From a virus (lineage: Duplodnaviria > Caudoviricetes), in IMG/VR virus record IMGVR_UViG_3300030376_007339, positions 1,813 to 65,812 of that record: DNA of 64,000 bases; one strand, 5' to 3'. The position numbers and the translations under genes were made by a program. Shown one piece after another: positions 1-64,000 of this stretch; the first letter of the stretch is position 1; the number at the start of each line of letters is the position of its first letter. A model generated the notes under the pieces. That model had not been told where the DNA came from. It saw only the letters and a list, made by a program, of their open reading frames with translations, and did not search any database.

Positions 1-219
1 TATGTTCTCACTAAACGAACTTGACCGTTCTAATTTTGCTTCAACAAGTAAACTGCTGTCATCTACAATTGTAACTTTAGGTGTTAAAGTAACTGCTGGC
101 CTACCTGCTGACCCATCATCTGATGTCGCTGGTGTGCCGTCAAACCCGACTATTACTTCGTTTATGTTATCTGCTATGGTCTGTAAAAGTATTCTTTTTA
201 TTCTGTTAGAAATCGGCAT
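1..219 (-). CDS. Tail/baseplate structural protein, 3' end truncated by window edge
   Basis: Not in the ORF track. ATG at 219 overlaps the upstream stop (TAATG) with GGAG upstream; reads MPISNRIKRILLQTIADNINEVIVGFDGTPATSDD..., similar to small beta-rich tail-collar-type proteins. Confidence 0.6.
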   Translation of the reverse strand, partial: MPISNRIKRILLQTIADNINEVIVGFDGTPATSDDGSAGRPAVTLTPKVTIVDDSSLLVEAKLERSSSFSENI

Positions 220-1628
220 TAATATCTGCTCCTACTCTTTTTTATTGTTCCTATTGTCAATCCATTCTTACCTATGACACCTCTTGATGGGTATCCTCCG
301 ATTAAGAATGCGCCTTCCCCTATTTCCCTTATCGTATAGGAAGAATAAATGTTTACTCTTATTCCCCCAAACATTGTCAAGTTTTCTTCTTGATTTTGTA
401 TATACGTTAAAGGACTTACCTCGTTTGATTGGAAAACAACTCCTTCTTCAATACCTTGTAAGATTCCTTCTATACCTACGTCAATACTTAACAAAGACAA
501 ATCTGTTGATTTTGAAGTGGTGTTGTGTTTACTTTCAGAAACAAAGTATTGCTTGCCACCGTAATTAATACTCATACCGGGTCTAACAGACAGTATGTTT
601 TGATGCCCCGAACTTTGTATGGCACCTTCTTCTAAAGCAAAACCACGTAATATCTGACGTGCCACTCTTCTTGCTGACATACTGTTTCTTACTGTCATAT
701 CTGTAATAGGGCCTGATGATTCTCTTACTTCACCATTAACCCCGCTTTGACGGTTAGTATCATTTACAGTAACTACAACTTGGTCATTCAATGCCATAGG
801 TAATCCTTGCACTGTTACTCTATTAGGTGTGTTACTTACATTATCTATAGTTTGATTTCCGAATCGTAAATTAGGATTAACTGAATAACCACTTTCTGAA
901 AAACTAATTGGTACATACAATAAATTACCAAATCTGTCAAGTAAAACCATTCTTCCATCGTTTCTTGAAAGAAAACGTAAAGCCGTCATGATGTTTACAT
1001 TATGAAAGTCTTGACCAATAAATCTCGTTGAGTGTAGTTTTCTACCTGTATCATTAGCGGTGCTGCTTAAACTTCTTCCGATATTGGCACTATTTATTCC
1101 ACCACTTACAGTTTGAACTATTTTTATAGCAAAATCACTTGTTCTAAGACCTATATCAATTGGTTGACCTAATTTAACTGTGTCACCATTAAATCCTATG
1201 TCGGATAAAGTACGTCCTTTCATATTTCTTAAATTTAATTTTACACCATCTGTAGCAGACTCAAGGGATGATGCAACTAATCTGTTGGATGGTTGTGCGC
1301 TATCATACATTAAAATAGGTAAATTAGATGAATTAATTGCATTATTACCAAAGAAAGGCGCTACTGTGCTTGTATGACCATGTGCTTCTTTGTGGGTAAT
1401 TTGTAAGAATGACTCTCCTTCAACGATTTGATATTCTCTTTGAGGCATAACTTGAAATGTATTTGAATTCGATTTTTCAATTGTAATTTTATTCTTAACT
1501 CCACTTGTAATATCGTATTTACCAAAATGAATTGCGTTATCAACAAATACTGGTTTTCTTGCATTTTTTACATACAAACTAGAATCAGTGTTATGCCTAC
1601 CAGTAACGGTATTTTTAATTACAGTCAC
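219..1628 (-). CDS. Baseplate hub / Tal-like tail tip protein
   Basis: 469 aa at the end of the tail module; hub-like pattern (ALRFLSR..GRMVLLDRFGNLLY; NRVTVQG; ARRVARQIL; VRPGMSINY). Confidence 0.6.
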   Translation of the reverse strand: MTVIKNTVTGRHNTDSSLYVKNARKPVFVDNAIHFGKYDITSGVKNKITIEKSNSNTFQVMPQREYQIVEGESFLQITHKEAHGHTSTVAPFFGNNAINSSNLPILMYDSAQPSNRLVASSLESATDGVKLNLRNMKGRTLSDIGFNGDTVKLGQPIDIGLRTSDFAIKIVQTVSGGINSANIGRSLSSTANDTGRKLHSTRFIGQDFHNVNIMTALRFLSRNDGRMVLLDRFGNLLYVPISFSESGYSVNPNLRFGNQTIDNVSNTPNRVTVQGLPMALNDQVVVTVNDTNRQSGVNGEVRESSGPITDMTVRNSMSARRVARQILRGFALEEGAIQSSGHQNILSVRPGMSINYGGKQYFVSESKHNTTSKSTDLSLLSIDVGIEGILQGIEEGVVFQSNEVSPLTYIQNQEENLTMFGGIRVNIYSSYTIREIGEGAFLIGGYPSRGVIGKNGLTIGTIKKSRSRY

Positions 1629-4600
1629 GGTAAATCACCACCATCAAGATTCAAATCTCCTTTGTGACCCTTTGGATGTAGAGATTGGCTAAATCTTGGT
1701 TGTACAGAAAAGTCTTTTCTTAAGAAAGAAGTACCTGTATCATCTTGGAAAGTCCTCCTTCTTGATGCATCAGAACGATAATGTTCCAATGTGTTTTGAC
1801 TCATTACCACTCTTGTTACTTCGTTGTTAATAGTAGTGGAGTCATAACCTGTAACTCCTGTCCCCTTCAACTTAGGACCTTTGCTAATAGGTTTTGATTC
1901 ATCAGCACTTATATCCATAAAATAAGCAGGGGTATATGGTGCATTAGTGTTAGGACTACTTGAAGTCATAAACTGACCTCCACCTGTTGCTCTCCCGTTA
2001 GTAGTTTCATAAGTAAACAAACCGTATTTACCACCAGCCGTAGCAGCAAAATAATTACTACCGTATTGTGGTGACGTAGTAGCAAGGTTGAGATTTGAAC
2101 GGAACATTTCAATGTGTTGTTTATCAAGCAACCTAACAGGTTTTAGCATAAAAGAAATTGATTTGTCTTTTGTATTTGCTCTCTTTGATGCACTTGTGAA
2201 AACATCAGTTACATACGGGTTACTACCCTTACCTACAGGTGGACCGAAAGTAAGTGTAGTATTTGCATTTGTAGCAGTTGTATCAGCGCTTAGTGTGAAA
2301 CAAGTCGCATTGTTGATAGCGGTTACAGTAGCACTTGATGGGATGCCTGTTCCTGTTACTGTCATACCAACAACTAACTTTGCAGTTGAATCCATTGTAA
2401 TGTGTCTAACACTTGTTGATGAGCCATCAGACAATCCCGATGTATGATTTGTATCACAAGTAGCATCACTGAATGAACCCCAATCTGTATCGTCAATTGG
2501 AGATAAGTAATTTTTAGTCTCAGCAATATACACTCCACCTAACGGGTTAAAGTTAGACGTGTGGCTCATTCTCATTACACCACCAGCCGGTTGAGCGGTA
2601 AAAGTCAAAGCGGTTAAATCGTAATCTGCTAAAGTTTGTGAACCAGTAGTCATTCCACCTTGCAATACCACTCTTTGCCCAACGTTTCTATCTGTGTGTA
2701 AACTATGTGCTTCGGTATTGAGAACGATTAAGTTTACATCTTCGCCTTCAATATTCTCGGTATCGATACCTATACGTGGACTACTTCGACTTATTGCATC
2801 TTTATGCGGTGTATCGCCGGATATGTTTTCAACTCTATCACTAACTACTGCTTCAGGTTTAAGTAATCCATCTTCATCTATTTCCAATCTTGCACTTATT
2901 CCTCTTGGTACTTCATCATTTTGTAAAGTATCATTTCTTGCTCTTAAGTATCCATCGTTCAAATTAGGTTCAGCAGTATGGTGAGACAAAACCATACCAG
3001 TAGTGTGGTTTGGTTCGTTTAACGCCGTAAGAACATCTTCATTGAACATAGTAGGGTATCGTACTCCTCTTCCATTACCCATGTCACCTACACGAAGTGA
3101 ATGTCTTGGGAAAAATACATCAATTAAAGTTGATGCACTTGCATTATTATGTATATTTAATCTGCCACCAAATCTTGGTAGGCTTCTTCCATCAGTGAAA
3201 GTTAATGTTTGAGATGACTTACTCCCACCTGTAGTTGCCACGGATAATTCAAAATGTGTGGCATCCGTAACTGATGCTACATACGCACCGGATGGGATAC
3301 CTGAGCCAGCAACACCCATTCCTGCTACAATAGAACTGCTAGAAGTATGTGTAATAGTTGGGTCATTATTGTAAGAACCTCCGCCAACAGTAAACGATTT
3401 AATTGTAGCATATCCATCATCAGAATTGTATGCTGATTTAAGATTAAACAAACCAGCAGAACGTGTGGCTGGCGTTTCGTTAGAAGACCTATCAAATTCA
3501 TAAGAATCACCAGCATCCCAAGCAGGTCTTATACCAAACCCACGGACAGGGAAACGCCTGACATCTTCACCACGAGTATTACCCCACCAATCGACTATGT
3601 AATATCCTGCCATGTCTTCAATAGTGGATAAGTTCTTTCCGAAACTATCTCCCCACCAGTCTCTTGCCACTGATGATGCGTTTCTAAGTGTCCTTACGGG
3701 ACAACCAAACGGTCTTGTAAATCTCATCCCGTCACTATATCTTACTTGATAGCCGGGTTTGTCAACATTTAACATACCACTGAAATTTGTTTGCCTTTCT
3801 AATATACCTACATACATATCAGATAAAGTAGGATTGCTAACTCCTGCTTCTCCACCAGCATAAGTCCATGTTCCACCCTCGACTTGTACAAGCGGTCCAT
3901 GCTGATATGCTACACTTGCATTAGTAGCCGTAATTGCACTTTCTCTTAACGCTCTTAATCCGTAAGTTGCCCACTGAGGTTTGTTGTAAGGTTGTCTTAA
4001 ACCAAACCTATAACCGAATGGTCTTGTTCTTAGTGTATTAGATAAAGAACTGTAATTTGATTTACTTATACCACTACTTACAGTGTATGAACCGTCATCA
4101 TCAGCATCAGTCCATATTGGTTTATCATACCCGTAATCTCTTGGATATATCCAACTCGATGAAACATAACCGTAACCATCTAAACGACTTGTGATAGGAC
4201 CACCCCTACTTCCACAAGGCCAAAAGTGATTGAGCATTGTACTCGTACCGGCTTGCGCTTGATACGCTACTGCTTTGTAAAAAGTCAAAGTTTCACTTGA
4301 CTTAGCACCGCCTGTTGTACTTACTGAAAGTTCAAATGTATCTGCATCGGTTATTGATGCTATAGTTGCACCACTTGGAATACCATCTCCATCAACTCTC
4401 ATGCCAACTTCTAATGAAGCCGTTGATGCCAAATCAATTGTTGGGTCGTTGTTATAACTCGCACTTCCTACTGTAAGTATATCATAAGTATTCAAGGCTT
4501 CAATTTCTGTAACAGTTCCTCCATCACCATCTGCGCCGTATTGTACAAATTCTCCTCTAAATCTTCTTGTGTTAAATTCAGTAGGTGTGTCTTCTATCAC

Positions 4601-7600
4601 AGTAATTACTGTGCCGGTATCTGCGCTTGAACTACTTACAGTAAATGTCCTGTCGGCAAGAGAAATTTTAGTTCCTCCTGCAAATTTTAATCCGGGTGAA
4701 GTTGTAATAGCATTGGCAGCACGACTTACAAATCTTCGTGGTTGACTTGTAATAGTAAGTGTACCTGAAGGAGTTGAGCCGGGTGTAACAGATAAATCAA
4801 ATTGCGTACCACTAACTACATTTGCTACAGTAGCATTAGTTGGTATGTTTGTACCTGTTACTTTACTTCCTACAATTATGTTACCATTACTACTATGTGT
4901 TATTCTTGCACCTGATATACTTGAGAAAGTTACAGTTATATCACCAAAAGTAAGTGTTTGTCCACTTTTTACACCACCAGTTGTTGATGCCGATAACTCA
5001 AATTCAGTATCACTTGTTACGGATGAAATTGTAGCACCGACAGGGATACCAGTACCGCTTACAGTCATACCAGCAACTAACATCTTTGTTGAATTATGCG
5101 TGATAGTTGGGTCGTTATTATATGCAGCACCGCCTATAGTGAAGTTATTTACTGTAGATGGCTTCGGGGTTTTTATTTTAAATCCAAAAGGACCGGGGCT
5201 TGTAAAGTAAGTTGCATCGTGATAATGAATTGTTTCAAAGTGTTCAGGCATACTGTTAAGTGGTTTTTGGTCAATTGCTTTATCTGCTGAACTACTTAAC
5301 CATGTTCGTGTACTGTCGCTATAATAAGTGTGCGGTCTACCAAGATTAGGATGCCATAGACACAAGAAAGCATCTGCCATGTGGAGACTGTTTGTATCTC
5401 GTGTGCCCTGTAAATTCTGTGGTAAATTCCTTGTCATAATGCTTGTCTTTGATTCTTTTAATATCGCACCGGCTGGTCTAAAATCATTCATACGAGAAAG
5501 TCTAATTTTTGTACCAGCAGTTAAATTATCAGTGAAAGTAGTGTTAGCAGCGATTGTGAATAATTTTGGTTTATTCATATTGGTTGCGTCATAACCACTT
5601 CTTTCAGTATAAGTGTGAGTTCTTCTAATACCGTTTGCATCTGTATATTCCAATACTTCTCCATAATATGGTTGCTTAGGGAAACCTCTTGCATCATCAA
5701 CAGTAATACTTGTTGAAGCCACAGATACAACGCTGCATACTGGGGTTACACTAATCAGTTCGTTAATTTCTGAATATATATCAGGATATGTGCTTGGGTA
5801 TCCTGCAAGCGTTAGTTGCGCTGCTATACTACCTGCATTTGCTCTTAAGAAATAATAGTAATTATCCATCCTGTGCCAAGAAAGATGTCTGTAACCGTAT
5901 GAAGAACTGTCATCAGGTCCTACTTTATGCGACATAGACCACCATGGAGTATTTATTGTGTAGCCGGGTGTTGAATCTAAAAACATGTTTGGATGATAAG
6001 GTAAACTTTCTTTAATGAAAGCAGGACTTTCACTCGATTGTACACCAAGTGGATTGTAAAGTAATAGTGGAGGGATGTTAGTAAATTGACTTCCAAAATC
6101 AGGGTCTTGGTCAACCATTATTTCATTGATGAACACTTCACATCCTCTCACATCAGCCATGGTCGCATTTGCTAATACCAAACCTAACGCACCAGTTGAG
6201 TGGTCTATTTCTCTAATACCGATTACAAGAGCAGTTTGTTGAGTAGTAAGTTCTTCAACGCTACCATCAGGTACATCAGTTGCGGGTCCATTTTCATGGA
6301 AACCTATGAATTGATTTGGTAATATATTTGGTTGAATAATTATCTGATACGAACCCACTTCAGCAGGGTCAGGGAAATGTTGTGTTAAGGAATAAGTTCC
6401 TGCCGCTTCTAATACAATAGTGTGACCGCCTTTTGAATTTACGACACCTGCTTGTCCCTTAGATGCAAGTACACCATATCCGTCATAACGTACCTTTGAT
6501 TCAAACATTAAAGTAAATCCACCGCCATGAACATCGCTTGGGCCGCTTGGTGTAGCATTAATTGTACTAAAGTATAGCATAGGGTCATAAGAAGATAATT
6601 GATTTGTCAAAGCGGCATCTATTCCACTTCTTGAGGTATTCCTTCCTACAAATTCATTTGTACCTGTAGATGCACCTCTAGCGCCTAATACTTCTTTTTC
6701 AAAGAAAGTTTTAGTTGCACCACGACACGCTTTGTGTCTTTTGTAAAGACCTTGATATGCCGGATGTGCCCAATGACCGGGTAACATAGCCATTGTTGGA
6801 TTTACAAAATGATGTCCCATACGTGGTATAGGTGCTGGTGTCAGTTCTGTTGCTTGATACGTACCAAGACCTGTTAACACTTTTGAAGCAGCAGCGTCGT
6901 TTCCAACTAATCTTGCATTTACCATATCAGGAGAATTACCTGATACTTCTGCATGGTCACGTAGTCTTCTTGATGCAAAGAATCGTGTGCTTCCGGCAGG
7001 CATATAATAAGATGGTACGACTTTCAAAGAAGTAATACTACTTGCTACAAGACTTGTAAATTCCGCATCTCCAACACATCCTGTAAAAGTTGCTCCGCTT
7101 ATTCCAGTAAATGAAGCAACTCCGCCACGGTCTGTTGTAGGATTGTATAATCGCAAAAATCTTCTTGTTCCAGTATCTCTTTCTTGGTCACCAAATGCAG
7201 TTGAGAAAATATTTGCATCAATAGTTGCATTCACAGTTAAAGTAGTTCCACTAAAACTTACACCCGTTAAATCGTTATTTGTCACTCCTGCACTGTGAGT
7301 ATAGTATGTTGGATGTTTGTGAGTATGTGTATTCCCATTCTTTGTAACATGGAAGTATAAACTTCTATCATGTAATTCATAGGATGTTTCAATAGGTGCG
7401 TTGTTAGTCGCACTTCCCCATCCATTAAACGTACTATCAGGGAATGCTTCTCCTGTTGCACTTTGGCTAATGTGTTCCCATAAATGGTCACTGTAAAACG
7501 GTGCTAAACGTGGTGCCTTAGTTGTAGCAAAAGTATCATCATCGTTTGGATACCTAATGTTGAAAAGTTCTCCAATTGATTTTGCATTTATCTTTGGCCT

Positions 7601-10600
7601 CATCATACCGCCTGTACCTAATGTTTCTGTTTGATACGATTGTAATCGGTCAAATCCACTTCTTATGACAATATTACCCGGTACTGCATTCGGGTCAGGT
7701 AAACGAATTTGCAAGTTTGGTTCTATACCACTTCCGCTTATTGCGGGTGCTAAACCTTCTGACACTCTATCAGAAATTTGGTTGAAGGTTCTAATTATAG
7801 TGCCGAATGGAGAGCCACCCTCTACAGTGTGAATTTGTCCTGTGTCATCCATAACTGAAACACCGTCAAACTGCATTTCTTCATTTGGTATTTCTAACAC
7901 ATTTCTTAATTCATCAGGATGCGATGCTGCTAATTGCGGGTGGCTAAGTTCTTGTGCTTGAATTATTGGGAACATAGCAGAATTAGTTGTTTCAAAAGAG
8001 AAGCGATTTACACCATATATTTTCTCTCCTGTGGTATGTGAATTAGTTGATACAACTCTTGTAACAAATGGAATTGCACCTAATCCTCTTGCGTTTACTG
8101 CTGGTAAACTTAAGTTGCCACCATCCATTCTTTTCCAAACAATATGCTCTATGCTAAAATTGTCAATAGGACTTTTCTCAGATAGTTTGTATGCGTTTGT
8201 ATCACCTAACCAAAAGTTTGCATCATCAGCATATACATTTAAATCGCTTGATGTTGAGCCTGAAGTAAAAGCAGTTAGAATGTTTCTTTCAACGTCTGAA
8301 TTACTCTCTAAATGTATTGAGCCGGGACTGTTATCTAAGTCAAAGAACAAATCACCTGTTTTTGCATGACACGGTTCTGCGTTCAATAAATTTGCACCCT
8401 CCAGTGCAGCCGTAATTGTAGGATTATCATATATTCCGTTATCGGCTAAATCAGCCTCAATAGTAGGTATTTGTGTATTTGCGTAAATCAACGCTTCAAC
8501 ATTTGGTCCTGCATTAGCAGGTGCGATATATCTTTCAGCATGGTGGAATCTTTCATCCCACCTTGATGTACCAGCGAACGTAATTGCCGTTGCTGCTGCT
8601 ACACCTTCTTTTGTTTTCGATACAACTGCTAACCAGTCTCCTGTTGCCTTTATACCATCTCTATCGTACTTTGCCACTAAAGGTAATTCACTTTCGTAAC
8701 TCACAACAAGGAAAGCACGACTATAGACTCCTTGAGGGTGTGTTAATTCATCAGGTAAAATAAACTCAGAATTAGCATGTATGGGTTTGAAACTGTATCG
8801 ACTCGATACTGATTCAGATGTCTCAAACTCAAATAAAGGAGTAAAGGTAAGTGTTTGACTTGATTTTGAACCTCCTGTTGTAGCAGCAGATAATTCAAAA
8901 TGAGTTGCATCTGTTACACTTACTACGTAAGCACCTGTAGGAATACCCGAACCCGAAACGCCCATACCTCTTACGATACTGGAACTTGATGCATGAGTGA
9001 TAGTCGTTTGATTATTGTAAGACGCACTTCCTACTGTAAAGGATTTGTAAAATTTATCAGTGGAGGCTAATCCTACATTCCATGTATATGGTGTAGTAAT
9101 TGTTTCATCAGTGCCATTAACCAAGTTTACTCTCGGATTACCCTCAGGTGAATTGAAATTTGGATATACAGTTGGAATGTGACCTAGTGCATTCATACAT
9201 GAGTTGTTTGAACCGTAAGGTGAAAATCCAAGTTTAGGATACCAAGCCCCTAATCCTGCACCATATAAATTACTTGTAAAAGTAAGTGTTGTGTTTGTAT
9301 TAGTTGCAGTTACATCAGCATTTATTCTGAATAAAGTGGTACTGTCGATTTGCTCAATAAACGAATTAGCAGGAATACCAGTGCCACTTACAAACATTCC
9401 CCTTGTCAAATTAGCCGTTGAATCAACTCTAATTATTCTTGGATTACCACCAAACGTAGTGCCACTTCCTGCCGTAGTATCAGTATCACATGTTGCATCA
9501 GTAAAACTTGAGGTTGATACCTTTAACGAATTTAAGTATGAATATCTTTCACCAGCCCAACCTATTGCTCCAACAGGTCTTGTTCTATCTATTGCATCAA
9601 CTAAACCATTAAAGTGAACTTGAGTCATGTGGTCACGTGTACTTTCACTTTCATTGTTAAATCGATGTACTCCGGCTTTACTCCATACAAATAATCGTGT
9701 AGGTGTTGCCATGGCTATACCTGTGCCGGTGATAGTTTGTCCCGGCATTGGGAATGTAGGACTATTACCTTCGCAAATGTCATAAAATGTCTTTGCATCT
9801 TCAAACAACGGAAAGCCACTTACTCGATTCGGGGCAAGATAAAATTTAACTTTGTAAGTTCCACTATCATTGTAAATTTCTCTACTATGATAAGGTGCGA
9901 ACATTGGGACATTTAAATTTGTAAATGTAAGTGTAGTGTTAGTATTTGTTGCAGTAGTATCTGCACTTATAGTGAAACATGTACTGTTATTAATTGCCGT
10001 AATTACAGTCCCATCAGGAATACCTGTTCCTTTTACATACAAACCTACAACGATATTTGAATTGGCAGTATGAGTAATGTGTCTAACACTTGTCGAAGAA
10101 CCGTCTGAAAGACCTGATGTATGATTAGTATCACAAGATGCTTCAGTTAACGCAGGACCATTATCTCTTCCACCATCAGGTGTTCTTAACCACCCACAAG
10201 GAGGAATTTGTTCGTGAAGTTCACGCCCTCCGCCATTAAACTTAGCAATAACATATGTCTTTGAACTTGCTAAAGAGTGTGTACCATCACCCATAGATTC
10301 TCCATTTTGAAAGGGAACCATGTTTGCAAAAGTGCCACTTTCATCTATACCGTAATCCGAAGTGAAATCTGCTACTGCCATTTCCACCCAACCGTATCGG
10401 TCTTGTCTCATCGAGTTACCCATACTTGGGAGGAAAGTACCCCCCATTGCCTTCAAAGCACCTGTACCGGGGTATTCGTTAATCGCTTGTCCTAATACTG
10501 CTGCTAATTCTTCTCCATTTTGGCATCTTGTCGCATCGACTAAAATATAATCAGTGTTAAAGTTAGCAGCCGTACCGCTTCCACTGGTTGGGTCATATAT

Positions 10601-13600
10601 CGCTCCCATTGGACCCGATACACGGAATGCTGCTGGATTTACTACGTTAGAAGACCAACTTGTGATTCTATAGTTACTATTCGGATTTGGTGGATTGAAA
10701 GCAAGTTGGTTGTCTAACCAATGACCGCCGGGATGATAACCTCCATCCATATGATATGTCATATCAGCAGCCATCGCTATACCGTAGTATATTGTAGAAC
10801 AGTGTTTGTACGGATGCGCTTTGAAGAAATCTGCCTTGTTAAATAATGTAATTTTACCTGAAACAGGGTTATTGAAATGCTCACCGTAATGATAACCATG
10901 TTCGGGTCTTTGTCTTAGTTTACCATAATTCGGTATGCCATGTGGAGGTGACCAATTTAATGTTGAATTATAATGGAACTTATGTCTATCATTTTGATAC
11001 GTTGAAGTGGGCGGGCCGAAATATCCAGCATCATTGAATAGTTCATTAGGTAACCTCATTTCTGCTGGTACTTTACTCCACGAATTACCTACTGTTACAA
11101 CTTTACCGGGGTGAGGTTCAGGATTGCTACTTGGAAAAACACCCGATGCCGTGGTATTTTTCTCGGCTAACGGGAACGCTTGACCGGGGCCGAATACTAA
11201 GTAAGTAGTTTTACTTTCAACGTTATTTTTATAGTCTTCATACCGGGCAGTTGGGTGAGCAAAACGAAGCACCATAGGTGTTGGTTTTTGACGTACTACA
11301 CCAGCCGTGTATTTTGCTTGAATAGAAGATGGTACATTTGTATCTGTAAGTAAAGTACCTGCAAAAATATCTGTACTCAATACATTGTTTTTGTTAGACA
11401 CAGGTGATGTGATGCTACCTCGATGCTGATTTAATAAAGCAGTACCGGGGAAAAAAGCAAGTAAAGCATTACAATCTATATGAGCGAAAGATGTACTTAT
11501 TTCATTTGCATGTTGAATACCGGCTGTACCTGTTGGACCGTTAGAATACGGATGTGTGTAAAACGATGAATAATCATTTTGTGTTCCATCATTTACATCT
11601 AATACAACACCACTAAAACCACCACCGAAATAAAGCGGTACACTGTGGTCGGGACTGTCTTTTGCGCCTTTGAAATAAACAACTGGTTCTGAATCAACAC
11701 TTCCGTAAAATCTCATACCGTTTATAATATCAAATGGAAATTTGTTTAACACTACTCCACCACCGGAACGCACTGTTTCTGAATAAAAATCAGTCCATTC
11801 TTTGTTCGTTTCTCCGAAATCAAAAGTTAAATGAGTAGCACTATTAGCACCATTGGCAGATTGTAATAAGGCAAGTTTAGAGTTACCTATATAATATCTC
11901 GCCCTTTCTCCAAATGAGGCTTTTTTCGCTAAAGTATCAACAGTTGAGCCTTCTTGACCAGCAGGGATTAAAGTTTGATATAATAATGAATTAGTACCAG
12001 CAATTAAGGTTCTTGTTAAAATACTCGCAACAGTAACTTGTGCATTACCCCCGCCACCAGTAAGTGTTAGAACTTCAGAAGCAGCGTAACCTGTTCCAGC
12101 AAAATTAATGGCAACTCCTGTAACATTACCAGTACCACCAACAGAATTAACTTTTATTTTTGCGCCTGTTCCTGACCCTGAAGATGTGGTTTCATAAATT
12201 GTGCTTGCTGAATATCCGGTTCCAGCAGCAGTTATACTACCACTTAAAGTAAAAATACCATCATGATAATAATCACCTATTATTAAATTACTCTCATCAA
12301 GACAAGGTAAAATATGGTCACCACTGTTTCTTGTAAAATTAGCACCTTTCAAATTTTCAGTCCACGAGTCAAGATTAATTGGTTTATTTGTAGAGTCAAC
12401 TATTACTGGTGTGGCGGTATTAGCATGGTAACCTCTTCCTTTACTTTTTATTTGTAAAACAGTCAAAGGGATATATCCACTGTTGAAAGTTTTATTGTCA
12501 TCAATATCAGCATCGCTATAAGGTTCATTTGCTGATTCACTTCCTGTGGTAACTTCCCATGAAAGTGTGGTTGCGTTTCTTTTCAAAGTTTGATATAATC
12601 CATATTCTATATGTGCCGCTTCTATTCCTAAATCAGGATGTATAGAACTTTCAAACATATCAGAAATAGGTCTTATATTTTTTTCAGGATTAAAGGCTCT
12701 AATTTTAATTGCATTCGGTGAAACACCCCATTCACCAAATGTCCTTCCATCAGCCGTTTTCATATTTGTACAATCAAAAGAAATACCTTCAACGACATTC
12801 GGATTTTGCAAATTAATTGCAGCGTTAGTAACTGCTGACATTAATTCATCTGTTATTAAACAAGTCCAATTTATTCTTGGAGAAATTAAAACTCGTATAT
12901 CTGTTGTTGAACCTGTAGCAGAAGGATGAGTTTTAGAAGTATTTGATACAGTACCACTATTTACAAAATGAGAAGAGGTAAAACTCGCTCCTTTAACACC
13001 ATGAAAGACATGCGTACCAGATTTATCATTTTGAGTGCGTGATTCATAAGATAAAGTATGACCAACTATACCCTTTACTGTGGTTCCTGTGAATGTATCA
13101 TTTATTTGTAAAAGACCGTTTGTAGCGGGAAAACCAAGATAGCCGAGTATATCAGGGTGATTCGATATTTCACTTCCGCCAGTATGAAATGGTGCTTGTA
13201 AAACAACAGTCAAAGTTTCTGTAGTGCTATTCCATGTAACGACAGAATCAATCCCAACAGATGGTGAAGGGAAGGGACTCCAATAATTACCTCTAAAGGT
13301 ATCTTCAGTTAAATCACCTGATGTATCGATACGCCCTGTAACGTCACCGTATCCAATCAAATGTTGTCCAATTGTAAATCCGCCTTGAGAAACATCTTTA
13401 TCATCAAAAAATATTCCTATTTCATTTTCAATTGTATTTGGTACAATGGTATTATCATTACTATATGGTAAACCTAATTCTCGATATACATATCGTACAC
13501 CATAACTATTACCTCTATGGTCAGTTAATTTTAGTCCATATAAGTGACTATCACCAACATTTTCTGCCATCACATCATTACTATCAATATAACTTGAATA

Positions 13601-16600
13601 AGAAGTAATACTTGTTGGAGATGTTCCACCTGTTATTATACTCTCAGAATACCTTTTATCGAAAGAAGTATCTCCTGCCTCTCCCAATCCCCATTTACCT
13701 GCTATAGGTGACCAACCCGGAATACCACTAACTACCATACCACCGAAGTTTATTCGACCAATTGCGTTTGAAGCAACTCGTAACCCTTCAACTAAAGATG
13801 ATGATGGGCCTTGTGATTCAAATGATTCGTCATTAATCGTATTAGAACTCATACCGCTACCTAAATAACCGGATATATTCCTTAACTCAGGATTTGTTGT
13901 ATGACTTGTTCTTACACCGTAATCATGATTACTTGATATTAGTTCTCCGTTAAACTCTCCTCTTACCATTTCTCTTAGTGTAGTAACTGGAGCAAATGGC
14001 CTTCCGTGTTTGTTAATTGGCATCGGTGCAGGGTGCATGTTTTCTCCCATATCTTCGTCGGGTTGACACCAAAAATTTCTAAAACGACCACCATGACCAA
14101 TTAAAAATTGTGGATTATAGGTTGATTGACCTTTACTATTATCTAACCAAACACAAAAATTTCTTGCACTTGCGCCGGGTATTGTTGAATGAATTACAAT
14201 TGAAAACCCCTCAACACCATTTTTATCTTCAACTACTCTTCCTAAGTGTGCCCTTAGGTAACCCATATGGCTACCCCTATCGTGTGTGTTAAACGCTTCA
14301 TCAGGCGACCACCAAGGGGCAGGGTCATACGTTGAACCTGTAGCAGCAAAGTCAGCATTTATGTGCGTTCCAGCAGGGTCTTTGTTAGGATTATTCGTAT
14401 CTTCTCTAACACCTATTCTTGTTAAATCAAGGATTTCTGCTTCACCGGGGTATTGGTGTGATGGTCTTCTTGCGTGTGTCCTACCGTTTTTTGCAGCACT
14501 TTGGTTAATTAGTCTAACTATTTCTTTTGCTGCTGCTTCAATGTCTGTAACACCTTCTTTCACTCCTACTTCACCGAAATCAACGGTAAGTCTTCGTACA
14601 AAGTCCATTTCTGTCCAATGGTTAAGATATTGTAAACGTGATTCTTCGTGTTCTGCTAATGATAAAGTTTGGTTACGAATACCTTTCAAACATAAAAATG
14701 CGGAAATAACTCTTGTACCATCAGGAGTATCAAATAATGTGCTTGCATCACGGAATGAGTATGTGTTTGGGTCTTGATTATATCTGTGCGATTTTAATGC
14801 TTGAACGAATGGAATAACTTTACTGTTACCAAATAATCTTCTTGAAACGTTGTGTGCATGTGAAGCATAATACAAAGAAGCGACGGCTGGTTGCACTCTT
14901 GGTAATACACTATCTCCAGTCGAAAACGTATTAGTTGTTGATTCGTGGTTAACACCACTATGTACAACATGACCATGCCCTTTACCCATTAAATGCTCAT
15001 TTATACTTCCAAAACTCTTTAATGGATTTTCCATTAAATAATTTGATACTGAATTTAATGTATCAGTTATATTCAACAAATCTTTAGAAGTCATATTTGC
15101 TAAATTATGTGCGTATGCACTTTCAATAAACTTTGATTGTTGAGTATTTCTCAAAAATTTGTTTTCACTTGGAAAGCCGTTTGCTACATCTAACTGGGTA
15201 GTTAGGTAATGTGGAGCGCCTCCATTTATTTTTGCTAGTACAACATCTAAATCATATCCACCATCTTGTGTAGCCAATTTTCTTGTGTGCCCAATAATAG
15301 GTGTTGATGCGCTTGACTGAACTTGCATATGTAAATCGTGAAAAGCGATAAATTCTCTATCATGGGCAACATCAAACAGTAATACTCTTGCATGTCCAGC
15401 AGTTGCTAAGTAAGGGTCAACATATGCTACGGTAGGTGCTTGACTTGCATCTAACCCCATCGATAGATAATTTAGTTCTACCGTTCTGTTAACATGTTGT
15501 ACAAAATTTGTAGCCGTTTCAAGACATGTCTCTCCGATTAAAAAATTCTCCATTGGTATTGAATCTCTTGGTCTATTTGTTAGTACACCTTCTCCACCAT
15601 TAAAATCTGAATATACCTGTGCTTCATTCATTACACCCCTACTTTTACAAAATAACCCTTCTGTAGCGTGAGGATTATTGACAGTCATGTTCATCCATAT
15701 AGTATCGCCATTTCTTAAACCACCTGAAGCATACGGATTATTCCATGTTCTGTTTAAGAGTGCTTCAGGGTCTTCGCTTATCATTGAGGCTATACCGACC
15801 CTTACCTTATCTCCTGAGTCTATCCTATTAGCGACATTAGCCTTTAGAAACACTTTTGTTTCTGAAACTCCACCTAATGCTGGAGATAAAATATAATCAA
15901 CTTGGCCTACATACTGTATAGTCCCATCAGGTTCTTCAAGGTAAATAGTATCATTTGGTCGTAAATTTATTCCAACAGTATTAGCATGAGCGTATAAAGT
16001 CGATGTAGCAGGTTGAATACGTATTTCACTTACACTTGTAAGATAATTATCGGAAAAGGTCCAAATTTGCCCCGATGTCGTAGGTCTAAATGTAGATACA
16101 GTTTCTTCATACCCAATTGCATTAGCAGGGTCAGACAATTGTAAATGACTTCTTCCGACTTTCTTTAATCTTATATCATGCCCAATAACATCAGTTAGCG
16201 TTGAACCAAACACTAAAAGCGAATTTTCCGTTACTTCAAGATTTAATGCTGAAGAAAAATTGTTTCCAAGTAAAAGTACCTCAACAGGAGTATCTTTTAA
16301 TATTTCACAGACATAAATCATATCTCCAGTATCAGCCGCAGCATTTCCTGAAGAATCGACGGTGAATTGTGGGTCAGGAAATTGACTACCATCTTCTAAT
16401 TGTAAAACTGCTAATGTACCCAACACTCCTGAGACACCTAGAATTTTACTTCTTGCTCTCTTAGGACTTATTCTTGGTGCATGAGGATTGTCTAAAGGAC
16501 CTGCTTTAAATTCAATGGCACTTACATATTGTCTCAAACCGTAATCAAGATTACCACCTTGGGTTAACATATTTGCAGCATCATGGTAAAAATTTCTTCT

Positions 16601-19600
16601 ACCTTCATAATCAGAAGTGTCAGTATAAGAATCAGAAGATAATGGTATGAGTTTTGATGCATCACTTACAGAACTTGTGAATAATTTAGCACCAACCTGT
16701 AAACCGGCAATAAAATTGTCTGATATATTTATCCGTGCGCCGTTTTTTGTTTTTTCCAATGTATTAGCAGTTATTCTCATGTATCCGTCAGTTTGCGGGT
16801 CATTAGCATAATACGCAAATTCATTATTTGAAAGATAAACTGCTGGAAGATAAGAATAACTTAAATGGTTTCTATAAGTTTTTTTAGATAATTGCGGCGT
16901 TTGGAAAATTTTTGGATGGCTCACATATATATCGTAAATTGTGTCTTCAAAATCGGGAGCAGAAGCACTTGATTCATCTTTAACAATTTGTGTTATGGTA
17001 GCGCTTCTAATTAAATTACCTTGGGTATCGATATACGTGTGAGCGGATTTCGCTTCTCGGTCATTAGGAACTATGTCATCAACTCTTTTACCTACAGGTG
17101 ATGGGTTCCATGTATGTGCAGTATATGTAGCGTCTAAGTGTAGTTTCATACTGTTATCAGGACCGGGAAATACCCCTTCACTGGTTTGCTCAAAAAATTG
17201 TTGAGGGAAAATTGGTATTTCTGTCATCGCTCTTGTGCTTGCGAATTGAGTTCCAAGTTGATAATCATGATTTACTGTATCCATGCTTTGGAATAAACGG
17301 TCATTGACGGTGCTTCCATCATCACACAAGTTTTCATTTTCAAAATCATTATCGTTGTATATGTTCGCAGTTACTTTAAAACTATCAGCAGAACTTTCAC
17401 TTACCAAATTAGTAGCATTACACCACTTATGAAAAGAAGAAACTGGTGTACCATTGGCTAATAAAAAAGTACCCGATGCTATTGCGTCAGTGTCACTAAA
17501 AGTGAATCCTGTGGCATTTTTACTTATGTAAGCAGCACTACTCCCATCGACTAAATATATTCTTCCAACCTTTGGAAAGCAATACGTACCCCACGAAGTA
17601 ATATCCTCTTGATAATTATTAAGTGGAGTTACACTCATTGTAAGCCCATTAGATGTAGTATCGACCCAGTGCGCTTTAACTGCACAATTCCTACGAGTTG
17701 AGCCGGGTAATCGCATTAAAGCACTTGGGTCGTAAGTTGGTTTTGTATTGACGGCACCTTGTCCGGGGCCTCCCAGTGTTACTGTTACAACAGGTGAGTT
17801 AGGTTCTATTTCTTTTACAACATGTGAATCAGGAGAGCCACTTCCTGTAATGTTAACATTTTCATTTATCAGTTCTTCATTTATTCCAGCAGCCGTGACA
17901 TGTGTTGTAAGTTGACCATCAGCACCTTTGTCTTGTCTTATGGAGCGTATTCTTGTACGACTCATAAGGTGCATTATCGATGCTACGTTAGGAATTTGAC
18001 CTTTTGTAATACCATCTCTTACCTTTGCTAATTGGTTTGTTCTACTTTTGTTACTGGGTTGTATATAAATACGACCAGCAGTTACTCCGTGTTCATAGTA
18101 AATATTGTCTATAATATCAAACATTTCATGTACAGGTGTGCCTTCATTTGTGCCGCCTTTATCGAATACACCAGTGCCAGTGTTTTCAACTTCGGGTGAT
18201 TTGATGAATTGTAAATTACTACTTTGACTCAAAAAGGTTACATTATCAATTGAAGCAGCGTCTATAGTTAATTTATGGTAAACTGATTTATGCACACCGT
18301 CGTTATGTGATGCATTAACCGCAGTTGGAGGGGTTGCGGGTTCAGCATTAGCATCATTAGGTGGAGTATAATTTACTGGACATCGACTAAAATCAAGAGT
18401 ATTATCAATGTCTGCTCCTCCGGTATTGTCACCAACCAAATTATGCGACTTTCCTATTTCAGGAGATAGGTTAGTAGCCGAACGAGAAAACTCAATAAAA
18501 CCACCCGGTGCAAATAACGTTGTATCTTTGCTCGCATCTGCTAAATCAGCCTCTATTACATCCATTACAGTAGTTGAGCCTGTCAATACAAAATTACCAC
18601 TTGGTACAGTTTTTTCAACTAATAGCACTGGTGTAGTTTTACTCATACTTGCACCTGTCAAGTCAATCGCATTGTAATGTATCTCAACATAAGGTGCTAA
18701 ATTATGTGTTGAACCTAATGTTGGGACTTTTAATAAAGCGATACGACTTTCAGTTTCGGGTCTTAAATGGTAATTTCTTGTATCATCATTTATGTCATCA
18801 AGTTCAGGAACAGGACCTTTTAACATAAATGGTTTAAAATCAAAATCAGTTCCACCAATAGCGATAATTTGTTCTTTACTTTCAGGTAAACCATTCCCAA
18901 CAACAAACGATGCTGGTGAAGAATTTACTGCGGCTGAAATACTTATTTGTGACGGTGTGTTATAAAAATCAGCAAGCGCATTTGGAGTAAAAAACCGGTC
19001 AACATTAGGTGCAGTATTGTCATAAGATAAAGAAACTATGTCAGCCGCCCCACCGATTTGTTGGTCAACAACTAAACTCATCGGGTTAGGGAACTTTCGC
19101 ATGTACTCATGACCGTCAATATGAGAATATGCATGTCTTCCGCTATGGCCTATTTGGAATAACTCATCTATACTTGAAGGCCAAACAACTGCAAAGGGAT
19201 TATTTGGGTGTGTTGTAGTGGTTGCCATTTGAGATGAATACATTAACCCATGTTGCTCTAATGTTGATTCATCAATTACCATTTGACCCGTTCTATCAAT
19301 AACTTGTGAGTTATAATGCGGCGGCTGATATGGTTTGCCAGTGCCGTTATCAATTAGTAAATCAGATGCTACAACAACAAAATAATCATCAACGTCAGCA
19401 GTTCTTGAATGTAACAATCCTCTTTTCCCGTTGGTTCCGTTAACAAAATCTAAGTGTATGCTGGATACTGTAAGCACACCAGTTGAAACATTTATTGATT
19501 CCAATCTCACTCTTTCAGGTGGGGATTGATTTGGTTTGTGTGTATTACGATTTATCGCACCGGGATTAATAAGTAAATTATATGGGGTATGCGGTATCGC

Positions 19601-20614
19601 TAAAGTTGATTTACTACCCGGTGAGGTGTAATAATCAATTACTTTGTAGTTACCCATGCTATAGGGCGAAGAAGTGAATGTTACTGTGCCTGATGTTTGA
19701 GTTGTACCTGTTAACTTTGTCGCTAAATTTTGTGCATCAGTGGTCGATATAGTGATAGTCGTTGTGCTTCCATCACTGGCTACGCTATAGGGTGTTGACG
19801 AATCGCTACCCAAAGCGGTGAGTTGATAAGTTTCTGAAACAATATCCAAGGGTTCTTCAAACCGATATAAAGCAGAAGAGTTACCAGTTAGTAAAGGTAC
19901 TGAAGATGAAATCATATTGTTATCAAATTGTCTTGATATGTGTATGGCTTCCATAGCCCCTCTAAATTCACCGCCTTTACCACCAAGATAAATATGATTA
20001 CTATTTTTAGCAAGCCTACTTTCTTTGTCGATGCTTTCACTTACAATGACTTTTCCGTTCACAAACACAAACATGTTTTCCTGTGTAACACCTGCTACGA
20101 TATGATATAGCGGTCTATGGTTAAAATTTAAATTCGTAGCATCGCCATAATTAGAAGTATCATATCGATTATAAGAGTCATGAATACCACCATGCTCTTG
20201 CTCAGGAAAAATAATCCCATCCCATCTTGAGGTTGCATCACTAGCAGAACTCAAAACACGTTTTTTTATTCCGTTCGCTGTATCGAAAAATGCACTAAAC
20301 TTGACAGGTCCGGGTGAATCAACTGTACCAAACTCAAGAGTAAATTGTCCTTCTCTATGTGCAACTACTCCACCACAGTCAGGTACAACCCATGCCTCAA
20401 TACTTAGTCCTGTATCACCCTTTCTGCTAACTCTTGTGTTATCATCAGTGCCATGTCCAGTTTTGTTAAGAATACCTAAACCAGTTTTTGTTCCGTCGGG
20501 TGTCTCTTGTCCAACTTTAGTAAACCTACCTTGCGGTACAAGTATAGAATCACTAACACCATCAAAGAAAATAGCGTGACTTGTTCTTCCTATCGCAACC
20601 ATATAACCCCTCAA
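1625..20614 (-). CDS. Giant (about 6325 aa) tail-tip/adsorption protein with N-terminal LamG/concanavalin-like domain and repeated beta-domain inserts
   Basis: 18,990-nt open frame; likely start ATG at 20602 after GAGGGG. N-terminus AIFFDG..LSIEAWV..HIVA..FVNG..IYLGG..FRGAM is LamG-like. S/T/G-rich; lies between Dit-like and hub genes. Confidence 0.85.
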   Translation of the reverse strand: MRGYMVAIGRTSHAIFFDGVSDSILVPQGRFTKVGQETPDGTKTGLGILNKTGHGTDDNTRVSRKGDTGLSIEAWVVPDCGGVVAHREGQFTLEFGTVDSPGPVKFSAFFDTANGIKKRVLSSASDATSRWDGIIFPEQEHGGIHDSYNRYDTSNYGDATNLNFNHRPLYHIVAGVTQENMFVFVNGKVIVSESIDKESRLAKNSNHIYLGGKGGEFRGAMEAIHISRQFDNNMISSSVPLLTGNSSALYRFEEPLDIVSETYQLTALGSDSSTPYSVASDGSTTTITISTTDAQNLATKLTGTTQTSGTVTFTSSPYSMGNYKVIDYYTSPGSKSTLAIPHTPYNLLINPGAINRNTHKPNQSPPERVRLESINVSTGVLTVSSIHLDFVNGTNGKRGLLHSRTADVDDYFVVVASDLLIDNGTGKPYQPPHYNSQVIDRTGQMVIDESTLEQHGLMYSSQMATTTTHPNNPFAVVWPSSIDELFQIGHSGRHAYSHIDGHEYMRKFPNPMSLVVDQQIGGAADIVSLSYDNTAPNVDRFFTPNALADFYNTPSQISISAAVNSSPASFVVGNGLPESKEQIIAIGGTDFDFKPFMLKGPVPELDDINDDTRNYHLRPETESRIALLKVPTLGSTHNLAPYVEIHYNAIDLTGASMSKTTPVLLVEKTVPSGNFVLTGSTTVMDVIEADLADASKDTTLFAPGGFIEFSRSATNLSPEIGKSHNLVGDNTGGADIDNTLDFSRCPVNYTPPNDANAEPATPPTAVNASHNDGVHKSVYHKLTIDAASIDNVTFLSQSSNLQFIKSPEVENTGTGVFDKGGTNEGTPVHEMFDIIDNIYYEHGVTAGRIYIQPSNKSRTNQLAKVRDGITKGQIPNVASIMHLMSRTRIRSIRQDKGADGQLTTHVTAAGINEELINENVNITGSGSPDSHVVKEIEPNSPVVTVTLGGPGQGAVNTKPTYDPSALMRLPGSTRRNCAVKAHWVDTTSNGLTMSVTPLNNYQEDITSWGTYCFPKVGRIYLVDGSSAAYISKNATGFTFSDTDAIASGTFLLANGTPVSSFHKWCNATNLVSESSADSFKVTANIYNDNDFENENLCDDGSTVNDRLFQSMDTVNHDYQLGTQFASTRAMTEIPIFPQQFFEQTSEGVFPGPDNSMKLHLDATYTAHTWNPSPVGKRVDDIVPNDREAKSAHTYIDTQGNLIRSATITQIVKDESSASAPDFEDTIYDIYVSHPKIFQTPQLSKKTYRNHLSYSYLPAVYLSNNEFAYYANDPQTDGYMRITANTLEKTKNGARINISDNFIAGLQVGAKLFTSSVSDASKLIPLSSDSYTDTSDYEGRRNFYHDAANMLTQGGNLDYGLRQYVSAIEFKAGPLDNPHAPRISPKRARSKILGVSGVLGTLAVLQLEDGSQFPDPQFTVDSSGNAAADTGDMIYVCEILKDTPVEVLLLGNNFSSALNLEVTENSLLVFGSTLTDVIGHDIRLKKVGRSHLQLSDPANAIGYEETVSTFRPTTSGQIWTFSDNYLTSVSEIRIQPATSTLYAHANTVGINLRPNDTIYLEEPDGTIQYVGQVDYILSPALGGVSETKVFLKANVANRIDSGDKVRVGIASMISEDPEALLNRTWNNPYASGGLRNGDTIWMNMTVNNPHATEGLFCKSRGVMNEAQVYSDFNGGEGVLTNRPRDSIPMENFLIGETCLETATNFVQHVNRTVELNYLSMGLDASQAPTVAYVDPYLATAGHARVLLFDVAHDREFIAFHDLHMQVQSSASTPIIGHTRKLATQDGGYDLDVVLAKINGGAPHYLTTQLDVANGFPSENKFLRNTQQSKFIESAYAHNLANMTSKDLLNITDTLNSVSNYLMENPLKSFGSINEHLMGKGHGHVVHSGVNHESTTNTFSTGDSVLPRVQPAVASLYYASHAHNVSRRLFGNSKVIPFVQALKSHRYNQDPNTYSFRDASTLFDTPDGTRVISAFLCLKGIRNQTLSLAEHEESRLQYLNHWTEMDFVRRLTVDFGEVGVKEGVTDIEAAAKEIVRLINQSAAKNGRTHARRPSHQYPGEAEILDLTRIGVREDTNNPNKDPAGTHINADFAATGSTYDPAPWWSPDEAFNTHDRGSHMGYLRAHLGRVVEDKNGVEGFSIVIHSTIPGASARNFCVWLDNSKGQSTYNPQFLIGHGGRFRNFWCQPDEDMGENMHPAPMPINKHGRPFAPVTTLREMVRGEFNGELISSNHDYGVRTSHTTNPELRNISGYLGSGMSSNTINDESFESQGPSSSLVEGLRVASNAIGRINFGGMVVSGIPGWSPIAGKWGLGEAGDTSFDKRYSESIITGGTSPTSITSYSSYIDSNDVMAENVGDSHLYGLKLTDHRGNSYGVRYVYRELGLPYSNDNTIVPNTIENEIGIFFDDKDVSQGGFTIGQHLIGYGDVTGRIDTSGDLTEDTFRGNYWSPFPSPSVGIDSVVTWNSTTETLTVVLQAPFHTGGSEISNHPDILGYLGFPATNGLLQINDTFTGTTVKGIVGHTLSYESRTQNDKSGTHVFHGVKGASFTSSHFVNSGTVSNTSKTHPSATGSTTDIRVLISPRINWTCLITDELMSAVTNAAINLQNPNVVEGISFDCTNMKTADGRTFGEWGVSPNAIKIRAFNPEKNIRPISDMFESSIHPDLGIEAAHIEYGLYQTLKRNATTLSWEVTTGSESANEPYSDADIDDNKTFNSGYIPLTVLQIKSKGRGYHANTATPVIVDSTNKPINLDSWTENLKGANFTRNSGDHILPCLDESNLIIGDYYHDGIFTLSGSITAAGTGYSASTIYETTSSGSGTGAKIKVNSVGGTGNVTGVAINFAGTGYAASEVLTLTGGGGNAQVTVASILTRTLIAGTNSLLYQTLIPAGQEGSTVDTLAKKASFGERARYYIGNSKLALLQSANGANSATHLTFDFGETNKEWTDFYSETVRSGGGVVLNKFPFDIINGMRFYGSVDSEPVVYFKGAKDSPDHSVPLYFGGGFSGVVLDVNDGTQNDYSSFYTHPYSNGPTGTAGIQHANEISTSFAHIDCNALLAFFPGTALLNQHRGSITSPVSNKNNVLSTDIFAGTLLTDTNVPSSIQAKYTAGVVRQKPTPMVLRFAHPTARYEDYKNNVESKTTYLVFGPGQAFPLAEKNTTASGVFPSSNPEPHPGKVVTVGNSWSKVPAEMRLPNELFNDAGYFGPPTSTYQNDRHKFHYNSTLNWSPPHGIPNYGKLRQRPEHGYHYGEHFNNPVSGKITLFNKADFFKAHPYKHCSTIYYGIAMAADMTYHMDGGYHPGGHWLDNQLAFNPPNPNSNYRITSWSSNVVNPAAFRVSGPMGAIYDPTSGSGTAANFNTDYILVDATRCQNGEELAAVLGQAINEYPGTGALKAMGGTFLPSMGNSMRQDRYGWVEMAVADFTSDYGIDESGTFANMVPFQNGESMGDGTHSLASSKTYVIAKFNGGGRELHEQIPPCGWLRTPDGGRDNGPALTEASCDTNHTSGLSDGSSTSVRHITHTANSNIVVGLYVKGTGIPDGTVITAINNSTCFTISADTTATNTNTTLTFTNLNVPMFAPYHSREIYNDSGTYKVKFYLAPNRVSGFPLFEDAKTFYDICEGNSPTFPMPGQTITGTGIAMATPTRLFVWSKAGVHRFNNESESTRDHMTQVHFNGLVDAIDRTRPVGAIGWAGERYSYLNSLKVSTSSFTDATCDTDTTAGSGTTFGGNPRIIRVDSTANLTRGMFVSGTGIPANSFIEQIDSTTLFRINADVTATNTNTTLTFTSNLYGAGLGAWYPKLGFSPYGSNNSCMNALGHIPTVYPNFNSPEGNPRVNLVNGTDETITTPYTWNVGLASTDKFYKSFTVGSASYNNQTTITHASSSSIVRGMGVSGSGIPTGAYVVSVTDATHFELSAATTGGSKSSQTLTFTPLFEFETSESVSSRYSFKPIHANSEFILPDELTHPQGVYSRAFLVVSYESELPLVAKYDRDGIKATGDWLAVVSKTKEGVAAATAITFAGTSRWDERFHHAERYIAPANAGPNVEALIYANTQIPTIEADLADNGIYDNPTITAALEGANLLNAEPCHAKTGDLFFDLDNSPGSIHLESNSDVERNILTAFTSGSTSSDLNVYADDANFWLGDTNAYKLSEKSPIDNFSIEHIVWKRMDGGNLSLPAVNARGLGAIPFVTRVVSTNSHTTGEKIYGVNRFSFETTNSAMFPIIQAQELSHPQLAASHPDELRNVLEIPNEEMQFDGVSVMDDTGQIHTVEGGSPFGTIIRTFNQISDRVSEGLAPAISGSGIEPNLQIRLPDPNAVPGNIVIRSGFDRLQSYQTETLGTGGMMRPKINAKSIGELFNIRYPNDDDTFATTKAPRLAPFYSDHLWEHISQSATGEAFPDSTFNGWGSATNNAPIETSYELHDRSLYFHVTKNGNTHTHKHPTYYTHSAGVTNNDLTGVSFSGTTLTVNATIDANIFSTAFGDQERDTGTRRFLRLYNPTTDRGGVASFTGISGATFTGCVGDAEFTSLVASSITSLKVVPSYYMPAGSTRFFASRRLRDHAEVSGNSPDMVNARLVGNDAAASKVLTGLGTYQATELTPAPIPRMGHHFVNPTMAMLPGHWAHPAYQGLYKRHKACRGATKTFFEKEVLGARGASTGTNEFVGRNTSRSGIDAALTNQLSSYDPMLYFSTINATPSGPSDVHGGGFTLMFESKVRYDGYGVLASKGQAGVVNSKGGHTIVLEAAGTYSLTQHFPDPAEVGSYQIIIQPNILPNQFIGFHENGPATDVPDGSVEELTTQQTALVIGIREIDHSTGALGLVLANATMADVRGCEVFINEIMVDQDPDFGSQFTNIPPLLLYNPLGVQSSESPAFIKESLPYHPNMFLDSTPGYTINTPWWSMSHKVGPDDSSSYGYRHLSWHRMDNYYYFLRANAGSIAAQLTLAGYPSTYPDIYSEINELISVTPVCSVVSVASTSITVDDARGFPKQPYYGEVLEYTDANGIRRTHTYTERSGYDATNMNKPKLFTIAANTTFTDNLTAGTKIRLSRMNDFRPAGAILKESKTSIMTRNLPQNLQGTRDTNSLHMADAFLCLWHPNLGRPHTYYSDSTRTWLSSSADKAIDQKPLNSMPEHFETIHYHDATYFTSPGPFGFKIKTPKPSTVNNFTIGGAAYNNDPTITHNSTKMLVAGMTVSGTGIPVGATISSVTSDTEFELSASTTGGVKSGQTLTFGDITVTFSSISGARITHSSNGNIIVGSKVTGTNIPTNATVANVVSGTQFDLSVTPGSTPSGTLTITSQPRRFVSRAANAITTSPGLKFAGGTKISLADRTFTVSSSSADTGTVITVIEDTPTEFNTRRFRGEFVQYGADGDGGTVTEIEALNTYDILTVGSASYNNDPTIDLASTASLEVGMRVDGDGIPSGATIASITDADTFELSVSTTGGAKSSETLTFYKAVAYQAQAGTSTMLNHFWPCGSRGGPITSRLDGYGYVSSSWIYPRDYGYDKPIWTDADDDGSYTVSSGISKSNYSSLSNTLRTRPFGYRFGLRQPYNKPQWATYGLRALRESAITATNASVAYQHGPLVQVEGGTWTYAGGEAGVSNPTLSDMYVGILERQTNFSGMLNVDKPGYQVRYSDGMRFTRPFGCPVRTLRNASSVARDWWGDSFGKNLSTIEDMAGYYIVDWWGNTRGEDVRRFPVRGFGIRPAWDAGDSYEFDRSSNETPATRSAGLFNLKSAYNSDDGYATIKSFTVGGGSYNNDPTITHTSSSSIVAGMGVAGSGIPSGAYVASVTDATHFELSVATTGGSKSSQTLTFTDGRSLPRFGGRLNIHNNASASTLIDVFFPRHSLRVGDMGNGRGVRYPTMFNEDVLTALNEPNHTTGMVLSHHTAEPNLNDGYLRARNDTLQNDEVPRGISARLEIDEDGLLKPEAVVSDRVENISGDTPHKDAISRSSPRIGIDTENIEGEDVNLIVLNTEAHSLHTDRNVGQRVVLQGGMTTGSQTLADYDLTALTFTAQPAGGVMRMSHTSNFNPLGGVYIAETKNYLSPIDDTDWGSFSDATCDTNHTSGLSDGSSTSVRHITMDSTAKLVVGMTVTGTGIPSSATVTAINNATCFTLSADTTATNANTTLTFGPPVGKGSNPYVTDVFTSASKRANTKDKSISFMLKPVRLLDKQHIEMFRSNLNLATTSPQYGSNYFAATAGGKYGLFTYETTNGRATGGGQFMTSSSPNTNAPYTPAYFMDISADESKPISKGPKLKGTGVTGYDSTTINNEVTRVVMSQNTLEHYRSDASRRRTFQDDTGTSFLRKDFSVQPRFSQSLHPKGHKGDLNLDGGDLP
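2246..10150 (-). repeat. Eight dispersed copies of a 60-76-aa beta-domain repeat inside the giant gene
   Basis: Consensus IT-x-S-x3-h-x-GM-x-V-x-G-x-GIP-x-G-x2-h-x-S-h-x4-F-x-LS-x2-T-x6-TLTF at about 2246-2473, 3197-3394, 4280-4477, 4753-4933, 4946-5143, 8843-9040, 9278-9505 and 9923-10150. Confidence 0.9.
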
Positions 20615-22077
20615 ATCACATAATCAGTTGGTATAAATTGAATATCAAATCTATAAATTGGTTCGCCTGCAACTCGTGTAAAGGTTGCTTTTGTGACTAT
20701 ACCTTTTATTCCAGCATACGATTCAAGCCAAAAATGTAATTCATCACTAGCGGGTCTTGCGTTAATTACATCTTTACTGTTCGTGGTATGAAATCCACCT
20801 GTAGGCATGAAAAAGTTTACTGCACTGTATTTTTCTCCGCTATCTGCATTTAAAGACGAATTAAACGGGATTTGTATGCCCATAATATAATCGGCATACT
20901 TGCTATCAATCGGATTTAATACTTCTGTCACATTTGTTTCATTTACATAATAATTGTTTACAGTTTCGGCCAAACCCCCAAAAGGAGCGCTTAAGCCACC
21001 GTTGTTTGAATTGTTTAAGGTAGCCCACAATGACATTACTTTATCTCCAGCACTCATGCCTGCAAATGCACCAGTGGCGGGGCGACCACCCTTAAACACT
21101 GAAAAATAAGGTTTGAATGTAGTATCCCATATACCCCTATTGAAGTCAGGTCCTTTCCCATTTCCAGTAAGAGAATCTGTATCAGTTGTGGCTTGGGTGA
21201 TTACAACACCGGTTTGAGATTCACCACTTATTGTTGAATCAACTTGAGTAGCAGAAAAATTAGTTAAGTTATTCCCACCAAGGCTCGTAGCATTTAACAA
21301 ATCAGTTAGATTATTTGCCATTTGTTTAGCAGTTAAAATATTGGTTTTACTTGCTACTCTAAACGAACCGCTTGAGCCTCCCGCTACGGTAACTGTATCT
21401 CCAACGGCGTAGTTTTTACCCGGATGTATTACCTCTATCCCTGTTATGGCTCCACCTGAATTTGTATATGTTACGATGCAACCTGAACCGCTACCTGACG
21501 TTGATGTTGCAGTTTCAGCAGAAGAGGTATATCCACTTCCCCCTACTATAGTATCAACAGTTTCAACTCCATTTGCAGTTGCAACGGCAAAGAAATGCTT
21601 ACTTGAGCCACTATCATAACCGAATTTTGTGGAGGCTTTAGCGGCGTAAATGTTGTTTGTAGTTGAAAACGATGACCCACCTACTAATGCAAATCGAAAA
21701 GAAGACTGAGAAAAAGTATCAACTGTTTCACTTGCCCACAAACTTTCAAGATTAACTGCACTTGAAAAACTAATAGATTGTGAACTTGCTGGTTTTTGAG
21801 GGTTATTCACAAAATCAGTTCTTGAAAAATCAATAAGGGCTTGTGCTTGCGAACCTTGTCCTACCTTTGTTAAATCGTCATCAGTGAAAATCCCTCTAAG
21901 AAGAATTACTGCTTTAGTTAAATTCAAATCAATACTGTATCTTTCACTTCCAGTAAATATTATTGGAGTGGCGGAAACACCTCTATCAACATCCAAGGTA
22001 ATTTCTTCACACATGAGTTCAATCAGACCGCCATCGTTTCTAACTAAACGCACTGGAACTCCATTGGCATTACCCAT
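20611..22077 (-). CDS. Distal tail protein (Dit)-like with inserted domains
   Basis: 488 aa directly after the tape measure; beta-strand N- and C-terminal halves (ITLDVDR..SIDLN..ILLRGIF; KGIVTKATFTR..YRFDIQF) split by S/G/T-rich inserts. Confidence 0.55.
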   Translation of the reverse strand: MGNANGVPVRLVRNDGGLIELMCEEITLDVDRGVSATPIIFTGSERYSIDLNLTKAVILLRGIFTDDDLTKVGQGSQAQALIDFSRTDFVNNPQKPASSQSISFSSAVNLESLWASETVDTFSQSSFRFALVGGSSFSTTNNIYAAKASTKFGYDSGSSKHFFAVATANGVETVDTIVGGSGYTSSAETATSTSGSGSGCIVTYTNSGGAITGIEVIHPGKNYAVGDTVTVAGGSSGSFRVASKTNILTAKQMANNLTDLLNATSLGGNNLTNFSATQVDSTISGESQTGVVITQATTDTDSLTGNGKGPDFNRGIWDTTFKPYFSVFKGGRPATGAFAGMSAGDKVMSLWATLNNSNNGGLSAPFGGLAETVNNYYVNETNVTEVLNPIDSKYADYIMGIQIPFNSSLNADSGEKYSAVNFFMPTGGFHTTNSKDVINARPASDELHFWLESYAGIKGIVTKATFTRVAGEPIYRFDIQFIPTDYVI

Positions 22078-23240
22078 CAGTATCGCCCCTTCATGGTTGT
22101 GCCGCCCATATTACGAGCGAGTTCTTGTTGTATCATGTTACCGATTTCTCTTGCTAATGCTCTCTTATCAGTCCTATCGGTAATACCGCCAGCATTTACG
22201 GTTACATTAACCGTTCCACCCATACCAGCCCCACCGGGATTGTTTCTTTGTGTTAAAGGCACTACCGCCTCAGGTCCATCTTCACCAATTACGGCAAGTG
22301 TGGCTTTGTTTACTATACCACCTTTAGCCAATAACGGTATATTTCCTATCCCTGTAACCGATGAAAGCGAACCCAAAAATGGTAAATCATAATTCATTAC
22401 TGAGTTAATGGGATTAATTAAACTGCTATTAACCATTACTTTGAAAATATCAAGTGCGCCGCTAAAACCATTGGATATAGTTTGTGTAATATCCCCATCA
22501 ATTGAAAATAAATCTCCCAACCCCTCAGGAATTACATCATCCCATGACCAATCAGGTAAGAAATCTGACCATTGAAAATCCCAGTCTTCCCACGGCATAC
22601 TCCAATCAAAGACACCGCCTTCACCGAACCAGTAATCAGAAGTCAATGCTCCGCTAGGCTCCCAACTAAAAATTCCATCCAAATCAATATCCCAATCAAA
22701 GACACCATCTTCACCAAACCAATAATCCGTAGTCAAATAATCAGGAAGAGTAAAGTCACCCCAATCACTCCAAGGCATTTCCCATCCAGTAAATACCGAA
22801 CTACCAAAATAATAATCCCAAGTTAACCACTCAGGGACCGAAAAATCACCCCAAGATTCCCATGGCATTTCCCAACCAGTAAATACACCATCTTCGCCAA
22901 ACCAGTAAGCACTGGTTAAAACTGCGGGCGTTGTAAATGTAAAAATACCATCCCAATCAATGTCCCAATTGAATACACCACCCTCACCAAAATAATAGTC
23001 ATAAGTAAAAATAGCAGGTAAAGAAATATCAAATGCATTACTAACACTTGTTTTAAATTCTTCCCACTTTGTGCCTGCATTATCTAAAAATTCTCCTATG
23101 GGGCCACTCACGTATGTGTTCCAAGCATTTTGTATGCCTGTCCAAATCGCACTTACAGTTTGTCCTAATGCTGAAAATCCACCAGAAATTCCAGTAACGG
23201 CAGCAGACATGCTACCAAGAATTCCTAACATTGCAACCAT
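22077..23240 (-). CDS. Short tape measure protein with Trp/Asp-rich repeats
   Basis: Follows the chaperone pair; C-terminal LAKGGIV..TLAVIGEDGPEAVVPL motif typical of tape measure C-termini; central DY[WY]FGExGVFxW repeats. Confidence 0.65.
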   Translation of the reverse strand: MVAMLGILGSMSAAVTGISGGFSALGQTVSAIWTGIQNAWNTYVSGPIGEFLDNAGTKWEEFKTSVSNAFDISLPAIFTYDYYFGEGGVFNWDIDWDGIFTFTTPAVLTSAYWFGEDGVFTGWEMPWESWGDFSVPEWLTWDYYFGSSVFTGWEMPWSDWGDFTLPDYLTTDYWFGEDGVFDWDIDLDGIFSWEPSGALTSDYWFGEGGVFDWSMPWEDWDFQWSDFLPDWSWDDVIPEGLGDLFSIDGDITQTISNGFSGALDIFKVMVNSSLINPINSVMNYDLPFLGSLSSVTGIGNIPLLAKGGIVNKATLAVIGEDGPEAVVPLTQRNNPGGAGMGGTVNVTVNAGGITDRTDKRALAREIGNMIQQELARNMGGTTMKGRY

Positions 23241-23244
23241 GTAA

Positions 23245-23520
23245 TCACTCCATATCTAAGAAATTATAATCTAACGGTACTACTTCTCTTCCATTTGCTT
23301 TTGCTTTTGCTTTTTGAATTTCTGCGCTTTTTTCCTTTTCATTAGTCATCGCCATAGCCCAAATAAGTGACTGTTGGAATATTTCTTTAGGCATATTGTA
23401 CACTTCAAGTAAAGATATGTTATAGTGTTTCGCTATGACGTATGCCCAATACTGAATTTGAAGGTTGAAATCCTCACTACTTTCATAGTGAGATTTATTT
23501 AAAAATTTCTCAACCTTCAA
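23245..23520 (-). CDS. Tail assembly chaperone, downstream (gpT-like) part
   Basis: 91 aa between chaperone and tape measure, in the -1 frame of the upstream ORF; only a TTG start; AKHYNISLLEVYNMP resembles gpT-type segments. Confidence 0.55.
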   Translation of the reverse strand: MKVEKFLNKSHYESSEDFNLQIQYWAYVIAKHYNISLLEVYNMPKEIFQQSLIWAMAMTNEKEKSAEIQKAKAKANGREVVPLDYNFLDME

Positions 23521-23885
23521 CTGCCCTGTTTGGTAAACCCCCCTTGCAACACCTCGGCTAAGTCGTTAGGTTGCGGGAGTATCTTTGAAATTTGTTCACC
23601 CACATACCCTTTGAGAGATAGTAGTTCTTCTTTGCTAAGTGAAGGGTTAGTTTTTACAATCCAATTTGAAAAAGCAAATCCCCAATATCCGCTTAGGCTC
23701 ATGGAGACATCTCCATCTTTTACCACAAACATTCTTTGGGCGGCGTTTTGTATGTCGAGGAAGGATATTTCTTTTATCCATACCTCAATAATAGCATCTT
23801 CGTCATCGGGGTCTGCCCTGACTTTATGCTTAATTAGTTCATCATTCTTCAACAATAGGTTCTTGTTCACTATTTTCTTTGCCAT
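23517..23885 (-). CDS. Tail assembly chaperone (gpG-like)
   Basis: 122 aa, acidic, in the canonical position between tail tube and tape measure. Confidence 0.6.
   Translation of the reverse strand: MAKKIVNKNLLLKNDELIKHKVRADPDDEDAIIEVWIKEISFLDIQNAAQRMFVVKDGDVSMSLSGYWGFAFSNWIVKTNPSLSKEELLSLKGYVGEQISKILPQPNDLAEVLQGGFTKQGS
23535..23543 (-). other. Candidate programmed -1 frameshift site (GGG GGG TTT)
   Basis: Six-G run 16 nt before the stop of the gpG-like ORF; the -1 frame is open from here into 23245..23520. Confidence 0.45.
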
Positions 23886-24330
23886 TTAATTCACTTCCAT
23901 TGGATGCAGCCGCCTCTGTGGCGGGGGCTTCCGACTCCTCCTCAGGGGCTACTGTTTCAGTAGGGCCTTCGGTATCATTTTCTTCGGTAGTTATACCCTC
24001 ATCGTCTTGCTTTAGCCTTAGAACAATTTCAGCCTTTGTGCCATATACAGGCAATCCACGCTCTTTACAAACTTCTCTAAGTTCTGCTACGGTAAGGGAA
24101 TCATATTTTTGAATTTCTTCAGGAAATGGGTTTTCTACTTCAACTTCAACTAACTTGTTAATTTCTTCTTTTACTGGTTTAGATAGTAAATTTTCAACAT
24201 GTTGATTTATAGCATGATTTGATTCAAGTTGTAACATATCCTCAGTAAATTCTACATTGTTGACACTACACACCCACTTTGCATATCCTTCTAAACCAAG
24301 GCGGCGGTATTGTTGTAAGGAAATTTTCAT
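23842..24330 (-). CDS. SAP-domain protein with acidic tail
   Basis: YDSLTVAELREVCKERGLPVYGTKAEIVLRL is a textbook SAP motif; start ATG 24330 after GAGGTG. Confidence 0.8.
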   Translation of the reverse strand: MKISLQQYRRLGLEGYAKWVCSVNNVEFTEDMLQLESNHAINQHVENLLSKPVKEEINKLVEVEVENPFPEEIQKYDSLTVAELREVCKERGLPVYGTKAEIVLRLKQDDEGITTEENDTEGPTETVAPEEESEAPATEAAASNGSELNGKENSEQEPIVEE

Positions 24331-24340
24331 GCTTAACACC

Positions 24341-26266
24341 TCAATATTTTGGAATGGTATCACGTGCAATCACTTTAATTGCCTTTGGCATGATTTTCAA
24401 AGTTGATTTTACTGCGCCTTTATCCTCAGGGATTTGAAGAGGTGCTTCTATAATGTAATAATCATCGATAAGAAGGACCATTTTCTCACTGTTAGCAGCA
24501 GTTGTGCTTCCTGTTCTATTTTTCTCAAATTCGATACGGATTTGGTTGGTTGTTGAGTTTTCTGAGTTGACACTAAATTCTGTTCCTGAGCGCATTTTAT
24601 GGAAGAATACAGGGTCATCAACAACAATTTCCATTGACATATCGTAAGTCGTTTGTCCTTCAACCATGAGACTGGCGTTTCTTGCACCACTAAACGGAAC
24701 TTGTGCGGTTGCGGCATCATCAGCAGAAATGTTTTGTCCGTTGATGGTGTGAAACGCTTGTACACCAGTTTGCCCGCTTAAAGTGAATGAAAGAACTTGA
24801 GCAACTTGTTGCCCTGCTAGTTTGATACTACCGTTGTAAAACATGAAAGGTTTTTGAGTGCCTTTTGCAATACCTGAATTTATCCTTGTTTGTTCAGTAT
24901 TAGCAGTATCGTCAAACATGCGATGAGCAGCGTACCTTGTAAACGGAGTTGCTTCCAATCTTCCAGTATCAGTATAACACAACGCTGAATTAAAATTGAC
25001 AGAAAGCCTTAACGCAGCATCATTATCTGTAGTCATGGAAAAATCAGTGACTTTACACCCACGAAAAACTCTTGACAATTCTTTGCTATCACTGGCTAAA
25101 CCATCAGTTGTACCTTCAGTTGAATCAATATTCCTCCGTCTTTGTGAAACTTCTAAAGAAAATGAAGGAACAGTTGTTCTTGAGAATAAAAGATGCTCTA
25201 CAGGATTTGTAATAGTTCCTGTTGCATCCACTATCACAGGAAGTGAGTTCGCCTCATCAGGGTCACGAACTTCAACGTTAGTACCGGAAGCGTGTGGATA
25301 TACAAGTGGTTCATCCAAGTATATTCTGGTGTCAACTGATGAAATACCAATGACTCTTCGTGATTCATGTACTTTGGCTACATCAAATTCATCATCAGTG
25401 ACGGTCCCATCCCATGTGCTACCATCAGGTTCGTGGTCACTCACAACAGGTACAGTAATATTATCTAATGAGTTACCTCCTCTAATTTCTATATAATCAC
25501 CTACGGCAATACCACTTTTTGATGCAAGTAAAACATGAGAGTCACCAGCATTGGAATCGGCACTTAGTGTAGTTGCTACGCTACCACTGTCAGGGGAATT
25601 GATAATTTCTTGACCAAGGCAATATTTTAACCAGCGAGCGGAATGCATTGCAACTTCAAAAGAACCCCCTTCATTGGTGATTTTTCCGGGTACTTGAACC
25701 GAAGTATCACGACCAAGCCCAACCACGTGGTATCTTTTTAAATCAATTTTAGTTTCAGGTAATGTAATTGCTGATGCAATACCTAAAAATTGGTCAATTT
25801 TACATGATGCAGTACCCGGCGCACCGCTTGTAGGATGTGTCATTGCTACATCCATAGGTGGTGTTTTGTATGGTAAAATATGGATTGTATCGTTACTATT
25901 AAAATTAACACTCCCTCCAATACTGGTAATCATAGCGGGAGATATTTTCATGGTGGCTCCATCATTTTCAACAATGGTAAAAACACGACCACCGTTTCCG
26001 GTATCGGGTAAATCTCTAACATTTATAGCACTACTACCTGCCGCTTCAAATACCAATTGCGAACCTACAAGCATATTTTTTGGGTATCTCAATTTAGCAC
26101 TACCGTCAAAAAGAGTAGAGTTATTTTGGCTTGTAAAGGTAATAGTAGTAATGTTTCCGCTATTTGCAACAGCGATTGACACATCAGTGTTATCACGAAT
26201 TACCATTCCTGTTTCTGGTGCAAAAGAAACTTCTGCTAAATCTCCCTTATAGACTGTGCTTGGCAT
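24341..26266 (-). CDS. Major tail tube protein with inserted domains
   Basis: 641 aa; tube-like segments (GGSFEV, PSFSLEV, FRGCKVTDFSM..LRLSVNF, VAQVLSFTLSG, YDMSMEI). No sheath gene seen. Confidence 0.7.
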   Translation of the reverse strand: MPSTVYKGDLAEVSFAPETGMVIRDNTDVSIAVANSGNITTITFTSQNNSTLFDGSAKLRYPKNMLVGSQLVFEAAGSSAINVRDLPDTGNGGRVFTIVENDGATMKISPAMITSIGGSVNFNSNDTIHILPYKTPPMDVAMTHPTSGAPGTASCKIDQFLGIASAITLPETKIDLKRYHVVGLGRDTSVQVPGKITNEGGSFEVAMHSARWLKYCLGQEIINSPDSGSVATTLSADSNAGDSHVLLASKSGIAVGDYIEIRGGNSLDNITVPVVSDHEPDGSTWDGTVTDDEFDVAKVHESRRVIGISSVDTRIYLDEPLVYPHASGTNVEVRDPDEANSLPVIVDATGTITNPVEHLLFSRTTVPSFSLEVSQRRRNIDSTEGTTDGLASDSKELSRVFRGCKVTDFSMTTDNDAALRLSVNFNSALCYTDTGRLEATPFTRYAAHRMFDDTANTEQTRINSGIAKGTQKPFMFYNGSIKLAGQQVAQVLSFTLSGQTGVQAFHTINGQNISADDAATAQVPFSGARNASLMVEGQTTYDMSMEIVVDDPVFFHKMRSGTEFSVNSENSTTNQIRIEFEKNRTGSTTAANSEKMVLLIDDYYIIEAPLQIPEDKGAVKSTLKIMPKAIKVIARDTIPKY

Positions 26267-26277
26267 TTTTAATCATC

Positions 26278-26727
26278 TCACGGTATTTGTTCTGCTAATA
26301 TTACAACCTCAATCTGAAACGTCATTCTAAACAATTTTTTACTCCTATCACTCAAATCTGTTCTTGTCTTAAACACTAGCCTGTCAAAATTTGTCCCATC
26401 ACCTTTTCTTTTTGTATGTATTAACCGACGAACTTCGTTCTCAAGCGATTGGAGATGACTCCTACTCTTAATTGTTCGCATGTCAACGGTTATATTTATA
26501 CGTGTTGTGACGAAATCGTAAAACAATTCCGGTGCTTCTTCATTGTGTGCCGTTTCATAACAAAGTATGTAATCTGATTTTTGTAGGTCAAGCCTCTTAC
26601 CACGCTCAGGTGATACGTCAGCAACGTCCAAAACAATAGGTCTGTAGTTTCTCGTATTACCCCTGTTCCAGTCATCCTTGAACAAACTTATGATGACATC
26701 AAGCCCTTCAGTCCAAGTTGCTACCAT
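26278..26727 (-). CDS. Tail terminator/completion protein
   Basis: 149 aa just before the tail tube; alpha/beta pattern ending FRMTFQIEVV. Confidence 0.55.
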   Translation of the reverse strand: MVATWTEGLDVIISLFKDDWNRGNTRNYRPIVLDVADVSPERGKRLDLQKSDYILCYETAHNEEAPELFYDFVTTRINITVDMRTIKSRSHLQSLENEVRRLIHTKRKGDGTNFDRLVFKTRTDLSDRSKKLFRMTFQIEVVILAEQIP

Positions 26728-27128
26728 TAGAAAGCCCTCCGTTTAAACTTGTTTGGACTGTCTTTGAATTCTTGCCTTCTCTTTTCTAAGTCAGTGGGCA
26801 CGATAAATCCTCCATCATGCCTCATTTTAAACTTTAAAAAATTAGGATTTTGACGCAACATTGCCTTATCTGTCGCTTCGTTTAGTTTTTCTAACTCACT
26901 TTCTGTAGCATTACTTTTAGTGTTATTGTTAAAATATGACCCGTCATCTTGAATCTTGAGGCCCATGGCTAATGCTTCTATGTCCATCATTCTCTCACGA
27001 AATTCAGGCGGCTCAGTTTTAAAAAAATTCATTAATTTTTGTTGTTCAAATTTATCTTCTTTAAACAATGTGACTATACGTTGAAAGAAATCGTCACTGT
27101 CCCTTTTGAAGATTAACTCATCGCTCAT
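26727..27128 (-). CDS. Hypothetical protein in neck module
   Basis: 133-aa ORF translationally coupled to its neighbours. Confidence 0.6.
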   Translation of the reverse strand: MSDELIFKRDSDDFFQRIVTLFKEDKFEQQKLMNFFKTEPPEFRERMMDIEALAMGLKIQDDGSYFNNNTKSNATESELEKLNEATDKAMLRQNPNFLKFKMRHDGGFIVPTDLEKRRQEFKDSPNKFKRRAF

Positions 27129-28699
27129 TCAAACAACACCATCTCAATATACTTAGGTAAAGTTCGGTCAACATCAGTTTGGTACAACTGTACCTTACTT
27201 GCAAGGTCAATATTTTGTGTACCTTCAGGAATTAAAATACTACGGTCATCAGCCATTAACAATTCAATGGCAACCATTTTTGTGCATATATCCTCTATTG
27301 CCTTCTCCACGTATCTTTCACCGTAAACGTAAGCAACCTTAATCGCATTCCACTCAAAGAAAGGATAAGAATTGTTAAAGTAAATAATACCCATTTCGTG
27401 GTCAAGCCACCAATCTCTCAAACGTGCATTATCTCCACTACTTGAACCACCCTGCAAATCAACTAAAAATGAACGTTGAGTGATTATACCAGTGATAGCC
27501 CCTAAACTACCTGTAACTGCTACACATCCTGTAAATGAAGTAGCAGTTTTACCAGTGTATCGAAATACATCCCCACTGGCATCTATAGCAACACCAGCAT
27601 TTACAAAACCTGTAGTAGATGCAACATTAATTGTAGTTGAGTCAAGACTTGTAAATGTGGTTGTATTTACTTGAGTTTGTTCTATGGTTATATCAGAAGA
27701 TGTACATACAATACTACATGTTTCTCCCGCTTTTACTGCTCGCATAGATGTAAGTTTTACAACTCCTGTTCCATAGTCAGAATTAGCACTAGCGAGAAAT
27801 TCATTATGAAGGGCCACGTTAGATGTTGAACCCTCTAAGGTAAATGTTGGTGAGAATTCTACTGATGCTTTACTCACCCTATCTTCCTTATTTACAAGGT
27901 CAGCAAAATTTTGTGCCACTGTAGTCGCATCGAAATCATCACGCCACTGTCCTGTCCCTGTGCCTTGAGCGAGTGTAGCAACACTTCCATTACCCGGTGA
28001 AACATATATGGCAGCAGAACTTAATGAAGATACATCATCAAATTTGATACGTGCTTCTGCACCGCATATTTCACGATAATCATCACCCTGCCAAAGTTCA
28101 ATTCTTAATATCTGTTGTACATTCCTAAATAGTAAAGGTGCAGTTCCAACGTAATCGGTATAATATCGTCGTCGGTATGGCTTGTATGTATCGAAATTGA
28201 TATATTCAGCACTAACAAGATAAGGTCGCCAAGCATTGTGTGTAATATTATCAATTTTATCTTGCATTTTTAATATCACGTTGTCAACTTTTGCTTTGGT
28301 TAAACCACGTATTTTTCCGTTAGTAAAAGAGGCTAGATTTTGAATATAAGTGTTCAGCGCCGTTGTAAAATTTGATATTCCTATGTTAGTATTTACTTTT
28401 AATCCTACATTCGCACCTGCATTTACAATTTCAGTGATAGCCTCTTCCTTACCTATAGCATTATTATCACTGTAAAAACGTATAGTATCTCCAACTGAAA
28501 AACCGTGTAGTCTGTAATCCGTACCTGTAACATATAAGATGCTTGTACTACCATCTAAGGTCGAGTCAGCGCTTGCTAAGACTTCTTCACCGGGACCAAT
28601 ATCGAGTAAGTCGGCAACTTTTTGTGCCGTGGTGTAAACAGTTTCAGTGGTGTACAAAGGTCTTGTTTCAGGTTCACCGGGACTGAATACTATTGGCAT
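27125..28699 (-). CDS. Head-tail adaptor (gp6/gp15-like) with inserted beta domains
   Basis: YTTAQKVADLL...MQDKIDNITH and C-terminal IKVAYVYG..KAIEDICTKMVAIELL are adaptor-like; position after head genes. Confidence 0.65.
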   Translation of the reverse strand: MPIVFSPGEPETRPLYTTETVYTTAQKVADLLDIGPGEEVLASADSTLDGSTSILYVTGTDYRLHGFSVGDTIRFYSDNNAIGKEEAITEIVNAGANVGLKVNTNIGISNFTTALNTYIQNLASFTNGKIRGLTKAKVDNVILKMQDKIDNITHNAWRPYLVSAEYINFDTYKPYRRRYYTDYVGTAPLLFRNVQQILRIELWQGDDYREICGAEARIKFDDVSSLSSAAIYVSPGNGSVATLAQGTGTGQWRDDFDATTVAQNFADLVNKEDRVSKASVEFSPTFTLEGSTSNVALHNEFLASANSDYGTGVVKLTSMRAVKAGETCSIVCTSSDITIEQTQVNTTTFTSLDSTTINVASTTGFVNAGVAIDASGDVFRYTGKTATSFTGCVAVTGSLGAITGIITQRSFLVDLQGGSSSGDNARLRDWWLDHEMGIIYFNNSYPFFEWNAIKVAYVYGERYVEKAIEDICTKMVAIELLMADDRSILIPEGTQNIDLASKVQLYQTDVDRTLPKYIEMVLFE

Positions 28700-28712
28700 A
28701 CATTAATCCCCC

Positions 28713-29090
28713 TCACGACTTTAATATGCTCCATGCGTCACGAAATGCGGTGTTGTGAGAAGTCATAATATTACGCATGTGTTCTGCTTCCATATCTTCT
28801 TGCGTAGGCATCTCTTCTTGCATAGGCATTTCACCTTCTATTTGTTGACCCTCAAAAGGTACTCTTTCGCCAAAAAATTTAATGTCGAAATTTTCAGGAT
28901 GCATAACTGCATCTCTCATGAGTTTATCACGTGCTTGTGTAAATTGCATTCCAGTTGGGTCGCCGCCAGCATCTTTCAAAGCGGAAGCGGCTTTCTTATT
29001 CGCCCACTGTTGAAGTCTTATTTCTTCACCGTCAGGTGTGAGAACCTTTTGTCGATGGGGCCTCATTTCTTTAATTATAATTTTTCTCAT
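28713..29090 (-). CDS. Putative head-cargo protein carrying both tags (N-terminal MRKIIIKE, C-terminal FRDAWSILKS)
   Basis: 125 aa from the likely ATG at 29090; motifs read directly. Confidence 0.7.
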   Translation of the reverse strand: MRKIIIKEMRPHRQKVLTPDGEEIRLQQWANKKAASALKDAGGDPTGMQFTQARDKLMRDAVMHPENFDIKFFGERVPFEGQQIEGEMPMQEEMPTQEDMEAEHMRNIMTSHNTAFRDAWSILKS

Positions 29091-29094
29091 AGTA

Positions 29095-29388
29095 TCACAT
29101 TCTGTTCTTTTCATCTCTATGTCCTAAATTATATTCCATGGGTTTTTCACAATTACCGCATGTGGCTCTCCATAAAAAATGTAAGAAGCCACAGTGCTGA
29201 CATCTTGTACCTGAGCCGATATTAAGTATGTCACCTATTTCTGTACTTCTATTTCTTTGTTGTGTTGTCACACCCTTCAACGGATGTTCTTTATCATCAA
29301 CAACAGCAGATTGAGTGTCAAATTTTATGCCACTTTTTTCTGCACGATGAATGTCATCAAAATCAATATTTCTTATGTCAAAACCCAT
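29095..29388 (-). CDS. Zn-ribbon protein
   Basis: CQHC...CGNC motif. Confidence 0.7.
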   Translation of the reverse strand: MGFDIRNIDFDDIHRAEKSGIKFDTQSAVVDDKEHPLKGVTTQQRNRSTEIGDILNIGSGTRCQHCGFLHFLWRATCGNCEKPMEYNLGHRDEKNRM

Positions 29389-29397
29389 GAATCACCC

Positions 29398-29892
29398 TCA
29401 ACCAGCATAATTTACTACGACGGCGATTTCACCCCTTATGTCTGTTATATCCATACTTGAAACACTTGCTGATGCGCCTGCGAAAACGTCAGCGGCTCTT
29501 CCATTTAACATTGGTGCAAAAGTATCTGAATACAACTGTGTGTTTGCAGGTATAGTGCATGATGCTTTTTCACTAAGAGTAAAAGTCTCCGGGTCTGAGC
29601 CGACATTAGTTGCGGTAACGAATCCTATATACAAGAAACCTTGTCCTGTAACGCTCACATCGCTTTTTCTTACAAACAATCTTGTTGCGCTGTTTTCTTT
29701 CGCATTTGGATTGAACACCGCATTTGCGTTAGCAGTAGTAAAATCAGTATTTGCATTTGCAGCATCATTAGTAACGATGTTAGAAGTACCTGTACTATTA
29801 ATCGTTACCTCAGTTTTTACACTGATACCTGTTTCATAAGGACCGCTAGGCGGAAACAGATAAGTCTGCGTATTGATTGCCGGTAAAGCCAA
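29398..29892 (-). CDS. Putative virion structural protein (beta-rich)
   Basis: 164 aa, T/A/N/S-rich, in the head-neck cluster. Confidence 0.55.
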   Translation of the reverse strand: MALPAINTQTYLFPPSGPYETGISVKTEVTINSTGTSNIVTNDAANANTDFTTANANAVFNPNAKENSATRLFVRKSDVSVTGQGFLYIGFVTATNVGSDPETFTLSEKASCTIPANTQLYSDTFAPMLNGRAADVFAGASASVSSMDITDIRGEIAVVVNYAG

Positions 29893-29907
29893 AGAGGTTC
29901 ACCCCCC

Positions 29908-30453
29908 TCAGCGTTGACCTAGAATCCACCAGCGACCATCTTGGGTATGTGCCGTACTTGCTGCACCAAGATTTCCATTTCCGAAAACTACTAATTTGTT
30001 AGTCTCATCAATAGAAACTGCTAGACTTCCATCGTTTAGTGTTACTGCACTTTGGTCAGGTCCAAGTTTGAAAATAGCGGCTTCATCAGCCACAGTTGCC
30101 GATACACTGTCAACTGTCATTCCAGTGGCGTTTGCTGCCATGGCGGTGACAACCCCTACTCTAAAAGCGGTAGCGGGGTCACCATCATTACTAGCATAAA
30201 CTGATTCTCCAATATTAAAGTGTAGTCTCATATCCACAGTTTTAACTGTAAAAGTTGTAGCACCTGCTGTTTTTTGTCCATCTGCTTGTATTCCGGTACT
30301 GTATAGACTTGTTACGTGTCCACCTGCTGCAAAAACGTTGGTTAACGTTTGAGCGTATGAAACATCAGTTCCGCCATCTGTGAAAGTTCCGGTCATCATG
30401 AGCATGTCGCCCAATACGTGTGTTCTTGTGTCGTTAGTATGTCCTGCTGCCAT
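29908..30453 (-). CDS. Putative virion structural/decoration protein
   Basis: 181 aa, T/A/G-rich beta pattern downstream of MCP. Confidence 0.55.
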   Translation of the reverse strand: MAAGHTNDTRTHVLGDMLMMTGTFTDGGTDVSYAQTLTNVFAAGGHVTSLYSTGIQADGQKTAGATTFTVKTVDMRLHFNIGESVYASNDGDPATAFRVGVVTAMAANATGMTVDSVSATVADEAAIFKLGPDQSAVTLNDGSLAVSIDETNKLVVFGNGNLGAASTAHTQDGRWWILGQR

Positions 30454-30472
30454 ATTTTTTCATCTCCAATAA

Positions 30473-30796
30473 TTATTGTAAACTACCTTCATTTAAATGC
30501 TTTTCCACGAGCATGAGTGCTGCGGGTTTGGTTAAGTAACCGCTACCCATTTGCACTCCTGCTTCTTTCAACCAAGATACGATGTCTTTTCTATTCCAAC
30601 TTTCATCAGGGACATTGCTTTCTTCTGCTGAAGTAGGCTCTTCCTCCACAATCCTAAATTTGTTGGGAGGAAGAAACCTACGATTCGCTTTAAGCCATTC
30701 ATGTGTTACCTCAACCTCTTTTCCACGAACCCACGAGTCTTTTTTATCTCGCATGGGGGTTTCGTAAAGAGGCCCTAAAAAGGTAACAGAAGGCAA
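30473..30796 (-). CDS. Small protein with C-terminal HeH/LEM-like helical motif
   Basis: PDESWNRKDIVSWLKEAGV..TKPAALMLV. Confidence 0.6.
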   Translation of the reverse strand: MPSVTFLGPLYETPMRDKKDSWVRGKEVEVTHEWLKANRRFLPPNKFRIVEEEPTSAEESNVPDESWNRKDIVSWLKEAGVQMGSGYLTKPAALMLVEKHLNEGSLQ

Positions 30797-30805
30797 TTAA
30801 TCACC

Positions 30806-31255
30806 TCAACCTACGATAGCGGTCAATAATACTACGTCTGTGTTTCCAGCGGTGGTGTATGCAATTGTACCTGATTCGTGTGCAACTACGGTAGCCGCCG
30901 CCAACAAAGATTCGTCAGTGTCGGTATCGTTAACAAGGGATACTAAAGCGAAAACCTTGCTTAGTCCACTGTCGTATGCATTTACATCAAAGGTGTGTGC
31001 GGTTCCAGTGTCACCGGTAAGTGAGACTGAAATGAGTCTCAAACCAGAAACAGGTTTGTTACTGCTTGAGTTAGCAGCATTGAATCCGGTGAGTGCGCCG
31101 GGGTAAGTCCCTGCGGCAGCCGTACCGGATTGCCATGCGGTGTTATCTCCAACAGTTCCATCTGCGTTAGGAACTTTTTGAGGTGCGCCGGGTGTGTTAC
31201 CACCAATTGCAATGTCCAAATATGTTGTCGTTACTGTCAAATTACTATGTGCCAT
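30806..31255 (-). CDS. Putative capsid decoration protein
   Basis: 149 aa, A/T/G-rich, immediately after MCP, strong RBS GGAGATGA. Confidence 0.5.
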   Translation of the reverse strand: MAHSNLTVTTTYLDIAIGGNTPGAPQKVPNADGTVGDNTAWQSGTAAAGTYPGALTGFNAANSSSNKPVSGLRLISVSLTGDTGTAHTFDVNAYDSGLSKVFALVSLVNDTDTDESLLAAATVVAHESGTIAYTTAGNTDVVLLTAIVG

Positions 31256-31292
31256 TTATCATCATCTCCATTTATTTTTTTCTCCAATCGCC

Positions 31293-32423
31293 TCACTTCA
31301 AGTCTCGGATAGAACCGTGACCTCCAAAGAAAGTTGTCCATACTTCACCCATGGTTCGGTACATTCCCTCTTGTCCGAGGCGGTTGATAGCGAATGGGTC
31401 GCCAGTTTCAATTCCACTCTCGAAGTATTGGGTTGGAATAGCGGTGCTAAAGTACAAGTAGTCTGTGTCAAGGTAGTAAATTCGGCTTAGGCCGTCTGCT
31501 GGTACGTCTTTGGATGGAATGATTGGGACACCGTTGTAGGTAGCCACAATGAAACCAGCCTCAACACCGGGTACACCCTTTACACCGTTGTAGGTTGGGG
31601 TGACTCTCTTTTCTTCCATGAACCTTTGTTGGCTTTGGAGAAGTTGTTGAAGTCTCATCAAAGTGTCGTATCCAGTAAGCATAACCTTTGGATTACCACC
31701 ACGGACCCAAATCTTTTGGAACAAATCGTCCAATTGGTCGAGTGATAGTGTTCTGTTGGTGCTTGCTGTGTCAGCATTTCCTTCTGCAAAGGACCAAGAG
31801 TTAGCACTTCGGTCAATTGAGTAAATGTCTTCATCTCCAGCATCATAGTGAGTACCTGAGGTCATAGCAGTTGAATCAGAAGTTGTTACCCTGTCAAGTG
31901 ATTCAAAATCGTTTGCAGCAGCAGTTGATACATCGGTCAACAACATTCTGTTGATGTGTTCTGCGTGGTGCTTACCCATTTCTTCTTTCAAAACGCTGCG
32001 AATGTCACCAAGACCGTCATCTTTGTCAGCAAGGAACATGGCTGTTTCGCTCATGTCAAATGTGTGGACAACAGTTTTTGGTTTTGCAGCAATGTGCTGG
32101 AAAATAGGTTTGGTAGTGTCAGGTAGTGTTGCGTTTTCTGCAACTCCTCCACCAACGGTGAAAGATGGTTTTTGAGTTACAACTCTCCAACCACTTCGCT
32201 CCCACGGTCTTTTCGGTAGAATGCTAAATGCATTGAATTCTTGGTTAAGTTGACTCCAAACCTTTCGGCCATAAATTGCTTGGTATGTACCGGCGGTTGA
32301 GGACAACATTGGGCTATCTGCTTTCAAAAGTTCTGAACCGCTGTAAGAATATCCCATAGCGTTTCCTGCGCCGTAGAAATAGCGTTCCATATCTTGTACT
32401 GTTCTAATATAATCTCTTGCCAT
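31293..32423 (-). CDS. Major capsid protein (HK97 fold)
   Basis: 376 aa after the protease-scaffold gene; AKPKTVVHTFDMSE, GNPKVMLTG, YNGVPIIPSKD, IYYLDTDYL are HK97-fold-like; putative propeptide ending SELLK|ADS. Confidence 0.9.
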   Translation of the reverse strand: MARDYIRTVQDMERYFYGAGNAMGYSYSGSELLKADSPMLSSTAGTYQAIYGRKVWSQLNQEFNAFSILPKRPWERSGWRVVTQKPSFTVGGGVAENATLPDTTKPIFQHIAAKPKTVVHTFDMSETAMFLADKDDGLGDIRSVLKEEMGKHHAEHINRMLLTDVSTAAANDFESLDRVTTSDSTAMTSGTHYDAGDEDIYSIDRSANSWSFAEGNADTASTNRTLSLDQLDDLFQKIWVRGGNPKVMLTGYDTLMRLQQLLQSQQRFMEEKRVTPTYNGVKGVPGVEAGFIVATYNGVPIIPSKDVPADGLSRIYYLDTDYLYFSTAIPTQYFESGIETGDPFAINRLGQEGMYRTMGEVWTTFFGGHGSIRDLK

Positions 32424-32455
32424 ATTTTTCATCTCCTATAATTTTTTCCTTCTCC

Positions 32456-33853
32456 TCATGCACCCCGGTAAACCTTGTTGGCAAGAGTGTGTACCTCATC
32501 CCAAGACATGTGTGCAAGGTCATGCGTTGTTGGAACATTAATGTTTGTAAGACCGGAATCAGCAGACTTAGCGATTACTGTTCCTTCTGTGGTAAGATTG
32601 CTGATTCTCTCTTCTAAGTTTTCAATACTCTTGAGAACATGTGAAAGAGGTTCACGTGCATCAAAGGCTGCTTTTTCAGCATTTGACTTAGCAACAGTTT
32701 GTTCTTCAGTGAACCTGTTGGAGAAGTATCCTTCAAGTTCATTTCTGAATTGTTGTTCTTCTGCGGCGGCTTTGTAAACTTCATATGCGGCATGAATGTC
32801 GCTTTGACTTACATTGTTAGCAGACAAGTATTGCTTTGCCAACGATGCTGCTCCCATTGCACCTGCTGGTTCTTTTCCACCAGTTGCAGATACGGCGCTG
32901 ATTGCTCCAGTAGATGGAGAACCATTCTCTTGTCCTCGGCCACGAACTTGTCCAGCGAAATAGTCAGCACCATCCACTGAATCGGGGTTATCGAAACCAC
33001 CAAGTTGTGCCTTCTCAAGATTTCCGAAGTGGTCACGAGCGGCTTCTATGTCAACACCACTCTTTGAGAGAGTGCCTTCCAAGAAACTTAGATATTCGCT
33101 GGTGATAAAGTCTGAATACTCTTCTTTAGCGTACATCTTGTCGTCCTTGTCGTCTTTCTTTTTCTCTTCCTCTTCGTCCTCTTTCTTGGACATTTTTTCT
33201 TCTTCGTTCATGTCCTTCTTGTCTTTCTTGGAATCAAGGTGTTCTTTCAAACCTTTAGGCATTTCTCCTTTTTCCATTGCATCAAGACGGGCATCTAGTT
33301 TGTTCATCATTTCCATTAAACTTTGTTCTTCTGTCATAGTTATATCCTCCTTCAGAATACGAAATTGTGCTTCAGGGTTAATACCTTTTTCACAAATCGT
33401 GATTTCATGGAGTTCCATTTTACTTATCTCTTGGTATTCACCATGAGAATTGTCTGCTTTTCGGACTCGCTTGAATGCTTGTCCTCCGATTGAGAAGCCT
33501 TGCAAATTACCTTTTCTTATTTCGGCTGCTACTTCTCGTGCTTTTTCTATATCATTACGTAGTTTTACGACAACAAACATTCCTGTGTCATCCACTTCAG
33601 ATTTCCACATTCTTCCGTTTTTGTCAACGTATGAGTCAATAACTTCTCCAACTTGTATGTTAGAGTGTGCAAGTTGAACATTTCGGTATTTGTCACTTTT
33701 CATAAAGTTTCCAAAAGCATCATTGAGTGCCCCTCTTGTAATTAGGTCACCTTGCTTGTCAACGAGTTCAACTGATGCGTAACCAGCGACAACCAAATCA
33801 TTCCCACTCTTTAGAATGGAAATGCCTGATGACGGTCTTCGCATGGTCAGCAT
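32456..33853 (-). CDS. HK97-type prohead protease fused to scaffold
   Basis: VAGYASVELVDKQGDLI, QLAHSN (His), GFSIGG (Ser), LHEITI; coiled-coil acidic/basic C-terminal half. Confidence 0.9.
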   Translation of the reverse strand: MLTMRRPSSGISILKSGNDLVVAGYASVELVDKQGDLITRGALNDAFGNFMKSDKYRNVQLAHSNIQVGEVIDSYVDKNGRMWKSEVDDTGMFVVVKLRNDIEKAREVAAEIRKGNLQGFSIGGQAFKRVRKADNSHGEYQEISKMELHEITICEKGINPEAQFRILKEDITMTEEQSLMEMMNKLDARLDAMEKGEMPKGLKEHLDSKKDKKDMNEEEKMSKKEDEEEEKKKDDKDDKMYAKEEYSDFITSEYLSFLEGTLSKSGVDIEAARDHFGNLEKAQLGGFDNPDSVDGADYFAGQVRGRGQENGSPSTGAISAVSATGGKEPAGAMGAASLAKQYLSANNVSQSDIHAAYEVYKAAAEEQQFRNELEGYFSNRFTEEQTVAKSNAEKAAFDAREPLSHVLKSIENLEERISNLTTEGTVIAKSADSGLTNINVPTTHDLAHMSWDEVHTLANKVYRGA

Positions 33854-33878
33854 TGAAAGGAATGATTCTTTGTTTTTT

Positions 33879-33898
33879 TATTTATAGTTATCTATTTT
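33879..33898 (-). promoter_or_regulatory. Archaeal BRE-TATA promoter for the protease-MCP operon
   Basis: Minus strand AAAAATAGATAAC-TATAAATA, 26-33 nt upstream of ATG 33853. Confidence 0.6.
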
Positions 33899-36800
33899 TG
33901 AGATATACTAACTTCATCCTTATTTTTGTCAAAAGCGATGGACTCACCTGCATCTGTACGTAAATCGATATGTTTTACAGATTCTTCTTCATCTTCTTCA
34001 TCTTCTTCATCTTCTTCATCAAATCGTTTTTTTCCATCATAATCAGGTAAATTTGAATCTTCAGTTAATTTTGTTGGCCCTTGTGGTGATTCAACAGGTG
34101 TAGCCATGTCTATCCCAAGCCCTTTCGGACCTGTCCATGTCATTTTTTCTTTTGTTAACATATCAATGGCACGAGTAAAGACGTGTGCCGCTTTGATTGT
34201 AGTGGGTTTTAGAATTCTTTTTTCATCCTTTGCATCTAATACACCAGCAGATTGTTCCTCTTGCCTTTTACGACTAGGTGGCTTTTTTTCTTTTATCTCT
34301 AATTTTTTAATGTAACCTTGTAACATAAGTGAAGCAATAGGTTCCCAAAATGGTTGTAAACTTTCAGCAAGCGAAAGTGAGTAATTGGATTTTCGTAAAT
34401 CGCCTATATCTGTTGTTACGTTTTGTAAATACCATTTATCTTCTATATATTCAACTTCATAATTTACCGTATCAATATCTTTAAGGATAATTTTTAATTT
34501 GTTATCTTCCATATCTACATCATGTGGTATGAGTATTGGAGAGAAAGATTTGGTAAGCAGGTCTAAAGATTCAGCGCTCGCTGCCCCTTCTCCCTCTCCT
34601 TCATCAACAATCTCTTGTATGTGAACATTGTATATGTCTCTCCCACCTCTTCTTTTCTTTCCTAAACCACTTATTTTCGCTCTTACTAAATCGCCCACTT
34701 TGAAAAGTTTTTGTTGATTTCTTGCAGTTCCAATATCCATGTAATCTTTGTTTTCTAAGGTTATTGCCCGATTACCCAATACTGATGCATTGTTAATAGG
34801 ACCTGCGCCTAATTGGTATGTATATGGGCCAGTGCCTCTTCTATCAAGAACGATGAAATTGAAATCTTTTGTTTCACGAAGTAAAAGCCATTTTGGATGT
34901 CTTGTTTCCCCTTTCATGTAAGTTGACTTATTATCTCTCAACAGTATGACATCATGTTCCTTCTTTATTTCTTTTACCGAGTCTTCAAGCCCTTCTTCGT
35001 CAGTGATACGTGTATCATGTGGACCGGGCACTATGACATTTTCATAACTATCAAACTGCCCACGTAAAATTTTCATCCGTTCAAATAATAACATATCAGC
35101 GATATTATTATCATCGTAATTTATAATGTCAATCAGATTTATTTCTTCCTCTCCAAGTATAGCATCGACAGTATAATTTTTGTCACTTATTTTTTTAATA
35201 TTTTCTTTAATTGACTTCTTAACTCCAACTTTTTTCTTGTTTTCATCATAAACAGTAATATTGTCATCATTTTTTACAATGATAATTCTTTTACCATCAT
35301 ACCATTTACTAACTACCCAAGAACCGCTAAAACCACGTAAGTTATCAATATCATTTAAATTAAATATTCTGTGCATTGGTCTAATAGGTGGTGCCCAATC
35401 TGCTTCATCAGATTTTATCAAAAGCACATCGGGGTCAATTAACGAATTGACATACTCACTGGCTTCACTCATTACTAAAGTAGTAAACTCGTCACTCGGT
35501 GATGAATAAGTTTCAGGATTAACATTTGATTGTGGTGTTTCAAGGCTTTGTGGTGGAGGTGCATTTTGTAAGACTTGAGAAACCGCCTCAGGGGAATGGG
35601 CGATATTCATCAATTCTTGAGGAATACTATGTGCCATCATTGGTTTTGCATAACTACCCACATGTATGTTGTCCTCACTATCAAATTCAGCACCAAGAGA
35701 AGGCTCGGCTAAATGACCATTATGGATTTGCCCTGAATTAAACGTACTAAAGAGAGACACCATGGTAGGAGAAACTGCACCAATTGGTAAAGAAGTTATT
35801 CCAGCAGAACGAATAATTTCATCAGGTGCTTCAACAACATCTTCTTGCGCTTTTTCAGGGTCAATAAAAATTATATTATCCAAACCGTTTTTGGTTTTTC
35901 TTGAAACTTTCTTTACTCCTTTTCCAGCACCTAAGGCATTGTGTGGGTCAAATTGAGCAGCATTCAACATTTCTAAACCATGTTGCTGCATAGATGCTTT
36001 GTATCGTTGCGGACTCATGATATGTTGCACCATTTGGGGCATCCGATGAATATAATGTGAACTCCAATTACCACCAGTTGCATTTACTTTTGTTTGTAAG
36101 TTATCTATCGCTGAATAAATGTCATTGTTATGAGTATCTTGATGAAACATATCTTCATGAGATGCTTCATCAGGTGAAATATTCATTCTCTCTTCATTTC
36201 TTTGAAGTAAATTATTACTCATATTACCTATCTTAATCTCATCATCACCAAGAAGTAAATCTCTCACTGTTAATGCTTTGAAAGGAACTTGACGTAAATT
36301 GGATTGCTCAATTAAACTTCTTACATATTCTTTCATTTGTGGTGTTTTCTTTAAATTCATACCTTCTAAAACTTCATCAACAGACATGTTTCCATTAACT
36401 TCAAACCCGGTGTTATTAACAGTATTTGCAATGTTTTTATGTTCTTGATGTTGTTTTGGTTTATCACTTGTTCTCATTGATATACCATACGTTTTTGCTG
36501 ACAAACCATGTTTTGATGTGGTGTGTAAATATCTTTCAGCATCACTAAAAGCACGTTGAGTATTCCATATGAATTGTTGTGGGTCATCGACTGAAAAAGC
36601 ATTTTCATCGTGTTCTAAATACTTAGGTATGATGAAATCACGTGCTACTTCTGCAACAAGTTTTCTATGGTCCTTTAATAGGTCTAATGTTTGCTGCGCT
36701 GCTATTTTCCAATGATTACTTGGTTTACCTGATACACTTTGTTTTGCTTTATTTTCAAGTTGAGTAAGTTGATTTTGTTTATCTGTTAATTCTTCTCTTA

Positions 36801-39627
36801 TTGAAAGCATACCTTCGGGCGATAAACCCTCTTCTGTGAGTCTTTCATTTAATTGTTCAACAGACTCTCTAAGTTTATTTTCTTCTTCTCTCGCTGGCAA
36901 CATCCCACCTAAACTTAACAAATGGTTCATTGCAAGTGTATCACTGGTTGTGATTTTTGTGGTTGCTTTTTGATTTTTGGATTTACTCTCCTCAACTCTT
37001 TTTTCATGCAAGTTGTCTTTAAAATTTTGAAACCAATTAACCACTTGATTTACATTTAACTCGTCTTTTTCCCCAAAACCTAAACGATTTTTCAATGCTG
37101 AATAATTTTCATTGTTATCTGTTTGTACTGTATTATTCAAAAAATCAACTATTTTTGATGGAGAATTAGTGTTTAATATGTCTCCAATAGAATTAATGAC
37201 TCGAATTGGGAAAAAATCCTCTTTTTTATTCACATCAATATTGAGTTTATCCAACATGTTAGGACTAATTGGTTTACTTTGCCATCCCATAAAATCCAAA
37301 AAATCTTGTAAACCATCCCCACCGCTCACTGAAAGGTCACCCGAAAACAAATCTTGTAACGATGCAACTGACTTTTTAGCAGGTTGATTAGGATGATTTT
37401 GCCTTCCTAAAAACGTATTAAATATATGAGCCTGCATTGCTCTTTGAACCATTAAACTATCAGTCGGTCTTTCTCCATAAGCGGTTTTCGGTTGAATAGT
37501 AGATACAGGATGTGAAGCCAAGTGCGGCGTCATGTGTTGATTGTGAGAGCCAAGTTCTTTCTTTTCTTTTGATGTTGCATTTCTCATAAAGTATTCATAA
37601 AGAGGATTTATTGCAGTTTTGTGTTCTGTGTGATTGTTTTTTCCTGATAAAGTCTTTTTACTACTATTAACAGGTGAAAGAATATTTTGTATTATTGGAT
37701 TACTATGTTCCTTGACAAATCTTTTCTTCTCAACATCATAGTGTCCAATTGGAGTAGTTTTTTCTGGTGCAAAATGATAACCTAAGGCTTTGTTATTAGG
37801 ATGTAATTCATAGTATGAATGCCCTCCCTCATCCCATCTAAACATAGTTGATTCACTATTATCATGAGATACACTATTGTTTAAGTCTAACCAAGTGGCT
37901 AATGACGTTCCTTGCCCGCCAATATTTTGATACATTTTTGACCAAAAAAGTGACGGTCCGTATCTATAGCCTTGTCCGATGTTCCATATTTCGTCGGCTT
38001 CCTCATCGATGTGAGGGCCAAAAGGACTTGTTAACCAACTTCTATCGTTACGCATGTCTTTTGCTAAACTTGGTAAAGTACCTTTTTCTTTGGCTGCTTG
38101 CTCTAACTCTTCAATTTTTTCTAAAGGAATAATAGGGCCTTGCATATTACCATGTATCGGATGTTTTAGCATTGGTTTACGTGTTTGAGGGTGAAAACCT
38201 GATAAAAATAATAGGTCATCTATTGGTAATCTCGTGTCATATGGACTTTCTGGTGTTTTATTTTTATAATGATTTTTAGATGCAGATAATAAATCTGAAT
38301 AATTATATTTATCTTTGTAGTTGGTAGTGTGTAAATTTAATCTTGGTAAAAATGATATTTCTTCTTTACCTTCTTTAGTGTGTTTTTTATTTATTTCATC
38401 TAAAATGTAATGAGAGAAGGATTGTTCTAAATTATGTGGTATGTGAGATAGTTCTCCAATCGCTACTTGATTGAATGCCCCTTCACCTGTTTCATAATCT
38501 GATTCATTGCTTTCCAATTGATATGGAGCATTTCTTCCATGAAAGCCCTGTCCTCTCATCATATAATTCATATCAGGGGTTCTTCTCATGATGTTGTTAT
38601 GAATAATCCTTGCAGTAGGAATTTTTTCACCATTAGGAAGCGTGATAGTGTCATGGTCATCTACACCTCCCATTTCATCATAAATATGTTTCATTATGGC
38701 CGTTCTTTCTTCAGGATTAAACCACTCAAGACCATACATATATCCATCAAGCCCTAACGCATGAGGATGATATTCTACATTCTCTTCATATCCTTCAGTA
38801 TCAAACGAAGTAGTTTTTTCATGTTTATCGGAAATCCAGTCTTTAGCCCTGCTGTCAAAATGTTGATTTCTTAACACCTCATTGATTTCTTTGGGTTTTA
38901 ACCCCTGTTCTTCTAACTCAATTTCAATGTCTCTATTCGCTAATAACCAACGGCGGTAATCTCTTTCATAAAAATCCATTTGATGATTTCCTACCACACC
39001 ATTAACATCTAACTTACCAAGAAGTTTTTGTGTTTTTTTACCAAGAGTATCTTTTGATGATGCACCAAAATATAATGGACTTTTTTTATCTTTTAGATGT
39101 TTTATGTATTTTTTCTCAAACTCAGCCTCTTCTTCACCATGTCCACCTAATACGTGAGCCTTTAATAATTCCACAAAGTTAGGCATATCCGTTACACTGT
39201 TTGTTTTTCTCATGGGATGCACTGATTCATGATAAGGAAAATGATGTGCTTTGTAAGATGATGCACCAGTTCCAACGTATGTAGGCCACAAAGATGCTTG
39301 TTGAGCAATAGAAGTGGCACCGTATAAACCGTCTTTCCATACATGATTTGTTGGCTCTCCATGTGTGGTTTGTCTGCTATACAAATAACCTCGACCTTCA
39401 GGTAATTCAACCTCGAATTTTTGTTTACTGTCGTCTTTTTCTTCTTTTACTTCCTTTAAGATTATATCAGCCGTTGCTTTAAGTGACCATGATAAAGAGT
39501 CTGTTGGACTTTTTTGGAGTGATTCCCATGCAAAAAGATATTCTGCTGCACTATCAAAAATATCTTTACCATCGTATAAAGATAACAAAAAGTCATTTTT
39601 AGCAATGGCAAGTTGCTCATTGAACAT
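33892..39627 (-). CDS. 1911-aa head-module protein with C-terminal degenerate ATP-dependent DNA ligase (NTase + OB) fold
   Basis: KWYDGKR, VDAIL, LIDII, DVILLRD..STY.KG.TRHPKWLLLR and an OB-like segment follow ligase motif order, but catalytic residues are altered. Confidence 0.75.
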   Translation of the reverse strand: MFNEQLAIAKNDFLLSLYDGKDIFDSAAEYLFAWESLQKSPTDSLSWSLKATADIILKEVKEEKDDSKQKFEVELPEGRGYLYSRQTTHGEPTNHVWKDGLYGATSIAQQASLWPTYVGTGASSYKAHHFPYHESVHPMRKTNSVTDMPNFVELLKAHVLGGHGEEEAEFEKKYIKHLKDKKSPLYFGASSKDTLGKKTQKLLGKLDVNGVVGNHQMDFYERDYRRWLLANRDIEIELEEQGLKPKEINEVLRNQHFDSRAKDWISDKHEKTTSFDTEGYEENVEYHPHALGLDGYMYGLEWFNPEERTAIMKHIYDEMGGVDDHDTITLPNGEKIPTARIIHNNIMRRTPDMNYMMRGQGFHGRNAPYQLESNESDYETGEGAFNQVAIGELSHIPHNLEQSFSHYILDEINKKHTKEGKEEISFLPRLNLHTTNYKDKYNYSDLLSASKNHYKNKTPESPYDTRLPIDDLLFLSGFHPQTRKPMLKHPIHGNMQGPIIPLEKIEELEQAAKEKGTLPSLAKDMRNDRSWLTSPFGPHIDEEADEIWNIGQGYRYGPSLFWSKMYQNIGGQGTSLATWLDLNNSVSHDNSESTMFRWDEGGHSYYELHPNNKALGYHFAPEKTTPIGHYDVEKKRFVKEHSNPIIQNILSPVNSSKKTLSGKNNHTEHKTAINPLYEYFMRNATSKEKKELGSHNQHMTPHLASHPVSTIQPKTAYGERPTDSLMVQRAMQAHIFNTFLGRQNHPNQPAKKSVASLQDLFSGDLSVSGGDGLQDFLDFMGWQSKPISPNMLDKLNIDVNKKEDFFPIRVINSIGDILNTNSPSKIVDFLNNTVQTDNNENYSALKNRLGFGEKDELNVNQVVNWFQNFKDNLHEKRVEESKSKNQKATTKITTSDTLAMNHLLSLGGMLPAREEENKLRESVEQLNERLTEEGLSPEGMLSIREELTDKQNQLTQLENKAKQSVSGKPSNHWKIAAQQTLDLLKDHRKLVAEVARDFIIPKYLEHDENAFSVDDPQQFIWNTQRAFSDAERYLHTTSKHGLSAKTYGISMRTSDKPKQHQEHKNIANTVNNTGFEVNGNMSVDEVLEGMNLKKTPQMKEYVRSLIEQSNLRQVPFKALTVRDLLLGDDEIKIGNMSNNLLQRNEERMNISPDEASHEDMFHQDTHNNDIYSAIDNLQTKVNATGGNWSSHYIHRMPQMVQHIMSPQRYKASMQQHGLEMLNAAQFDPHNALGAGKGVKKVSRKTKNGLDNIIFIDPEKAQEDVVEAPDEIIRSAGITSLPIGAVSPTMVSLFSTFNSGQIHNGHLAEPSLGAEFDSEDNIHVGSYAKPMMAHSIPQELMNIAHSPEAVSQVLQNAPPPQSLETPQSNVNPETYSSPSDEFTTLVMSEASEYVNSLIDPDVLLIKSDEADWAPPIRPMHRIFNLNDIDNLRGFSGSWVVSKWYDGKRIIIVKNDDNITVYDENKKKVGVKKSIKENIKKISDKNYTVDAILGEEEINLIDIINYDDNNIADMLLFERMKILRGQFDSYENVIVPGPHDTRITDEEGLEDSVKEIKKEHDVILLRDNKSTYMKGETRHPKWLLLRETKDFNFIVLDRRGTGPYTYQLGAGPINNASVLGNRAITLENKDYMDIGTARNQQKLFKVGDLVRAKISGLGKKRRGGRDIYNVHIQEIVDEGEGEGAASAESLDLLTKSFSPILIPHDVDMEDNKLKIILKDIDTVNYEVEYIEDKWYLQNVTTDIGDLRKSNYSLSLAESLQPFWEPIASLMLQGYIKKLEIKEKKPPSRKRQEEQSAGVLDAKDEKRILKPTTIKAAHVFTRAIDMLTKEKMTWTGPKGLGIDMATPVESPQGPTKLTEDSNLPDYDGKKRFDEEDEEDEEDEEESVKHIDLRTDAGESIAFDKNKDEVSISQK

Positions 39628-39638
39628 TTTTTCACCGC

Positions 39639-39803
39639 CTAGTTAAGCGGCTGAAATTGTGGACAAGCATGGATGTCCATACCACGGTGAAGTAAACATC
39701 CGGTTCTATTTGAACCTCCACATATACCACAAAGCACAGGCATACCGCCTTCACCTGCTTCTCTTAACATTGCTTTTGGACTTTTTTTAATAAGTACCTT
39801 CAT
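39639..39803 (-). CDS. 54-aa Cys/His-rich protein (MKVLIKKS...CGICGG..C..H...C)
   Basis: Not in the track; ATGA overlap with the upstream stop; own translation. Confidence 0.65.
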   Translation of the reverse strand: MKVLIKKSPKAMLREAGEGGMPVLCGICGGSNRTGCLLHRGMDIHACPQFQPLN

Positions 39804-40285
39804 CTTTCTCCACCCATGAAGTTTGACTTGTCGGGGCCGCTTCCCTCATGGGGATTCATCCTTCTTCCAAGTCCCTCCACGTCGGTTTTTTTATCATCCT
39901 TTTTTCTTTTAGGTTTAGCAACTTCGGATTCAATACCGGTGCCGTTTGTAGTATAATATGCATTTCTTGTTTGACCGCCGGATTCTGAATGAATTTCAGG
40001 ATTTACATCAGTAATTTTTTCCTTTGGGAGTCTAAACTCTCCCTCCGCCTTTTCCATCTTACCACCGCATCCCATTTTCATACAAGCGCCTTTTTCTAAC
40101 TCTTCTCCACAAGAAGGACACTTTTCTTTACACTTACAGTCAGCCCCTTTTCCTTCACATTCGGGGCATTTTTCGGCTTTTTCTAATTGAGCAATTCTTT
40201 TGTCAATTCCTGCTGCTTTCTCTATCAGTTGTGTAATTTCGTAACTTTGTTGTTCAAATCTTGGTTTCACGGTATCACCTCTCAC
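39800..40285 (-). CDS. Cys-rich (Zn-binding) protein with repeated xEK-A sites
   Basis: CPEC..CKC..CPSC..C...C; IEKA, LEKA, LEKG, MEKA. Confidence 0.7.
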   Translation of the reverse strand: MRGDTVKPRFEQQSYEITQLIEKAAGIDKRIAQLEKAEKCPECEGKGADCKCKEKCPSCGEELEKGACMKMGCGGKMEKAEGEFRLPKEKITDVNPEIHSESGGQTRNAYYTTNGTGIESEVAKPKRKKDDKKTDVEGLGRRMNPHEGSGPDKSNFMGGER

Positions 40286-40619
40286 CGTCTTTTGCGGTAT
40301 TTGCTAACTCATGGATTTCATCCCATGACATTTCATGAAATGCTTCATTGGTTTGCGGTATGCTAGAGTTATTTCCTTTGAGTATTGAATCATTATTCAT
40401 ATCATTTCTAAAAGGGTCGTTTTGCATGTCTTCTGCAAAAGGAGTGTTTGACTTAACTAAACCCATCTTTTTTAGCAACATATTAGGATTGTTAATTATT
40501 TGCTGGAGTCTTTGATTTTCTGCTTTCAAAACATTGATATTAGAATCCATACTCTCCATTTTTGTAATGAGAGCATTCATCAACTGTTCAGCGTTGCCCT
40601 CTTCACTCATATAAATCAC
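40275..40619 (-). CDS. Coiled-coil protein with scaffold-like C-terminus
   Basis: C-terminal IPQTNEAFHEMSWDEIHELAN matches the protease-scaffold end VPTTHDLAHMSWDEVHTLAN. Confidence 0.75.
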   Translation of the reverse strand: MIYMSEEGNAEQLMNALITKMESMDSNINVLKAENQRLQQIINNPNMLLKKMGLVKSNTPFAEDMQNDPFRNDMNNDSILKGNNSSIPQTNEAFHEMSWDEIHELANTAKDGER

Positions 40620-40984
40620 TCAGAATATCGACCAAAAGTTCCTGATGTTTTTGAAAATTGTGATTTGCGAATGCCATTTGAAATGACTCCCGGTAACTTG
40701 CTACCTACAATTCCACCCTTTCTGCCCTGACTATCTGTGAATTTTAGTACAGGAACTCCGCCTGCAAAAATATCATTTGGTCCTATCAAACCGTTTTTCA
40801 AATTCTCCGCCTTAGCAATTTCTCCATTTAGGTCTTCTGATAGAAAGTCAGCCAACTTTTGTAGTTCTGACAAATGTTGTTTTGCAAGGTTCGCATCACC
40901 GTCTTCAAGGTTACTCAAAAACGCCTTTTGATGTTGTTCCATTTTACGTGCCATTGGATGCATTTTTAGTAAATCCATGTTCAT
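40616..40984 (-). CDS. Hypothetical head-module protein
   Basis: 122 aa; TTTTAA box about 26-31 nt upstream; DLLK, IAKA and IRKS sites. Confidence 0.65.
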   Translation of the reverse strand: MNMDLLKMHPMARKMEQHQKAFLSNLEDGDANLAKQHLSELQKLADFLSEDLNGEIAKAENLKNGLIGPNDIFAGGVPVLKFTDSQGRKGGIVGSKLPGVISNGIRKSQFSKTSGTFGRYSE

Positions 40985-41019
40985 CCCTGCTACCTTGAAA
41001 AGGTTCTCATTAAAAGGCT

Positions 41020-42759
41020 TTATGCTCCTCTAAAGTTTCTCGCATTATTTATTGCATCACTTCGTGTTTGGCCTAATGTCCTTTCAGGCCCTCTTTGTTG
41101 TACGCTAGTAACCGGAGAACCTATGCCCGGTGATGTTCTTCTTTGCGGTGCTGCTGGCCCACGGTTTCTAATCCCCATTCCTTGACCACCGGGTTGTGGA
41201 GGTGGCATGATATTTTGCATCATATTTGGCGGCATCTGCGGTCCAGCAGGCGGCATCATTGGTGGCGCACCTCCTTGTGGCATCATTGGTGGCATACCAC
41301 CACCCATCATTGGTTGTGGCGGTGCTTGTTGTTGTGGTTGTGGTTCAGGTTTTTTGTATGTAAAGCGTATATCTCTATCAGCAACACCATCAACTAATTC
41401 AGGTACGAAACCTAACTGTGTCATACGTTGTGCGACGTTTAACTCCTGTTCATCACGTCTTAATCTTGTAATTTCATCCTCTTCTTCGTTTGGATATAAT
41501 GTGAGTTTCCAATCATGCACACCCATACTTTTTAGTAACCTTGGGAATAAAACTTCAGTGTAAACTTTTTGACCAAATTCAACGGCACGATTTGTAACTA
41601 AGATTTGAAGCCCTTCATTATTCAAACCACCCGACTTACCATTGTCAACCATGAATATACTTGAAACACCATAATAAGCGGCAATTCTGTTTCTTATCTC
41701 ATCACGAACTGGTATGTACTGCATTTCTTCAAGTGTATCCATAAATTTGACCCAATTTACACCACCTCTCCCTGTGCTAGATTCAATACCAACTTTTGGT
41801 ACGTAATGTGGGTCACGTTCCATTTTTTCATCAACTGATTTCCAAAACGATTTCATGGATTCAAGATTATCAGTTGTAACTGAAATAATACCTTTTGGCA
41901 TTCTTCTTTTCTGATATGCCGTGTACATGTAATTATCCATAGCAGTAAGTGTCATGGCTTGCCTCCACATGGTATTTACTGGAGAGCGCCCATAGAGTTT
42001 AGAAGGATTATACTTACTAATGTGTATTACTTCTCCCTCAACAAAGTATTGCGTTTTACCACTTCCAGCCATATTCACATAATGCACATCGTGAAGTTCC
42101 ATACCACATTCTTCACAATTACCAGCCTCAGTATGTGTTTTAACTTGGTCACGGTGGATTAAACATGTTTTGTACCTGCCACCTCTTACTCCTCTTTTAT
42201 CAGCGACAATACGCATAAAGATTGGGTCACCTCTAACCATTTCTTTCACCCTGTAAAAACTAACTTCTTTACTTTCAGGGTCAACGTAATACTCCTTTAT
42301 CATAATTAAAAATGCATCATCAACTACATTTAGGTCATTTTCTATTTCATGTAAAATGTGCAAGAATGATTGTTCCATCGAATTATCTTGTTTTAACAAC
42401 CACTTTGGGTATGTTAACTCATCAACATCGGGACTACGCACCTCTCCACCACATGATTTACATTGTTGAAGGTCATAAGTAAATTCTTCATCACACTGAG
42501 TACATTTATTGTGAAACTTTTTTTCCCAATAATGTCCTCTTCTGAACATTTCTTGTCTTAATTTTGAAAGCACTGTTCTAAGAATTAAACATTCTGTGCT
42601 TACGGCATAAAGAGCAGGAATAGTAATTCCTTGTGCCATTACGGGTTCTTGTACGCCACTTGTCCAAAGCGGCATAGTCGGCGTTGGAGATTGGCGGCGC
42701 TTGAACGGTTTTCCAAGTGCCGACAAAAATCGACTTATCCTGCTTTCATCATCAGCCAT
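41020..42759 (-). CDS. Portal protein with Zn-ribbon inserts and P/Q/M-rich tail
   Basis: Likely start 42759 (TAATG overlap); VIHISKYNPSKLYGRSP, MPKGII, IAAYYGVSSIF portal motifs; CxxC pairs. Confidence 0.9.
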   Translation of the reverse strand: MADDESRISRFLSALGKPFKRRQSPTPTMPLWTSGVQEPVMAQGITIPALYAVSTECLILRTVLSKLRQEMFRRGHYWEKKFHNKCTQCDEEFTYDLQQCKSCGGEVRSPDVDELTYPKWLLKQDNSMEQSFLHILHEIENDLNVVDDAFLIMIKEYYVDPESKEVSFYRVKEMVRGDPIFMRIVADKRGVRGGRYKTCLIHRDQVKTHTEAGNCEECGMELHDVHYVNMAGSGKTQYFVEGEVIHISKYNPSKLYGRSPVNTMWRQAMTLTAMDNYMYTAYQKRRMPKGIISVTTDNLESMKSFWKSVDEKMERDPHYVPKVGIESSTGRGGVNWVKFMDTLEEMQYIPVRDEIRNRIAAYYGVSSIFMVDNGKSGGLNNEGLQILVTNRAVEFGQKVYTEVLFPRLLKSMGVHDWKLTLYPNEEEDEITRLRRDEQELNVAQRMTQLGFVPELVDGVADRDIRFTYKKPEPQPQQQAPPQPMMGGGMPPMMPQGGAPPMMPPAGPQMPPNMMQNIMPPPQPGGQGMGIRNRGPAAPQRRTSPGIGSPVTSVQQRGPERTLGQTRSDAINNARNFRGA

Positions 42760-44066
42760 TACAAACTCTCCGCATATCCACCTATGGTATCCGCATCGAT
42801 ACCCCACTTATTTAAGAGATTATTGGCCTTTTTAGTATCATCTTTCCAATTATTATAGGTAACTAATTGATACAATTCTCTCTTTTTTAATTTGTCATCT
42901 TCATCAATAAATTTCAAAACCGCCTTTGCCTGCAACGATTTCATTTTGAGATGAGGTAAAATCCCTTTTAATAATTGCCGTAAATCTCCTTTTGAAGAAA
43001 ATATAAGTCGATGTTGACTCCGAACACTGTTTTTATGTATTCTTTGATTTAATACGAGTCTTCCGCATCCTAGTGCTTTATGTAAACTTTCACACTGAGT
43101 TTTACCTCTTTCACCTGTAGCAACGAATGTTGCTCTCGGTTCTCCTCTTTCAGAAATAAATATACTACCATCAGCATCAAGGAAACCAGCAGCGTAAGCC
43201 CACACATCTTTGATGATTATACCATGCGTTCCTAACTTGACATAATCACCCCTTGAGTTCGACTGGAAAATGTCTTTTTCTTCACCATACATTTTAATAG
43301 TTTTAGACAATTTTTTAGGAGTAATTGATTTATGTAAAACTTCAACTCCACGCCTTACTAACTCACGACTACTCAAAGGACCTGATTTTTCTAATTGTAT
43401 TGAAACATACTCCAACGCATTTTGGTCGTGCTTTGAAATAGTATCAATTTGATGTAAAGTATTACGCCACATTTTCTTTGAATCTTTTCTTAATTGCATG
43501 GCTACAGACCAATTCGATTGGTCATCCATATCCCAAGAATCTTTTTCATTTAACATGGACAATACAGAATATGCTTTCAAAAACTGTTGACAGGCTTTTT
43601 GTAAACTTGTACCTCTTGACTCACCAAATTTTCGCAAGGCTTTCAGACTTCTATCACTTAGTCCCATTTGCTTAATGATATGCTCAAGACCATCTGACCA
43701 ACTTAAATTGTTAATCGTTGCTTCAACTTCCATGGCTTTTATGGTTCTAACATCTTTTATGATACCGTCAATTTCTTCACGATTATCTTTATTAACACGT
43801 CGCATTTTTCTACACATACGTATTATTTCATCTGCATCTTTACCGTATGCGGTCTTAAGCCAACCATCACCATTTTCAGGAAATTTATATGACCTTATTT
43901 CATCAGAAGAATATATTCCTGATGATTTTTCAAGTGGTATGGATGAAAAGTCAAAATGAGGATGCTGCGACAGATTTTGTATAATCTTTACAGTATGTTC
44001 GTCGCCTTTTATGACTGGTGCATCATAGTCATCTCCTATGATGGCACTACCCCACATATTGACCAC
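42759..44066 (-). CDS. Free-standing LAGLIDADG-domain protein with large N-terminal region
   Basis: AYAAGFLDADGSIFI plus downstream beta-strands and L..ILPHL..K..QA; one LAGLIDADG motif; preceded by a wHTH-like segment. Confidence 0.8.
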   Translation of the reverse strand: MVNMWGSAIIGDDYDAPVIKGDEHTVKIIQNLSQHPHFDFSSIPLEKSSGIYSSDEIRSYKFPENGDGWLKTAYGKDADEIIRMCRKMRRVNKDNREEIDGIIKDVRTIKAMEVEATINNLSWSDGLEHIIKQMGLSDRSLKALRKFGESRGTSLQKACQQFLKAYSVLSMLNEKDSWDMDDQSNWSVAMQLRKDSKKMWRNTLHQIDTISKHDQNALEYVSIQLEKSGPLSSRELVRRGVEVLHKSITPKKLSKTIKMYGEEKDIFQSNSRGDYVKLGTHGIIIKDVWAYAAGFLDADGSIFISERGEPRATFVATGERGKTQCESLHKALGCGRLVLNQRIHKNSVRSQHRLIFSSKGDLRQLLKGILPHLKMKSLQAKAVLKFIDEDDKLKKRELYQLVTYNNWKDDTKKANNLLNKWGIDADTIGGYAESL

Positions 44067-44083
44067 TCGATTGTCCTATGTTA

Positions 44084-44227
44084 TCAATCTTGCTTTAGGT
44101 ATTTCCAAGCATCATCCATTTTCTTCTTCTCATCAGGGTCAGCCGTTTTTACTGGCGATTTAGGTGGCTTACCACCCAATGCAATAACAACGACCATGCC
44201 TTTTTTCTTCTTTTTATCATCTTTCAT
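44084..44227 (-). CDS. 47-aa basic protein ending in the tag MDDAWKYLKQD
   Basis: Not in the track; RBS GGAGATGA; MKDDKKKKKGMVVVIALGGKPPKSPVKTADPDEKKKMDDAWKYLKQD. Confidence 0.7.
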   Translation of the reverse strand: MKDDKKKKKGMVVVIALGGKPPKSPVKTADPDEKKKMDDAWKYLKQD

Positions 44228-44238
44228 TTTATCATCTC

Positions 44239-45726
44239 CTATGGAACCATCCACGAATTTTTATTGTGATTTCTGTGCGGTTTGCCAGTAATCCATTCAT
44301 CAAAGCCGGGTAATATATCGTCAAGTAATATTACTGAGCCTTTGAATTCTTTTGTACCCCAATTAGCAAGTGCTAACGCCATGGCTAAGTCATCGTGAGT
44401 TCCAACAGACTCTAACTTACCATTCTTTTGCATACCGAATCGATTTAACTCCTGTTCTAATGTATTAGTGAACTTTCGGCTTCTTTCATCACCATATGGT
44501 GTTTGGATTTGTCCTTGTTCAAACGCCATAAGCAATGACATAAAGATACTTTCTTTTCTTTGTCTTGTTGTCATAAAAGTACGTATAGGAATATCATTTC
44601 TCATTTCTCTGAGTTCTGCTTCAAACATTCTTTGAAAGTTGTTACCCTCAAGTTCTATCAAATCAGGTTGAAATCTGTTATTTAACATTAAAATATGTTT
44701 TTTCTGTGCAGCCCCACCCATACCCTTTTCGTGTACAATCCCAACGATTTGTTTTACATTGTCATCGGGTGGTGTACGTAACACCATCATAGCGGTATAG
44801 TCAGCATTTTTATCTGAAGCAATTGCAGTATCCCACCCAATAAAGTGTTGACCGAATACACCAGCAGGATTACCTTCCTCATCGTATTCTGTTTCTGCTT
44901 TATCGAGTAAAACTAAATCATGATTACGGGCTTCTTCAAGTATCGTATGTGGAAACATACTTGCAACATCGTGAATAGGTTCACACAAATATTCACGGCT
45001 AAACTGAATCGCTGGCATAGATAACCTTCGTTGTTCAAGTGCTTCAAGATTCCAACGTTCCGGCCATAATGCTTTTCCATCATTATCTATAGCAGGATAA
45101 GTTTCTACATTGAATGTTTCTTTTTCTTCTAATTCTGCGTACAAGTCATTGTAAGAAAACGGTGTACCTACCATCATTAGTCGTGATGAGTGGTGAAGAA
45201 CAGGGAGAAGAACACCATAGAACCAATCTGCTGCTCTTTGTAATTCACCTCCAGTCGTACCCCATAGAATGTCATCACATACTACAACATCAGGGTGGAA
45301 ACCACGAGTAGCACCACCAACCGACTTTGCCATGATACGAGAGCCGTTAGTAAATTCAAAGTATGATTTTGCCCAAGGTCTTCCTTGGTCAGGTTTTAAA
45401 TTACGTAAAATATCAGCACTTTCTATATTATTACGAATAAATCTCATGTGTTCAAGTGTCTGTTCTAATGAGTGTGAAAAAATCATGATGTGAGTACCGG
45501 GTTGAAAAGCAGCCAACCAAAGAGCATATGACATAAACAGAGTTGATTTACCGTGGTCACGACTCGCTTTAACACAATAATAACGATGTTCACTCAAACC
45601 CTGTTCCCATGACTCATGATGATGACTGTAGTGAAAATCTAAAATTTCTGTGAAGAAAAATTTGAATGATTTTTTTGCCATCTCTCTATCCATGTCAAGG
45701 ATAAATGCTTTCATATCATCAGTCAC
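44239..45726 (-). CDS. terL: Terminase large subunit
   Basis: Walker A RDHGKST, Walker B VVVCDD, RNase-H-type IGWDTA and HDDLAMALALA. Confidence 0.95.
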   Translation of the reverse strand: MTDDMKAFILDMDREMAKKSFKFFFTEILDFHYSHHHESWEQGLSEHRYYCVKASRDHGKSTLFMSYALWLAAFQPGTHIMIFSHSLEQTLEHMRFIRNNIESADILRNLKPDQGRPWAKSYFEFTNGSRIMAKSVGGATRGFHPDVVVCDDILWGTTGGELQRAADWFYGVLLPVLHHSSRLMMVGTPFSYNDLYAELEEKETFNVETYPAIDNDGKALWPERWNLEALEQRRLSMPAIQFSREYLCEPIHDVASMFPHTILEEARNHDLVLLDKAETEYDEEGNPAGVFGQHFIGWDTAIASDKNADYTAMMVLRTPPDDNVKQIVGIVHEKGMGGAAQKKHILMLNNRFQPDLIELEGNNFQRMFEAELREMRNDIPIRTFMTTRQRKESIFMSLLMAFEQGQIQTPYGDERSRKFTNTLEQELNRFGMQKNGKLESVGTHDDLAMALALANWGTKEFKGSVILLDDILPGFDEWITGKPHRNHNKNSWMVP

Positions 45727-45730
45727 AAAC

Positions 45731-46837
45731 TCACCTTGACTTTAGATACATAGTTGCACAGGCAAATCCAACAGATTCAGGACTCTTTGCGAATATACCA
45801 TCACCGAGAATATGCATAGCGTTGATTGCGAAAATATTGGCAAGAGTCATTTCACTTTTTCGGGGTAAATTAGCAGTAGTTGAACCCATACCATAGACCT
45901 GCTGGCCCGGACCATAGACCTGCTGGCCCTGACCATAGCCAACGGTTGATTGACCTGCAACAGGTTGTTGTTGACCCATCGCATCAATATTTGCATACAT
46001 TTCATTTACATCTGTGTTAGTAGGATTTTGTTGTTGTGCAATAACCTGTTCCATATTCATTGGTTGTGCTTGTTGTGCTGGTTGTACTGGTTGTTGCATT
46101 TGTTGAAATTGTGGTTGTTGCATTTGTTGAAATTGTGTTTGTGCAGGTGTTAGTCCCATTGTTCCTTGAGTTTGAGGTCCATAAGTAGGTGGTGGACCTC
46201 TTTGTTGAGGGGTGGTCGGTAAAGGTGCTGATGACACTGGTATCGGCGCTGCTGGTTGTGCTGCTGGTGCTGCTGGTTGTGCTACTGGTGCTTGTGGTGT
46301 TGCTTGTGGTTGTAATGCACTCATGTCTAAATTAGTACCCGGTGGCTTTTCTGCTGTTGGTTTTGCTGTTGATTGTGCTGCTGGTGCTGGTGCTGGTGCT
46401 GGTGCTGGCGGCAGTTGATTAGCAACGCTCGACGGCAAAGGTGTACCTACTGGTGTTGGCTTCGGTGCCTCATTTGTTGGTAAAGGAATTTGTTCTACCG
46501 GTTTTCGTGGCGCTGCCATGGCTTGATTTGAAGGTAAAAAGCCTGATTGTTGCATTCTTCGTGTTGGGTCAATAGCAGACATATAATCTGCACCTTGTAA
46601 AAGCGGGTCGAATCGGTTACTTGATTGCATGTTTAAACCGACTTGATTAGCAGCAGAAGCAGCAGCAAGAGTTTTCGCACCAAGTCCTAAAGCAGCCCTA
46701 AATCTTGCTCCTTTACTCGGATTTCTACTTCGCCCCATAGCAGTTCTAAACAAATTCCTAAAAGAAGGTGCAGAAGTACCAACTTCTTGAAATTGTGTAA
46801 AAGGTGCTTGTTTTAAAACTAATATTTTATCACTCAA
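45731..46837 (-). CDS. P/Q/A-rich low-complexity protein (putative head core)
   Basis: 368 aa; N-terminal KILVLKQ; short tandem repeats (QFQQMQQP x2, GQQVYG x2). Confidence 0.7.
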   Translation of the reverse strand: MSDKILVLKQAPFTQFQEVGTSAPSFRNLFRTAMGRSRNPSKGARFRAALGLGAKTLAAASAANQVGLNMQSSNRFDPLLQGADYMSAIDPTRRMQQSGFLPSNQAMAAPRKPVEQIPLPTNEAPKPTPVGTPLPSSVANQLPPAPAPAPAPAAQSTAKPTAEKPPGTNLDMSALQPQATPQAPVAQPAAPAAQPAAPIPVSSAPLPTTPQQRGPPPTYGPQTQGTMGLTPAQTQFQQMQQPQFQQMQQPVQPAQQAQPMNMEQVIAQQQNPTNTDVNEMYANIDAMGQQQPVAGQSTVGYGQGQQVYGPGQQVYGMGSTTANLPRKSEMTLANIFAINAMHILGDGIFAKSPESVGFACATMYLKSR

Positions 46838-46839
46838 AG

Positions 46840-48999
46840 TTATCGCCCCATGTTTACTTTTATAACCTTCACTATGTTGGATTTTACGTTGTATGCTTTA
46901 GCGACTTTATCCCAATCACCCATGGTTTGATTGATTGAATTTATATCGTTCTCAGATAGCCCCACGTGTTCTATAAAATTACTTTTACTGTTGAATTTTG
47001 TAATTTCATCATCTATCGTTGCATTTTGGAATTGTACTTTTTCAAGCCCTTTCATGATTCTATCCATGACTGGTAAATGCTCATCTTCACCTTTTGCCAT
47101 AAATTGAGTAAGAAGTGTTTGCCTTGGGTCAGCAAGCCCCATCTGCGCTCTTTGTTCAACAGGTGTTAACTCCGCAGGCATGTTCGGCATGAAATCTCTT
47201 CTTGTCAATTGCCTAAATCTTGAAGGGTCAAGAGCAGCGATTTGTGGTCTTACCTGTTGGAAACTTGTCGGCAATGGTGCCATTTGTGGAGGTGCCCTAC
47301 CGGAGAGTTGTTGTTGTTGTTGGGACACTGAGACAGGAGGTGGTGTAACCTGAGGTTGTTGATTGATTGGGGTTGTAGAGGTATCCTCTCCGGTAGGACT
47401 GGGAACTTCTTCACGCTGCGGTAATGCAGGTGTTGGCGCAAAGTCATGTATCGAATGCAAATACGCATCCATGTGTGGGTCAAGGGCAATATCATCACCC
47501 TCCATTGGAAAACCATGTATATCATACCCCATCATGGGTTCTGTAGGAATATCTCCTAGTCCCATTTTTACGTTGTGACCTCTTGCTGTGGCTTGATGGT
47601 CAGCAAGTGCTTCGATGATATTTCGGTATCTATCAACTTGTTCAATTAAATTATCACTGTAATGAAAACCCATTGCATTAAGTTCTTTGCTGTTAATATC
47701 GTGTGTCGAAAGATTACTACGTGAATCATCTTCTGCATCCATACCGGATTTTCTTGCTAAACCCATCATTCTTACGGCAGATAAATGCATCCCATCCCCT
47801 CCCGCCTGACCTGCTTTGAAATACCTTTTATGGTCATCAAAACTTATCCCATCTTCGCCAAGGCCGTAGACTTGTAAGAGATTGTTAAACTGCTTGCTGA
47901 AATTTCCTTGCCCACTACGTCCAAACAAATACATCAAAGCAGGTGAATGAGCCATATCTTCTATTAATTTCCTTCTTAGTTCGGGTGTTTGTAAAACTTC
48001 AGGAAGTGGTCTTTGAATCATATCAGGGTTAGCAAGTGTGCCTTGATTAAGTGTAATTGGTATGTTTGGGATATGTTCAGGCCCTCGTGCAAGTGCTTCT
48101 GTAATGAATCTTTCAGAACGATTATAAAGACCTTCTTTTTGGTCCCAACTTGGTTTTCTACCAGTTTTTTCCATCTTTTTATTAACGGCTGGATAATACA
48201 TTACATTTGGTAAATGATGTGTTGTTTCCCATGTGTGAACTGGTATAGATGAAGAATAACGTTTATCTGGCGCACGTCCAATCATATCAGGAGTAAGCGC
48301 ACTCGGATGTTCTTTTGGGTTAGATTGAATCCAACCTTGTGGTGCCGTGTGACGTGCGTAAAGATATGGATAAAGAACACCTGATTTCATCTCTCTCCAT
48401 ATATCTCTTGGAATTTTAAATTCATCTTCAAGTATGTGTTGAAGTTGTTGATTAAAAGGAATTGAATATGATTCTATAAATCTCCCTAGCGGAGTTTTGT
48501 CAGCATTTTTATTTGTATAAGTTGTAATTAATGTATTATTGTGAGTTTTAGTTGCTCGTTCTGATTCGCTTCTCGTGTTTACACCCGGTGGTAAAACATT
48601 GGCTCTTATTTTTCTCCATGCTAAACTATCAAAAGACGGGATTTGATGTTTGTCAGAAACATGTGTATCATTAAATTTTTTTATTGCAGCATTAATTACT
48701 TCAACTGGAGATGCATTTATTCCTAATTTACGAAAAAAGGACCCAAGTTTCATGGCTAAAGCATCTATACCGTGATAAAAAGCCCCTTCATCTGTATTAT
48801 ATTGCATAATACCATTTTGCACAGAAAATTCACCCGGTATGGTTGCGCCTCTTCCATTGTGTGCAAAAGCAGGTATATCAGGTTCATTTGCTGGTGTAAA
48901 TGCCGTTGGTGGAGGATTTCTAAAAACAGTTGGACCCTCAGGAGGGTGACCTACCATACTCCACGCTTTACGAATTGTACTAGGCTTGATGCCTATCAT
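46840..48999 (-). CDS. Hypothetical protein (719 aa) with P/Q-rich linker and C-terminal small helical domain
   Basis: Long ORF coupled to its neighbours; no recognisable catalytic motif. Confidence 0.7.
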   Translation of the reverse strand: MIGIKPSTIRKAWSMVGHPPEGPTVFRNPPPTAFTPANEPDIPAFAHNGRGATIPGEFSVQNGIMQYNTDEGAFYHGIDALAMKLGSFFRKLGINASPVEVINAAIKKFNDTHVSDKHQIPSFDSLAWRKIRANVLPPGVNTRSESERATKTHNNTLITTYTNKNADKTPLGRFIESYSIPFNQQLQHILEDEFKIPRDIWREMKSGVLYPYLYARHTAPQGWIQSNPKEHPSALTPDMIGRAPDKRYSSSIPVHTWETTHHLPNVMYYPAVNKKMEKTGRKPSWDQKEGLYNRSERFITEALARGPEHIPNIPITLNQGTLANPDMIQRPLPEVLQTPELRRKLIEDMAHSPALMYLFGRSGQGNFSKQFNNLLQVYGLGEDGISFDDHKRYFKAGQAGGDGMHLSAVRMMGLARKSGMDAEDDSRSNLSTHDINSKELNAMGFHYSDNLIEQVDRYRNIIEALADHQATARGHNVKMGLGDIPTEPMMGYDIHGFPMEGDDIALDPHMDAYLHSIHDFAPTPALPQREEVPSPTGEDTSTTPINQQPQVTPPPVSVSQQQQQLSGRAPPQMAPLPTSFQQVRPQIAALDPSRFRQLTRRDFMPNMPAELTPVEQRAQMGLADPRQTLLTQFMAKGEDEHLPVMDRIMKGLEKVQFQNATIDDEITKFNSKSNFIEHVGLSENDINSINQTMGDWDKVAKAYNVKSNIVKVIKVNMGR

Positions 49000-50276
49000 C
49001 CCATGTGCCCCCTTCTCGATACAAGGTATCCAGCAGGGTCAAGACCTAAACGACTTGAGTTAGTTTCTAAATTCTGTGTAGGTCCGTCATTTTTCTCATC
49101 TTCATCTTCATGTTGATGAACTCCAGCAGGGTGAGCAGGAACAGCACCTTCTTCAAAAGCAGAAGCCGTGCCTGCTTTTTTCAATCTCTCTCTTTGTAAA
49201 TTCATTAATTCACGTAATAATTTAAGATATTCTGTGCGTGAAGCATGACGGTTTGATTTAAGAAAATCACTTTCAGTTCGGTCTTCGCTCATCATCATAG
49301 AAGACGAGGGTGCTGGCATACTTGGAACACTACTCATTGGTGGTGCAATTTGAGGCATAGGTGGCATAGGCGGTCTTGGTACACGTGGCACTCTTGGTAA
49401 TCTCGGTCTTGACATACGACGAAGAGATGGTCGTACCATCATACCTTGTTGACCCGGCATTAATCCACCAAGTCTTCCTGCACCTGTCGGTCCAGCATAG
49501 AATGACCTTGCACTGTGTCTTGCGTGTGGACTAAATGTAGTTCTTACATTACCAAGTATTTTACGTGCTTCTGATTGCCCCATATATTGACGATATTTTT
49601 GAGGGTCTTTACTCATGGGTTGTTTAGTAGCAATACCTCGGTGAGACATCTCAACAGACAAATGTGGTTTCATTAAACCAGTTTTTCTGCCACCTTTTAT
49701 TCCTCTCATACGGGCTTTGAAACGGCGCATGGTAGCACCTCTTGGGTCCATTCCACCCGGAGGTCGTTTGAATTGTCCTGTTGATGGGCGAAATTCTTGG
49801 CGTTTTTCTCTTCTCCTTCGTGCTTCTATAGTTTTTGGAGTTTCACGCTTTAATAGTGTAGACCAAGCATCTTCCATAGGTTCACCTGTCATTATGCTTC
49901 CCATCGCTGAACCTGTGCCCGTTTTTGCACCTGTGGCTAAATCAAGTAAATGTCCACGACTACCAGCAGGGCCACCTTGAAGTCCTATCTCACGTTCATC
50001 GTCACGCTTGTTACCATCATCTAAACCGCCTTCTGTTTCTAATTCAGGCCCACTTGAAAGTCCTTGAGAGGGTTTAATTTTGATATGTTTTATATCTTTT
50101 AATTTCTTTTTTCTGGATTCTTCTTTAGCCTTTTTCTCATCCATTCTTTTTTCTTTATCATAAGATGAAGTAGGACCGTATCTTGTTTCGTCTTCATTTA
50201 CTGAAGAGTACATAGTGGCTGACTCACTTCTCGGAGAGTACATTCTTGTGTCAGAACCTCTTCCCATCATCGGCAT
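48996..50276 (-). CDS. Highly basic R/K/P/M-rich protein with internal tag TGEPMEDAWSTLLK
   Basis: 426 aa; tag at 49848-49889 precedes the Arg-rich region. Confidence 0.75.
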   Translation of the reverse strand: MPMMGRGSDTRMYSPRSESATMYSSVNEDETRYGPTSSYDKEKRMDEKKAKEESRKKKLKDIKHIKIKPSQGLSSGPELETEGGLDDGNKRDDEREIGLQGGPAGSRGHLLDLATGAKTGTGSAMGSIMTGEPMEDAWSTLLKRETPKTIEARRRREKRQEFRPSTGQFKRPPGGMDPRGATMRRFKARMRGIKGGRKTGLMKPHLSVEMSHRGIATKQPMSKDPQKYRQYMGQSEARKILGNVRTTFSPHARHSARSFYAGPTGAGRLGGLMPGQQGMMVRPSLRRMSRPRLPRVPRVPRPPMPPMPQIAPPMSSVPSMPAPSSSMMMSEDRTESDFLKSNRHASRTEYLKLLRELMNLQRERLKKAGTASAFEEGAVPAHPAGVHQHEDEDEKNDGPTQNLETNSSRLGLDPAGYLVSRRGHMG

Positions 50277-50956
50277 TACTCAACCCCCATATTCGCCATC
50301 AATTGATTTTTTACTCTCATCCACACTTCAGGGCTTTCTTTGCTTAATTCAAGTTGTAATACATTGATTGTTTGATTAATCTGTGTACCATCACTTTGTG
50401 GCCCCCATTGGTCCTCGAAGCGAAGCAAGTCTTTGATAGTTTCACGTACTTCTTTGTGTAAAATTACTGCATCTCTAACAAATCCATCCTCATGAACAGT
50501 GCCTTCGTCAAGCAGTTCAGACAATTTATGATTTAGTTTTTGTGCGTTAGAACGTAGCAATTCGATTTCTTTTCCGGCCGTTAGCGCAACTTCTAAAGCA
50601 GCCGTTTTTTGCACTAATGGTTGGAAATGATGTTTCATGTGATTGTAAACTACACTTTCTTTAATTCCTAACTCTTTTGCTATTGCATCAGTTGAACTTC
50701 CATTGTTAAAGTATTCAAATTCGTAATCACCTCTTTTCGGAGATGCACAAACAGGACAAGACGGATTAGCCGCCATGTGATAATCACCCATATGATTTCT
50801 AAAATGTCTGTCAGCAGTATTGGCTCGCCATCCCATGTTTTTATCAATTTCTTTTGGAGTAATGTGACCTTGTAAGAGTTGTTCTTCTAACTCATCTCTA
50901 TTATCAGACATACAGAACTGACATGAGCGTTTTTTTACACGCTCCGCCCCCTGCAT
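50276..50956 (-). CDS. Putative terminase small subunit-like protein with tandem Zn-HTH repeats
   Basis: Two CxxC...HTH...H-x3-H units followed by a coiled coil; first gene of the operon leading to TerL. Confidence 0.5.
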   Translation of the reverse strand: MQGAERVKKRSCQFCMSDNRDELEEQLLQGHITPKEIDKNMGWRANTADRHFRNHMGDYHMAANPSCPVCASPKRGDYEFEYFNNGSSTDAIAKELGIKESVVYNHMKHHFQPLVQKTAALEVALTAGKEIELLRSNAQKLNHKLSELLDEGTVHEDGFVRDAVILHKEVRETIKDLLRFEDQWGPQSDGTQINQTINVLQLELSKESPEVWMRVKNQLMANMGVE

Positions 50957-51016
50957 AGCGAGGCTTATGAAGACCCCTTACAAAACAATTATGCTTAAAG
51001 TACGTTTGGAAATACT

Positions 51017-51307
51017 ATGTGGAGACTACCTCGTGTAGCGGGAGTTCCGCTTTCTATAGACACCATAAAAAGCCTCACAAGGGCAGCAAAAGATAAAACT
51101 ACAGGACAGTATGCTACACCACTACTAATGGCTGAAAGAAGTCGTATTTGTCAAGAATGTCCATACGGTGGTAAAAGATGTGATTTATGTGGATGTTTTG
51201 TAAAAACAAAAACTTCACTGTTAAATTCAAAATGTCCAATTAACAAATGGCCGTCAGCGAGTGATGCGAGCATATACTCCACTGAGCATAATAACACAAA
51301 GGAATAA
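51017..51307 (+). CDS. Small Cys-rich protein (DUF6171-like pattern)
   Basis: R..IC.ECP....CDLCGCFVKTKT.L....CPINKW; family name from memory. Confidence 0.65.
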   Translation: MWRLPRVAGVPLSIDTIKSLTRAAKDKTTGQYATPLLMAERSRICQECPYGGKRCDLCGCFVKTKTSLLNSKCPINKWPSASDASIYSTEHNNTKE

Positions 51308-51499
51308 ACCCATTACGTAGTATGAAAGACTACCAGTATTCATAGTACCACCTTTTAACAAGATAATCATCATCAACACAGTTACCATTGAAAGTAATTG
51401 TACCATTATCATATCAACAATTACACTTCTGTTTGGATTTAACACATCAAGTGTTGTTGATGCAAGTGTGTGCGGCATATATCTATTTTTATCGTACAT
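51254..51499 (-). CDS. Small two-TM membrane protein
   Basis: Two hydrophobic stretches (VIVDMIMVQLLSMVTVLMMIILL; YYVMGLFLCVIMLSGVYA). Confidence 0.7.
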   Translation of the reverse strand: MYDKNRYMPHTLASTTLDVLNPNRSVIVDMIMVQLLSMVTVLMMIILLKGGTMNTGSLSYYVMGLFLCVIMLSGVYARITR

Positions 51500-52131
51500 T
51501 ATTTCAACCCCATGAAACTTCTTCCTATGCTTCCTATCCCACTACCAACTTTTGCCATAGTGCCTTCATCTTGTAATGCACTACTCAATGCACCCCCTAA
51601 TGCACTTTGTTGTTGCATAGAAACAACTTGTTGAGCGTTCATTTGACTTTCATTTACTTTCTGTGTTGCAGATGATTGTAAATTACCAAACTGTGCTTTT
51701 ACGTTTTCAGCACTCATGGTTTGCAAATTTTGAGGTAATGAAGATACGTCCATTACCATAGTTCCATCATCATTCACATTGAATGTTGCACCTCTAAGTA
51801 TTTCAAGAACGTTAAGTGTAATCAAATTACTAAGCATTTCAACCAGTATGCCCATTTGTGGACTCGCAATATACCTTTCAATTGGTACACTGTTTTGCAT
51901 TAAGAAAAGTTGCATTTCTAATTCACTTGGCGGTTGATACTGCTGCTGCTGTTGTTGTTGTTGACCCCACATATTCTGTTGTTGACCAAACATATTCTGT
52001 TGTTGAGATGGGAAAGGATTCCCCCATCCAGTTGGGGCGGCACCGTTTGATACGCCCAAGTTTAGACTCCCATTTTGCATAGGAGTGTTGTTATTTACGC
52101 CTAAATTTAGCATCTCACTCACCCACCCCAA
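51499..52131 (-). CDS. Q/N-rich protein
   Basis: 210 aa; poly-Q tract and QQNM[FW]G repeats; amphipathic C-terminus. Confidence 0.7.
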   Translation of the reverse strand: MGWVSEMLNLGVNNNTPMQNGSLNLGVSNGAAPTGWGNPFPSQQQNMFGQQQNMWGQQQQQQQQYQPPSELEMQLFLMQNSVPIERYIASPQMGILVEMLSNLITLNVLEILRGATFNVNDDGTMVMDVSSLPQNLQTMSAENVKAQFGNLQSSATQKVNESQMNAQQVVSMQQQSALGGALSSALQDEGTMAKVGSGIGSIGRSFMGLK

Positions 52132-53074
52132 CCGTTTCTTCCAAATGAGGGTTTTGTTGAACTACTTGATTAACTTGTTGTTCCAAAATGTTTTGAAATG
52201 CTGGCGTTGGTTGATTCATTAAAGCAATTTCTTGTTTAAAAATACGTAAATCAAACACCACTGTTGTAATATCATTTTCTTTTGTCACTGGATTTGTATA
52301 ATAAATTATGTTAATACCGTTTGTCCTTCTTGCATCTTTTTCTAATTCAGCGAAAAAAGGTTCATATTTTTGTAGCATAGCAGGTGTAGGGTCTTTCTTT
52401 GCTACTGCGGCAACTGGCACTGTAACAATTGATACGCCCTTTTTCACTCTATCACGTAATCTTTTTGGATTCGCTTGGTTTATTTTTTCTTCTTCTGCTT
52501 CCCATTTGCAAAGTAAATGATAGAGATGCATATGTTCAGGACAATATGTACCTCTCATTTTTTGTCCACTGGAAACTTTTTCTCTTGCTATAAACGCCTC
52601 AGGTTGTCCCGTTACAGGATTTTGCCAATACATTTCCCACAAACTTCGCCCTGTATCTTCATCGGAAATTTTTGCATACAAATTATCATGTTGAATTAAA
52701 GCAGCACAATCACAACCATCAACAACACAAACATTGGTTTGTTTATTGTATCTATACTTTCTACCAAATATCCATCTTACAGGATTAACAATATTTGTTT
52801 TTGCTGGAGTTAGTAACTTGTAAGCCTGTTTTATATCCTTTCTTCTCGCTTTATTCGGGTCAGGGTGTCTTGAAGGATAAAAATTAACTTTCGGAACCTC
52901 AATATTCGCATTAGCGGATGCTTCTCTCATTGCTGCTTGAGCAGTAGTTTGTTCCATAAGTGCAGCATGTGATAATGAAGCATTACCCTGTTGCGCTAAT
53001 GCCAACAAATGTGCATTATTCATTTCTGTTAAACTTTGATTATTTTGTTGTTGAAACATATTCATCATTCTCAT
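52115..53074 (-). CDS. Q-rich protein with Cys/His Zn-binding motif
   Basis: CVVDGCDC...YCPEH..H..C. Confidence 0.7.
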   Translation of the reverse strand: MRMMNMFQQQNNQSLTEMNNAHLLALAQQGNASLSHAALMEQTTAQAAMREASANANIEVPKVNFYPSRHPDPNKARRKDIKQAYKLLTPAKTNIVNPVRWIFGRKYRYNKQTNVCVVDGCDCAALIQHDNLYAKISDEDTGRSLWEMYWQNPVTGQPEAFIAREKVSSGQKMRGTYCPEHMHLYHLLCKWEAEEEKINQANPKRLRDRVKKGVSIVTVPVAAVAKKDPTPAMLQKYEPFFAELEKDARRTNGINIIYYTNPVTKENDITTVVFDLRIFKQEIALMNQPTPAFQNILEQQVNQVVQQNPHLEETVGVGE

Positions 53075-53250
53075 TTACTCACATCCACATCTTTCTCTAT
53101 TTTTACTGTAAAATTTCTCATATTAGAAACAGACCATACAATTTTATCACCCGGTTTTAAATCCATCAATTTAGCAATCCAGTATGGTATTACTGTTCTT
53201 ACACAGTTACTATTCTTATTTACAGAAACTACCGTTGTTTTATCCGTCAT
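53071..53250 (-). CDS. AbrB/SpoVT-like swapped-hairpin DNA-binding protein
   Basis: Not in the track; RBS GGTGA; 59 aa MTDKTTVVSVNKNSNCVRTVIPYWIAKLMDLKPGDKIVW..., a typical archaeal AbrB pattern. Confidence 0.75.
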   Translation of the reverse strand: MTDKTTVVSVNKNSNCVRTVIPYWIAKLMDLKPGDKIVWSVSNMRNFTVKIEKDVDVSK

Positions 53251-53260
53251 TTTTTTTCAC

Positions 53261-53977
53261 CTATATCGTTAATAAATCAATCATTGTATTTTCCACATTC
53301 CATCCTATGCGAGTAGCCATAAAAGACCGTTTTGTAGGAATACCTGCTTTTTGTAATCTAATTAAATCATCTCTAAATGCATCAAAAACTTTGTGTTCTC
53401 CAATGCGACCTTGCTGCCATAGTGTAGCGGCCGTATCATCAAAGAACCTGTCAGCCTTATTCGCTACAAGCATGACTAATCTTGGTGCATACTTTTTCCC
53501 TTTCCACCGACTTTTAAGATTTCTATATCTGTAACTTTTATTTATCAAACAATCAACAAGATATTTGAAACCACCAATTTGTTGTATAGCATCATCTCCA
53601 CCATTGAATGCTCTATCATCAAAAATGAATACAACGGCTTCAACTTGACGAGCAACCATGTCATCAATCCATAAACTCCAAAATCTTTCATCGCCACCTA
53701 CATCAGAAGAAAATACCACTCTTCTATCACCTTTCCATGAAATACGTTTTCTTGTGGGTTTAGGTAACATATATCTTCCAAATATACGTATGTGATTAGT
53801 TCTTTCTTCATTACTAATCTCTTCCATTTCTCCCGGTGTTGTCATGTAACGGTCAAGTGTAGTTTTTCCAACCATTCTTGCACCATATATTCCCACCTTT
53901 CTTGGTCGCCAAGAATTGTAAATTGTTCTCCCCCATACTGCTGCACCAACTAAAGCAGAACCAGCAGGGTCAACCAT
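53261..53977 (-). CDS. Small GTPase, Arf/Sar-like (Ras superfamily)
   Basis: G1 GARMVGKTT, G2 T, G3 DVGG followed by x5-LW, beta4 AVVFIFD, G4 NKAD, G5-like ATRIGWNVE; hydrophobic N-terminal helix. Confidence 0.9.
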   Translation of the reverse strand: MVDPAGSALVGAAVWGRTIYNSWRPRKVGIYGARMVGKTTLDRYMTTPGEMEEISNEERTNHIRIFGRYMLPKPTRKRISWKGDRRVVFSSDVGGDERFWSLWIDDMVARQVEAVVFIFDDRAFNGGDDAIQQIGGFKYLVDCLINKSYRYRNLKSRWKGKKYAPRLVMLVANKADRFFDDTAATLWQQGRIGEHKVFDAFRDDLIRLQKAGIPTKRSFMATRIGWNVENTMIDLLTI

Positions 53978-54220
53978 CTAATCACCCGCCACCCAATTAG
54001 AAACTTTATTCCAAAACCATTCAACAGTATTTTCCCAAATAGAAACATCTGATGAAAGTTCATATGCACTTGTGATTAATATTGCACAACTGGTAAACAA
54101 TATAGTCCTCAACCAGCCCATACCTTTTTCATAATAGGTATCAAGTGTATTTTGAGTATGCATAGCCCTTAAAGTAGCCTCGGTAGAATCATCTGTAGGG
54201 GTTTTGAAAATACGCCCCAT
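53978..54220 (-). CDS. Single-TM protein with Trp-rich amphipathic C-terminal helix
   Basis: GWLRTILFTSCAILITSAY; IWENTVEWFWNKVSNWV. Confidence 0.7.
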   Translation of the reverse strand: MGRIFKTPTDDSTEATLRAMHTQNTLDTYYEKGMGWLRTILFTSCAILITSAYELSSDVSIWENTVEWFWNKVSNWVAGD

Positions 54221-54229
54221 AATCCCACC

Positions 54230-54793
54230 TCACTTCTTTTTCTTAGGGTCTTCCTTCTTATCCTCTTCTTCCTCTTTGATGCCAAGATTGATTGGTTGGT
54301 CAATCTGTGCATCATGCTGAGGAATACCGGGATTAAACATCGTTGTATCGTAAGAAGAAATCATAGATGGCGCACCACCCGGTACACCCCAACTAGGTGG
54401 CATTTTACCCGGATTCTGTTCCATCCAACGTATTTCCGCCTCAAGTTGAGCCTCTTGCATACGCATTTCCATGTCAGACCTTCGATTATCAAAGTTTGCT
54501 TGCATTTGTTTGTACCTATGTTGCCTTGTTTTTTCCATATTGGTTGCTCTAACTCTTTCTTGCATATTTTGTTCAAAAAACATCTTAAAAAAGTAATACG
54601 CTAATCCTTGTACGAAAAACGCCGCCATTGCATATGTAAACCCATTTAGCATGGGTGTATCACTAATCAACCACAACTTGGAATCAAAAATTCCTATTGC
54701 TAATCCTACAAGACCAGATTGGGCCAAAATTAACCCCATCAAGCGTATTTCCGCATCGTTCGCATCACCTTGTGTATTCATCTTCCTCACCAT
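54230..54793 (-). CDS. Two-TM protein with coiled coil and P-rich/K-rich tail
   Basis: LMGLILAQSGLVGLAIGIF and FTYAMAAFFVQGLAYYFF, then E/Q/R/M coiled coil; possible start ATG 54781 after GGTGAGG. Confidence 0.75.
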   Translation of the reverse strand: MVRKMNTQGDANDAEIRLMGLILAQSGLVGLAIGIFDSKLWLISDTPMLNGFTYAMAAFFVQGLAYYFFKMFFEQNMQERVRATNMEKTRQHRYKQMQANFDNRRSDMEMRMQEAQLEAEIRWMEQNPGKMPPSWGVPGGAPSMISSYDTTMFNPGIPQHDAQIDQPINLGIKEEEEDKKEDPKKKK

Positions 54794-54805
54794 AGGTCAA
54801 AATAT

Positions 54806-54930
54806 TAGTCAATTTAATCTTTTCGGAATATATGTCATTATTGTCATCATTCACTTCATACTAATGAAATATATATTATTATTATTATAATAGTCAATTT
54901 GATGACTAACGTTATGACATTTATGACATC
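54806..54930. promoter_or_regulatory. Symmetric AT-rich intergenic element with TGAC[AT] repeats
   Basis: TAGTCAATTT at 54806 and 54891; TGTCAT x2 (54833, 54842) versus ATGACA x2 (54914, 54923) flanking an (ATT)n tract. Confidence 0.55.
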
Positions 54931-56180
54931 TAAAGTAATGTTCCCATTTCTCTAAAATGCCTTGCTCTATTTGTATGCGGGTCTTCAGGCACGATTCTAT
55001 GGTCTTTTGTATGACTCATATCAGGCCCTCCGTGTCCGTAAATACCTCTTTTCTTACGTTCTCGATTTAATTCTTCACGATACTTTACTCGTTCAGGTGT
55101 TGATTCATATTTTTTATCATATTCTAATTTATGTCGTTTGGCTTCGGGGCTTACACGCTCTTTGAGCAGTTGGAAGGCGATGTCTATAGGTTCGCTACGC
55201 CTAAATATTTCAGCATGTGGATTTACCATTGGTTGACCTTCACCCGCTAAAGGTATCATATTGAATGTGGGTTCTCCATCATATGTTGTTCCCATAATGT
55301 TAGTTTGTTTTTTTCTACCTTCAGGAGTATCTGCCATAACATCTTGATAGGTTTCCATAGGTTCTGCTTCTTTAGAACCTGTGTGACCAAGATATTCTTC
55401 ATCAAGATACGCAATCATATCATCACTACTCATAGGTTCATGTTCAGGATGAAACTTATTATTTCCCGCTTCATTCATTGTAGGACTCACTTCATTCATT
55501 GTAGGACTCACTTCAGGAGGTTGGTAATTTCCATCCACCCACCTTTCAAAAAATCTTTCCCGTTTTTCTCCCATCAGTTCTTCGTAAAGTCTTGCTCGTC
55601 GCTGTTTTTCTGCTTCGGCTCTTATCTCTCTTTCATTTGTTGGACTTCTGTATTCGTATTTTGGCCCTCTATATTCATACGGGATTGGTTTTTTAACTCC
55701 ATCAGCGTAGGTAATAGATGTAGGTCTTTGAACTGGTAAACCAAACTTAGACATGTCGGGTAAATCATCTTCTTTAAGCAACCGCCAAGCAAGATTCATC
55801 GGCTCTCCAGTTGCTATCCCTGCTTCTTCTCTTGCTCTATCAGCAGATTCTTTAGCACCACTTAACTGTTCTTGCGCCCGCATTTCTTGACGTTGTTTAT
55901 GAGCGTCACTTGCTTCTTTTGCTTTAGCCGCCGCTTTTACTTTTGGGTTGTTAGCAACATCATCAACTCTTTTTGCTGCTGCGCCTATTTTTTGTCCAAT
56001 GGGTGATTGTGCTGCTCTTGTTGCTAATCCTGCTACTGCTCTACCACCCGCCATTGCAGCGCCGCCTAATGTTTTGGCACCTGCTACAAGGGGCGCAACA
56101 AGTCCTGCAAGAGGAGCAAACTTCTCAACGTTGTCCTCGGTTTTGATTACCAAAACCTTACCGGGCATGACTACTCCCAT
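54930..56180 (-). CDS. Three-module protein with two tags and a C-terminal HNH-like basic domain
   Basis: KVLVIKT N-terminus; TGEPMNLAWRLLK (55773-55811); SEPIDIAFQLLK (55161-55196); ...DMSH.....NRARH. Confidence 0.75.
   Translation of the reverse strand: MGVVMPGKVLVIKTEDNVEKFAPLAGLVAPLVAGAKTLGGAAMAGGRAVAGLATRAAQSPIGQKIGAAAKRVDDVANNPKVKAAAKAKEASDAHKQRQEMRAQEQLSGAKESADRAREEAGIATGEPMNLAWRLLKEDDLPDMSKFGLPVQRPTSITYADGVKKPIPYEYRGPKYEYRSPTNEREIRAEAEKQRRARLYEELMGEKRERFFERWVDGNYQPPEVSPTMNEVSPTMNEAGNNKFHPEHEPMSSDDMIAYLDEEYLGHTGSKEAEPMETYQDVMADTPEGRKKQTNIMGTTYDGEPTFNMIPLAGEGQPMVNPHAEIFRRSEPIDIAFQLLKERVSPEAKRHKLEYDKKYESTPERVKYREELNRERKKRGIYGHGGPDMSHTKDHRIVPEDPHTNRARHFREMGTLL
55470..55511. repeat. Perfect 21-bp tandem duplication (EVSPTMN x2)
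   Basis: ttcattcattgtaggactcac at 55470-55490 and 55491-55511. Confidence 0.9.
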
Positions 56181-56232
56181 GTGTCGAGCATTCTAAATCA
56201 TATCGCTTTTTAACAAGCATTGGTGAGAGGCC

Positions 56233-57549
56233 GTGGCTATAGTCTTTGTTAAGCAACAACAAAAACTTCCATTAGAGTTTAATAGGTCACCCGCACCTGA
56301 AAAGAGAGTTATTGAACAAGAAGAATTCACAAAAAAAGACCATGAAAAATTAAATAAACTTTTAAATGATTTTTATCGTGATTTTAATCCTGATGATGTA
56401 ACTAATATTGATGAATATTTTGTAGGTACATTACATAACATAAGACAAGAATTTGATTGGCATAAAGGAAAATATAAAGATTCACCTCTTGATAAATATC
56501 CTTTTACTTTAGTTGATACTCTTTTTTCAAATAGAAATTATGAAGGTCCGTTTAAGGAATATATGGATGATAAATACAAGTTTATCGATACAACTCATCA
56601 GTCTACATTACCTCAACACATGTTAGGGTTATATACAGAAAACTTTCTTGACCCTGAAACTGGTAAAGTAAGGGAAGGTGCAATTCCACCTGTGAATGCA
56701 TTAAAAGTTGTAGGAAGAAGTTATCTTCCAGAAATTATGACTCGACACGGACTTTTACCAACAAGAAGTTACGATAACTTAGATTATGAAAGGGGTTCGG
56801 CTATGGCCGCAGGTATGCCTTTTGGTTCAGCAAAGCAAATTCAATTAGACGAAGCGGGAAATAAACCGATGGATTTGCAAGGTATGACAGGTGGTTTTGT
56901 AATACCAGCAAATATGGTGGATTTATCAAGAGTCATATTAGGAAATCCTGAAGAAGCAAGGAGAGGCGGGGCTGGACTTATAGGAATAAGAGGTTTTGGT
57001 GCGCCTTCTTCCGATGAAATTCAACTTAGACCACCCTCAGGAAATCCTATGGAAAGAGTTGCTGAAGGTATGCATATGAATAGAATACCACCTGAAAGGT
57101 TAGTTCCTGTAAGAGCGCCACTAAGTGAAAAAAGGGAATATACTCTTACAAATCCTGAAGGTTACTTTGGAAATGCAAAAGATATACCAAAGTTAAGAGG
57201 CTATTATGGAAAAGATACTTCAGGATATAACCCTGAAAATCGATATAAATTTGAAGACATACCAATTTCAATGTTCCCTGAACAATTTGCTGGTATGTAT
57301 GATGAAGAGGGATTTCCTATGATTGATGGTAAAAAAGTTGATGATGTAACAAGATACAACTTTTCTCGTTACAATCCGTATGAGCAATTTAACCCATTAT
57401 CTAATGAACTTTACTTACAAACAACTCCTCCAAGTTGGGGAACAGTATTAGAAAACTTAAAAAATTTAAACCAAGAGGATTTAGAAGGGATAAGAGATAA
57501 TTTATCTGCGGGTCAATCGAAAGCGGAATTGTACGGTAGCATTAAGTGA
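56233..57549 (+). CDS. Hypothetical protein with possible degenerate ADP-ribosyltransferase-like fold
   Basis: LPEIMTRHGLLP...IPPERLV pattern recalls Tpt1/ART-fold viral proteins; N-terminal AIVFVKQ. Confidence 0.55.
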   Translation: MAIVFVKQQQKLPLEFNRSPAPEKRVIEQEEFTKKDHEKLNKLLNDFYRDFNPDDVTNIDEYFVGTLHNIRQEFDWHKGKYKDSPLDKYPFTLVDTLFSNRNYEGPFKEYMDDKYKFIDTTHQSTLPQHMLGLYTENFLDPETGKVREGAIPPVNALKVVGRSYLPEIMTRHGLLPTRSYDNLDYERGSAMAAGMPFGSAKQIQLDEAGNKPMDLQGMTGGFVIPANMVDLSRVILGNPEEARRGGAGLIGIRGFGAPSSDEIQLRPPSGNPMERVAEGMHMNRIPPERLVPVRAPLSEKREYTLTNPEGYFGNAKDIPKLRGYYGKDTSGYNPENRYKFEDIPISMFPEQFAGMYDEEGFPMIDGKKVDDVTRYNFSRYNPYEQFNPLSNELYLQTTPPSWGTVLENLKNLNQEDLEGIRDNLSAGQSKAELYGSIK

Positions 57550-57553
57550 TATT

Positions 57554-58870
57554 ATGGGTAAAATACGAATTGTAAAATCTTTGCAAGATGTAATGGACCT
57601 TTATCATAGTAAAGAAACAGTTAGACCTGTGGATTATGATAATCTTGTAGAATTACTCGCTGAAAATAAAAATTTACAAGAAAATCCTACCCCTGTAAGA
57701 TTAAAGAAACCAATTACTGTACCTGTGTTAAAACCAAGCCAAGTAGCCTTAGAACAGGCAACATCTGACCATTTAAATGACCAAATTGATGATTTCCATG
57801 ATGAGGACTATACACGCTATCAAAATGAAATAGAAAGACAACAGTTAGAGCAGCAGTTATTGATTGACCAAGAAAATCGCAATTATTTAAATTGGCTTAA
57901 TAATCCTGCTACAACATTAAAAGCAGAAAAACTTCCCATATATAATTCTGATAAACACGGAGACTTGACTGGTTTTAGATGGCAAGCAGAAAGATTACTT
58001 CCAACTTTTGCTCAACCGCAACATTTGACAGGTAGTAGGTCACTTCCCTCATCTCCAATTGGATATGAACTATTAGAGGCAGTTGATAGAGGAAAAGAAA
58101 CTTTACCGGGTTTTGAAGAAGGATATAAACAAAAAGTACTTGATAAATATAAGCCTCGACAAAGTGAACCTAATTTTCCAATACGTTCATATAAAATTCC
58201 GACTTTTTCAGGCACTTGGGTAAGTCCATCCGATATACAATCTTTAGGTAACCCTGATGTATCTCAAAATATAACTGATAAGCAGCATTTATTAGGTATT
58301 TTAGAAGGTAACGAGCCAAATTTTTACAGACCGCATCTTGCTATGGGCGATTCAGGAATAATGGAGGGTTATCAATACGGCGGTTATGACCCATCATCAT
58401 ACGTTAGCGTACCCCTACCGGCTGGAATTCACGGACCGGTTGGTATGAGTAGATTAATTAGCCAAGCCTATGAAGATAAAGATTCACCACAAATGCAACA
58501 ACTCATAGATTGGGGTATCCCTAAGGGAATACCTGAAATTTCAAGAACTTGGCAACAAAACAAACCTGCTACTTTTGACGAATTAAATCAGGCTGGTTAT
58601 TTTAAAGTTGCAAGCGAAGATAACCCATTTCACGATGCATTAACGCTTTTGAAAGAAAAAATTAACATTAATCATGATAATATGGAAGATGATTTTAAAA
58701 ACGACATAATGACGTTAGACAGAAATCATACCATAGATAAAAACAAACAAGGTTTTTCTGTTGATAATGTAACTCCTGAAATGAAAAAGGTCATTGAACT
58801 CATGGCAAGAGACATGTCAAATAAACCTGCAATGGAAAAGAAAAAAGATAAGCGACCCTTCTTCTCCTGA
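57554..58870 (+). CDS. Hypothetical protein with N-terminal KIRIVKS and tag NPFHDALTLLKE
   Basis: 438 aa; tag at 58622-58657. Confidence 0.7.
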   Translation: MGKIRIVKSLQDVMDLYHSKETVRPVDYDNLVELLAENKNLQENPTPVRLKKPITVPVLKPSQVALEQATSDHLNDQIDDFHDEDYTRYQNEIERQQLEQQLLIDQENRNYLNWLNNPATTLKAEKLPIYNSDKHGDLTGFRWQAERLLPTFAQPQHLTGSRSLPSSPIGYELLEAVDRGKETLPGFEEGYKQKVLDKYKPRQSEPNFPIRSYKIPTFSGTWVSPSDIQSLGNPDVSQNITDKQHLLGILEGNEPNFYRPHLAMGDSGIMEGYQYGGYDPSSYVSVPLPAGIHGPVGMSRLISQAYEDKDSPQMQQLIDWGIPKGIPEISRTWQQNKPATFDELNQAGYFKVASEDNPFHDALTLLKEKININHDNMEDDFKNDIMTLDRNHTIDKNKQGFSVDNVTPEMKKVIELMARDMSNKPAMEKKKDKRPFFS

Positions 58871-58871
58871 T

Positions 58872-59111
58872 ATGGAAGCCAGCGTATATTCAATTTCAAT
58901 TGTATTAGGTTTTGTTATTGCACGTCTTGGTGTTGAATACACCAATATACGTTTACGAGTCGGTCCTATTAGGATACATCATTGGATGTGGGCTACCGCT
59001 ATTATGCTTGCAGTATATTTTTCTATAGAATTACCTGACTGGTTATGGGGTATTTTACTTGGAATTGCTTTGGAAGGTTTGAGGCGGAAAGAGTGGGGAT
59101 GGCGAGCATAG
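58872..59111 (+). CDS. Small membrane protein with HHW motif
   Basis: Likely start 58872; three hydrophobic segments; RIHHWMW. Confidence 0.6.
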   Translation: MEASVYSISIVLGFVIARLGVEYTNIRLRVGPIRIHHWMWATAIMLAVYFSIELPDWLWGILLGIALEGLRRKEWGWRA

Positions 59112-59928
59112 GCTCTTGCTTGATTTTTCTTACAATCTTCAAAGCGTCATCTAATCTATTTTCATCAATGCCACTTTCAAAGCCCCAAGCATTAAGATGA
59201 CGGACTAATGTTTCTGTGCTAAGATTAGAACCACTACCTTCAACCATTGGACAACCACCTAGTCCGCCAATACTTGCATCAAATTGTTTAATTCCAGCAA
59301 GCAAACCTGCTCTTACTAAAGTTAAAGGTCGGGACTCATCTCCTTTATGATGAAGATGGAGAGCAGGGATTAAACTTTCTTTAAGTGCTAATCTTGCCAT
59401 TTGTTTTATTTGATTTTTGTCTCCAATACCTACAGTATCAGAAAATACAACAGTATTACCAAATAACTTAGCATCTATTATACAACTTTTCAAAATATCT
59501 TCATCAAACAGACCACTATAGGGTGAGCCAAAAGCCATGGAAATGTAAACTCGCACTTTTTCTTTTGGATATTTATTCAAAAATGAATGATAATGAAAAA
59601 CTAATTCGCTACGTGTCATCCGAAAACTTCTCATGTTAAAGGTTTCGCAAGGAGAAAGCACGATGTTGACTTTTTCAACACCAGTTGCCATGGCTCTATC
59701 AAAACCACGCTTGTTCATTACAAGACCTGCACCTTTTCCGGTAAACACTTTTTCAGCATCAGCCATTTGAGGTATAATTTTTGGATGAGCAAATGAAACT
59801 TCTTCGATGTTTTCTACACCAGCATCGTATAGGGCTTTGATAAGAAGACGCTTGTTTTTTGTATCAACTATATGGGGTAAATATTGCAAACCGTCACGAG
59901 GGCCAACCTCGTAAACGGTGACCTTCAC
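59023..59928 (-). CDS. hmgL: Hydroxymethylglutaryl-CoA lyase-like enzyme (DRE-TIM), auxiliary metabolic gene
   Basis: GTG start 59928 after AGGAGG; EVGPRDGLQ, SDTVG, LHLH, GGLGGCP...SNLSTE signature motifs intact. Confidence 0.88.
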   Translation of the reverse strand: MKVTVYEVGPRDGLQYLPHIVDTKNKRLLIKALYDAGVENIEEVSFAHPKIIPQMADAEKVFTGKGAGLVMNKRGFDRAMATGVEKVNIVLSPCETFNMRSFRMTRSELVFHYHSFLNKYPKEKVRVYISMAFGSPYSGLFDEDILKSCIIDAKLFGNTVVFSDTVGIGDKNQIKQMARLALKESLIPALHLHHKGDESRPLTLVRAGLLAGIKQFDASIGGLGGCPMVEGSGSNLSTETLVRHLNAWGFESGIDENRLDDALKIVRKIKQEPMLAIPTLSASNLPKQFQVKYPITSQVIL

Positions 59929-60080
59929 TGAGGCCCCCTCCTTAGCCCCTGCCAACACATTTCATCTAATTCTTCAGGACTTTCAAAAAACATTACATCT
60001 TTTCCAATGTTATCAAATGCACTAAATGTGGCTGCTACAAGTATAATCAAAAAAAGAAGTAACCAATAAAAAAGCAGCAT
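59925..60080 (-). CDS. 51-aa single-TM protein
   Basis: Not in the track; MLLFYWLLLFLIILVAATFSAF...; its stop overlaps the HMGL GTG. Confidence 0.55.
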   Translation of the reverse strand: MLLFYWLLLFLIILVAATFSAFDNIGKDVMFFESPEELDEMCWQGLRRGPQ

Positions 60081-60128
60081 GTTCGACTCGAAGGAGGTAC
60101 AGACGATAAATTTTTCTGTAAAAGTGCA

Positions 60129-60170
60129 TTAGAATTTAAGCAACCGCCAAGCGAGGTCCATTGGGAGCAT
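60129..60170 (-). CDS. 13-aa micro-ORF consisting only of the tag (MLPMDLAWRLLKF)
   Basis: ATG overlaps the upstream stop (TGATG); GGAGG upstream; DNA nearly identical to 61238-61267. Confidence 0.5.
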   Translation of the reverse strand: MLPMDLAWRLLKF

Positions 60171-61966
60171 CACATTCCCTCCCATATACCGCTTGGTTTT
60201 GTCCATACTAATTTATCAGGGTCAAGGTTTGTTTGATGTTGTGCAAACGATTCTTCAAAATCCATTGGTGCTGAATCATATTCATCTACATGCATACCAA
60301 GTAAAGCAGGTGAAGGGTCTATTCCCATTCTGTCAATAGGTTTTGGTAGTTTTCCACGATAACCCATTACCATACCTACAGGGTCATTTGCCGCCGCAAA
60401 AGCCGAAGCCCCCTCATGTGCTTGAGGTGTGTTTCCTTTAGCCCACCATGACCCCTTTCCACTAATTGGGAAAGGTGCAATTTTTTCATACGGGTTCTCA
60501 TGCCATTTTTCAGCATGTTGAGGTTGCACACCTTCACTCATGTTTTGAGCAACACGTTCACCATGAATACCTCTAAAGGCTGTTACAGGCTCCATACCGG
60601 GATAATCTTCTATGTAGTTGTATAACTTCATTTGTTGTGAAGCCTTGAGTAACCTGAATGTAATGTCCATTGGTTCGCCTGTTTGAATATCAGTTTGTCT
60701 AGTGATGGCGACAGGAATAGGAGTATCACCGTAGCCCATTAACCTTAGAGCATCCATCCGGTGCCCCCCTTCTTGATACCCAGTTGGAGTATCACCTGTC
60801 ATATCTATTTCAGGCGCACCCATCACTTTACCCTGCTTGATACCTTCGACTATTCTATCAACCATTCTTGGCCCTTCACCGGGTGGGAACTTCATGTTTT
60901 GATGTCGCATCGACTCTAATGTTCGGTGTTCGCTATCTGCAAATTGGTCTTGTATCTCTTGAGATTGACCTAACAAAGTTTTTTCATGGGGTACGGGAAA
61001 CTTCTTTTGACCTGTAAATGTATTGATACCTACTTCTGCTAATCTGTCGAAGTATTCATTTGGAGTCATTTCTTCCATTTCGTCAGTTTGAAAATTAGTA
61101 GCACCTATCAATTCAGGCCCCGCTTGCCACTTTTTACCATAACCTGCACTTGGATTATAATTGTGCAATTCTCTTACGGGTTCATCGAAGCCATGCGCTA
61201 CCTTTAACCCCGGTACTTTAGTATCAACAACTGGCATCTTGAGTAACCGCCAAGCGAGGTCCATTGGTTCGCCTGTATATTTCATTTGGTCACCTTCACC
61301 CATTGCACCAGCACTGTTGCACATTCCACCGTAGTATGCTTCATCTATCTCTAACAGTTGCTCACAATCAAGTAGGTCAATGTTACGAAGAAGGTCAATT
61401 GTCTTTTGTCTGCTTCTTATTACATCAGGGCGGTCTGAAAATTCATGATTTTCAAAAAATGCTAGATTTTCTTCAGTTTCTTCTTTAAGCCTTGTCCGTA
61501 TTTCTTCAGCACATTCACAAGGGTCATTGTAATGTGCCATTGTTTGCATATCTACCATAGGTATATCTTCTTGCATTGGTACTTGTTCTTCAACACCTTG
61601 AGTCATCGGTGGCTCAAGTTCAAGGTTTTGTTTAATTAACCACCAACCGAGGTCCATTGGTGACTTAACAATAGTTGGCTTACCACCCACACCTTGCTTC
61701 TTAGCACGCTTACGTTTTGTCGCCGCTTGCTTTTGACCTTCACTCATTGAGCCACTGGTTTTTGGTGTTTTATCACTGACTTTGACTGATGGGCGACATT
61801 TTGGATAACCCTTGCTTCCTTTCTTTGCTTTTGACCTACCACAAGGTGGATGTTTGCCATCTTTGTTTTTACGACTAACATCTACCCATTTTTCTTTGAA
61901 CCAACGATTGAGGTTTTTGACAATAAGAACATCGTAACAAGTACATCTTTCATCCAAATCAATCAT
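60170..61966 (-). CDS. Four-module polyprotein (basic Cys domain; Cys-helical domain; ParB/Srx-like; ART-like) joined by tags
   Basis: Tags at 61631-61663, 61238-61276 and 60644-60682; QEGGHRMDAL is ParB-like; TAFRG...GKGSWWA...LDPDKL is ART-like. Confidence 0.7.
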   Translation of the reverse strand: MIDLDERCTCYDVLIVKNLNRWFKEKWVDVSRKNKDGKHPPCGRSKAKKGSKGYPKCRPSVKVSDKTPKTSGSMSEGQKQAATKRKRAKKQGVGGKPTIVKSPMDLGWWLIKQNLELEPPMTQGVEEQVPMQEDIPMVDMQTMAHYNDPCECAEEIRTRLKEETEENLAFFENHEFSDRPDVIRSRQKTIDLLRNIDLLDCEQLLEIDEAYYGGMCNSAGAMGEGDQMKYTGEPMDLAWRLLKMPVVDTKVPGLKVAHGFDEPVRELHNYNPSAGYGKKWQAGPELIGATNFQTDEMEEMTPNEYFDRLAEVGINTFTGQKKFPVPHEKTLLGQSQEIQDQFADSEHRTLESMRHQNMKFPPGEGPRMVDRIVEGIKQGKVMGAPEIDMTGDTPTGYQEGGHRMDALRLMGYGDTPIPVAITRQTDIQTGEPMDITFRLLKASQQMKLYNYIEDYPGMEPVTAFRGIHGERVAQNMSEGVQPQHAEKWHENPYEKIAPFPISGKGSWWAKGNTPQAHEGASAFAAANDPVGMVMGYRGKLPKPIDRMGIDPSPALLGMHVDEYDSAPMDFEESFAQHQTNLDPDKLVWTKPSGIWEGM

Positions 61967-62373
61967 CCTCTTTTAGATTGATTCTTATGAGAAGTTTTGT
62001 CATCAGTTATTGGCCCACCTGCTGCCCAAGTGTAGCAAGTTCTATCTTTATGGCATTTGAAATCGTGCATCCAACAATATCCTAAATCACCCTCCAAAGG
62101 CATACAGTCTTTCATTCTCGGACTTACATCAAAAGCAATGCAATTACTACAGTTTGACTTTTTAGCCACTTCAGGAGTTGTATTCCAATGGTCTGCTGCT
62201 TTTACCCAGTAACTTTCATCATTAAGATTCAAAGGGCCATATTGGATATGTTCTGATTGTATTGCTTCATTACGATTTTCAGTATTTAGTTTTAAATTTT
62301 TAGTAGCCATAGGGCAACTATCTCTTGCTTTAAGAAATACCCATGCTCTTTCCATAACAAGTACGTTAGTCAT
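61963..62373 (-). CDS. Cys-rich protein with N-terminal tag MERAWVFLKA
   Basis: CP.AT...N..NR..AI...YGP.N...W...C.NC..F...GYC....FKC...RTC..W..GGP, a pattern I recall from marine phages. Confidence 0.75.
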   Translation of the reverse strand: MTNVLVMERAWVFLKARDSCPMATKNLKLNTENRNEAIQSEHIQYGPLNLNDESYWVKAADHWNTTPEVAKKSNCSNCIAFDVSPRMKDCMPLEGDLGYCWMHDFKCHKDRTCYTWAAGGPITDDKTSHKNQSKRG

Positions 62374-62570
62374 TTTTTCTTCCCCTTCTTCTTACGGAAC
62401 TTACCCTTACAATATTGCACCGCCCATCCGTTTGCGTATGCTGAAGGATAAACCTTGAATTTACGTTTGGCCGCAGCCTTACCTTCAGGGCATAGTTTCT
62501 TTTCAAGAATGTCCCACGCAATACCCATACCTACGCAATGACTGCATTCACAACTGTTCAACAATTCCAC
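62370..62570 (-). CDS. Small basic protein with tag GMGIAWDILEK
   Basis: AAAKRKFKVYPSAYANGWAVQYC basic domain. Confidence 0.75.
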   Translation of the reverse strand: MELLNSCECSHCVGMGIAWDILEKKLCPEGKAAAKRKFKVYPSAYANGWAVQYCKGKFRKKKGKKK

Positions 62571-63328
62571 CTCTTGAGTGCTGCACCCTTTGGTGTAAGT
62601 TTTCCTTTTTTACTGGTCGGCCCTTTCATGCCACCCATGCGAGCGCAAAATGATTTACGACGCTTGGCTTTTTTGGAACCGGGTTTGAGTTTGCTTGGTT
62701 TAGTTGTAACAGGAGGCTTCAAGTTTGCGCCAGTCTCTCTTTTTGCGGCGGCCCTCCCCTTCGCATTTAGCCCACCTTTACGGTGGTGGCGGTTTGGGTT
62801 GTAACCATGAAACGGTTTGGACTTTTTCTTTGCTTTTATCAAAGCAAATGCTTTCTCCATTGGAGTGCAGCATGAACAAAAGTCAACAGGCTCTCCCTTC
62901 TGTAGGGCATCCAACGTTTCGAGTGTGTCGAATGAACGCTGCATACTGTCGAAAATGTCGGCGTATAAGTCCTCTTCTTCCGTTTCGGGTTTTTTCGCAT
63001 CCTCTTGTTGTCGACGCTGTTCTTCAAGACGCTGCATCGGGGGTACATTTGTCAAAAAAGAGTCGGCTTCCGCCTTACTGCCTCGTTGCCCACTGTGACC
63101 AGTATCAACATCGTCAGCAAGTTTGGGAGGTTGCTTCTCAGGTTCAGCCTTGGGGTCGTTTAAGTTACCCATAATCCTTCGTGTATTGATATGCTCTTTT
63201 CGACCATCCTGCATTAAACCGAGGTTGCGGCGTCGATACGGACTCATTTTTTCTTGTTTGTCCGGGTCAGCAGCACGGTTAAAGTTAGATTTTAAAACCG
63301 AAAATGCGTCAATAAACGGGTCGGCCAT
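62558..63328 (-). CDS. Two-tag protein with C-terminal basic domain (DUF6321-like)
   Basis: Likely start 63328; DPFIDAFSVLKS and TPMEKAFALIKA; GGLNAKGR...RRKSFCARM.GMKG....ALKRWNC; family name from memory. Confidence 0.75.
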   Translation of the reverse strand: MADPFIDAFSVLKSNFNRAADPDKQEKMSPYRRRNLGLMQDGRKEHINTRRIMGNLNDPKAEPEKQPPKLADDVDTGHSGQRGSKAEADSFLTNVPPMQRLEEQRRQQEDAKKPETEEEDLYADIFDSMQRSFDTLETLDALQKGEPVDFCSCCTPMEKAFALIKAKKKSKPFHGYNPNRHHRKGGLNAKGRAAAKRETGANLKPPVTTKPSKLKPGSKKAKRRKSFCARMGGMKGPTSKKGKLTPKGAALKRWNC

Positions 63329-63349
63329 GGAAATCGTAACCCGCTTTGG

Positions 63350-63365
63350 CATAAATAACTTTTTT
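63350..63365 (-). promoter_or_regulatory. Putative BRE-TATA promoter
   Basis: AAAAAGTTATTTATG, 22-37 nt upstream of ATG 63328. Confidence 0.45.
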
Positions 63366-63825
63366 AATATCCTTGCTTAAGAAAAGACCAAGCCTTTCCA
63401 AATGACGATTGAGATTTAAGTGACATTTCATCTCCTAGCATTCTCGACTTAGGTGCGCCCATTCTCATTTGTTGCATTGCTCTTTGGTTTTCATGCTCAA
63501 ATGCAGCCCGCATTTCTTCTTCAGACATTTCTTCTTCCATCTCATCTCTTGAGGGGTCCATACTTCGTGCCATGTCACGAGCAGCAGCACTTTGTTCCCT
63601 TTGCCTACGATTCATTTGTGGTTTGTCACTTCTTTCAGCAAAGGTTTCATCAACTCTATCTGCACCAACTAATGGCACACGCTGTCTGTCATTCAGGTCA
63701 GTAAATGGTTGGTTTGCTGCACCAGCCCTTGGTTCGGGACCCATACCAAAACCAAGTCCGCCTCTTTGGTCACGCATAGTTCTTGATTTTTGTAGTGCTA
63801 ATAGTGCTTGTTCATAAGGGCGCAT
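63364..63825 (-). CDS. M/R/E-rich protein ending in the tag FGKAWSFLKQGY
   Basis: 153 aa; N-terminal LALQKS; tag at 63376-63402. Confidence 0.75.
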   Translation of the reverse strand: MRPYEQALLALQKSRTMRDQRGGLGFGMGPEPRAGAANQPFTDLNDRQRVPLVGADRVDETFAERSDKPQMNRRQREQSAAARDMARSMDPSRDEMEEEMSEEEMRAAFEHENQRAMQQMRMGAPKSRMLGDEMSLKSQSSFGKAWSFLKQGY

Positions 63826-63848
63826 TGGGTGTTGTAAGAAGATTCAGG

Positions 63849-63862
63849 ATAAAAGTTTTTTT
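63849..63862 (-). promoter_or_regulatory. Putative BRE-TATA promoter (leaderless transcript)
   Basis: AAAAAAA-CTTTTAT ending 24 nt upstream of ATG 63825. Confidence 0.55.
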
Positions 63863-63905
63863 CTAAAATTTTTTTTTCCTAAAATGCCGTGTGCGGTTAA
63901 AAGAA

Positions 63906-63979
63906 GCGCTATGGATAGCGCTATGGCTATACCTCCTTCTAAGCAGCGCTATGGGGCGGCGCTATGGGGGGCGCTATGG
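63906..63979. repeat. Five direct copies of GCGCTATGG
   Basis: Copies start at 63906, 63918, 63946, 63959 and 63971, next to long T-tracts at 63855-63878. Confidence 0.9.
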
Positions 63980-64000
63980 CTCAGTGCCCTGTTCTATAGA

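Follow-up and report, generated by a model that had tools for sequence, protein, structure and literature searches.

Organization of the GTPase cassette

The DNA analyzed here, a 64-kb stretch that we refer to as the window, derives from a tailed magrovirus, whose hosts are Marine Group II, abundant ocean archaea. The ORF list and its translations place seven tightly packed genes at positions 51254-54793, all on the minus strand. Coordinates and motifs agree with the seven-gene block described in an earlier note on this DNA. The cassette and its borders are as follows:

54794..54929, minus strand: AT-rich intergenic gap of 136 nt, upstream boundary of the cassette (sequence)
54230..54793, minus strand: gene 1, 187 aa, 2-TM coiled-coil protein (ORF, hydropathy)
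53978..54220, minus strand: gene 2, 80 aa, 1-TM Trp-rich protein (ORF, hydropathy)
53261..53977, minus strand: gene 3, 238-aa divergent Arf/Sar-like small GTPase (ORF, motifs, fold)
53071..53250, minus strand: gene 4, 59-aa AbrB/MazE-like (SpoVT-AbrB) protein (ORF, Pfam on homologues)
52115..53074, minus strand: gene 5, 319-aa orphan with Gln-rich ends and a CCCH site (ORF, alignment)
51499..52131, minus strand: gene 6, Q/N-rich, ORF of 210 aa, ~205 aa from the likelier start (ORF)
51254..51499, minus strand: gene 7, 81-aa 2-TM protein (ORF, hydropathy)
51017-51307, plus strand: convergent gene downstream of the cassette (DUF6171, phrog_13558 E 9e-13)

The genes meet at abutting stop and start codons (TAG ATG), at ATGA or TAATG overlaps, or across 1-10 nt spacers with GGTG-type ribosome-binding sites, in keeping with the translational coupling proposed earlier. 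The TAG stop of gene 2 abuts the ATG of the GTPase gene in the same frame, and one homologue (P0005) is a natural in-frame read-through fusion of the two proteins. For gene 6, the ATG at 52113 is the likelier start. The AT-rich gap is likely to be the promoter region; a pattern search located two exact copies of AAATTGACTA within it (54806-54815 and 54891-54900), out of three in the whole 64 kb.

Gene 3 encodes a small GTPase

The translated product of gene 3 carries intact G1, G3, G4 and G5 boxes, as the earlier note had reported, and the motifs G1 GxxxxGK[ST], G3 DxxG and G4 NKxD occur in the order that defines the small GTPases of the Ras superfamily (TRAFAC). Its regions are:

53909..53968, minus strand: N-terminal hydrophobic helix, residues 4-23, candidate membrane anchor (model)
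53858..53884, minus strand: G1 P-loop GARMVGKTT (translation)
53756..53839, minus strand: extended switch I, residues 47-74 (alignments, secondary structure)
53669..53704, minus strand: G3 and switch II, DVGGDERFWSLW (translation, HMMER alignment)
53480..53539, minus strand: basic, aromatic-rich insert KSYRYRNLKSRWKGKKYAPR, between helix 3 and strand 5 (alignment)
53450..53461, minus strand: G4 NKAD (translation)
53291..53320, minus strand: G5 region MATRIGWNVE (translation)

Across a diverse alignment, G32, G37, K38, D92, G95, N173 and K174 are invariant. The predicted structure is a confident model with the small-GTPase G-domain fold, and the assignment of this protein as a real small GTPase is supported. 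G4 reads NKAD in 140 homologues and NKMD, NKYD or NKFD in 7, and the G5 position reads SAK, SAR or SAL in distant relatives.

The N-terminal helix pairs with the N-terminal helices of GerdArfR1 and Arl8 in HMMER alignments. In all viral clades this segment spans 23-27 aa with a mean Eisenberg hydrophobicity of +0.09 to +0.39, compared with -0.16 to -0.28 for the Asgard ArfR segment. The hydrophobic character noted earlier for this one protein is thus kept across every viral clade. The helix is hydrophobic, not amphipathic, whereas in Arf an amphipathic helix that switches with the nucleotide lies before strand 1.

Switch I is ~16 aa longer than that of Arf and contains the family-specific motifs TPGEME, RTxH and LPxPT, with T60 or T75 as the candidate G2 Thr. 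In switch II, the spacing from the G3 Asp to the Trp equals that of Arf: the family pattern DiGGQerywslW pairs gaplessly with Arl8 DIGGQPRFRSMW (HMMER), so that the DxGGQ signature with Trp at +11 is present without gaps, except that the window copy has Asp rather than Gln at the catalytic position. Among close clusters (n=126), this residue is Q in 95, E in 29 and D in 2; among distant clusters, it is Q in 15, H in 6, E in 5, D in 3 and A in 1. The gapless Arf-type alignment claimed in the earlier note therefore stands, but the replacement of Gln by Asp is a feature of this sub-lineage only and not a family trait. A strictly conserved hydrolysis timer is a poor fit to this spread of catalytic residues (Q, E, D, H, A). 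The insert KSYRYRNLKSRWKGKKYAPR has no Arf counterpart and, in the model, adds a helix (154-162); it may offer a second surface for binding the membrane or a partner.

Relationship to the Arf family

Among PDB profiles, the GTPase matched Asgard GerdArfR1 best (E 2.9e-6), followed by Arl8 (E 7e-5 to 4e-4). Its structural neighbors at ranks 1-22 (pdb_via) belong to the Arf family throughout, and a wider structural search scored Arf6 at 17.6, Sar1 at 17.0 and SRbeta at 16.6, against at most 14.8 for Rab and 13.1 for Ras. The nearest structural and profile neighbors are thus Arf, Arl, Sar1, SRbeta and Asgard ArfR.

Family-level tests gave a different picture. The GTPase missed the gathering score of Pfam PF00025 (Arf), and its sole Pfam match up to E 1 was Roc (E 0.06); 6 of 15 diverse homologues matched Pfam Arf, with a best E of 0.0048, under the cut-off. 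A phylogeny against other GTPases, suggested in the earlier note as a check, recovered a viral clade with 100/100 support and a stem of 2.46 substitutions per site. This maximum-likelihood tree took all its references from one Asgard genome (Arf-like, 9; Ras-like, 16; Rag-like, 4) and used no outgroup; in it the viral clade joins between Ras and Arf+Rag with a low support of 77/38. By hhalign, the viral profile scored equally against the Asgard Arf-like and Ras-like profiles (81.0 and 81.6), where Arf and Ras profiles score 191 against each other. The earlier description of the protein as Arf/Sar-like is therefore retained for its nearest structural and profile neighbors, but not as a family assignment, given the Pfam Arf scores below threshold, the 77/38 join and the equal hhalign scores. 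Since Arf-family membership is not demonstrable, Arf-type membrane mechanics do not simply carry over to the viral protein.

Membrane proteins encoded beside the GTPase

Three neighbors are predicted from hydropathy to be membrane proteins. Gene 1 has one clear TM segment and one aromatic-rich segment near its N-terminus, followed by a basic coiled-coil-like segment and a charged tail. Its earlier description as a 2-TM coiled-coil protein holds for the two N-terminal hydrophobic helices, one of them being aromatic-rich rather than a clear TM segment. Gene 1 is present in 80/80 related loci at 42-78% identity, with a dN/dS of 0.06-0.10, and its distant relatives keep the TM pattern and an RR...ELRWME pattern; it matched no family searched. 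Gene 2 combines a conserved N-terminal GRIFKTP...TLRA motif, a moderately hydrophobic segment and a Trp-rich C-terminal segment with 5 Trp. It is likewise found in 80/80 loci, and in distant loci (L084, L089, L090, L091 and L136) a protein alike in size and build is encoded just ahead of the GTPase. Gene 7 has two clear TM segments and a conserved VY.RITR end; it occurs in 80/80 loci, its build is kept in L089, L090 and L136, and it may be called holin-like with respect to size and topology. Small TM proteins lie ahead of the GTPase in every readable upstream context, down to 30% identity. The conserved hydrophobic helix, the TM proteins encoded upstream and the natural fusion of gene 2 to the GTPase together point to a membrane link for the GTPase, although the topology and anchoring of the cassette proteins are predictions from hydropathy.

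AbrB-like, zinc-site and Q/N-rich proteins

All 11 aligned homologues of gene 4 (11/11) match Pfam MazE/AbrB PF04014, with a best E of 4e-6; the window copy scores E 0.087, under the cut-off, and PDB profiles gave no AbrB or MazE match. Gene 4 was detected in 51/80 related loci and is missing from L089, L090, L091 and L136. As an accessory it is confined to the near clade, which leaves six genes in the conserved core; the neighbor set, earlier presented as one unit, is a unit without its AbrB-like member.

Gene 5 contains an invariant C116-x4-C121 ... C178-x2-H181 site between its Gln-rich ends (alignment). It is present in 80/80 loci at 57-74% identity and adjoins the GTPase at 30-36% identity in L089, L090, L091 and L136, and searches of Pfam, PHROGs, NCBIfam, PDB and Atlas returned no match. 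Gene 6 (24% Q+N) has a conserved C-terminal half and is found in 80/80 loci, with weak yet significant matches in distant loci and no match in the PDB. Among the GTPase's partners in the cassette, no match to any known GEF, GAP, coat, holin or lysin emerged.

Conservation and distribution

Gene order and strand are kept in 80/80 related viral contigs, in line with the synteny across magrovirus contigs that the earlier note had put forward as a check. The six-gene core persists at GTPase identities of 33-39%, one instance being a 106-kb contig that belongs to a single-cell genome of Poseidoniales. GTPase homologues form 458 clusters and occur on 284 viral contigs; some are automatically labeled 'GTPase SAR1 family protein' and others hypothetical. 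Purifying selection acts on every gene of the cassette (dN/dS 0.06-0.35, with dS saturated).

A survey of 185,579 species genomes yielded only 5 GTPase loci, 3 on viral-cassette contigs and 2 on viral-size contigs. In 201 Poseidoniales genomes the profile matched only the 106-kb viral contig, with no host homologue, and our searches, these genomes among them, found no close cellular homologue. Pfam Arf matched 0/101 Poseidoniales genomes, with the H. volcanii genome matching as a positive control, and Pfam Ras gave marginal matches only, inside proteins of 370-680 aa. Consistent with the earlier statement that such cassettes are not standard in head-tailed viruses, the collection of GenBank phage records that we searched includes none with such a GTPase. 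No RNA run contained the cassette sequence, and no published description of it was found in the literature searched.

These results support the cassette as a unit conserved among magrovirus-like viruses. Recent capture of a host gene, or a chance set of ORFs, is contradicted by the 458 clusters, the 284 viral contigs, the 80/80 synteny, the purifying selection and the lack of a host homologue in the 201 genomes, with 5 loci among the 185,579 species genomes; it can be set aside even though the automatic labels of some homologues offer nothing beyond a SAR1-type name or 'hypothetical'.

Proposed function of the cassette

The genes for terminase, portal, protease, capsid and tail share the strand of the cassette and lie directly downstream of it. 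The window ORFs scanned, those of the cassette among them, include no hydrolase and no PHROG lysis-category family, as expected from the earlier remark that the window has no recognizable holin-endolysin pair. With the virus record ~61% complete, the part not recovered may include a separate lysis module. For tailed viruses of archaea, the machinery of egress has been described as uncharacterized (PMC10791045).

Based on the genes, motifs, predicted fold, structural neighbors, gene-set conservation and purifying selection observed here, we tentatively favor a self-contained viral small-GTPase module that acts at the host cytoplasmic membrane and times a late membrane change for virion release; we regard this as plausible, though somewhat short of an even chance. 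The module appears self-contained because the host genomes searched offer neither a homologue nor a Pfam Arf match. In this model, the long hydrophobic N-terminal helix would hold the GTPase at the membrane, where the three small membrane proteins would join it, their conserved soluble parts being predicted on the cytoplasmic side. The likeliest regulator and effector or scaffold of the GTPase would be the zinc-site and Q/N-rich proteins. A nucleotide-timed membrane change late in infection could then free virions from a host that has no murein wall. Because the operon heads the packaging and structural gene block, a late membrane change for release is its likeliest job; the late timing would follow by analogy with phage lysis cassettes, which also sit beside late genes. 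The cassette is a candidate for how tailed viruses of Marine Group II affect the host membrane or exit through it.

The same structural evidence for a membrane-associated GTPase would also suit an intracellular platform, a membrane site for replication, for capsid assembly or packaging, or for vesicles or compartments, to which the GTPase recruits a Q-rich scaffold. Two conserved Gln/Asn-rich proteins, of a kind that often forms assemblies, the adjoining packaging and head genes, and the haloarchaeal ArvA GTPase, which makes vesicles with a Zn-ribbon partner (PMC10927574), are in accord with such a platform. However, the operon contains no replication or assembly protein, compartments are not known from tailed archaeal viruses, and the partners do not match ArvB or ArvC (DUF2073, DUF2072); we consider this explanation doubtful.

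A role in host takeover or exclusion, in which the cassette changes the envelope, transport or division of the host or blocks superinfection rather than releasing virions, seems improbable. Small membrane proteins are typical among such genes, the cassette follows a probable promoter gap of its own and includes, in some lineages, an AbrB-like regulator, and in several contigs of roughly 100 kb it lies within ~10 kb of the genome end, often early-gene territory. Yet exclusion genes are usually variable, whereas this cassette is core and strongly conserved; PADLOC returned no defense match, and the cassette is contiguous and co-oriented with the structural block.

A soluble regulatory role for the GTPase, in translation, packaging or transcription for instance, with gene order as the sole tie to the membrane genes, is very unlikely: its hydrophobic helix is conserved across all clades, the flanking TM proteins persist across roughly 30-85% identity, and the junctions are start-stop coupled. 

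Comparison with known systems

Compared with Arf-family GTPases of eukaryotes (Arf1, Arf6, Arl1, Arl3, Arl8 and Sar1) and the Asgard ArfR proteins, such as GerdArfR1 (PDB 8OUN/8OUM) and HodArfR1 (8OUK), the viral GTPase is ~58 residues longer, the added length lying in switch I, in the basic insert ahead of strand 5 and in the region of helix 4. Its N-terminal helix is also longer, and hydrophobic rather than amphipathic, and its G3 Asp is not preceded by an aromatic residue. In the tree, the viral GTPases form a long branch separate from Asgard Arf-like, Ras-like and Rag-like GTPases.

In haloarchaea, the ArvA GTPase and a Zn-ribbon partner lead to vesicle formation (PMC10927574). Like the ArvA-ArvB-ArvC system of Haloferax volcanii, the viral operon encodes a prokaryotic small GTPase with an N-terminal helix together with a zinc-binding protein, and the ArvABC operon links such a GTPase to vesiculation. 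The viral zinc-site protein is, however, unrelated in sequence to ArvC, no cassette protein matches ArvB (DUF2073) or ArvC (DUF2072) in a Pfam scan at E <= 1, and the viral operon has three TM proteins and a Q/N-rich protein in addition.

Lambda-type lysis cassettes, in which holin, endolysin and spanin head the late operon, share with this cassette the form of a compact operon of small membrane proteins upstream of terminase and head genes, and the 81-aa 2-TM protein resembles a class II holin in size and topology. Unlike them, the viral cassette has no endolysin, spanin or PHROG lysis family, and its host lacks murein; phage lysis cassettes in turn have no counterpart to the GTPase and the two Q-rich orphans.

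Rab, Ras and Ran genes of giant viruses look like eukaryotic captures. They too are small GTPases encoded by viruses (e.g. mimivirus Rab, PDB 5XC5), and no other viral look-alikes appear within the 50 best matches listed from BFVD, a structure library. In contrast to them, the GTPase described here belongs to a tailed virus of a prokaryote and is accompanied by conserved partner genes of its own.

Organization of the GTPase cassette

The earlier note placed the GTPase in a seven-gene unit at 51254-54793. A gap ahead of the first gene, tight junctions and a convergent gene at the far end indicate that these coordinates delimit a plausible operon. Junctions within the cassette are abutting TAG/ATG codons, ATGA or TAATG overlaps, or spacers of 1-10 nt, and GGTG-type ribosome-binding sites precede the spacer junctions. 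The convergent DUF6171 gene overlaps the end of the last cassette gene by 54 nt and closes the unit. The head-tail structural block shares their strand, and all seven genes lie upstream of it.

Features of the cassette and its setting (window coordinates, strand, description)
54794-54929: AT-rich gap of 136 nt ahead of the first cassette gene
51254-54793, minus: cassette genes, in order:
187-aa protein; pair of hydrophobic helices, basic tail resembling a coiled coil (hydropathy)
80-aa protein; conserved N-terminal motif, one hydrophobic helix, Trp-rich end (hydropathy)
238-aa GTPase (53261-53977)
59-aa protein; AbrB/MazE-like at family level (11/11 members, best E 4e-6)
319-aa protein; invariant C116, C121, C178 and H181 (alignment), Gln-rich ends
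210-aa protein; 24% Gln+Asn, C-terminal half conserved
81-aa protein; two strong TM helices (hydropathy)
51017-51307, plus: small Cys-rich gene; DUF6171 (E 4e-5), phrog_13558 (E 9e-13)
Minus: head-tail structural block (terminase, portal, prohead protease, capsid, tail tube, tape measure), including:
44239-45726, minus: large terminase
31293-32432, minus: HK97-type capsid protein
22077-23240, minus: tape-measure-like gene

Within the 136-nt gap, AAATTGACTA occurs twice without mismatch (minus strand, at 54806-54815 and 54891-54900; 85 nt apart), and one further exact copy occurs elsewhere in the 64 kb. At one mismatch the word is not enriched across the window (13 found vs 10.9 expected). The paired copies may represent a promoter or regulator site. 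Sigma-70 and terminator scans stayed at chance level; these models are not applicable to archaea.

The 319-aa zinc-site protein had no match in Pfam, PHROGs, NCBIfam, PDB profiles or the Atlas, the Q/N-rich 210-aa protein had none in the PDB, and the AbrB-like profile matched neither AbrB nor MazE there. Family searches also recognized no GEF, GAP or lysin domains in the cassette proteins.

The TAG of the 80-aa 1-TM gene and the ATG of the GTPase are adjacent codons in one frame (53975-53980). In one related contig this stop is a Gln codon, so that the 1-TM protein runs on in frame into the GTPase as a 303-aa fusion (P0005; ...WVSGD-Q-MVEPAG...). A second such fusion, P0165, comes from a different clade and is of poorer quality. 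A functional fusion would put the GTPase and the C-terminal end of the 1-TM protein on one side of the membrane. A dedicated search for longer GTPase fusions found no longer fused forms.

Outside the cassette, a single ORF of 6,329 aa (1625-20614, minus) takes up 30% of the window; it sits downstream of the tape-measure-like gene, within the tail region. A 435-aa protein between portal and large terminase (42759-44066, minus) contains an HNH-endonuclease-like segment (phrog_5046, E 4e-8). The gene at 59023-59958 (minus), with an HMGL-like (DRE-TIM aldolase/lyase) domain (Pfam PF00682, E 4e-20), is a possible auxiliary metabolic gene.

Conservation of the cassette

GTPase relatives are encoded on 284 IMG/VR contigs. 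The seven-gene grouping described in the earlier note was tested for synteny across magrovirus contigs and proved stable in the best 80 of these loci: the GTPase, coiled-coil 2-TM, 1-TM, zinc-site, Q/N-rich and 2-TM genes and a downstream HTH gene are present in 80/80, with order and strand unchanged in every one. Only the AbrB-like gene varies, being detected in 51/80. The dN/dS values of all seven cassette genes range from 0.06 to 0.35.

The six-gene core also recurs at four distant loci (L089, L090, L091 and L136), with GTPase identities of 33-39%. L090 lies on a 106-kb contig (G001:C2) of a Poseidoniales single-cell genome. Between its virus and the window virus, identity is 67% for the capsid protein, 38% for the GTPase and 34% for the zinc-site protein. 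The capsid identity with a Poseidoniales contig is evidence for both the magrovirus assignment and the host, and the comparison indicates that, across magrovirus groups, divergence is much faster in the cassette than in the capsid. At L134 (30% identity), the deepest branch read, small TM proteins still precede the GTPase, and the zinc-site protein was not detected. A further family member, P0161 (31% identical), is encoded on a contig of 11 kb that also bears an integrase and anti-defence genes (Tad2-like and Acb5), with no small TM genes directly upstream.

Relation of the GTPase to the Arf family

Translation confirmed the G boxes claimed for the 238-aa protein, namely G1 (GARMVGKTT), G3 (DVGG) and G4 (NKAD), with a G5-like MATR. 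Single-sequence searches of Pfam, PHROGs, NCBIfam and PADLOC gave sub-threshold matches or none, the sole Pfam match being Roc (E 0.06). Marine metagenomes contain 458 homologue clusters at 90% identity, nearly all exactly 238 aa, and phmmer, run exhaustively against 1.8 billion representatives, found just 76 matches, all of them family members or fragments. By sequence, the family stands alone.

AlphaFold2 with a diverse 68-sequence alignment produced a confident model (pLDDT 89.3, pTM 0.86); a run on 22 near-identical sequences (pLDDT 54.9) was set aside. Foldseek matched this model to all small GTPases about equally and does not by itself separate the families. A Foldseek-independent scan of 48,161 chains ranked Arf6 (17.6), Sar1 (17.0), SRbeta (16.6), Asgard Rag (16.0) and G-alpha (15.3) above Rab (<=14.8), Rho and Rheb (~13.7-13.9) and N-Ras (13.1). 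A profile of 15 diverse members searched against the PDB gave the Asgard ArfR protein GerdArfR1-GDP (8OUN) as its top match (E 2.9e-6), in an alignment spanning the N-terminal helix to switch II. Arl8A/B came next (E 7e-5 to 4e-4), with Rab33 (0.002) and K-Ras (0.009) scoring lower. In a language-model atlas, the nearest named neighbours after the family's own viral clusters are bacterial clusters in which 17-67% of members carry Pfam Arf, which points the same way as the structure and profile matches.

A tree (LG+C20) combined 15 viral sequences with references from one Asgard genome (9 Arf-like, 16 Ras/Rab-like and 4 Rag-like GTPases, sorted by Pfam bit scores). With these references, the viral sequences form a single clade (100/100) on a very long stem (2.46 substitutions per site); its attachment point falls between the Ras and Arf+Rag groups, at weak support (77/38). 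Using hhalign, the viral profile scored 81.0 against the Arf-like set and 81.6 against the Ras-like set, compared with 191 for Arf-like against Ras-like. These scores and the long stem place the viral family further from Arf and Ras than the two are from each other. The Arf/Sar1-like description in the earlier note therefore agrees with the structural and profile neighbours, but the tree and the tied hhalign scores leave Arf membership unsupported. The GTPase resembles the Arf/Sar type in look and probably also in working.

Several features distinguish the viral protein. The reported replacement of the catalytic Gln by Asp is present in the window GTPase but rare among its relatives, and not family-wide: close clusters have Q (95), E (29) or D (2) at this position, and distant clusters Q (15), H (6), E (5), D (3) or A (1), the His being the residue found in Sar1. 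Relative to Arf, the viral protein is ~58 residues longer, with an extended switch I whose motifs are specific to the family, and an insert ahead of strand 5 that is basic and rich in aromatic residues. Ahead of strand 1, every viral clade has a segment of 23-27 residues with few charges and a mean hydrophobicity of +0.09 to +0.39. In contrast, the corresponding Asgard ArfR helices are amphipathic and charged, span 16-20 residues and have negative values (-0.16 to -0.28). The viral segment reads like a standing membrane anchor more than a switchable amphipathic helix.

Searches of host and viral genomes

Among 185,579 species genomes, five loci match the GTPase, binned in assorted MAGs or the Poseidoniales single-cell genome; three are on contigs with the viral cassette and two on viral-size contigs. 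The viral profile matched only the 106-kb viral contig in 201 Poseidoniales genomes. These results indicate that the cassette GTPase is not a host gene. Pfam Arf had 0 matches in 101 Poseidoniales genomes, with 12/14 controls positive, including Haloferax volcanii. Pfam Ras gave only marginal matches in Poseidoniales (<=25 bits), inside proteins of 370-680 aa, with most controls positive. By these profiles, no small GTPase of the Arf or Ras type was found in the genomes searched from the host order, so the virus would have to bring its own partners and regulators.

A tblastn search of 50,697 GenBank phage records gave no match, and the best 50 viral structural look-alikes listed all come from giant viruses of eukaryotes. 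Within these searches, this is the only small GTPase found in a virus of a prokaryote. To judge by P0161, its family may extend past magroviruses, possibly to temperate viruses of bacteria. The magrovirus papers searched mention no GTPase, and the JGI pipeline labels some homologues 'GTPase SAR1 family protein'. The sequencing runs listed as containing the sequence were all marine metagenome DNA, with no RNA run among them.

Discussion

Most economically, the cassette, heading the late block, would encode a GTPase switch complex associated with the membrane. How tailed archaeal viruses exit wall-less hosts is described as completely uncharacterised (PMC10791045), and haloarchaea form vesicles by means of a small GTPase and its zinc-binding partner (PMC10927574). 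The absence of a recognizable holin-endolysin pair, remarked on in the earlier note, was borne out by family scans, which found no lysis family in the window; the window makes up most of a 65.8-kb IMG/VR record estimated to be ~61% complete. Given the operon's position, the lack of a lysis family, the unexplained egress and the haloarchaeal precedent, we rank virion release first, tentatively. Reasons for caution are the variable catalytic residue, the incompleteness of the record and the lack of recognizable domains of the GEF, GAP or lysin kind.

A membrane-bound platform for assembly or for a compartment would also accommodate the putative anchor and the membrane proteins; we rank it second and consider it unlikely. 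Takeover or exclusion seems somewhat more doubtful still. A soluble regulator is highly improbable beside the hydrophobic N-terminal segment present in every viral clade.

A strongly conserved core operon that combines a virus-specific Arf/Sar-like GTPase with three membrane proteins offers a concrete, cloneable candidate for the question of archaeal tailed-virus egress. Since the host genomes searched show no Arf- or Ras-type GTPase, the module would carry its own regulators, making it a compact system in which to study a minimal GTPase-membrane machine. The family's deep and tentative placement beside the Arf/Sar/SRbeta group has a modest bearing on how these switches evolved. Rather unlikely is the fullest reading, in which magroviruses would own a complete Arf/Sar-like membrane-remodelling machine for use in hosts without small GTPases: a membrane-anchored GTPase, membrane proteins that serve as its receptors or exchange factors, a GAP-like regulator with a zinc site, and scaffolds rich in Gln. 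Such a machine would supply the mechanism, long sought, by which tailed archaeal viruses are released, and would give viruses of prokaryotes a counterpart, and possibly a relative, of the coat-recruitment logic of eukaryotic Arf and Sar1.
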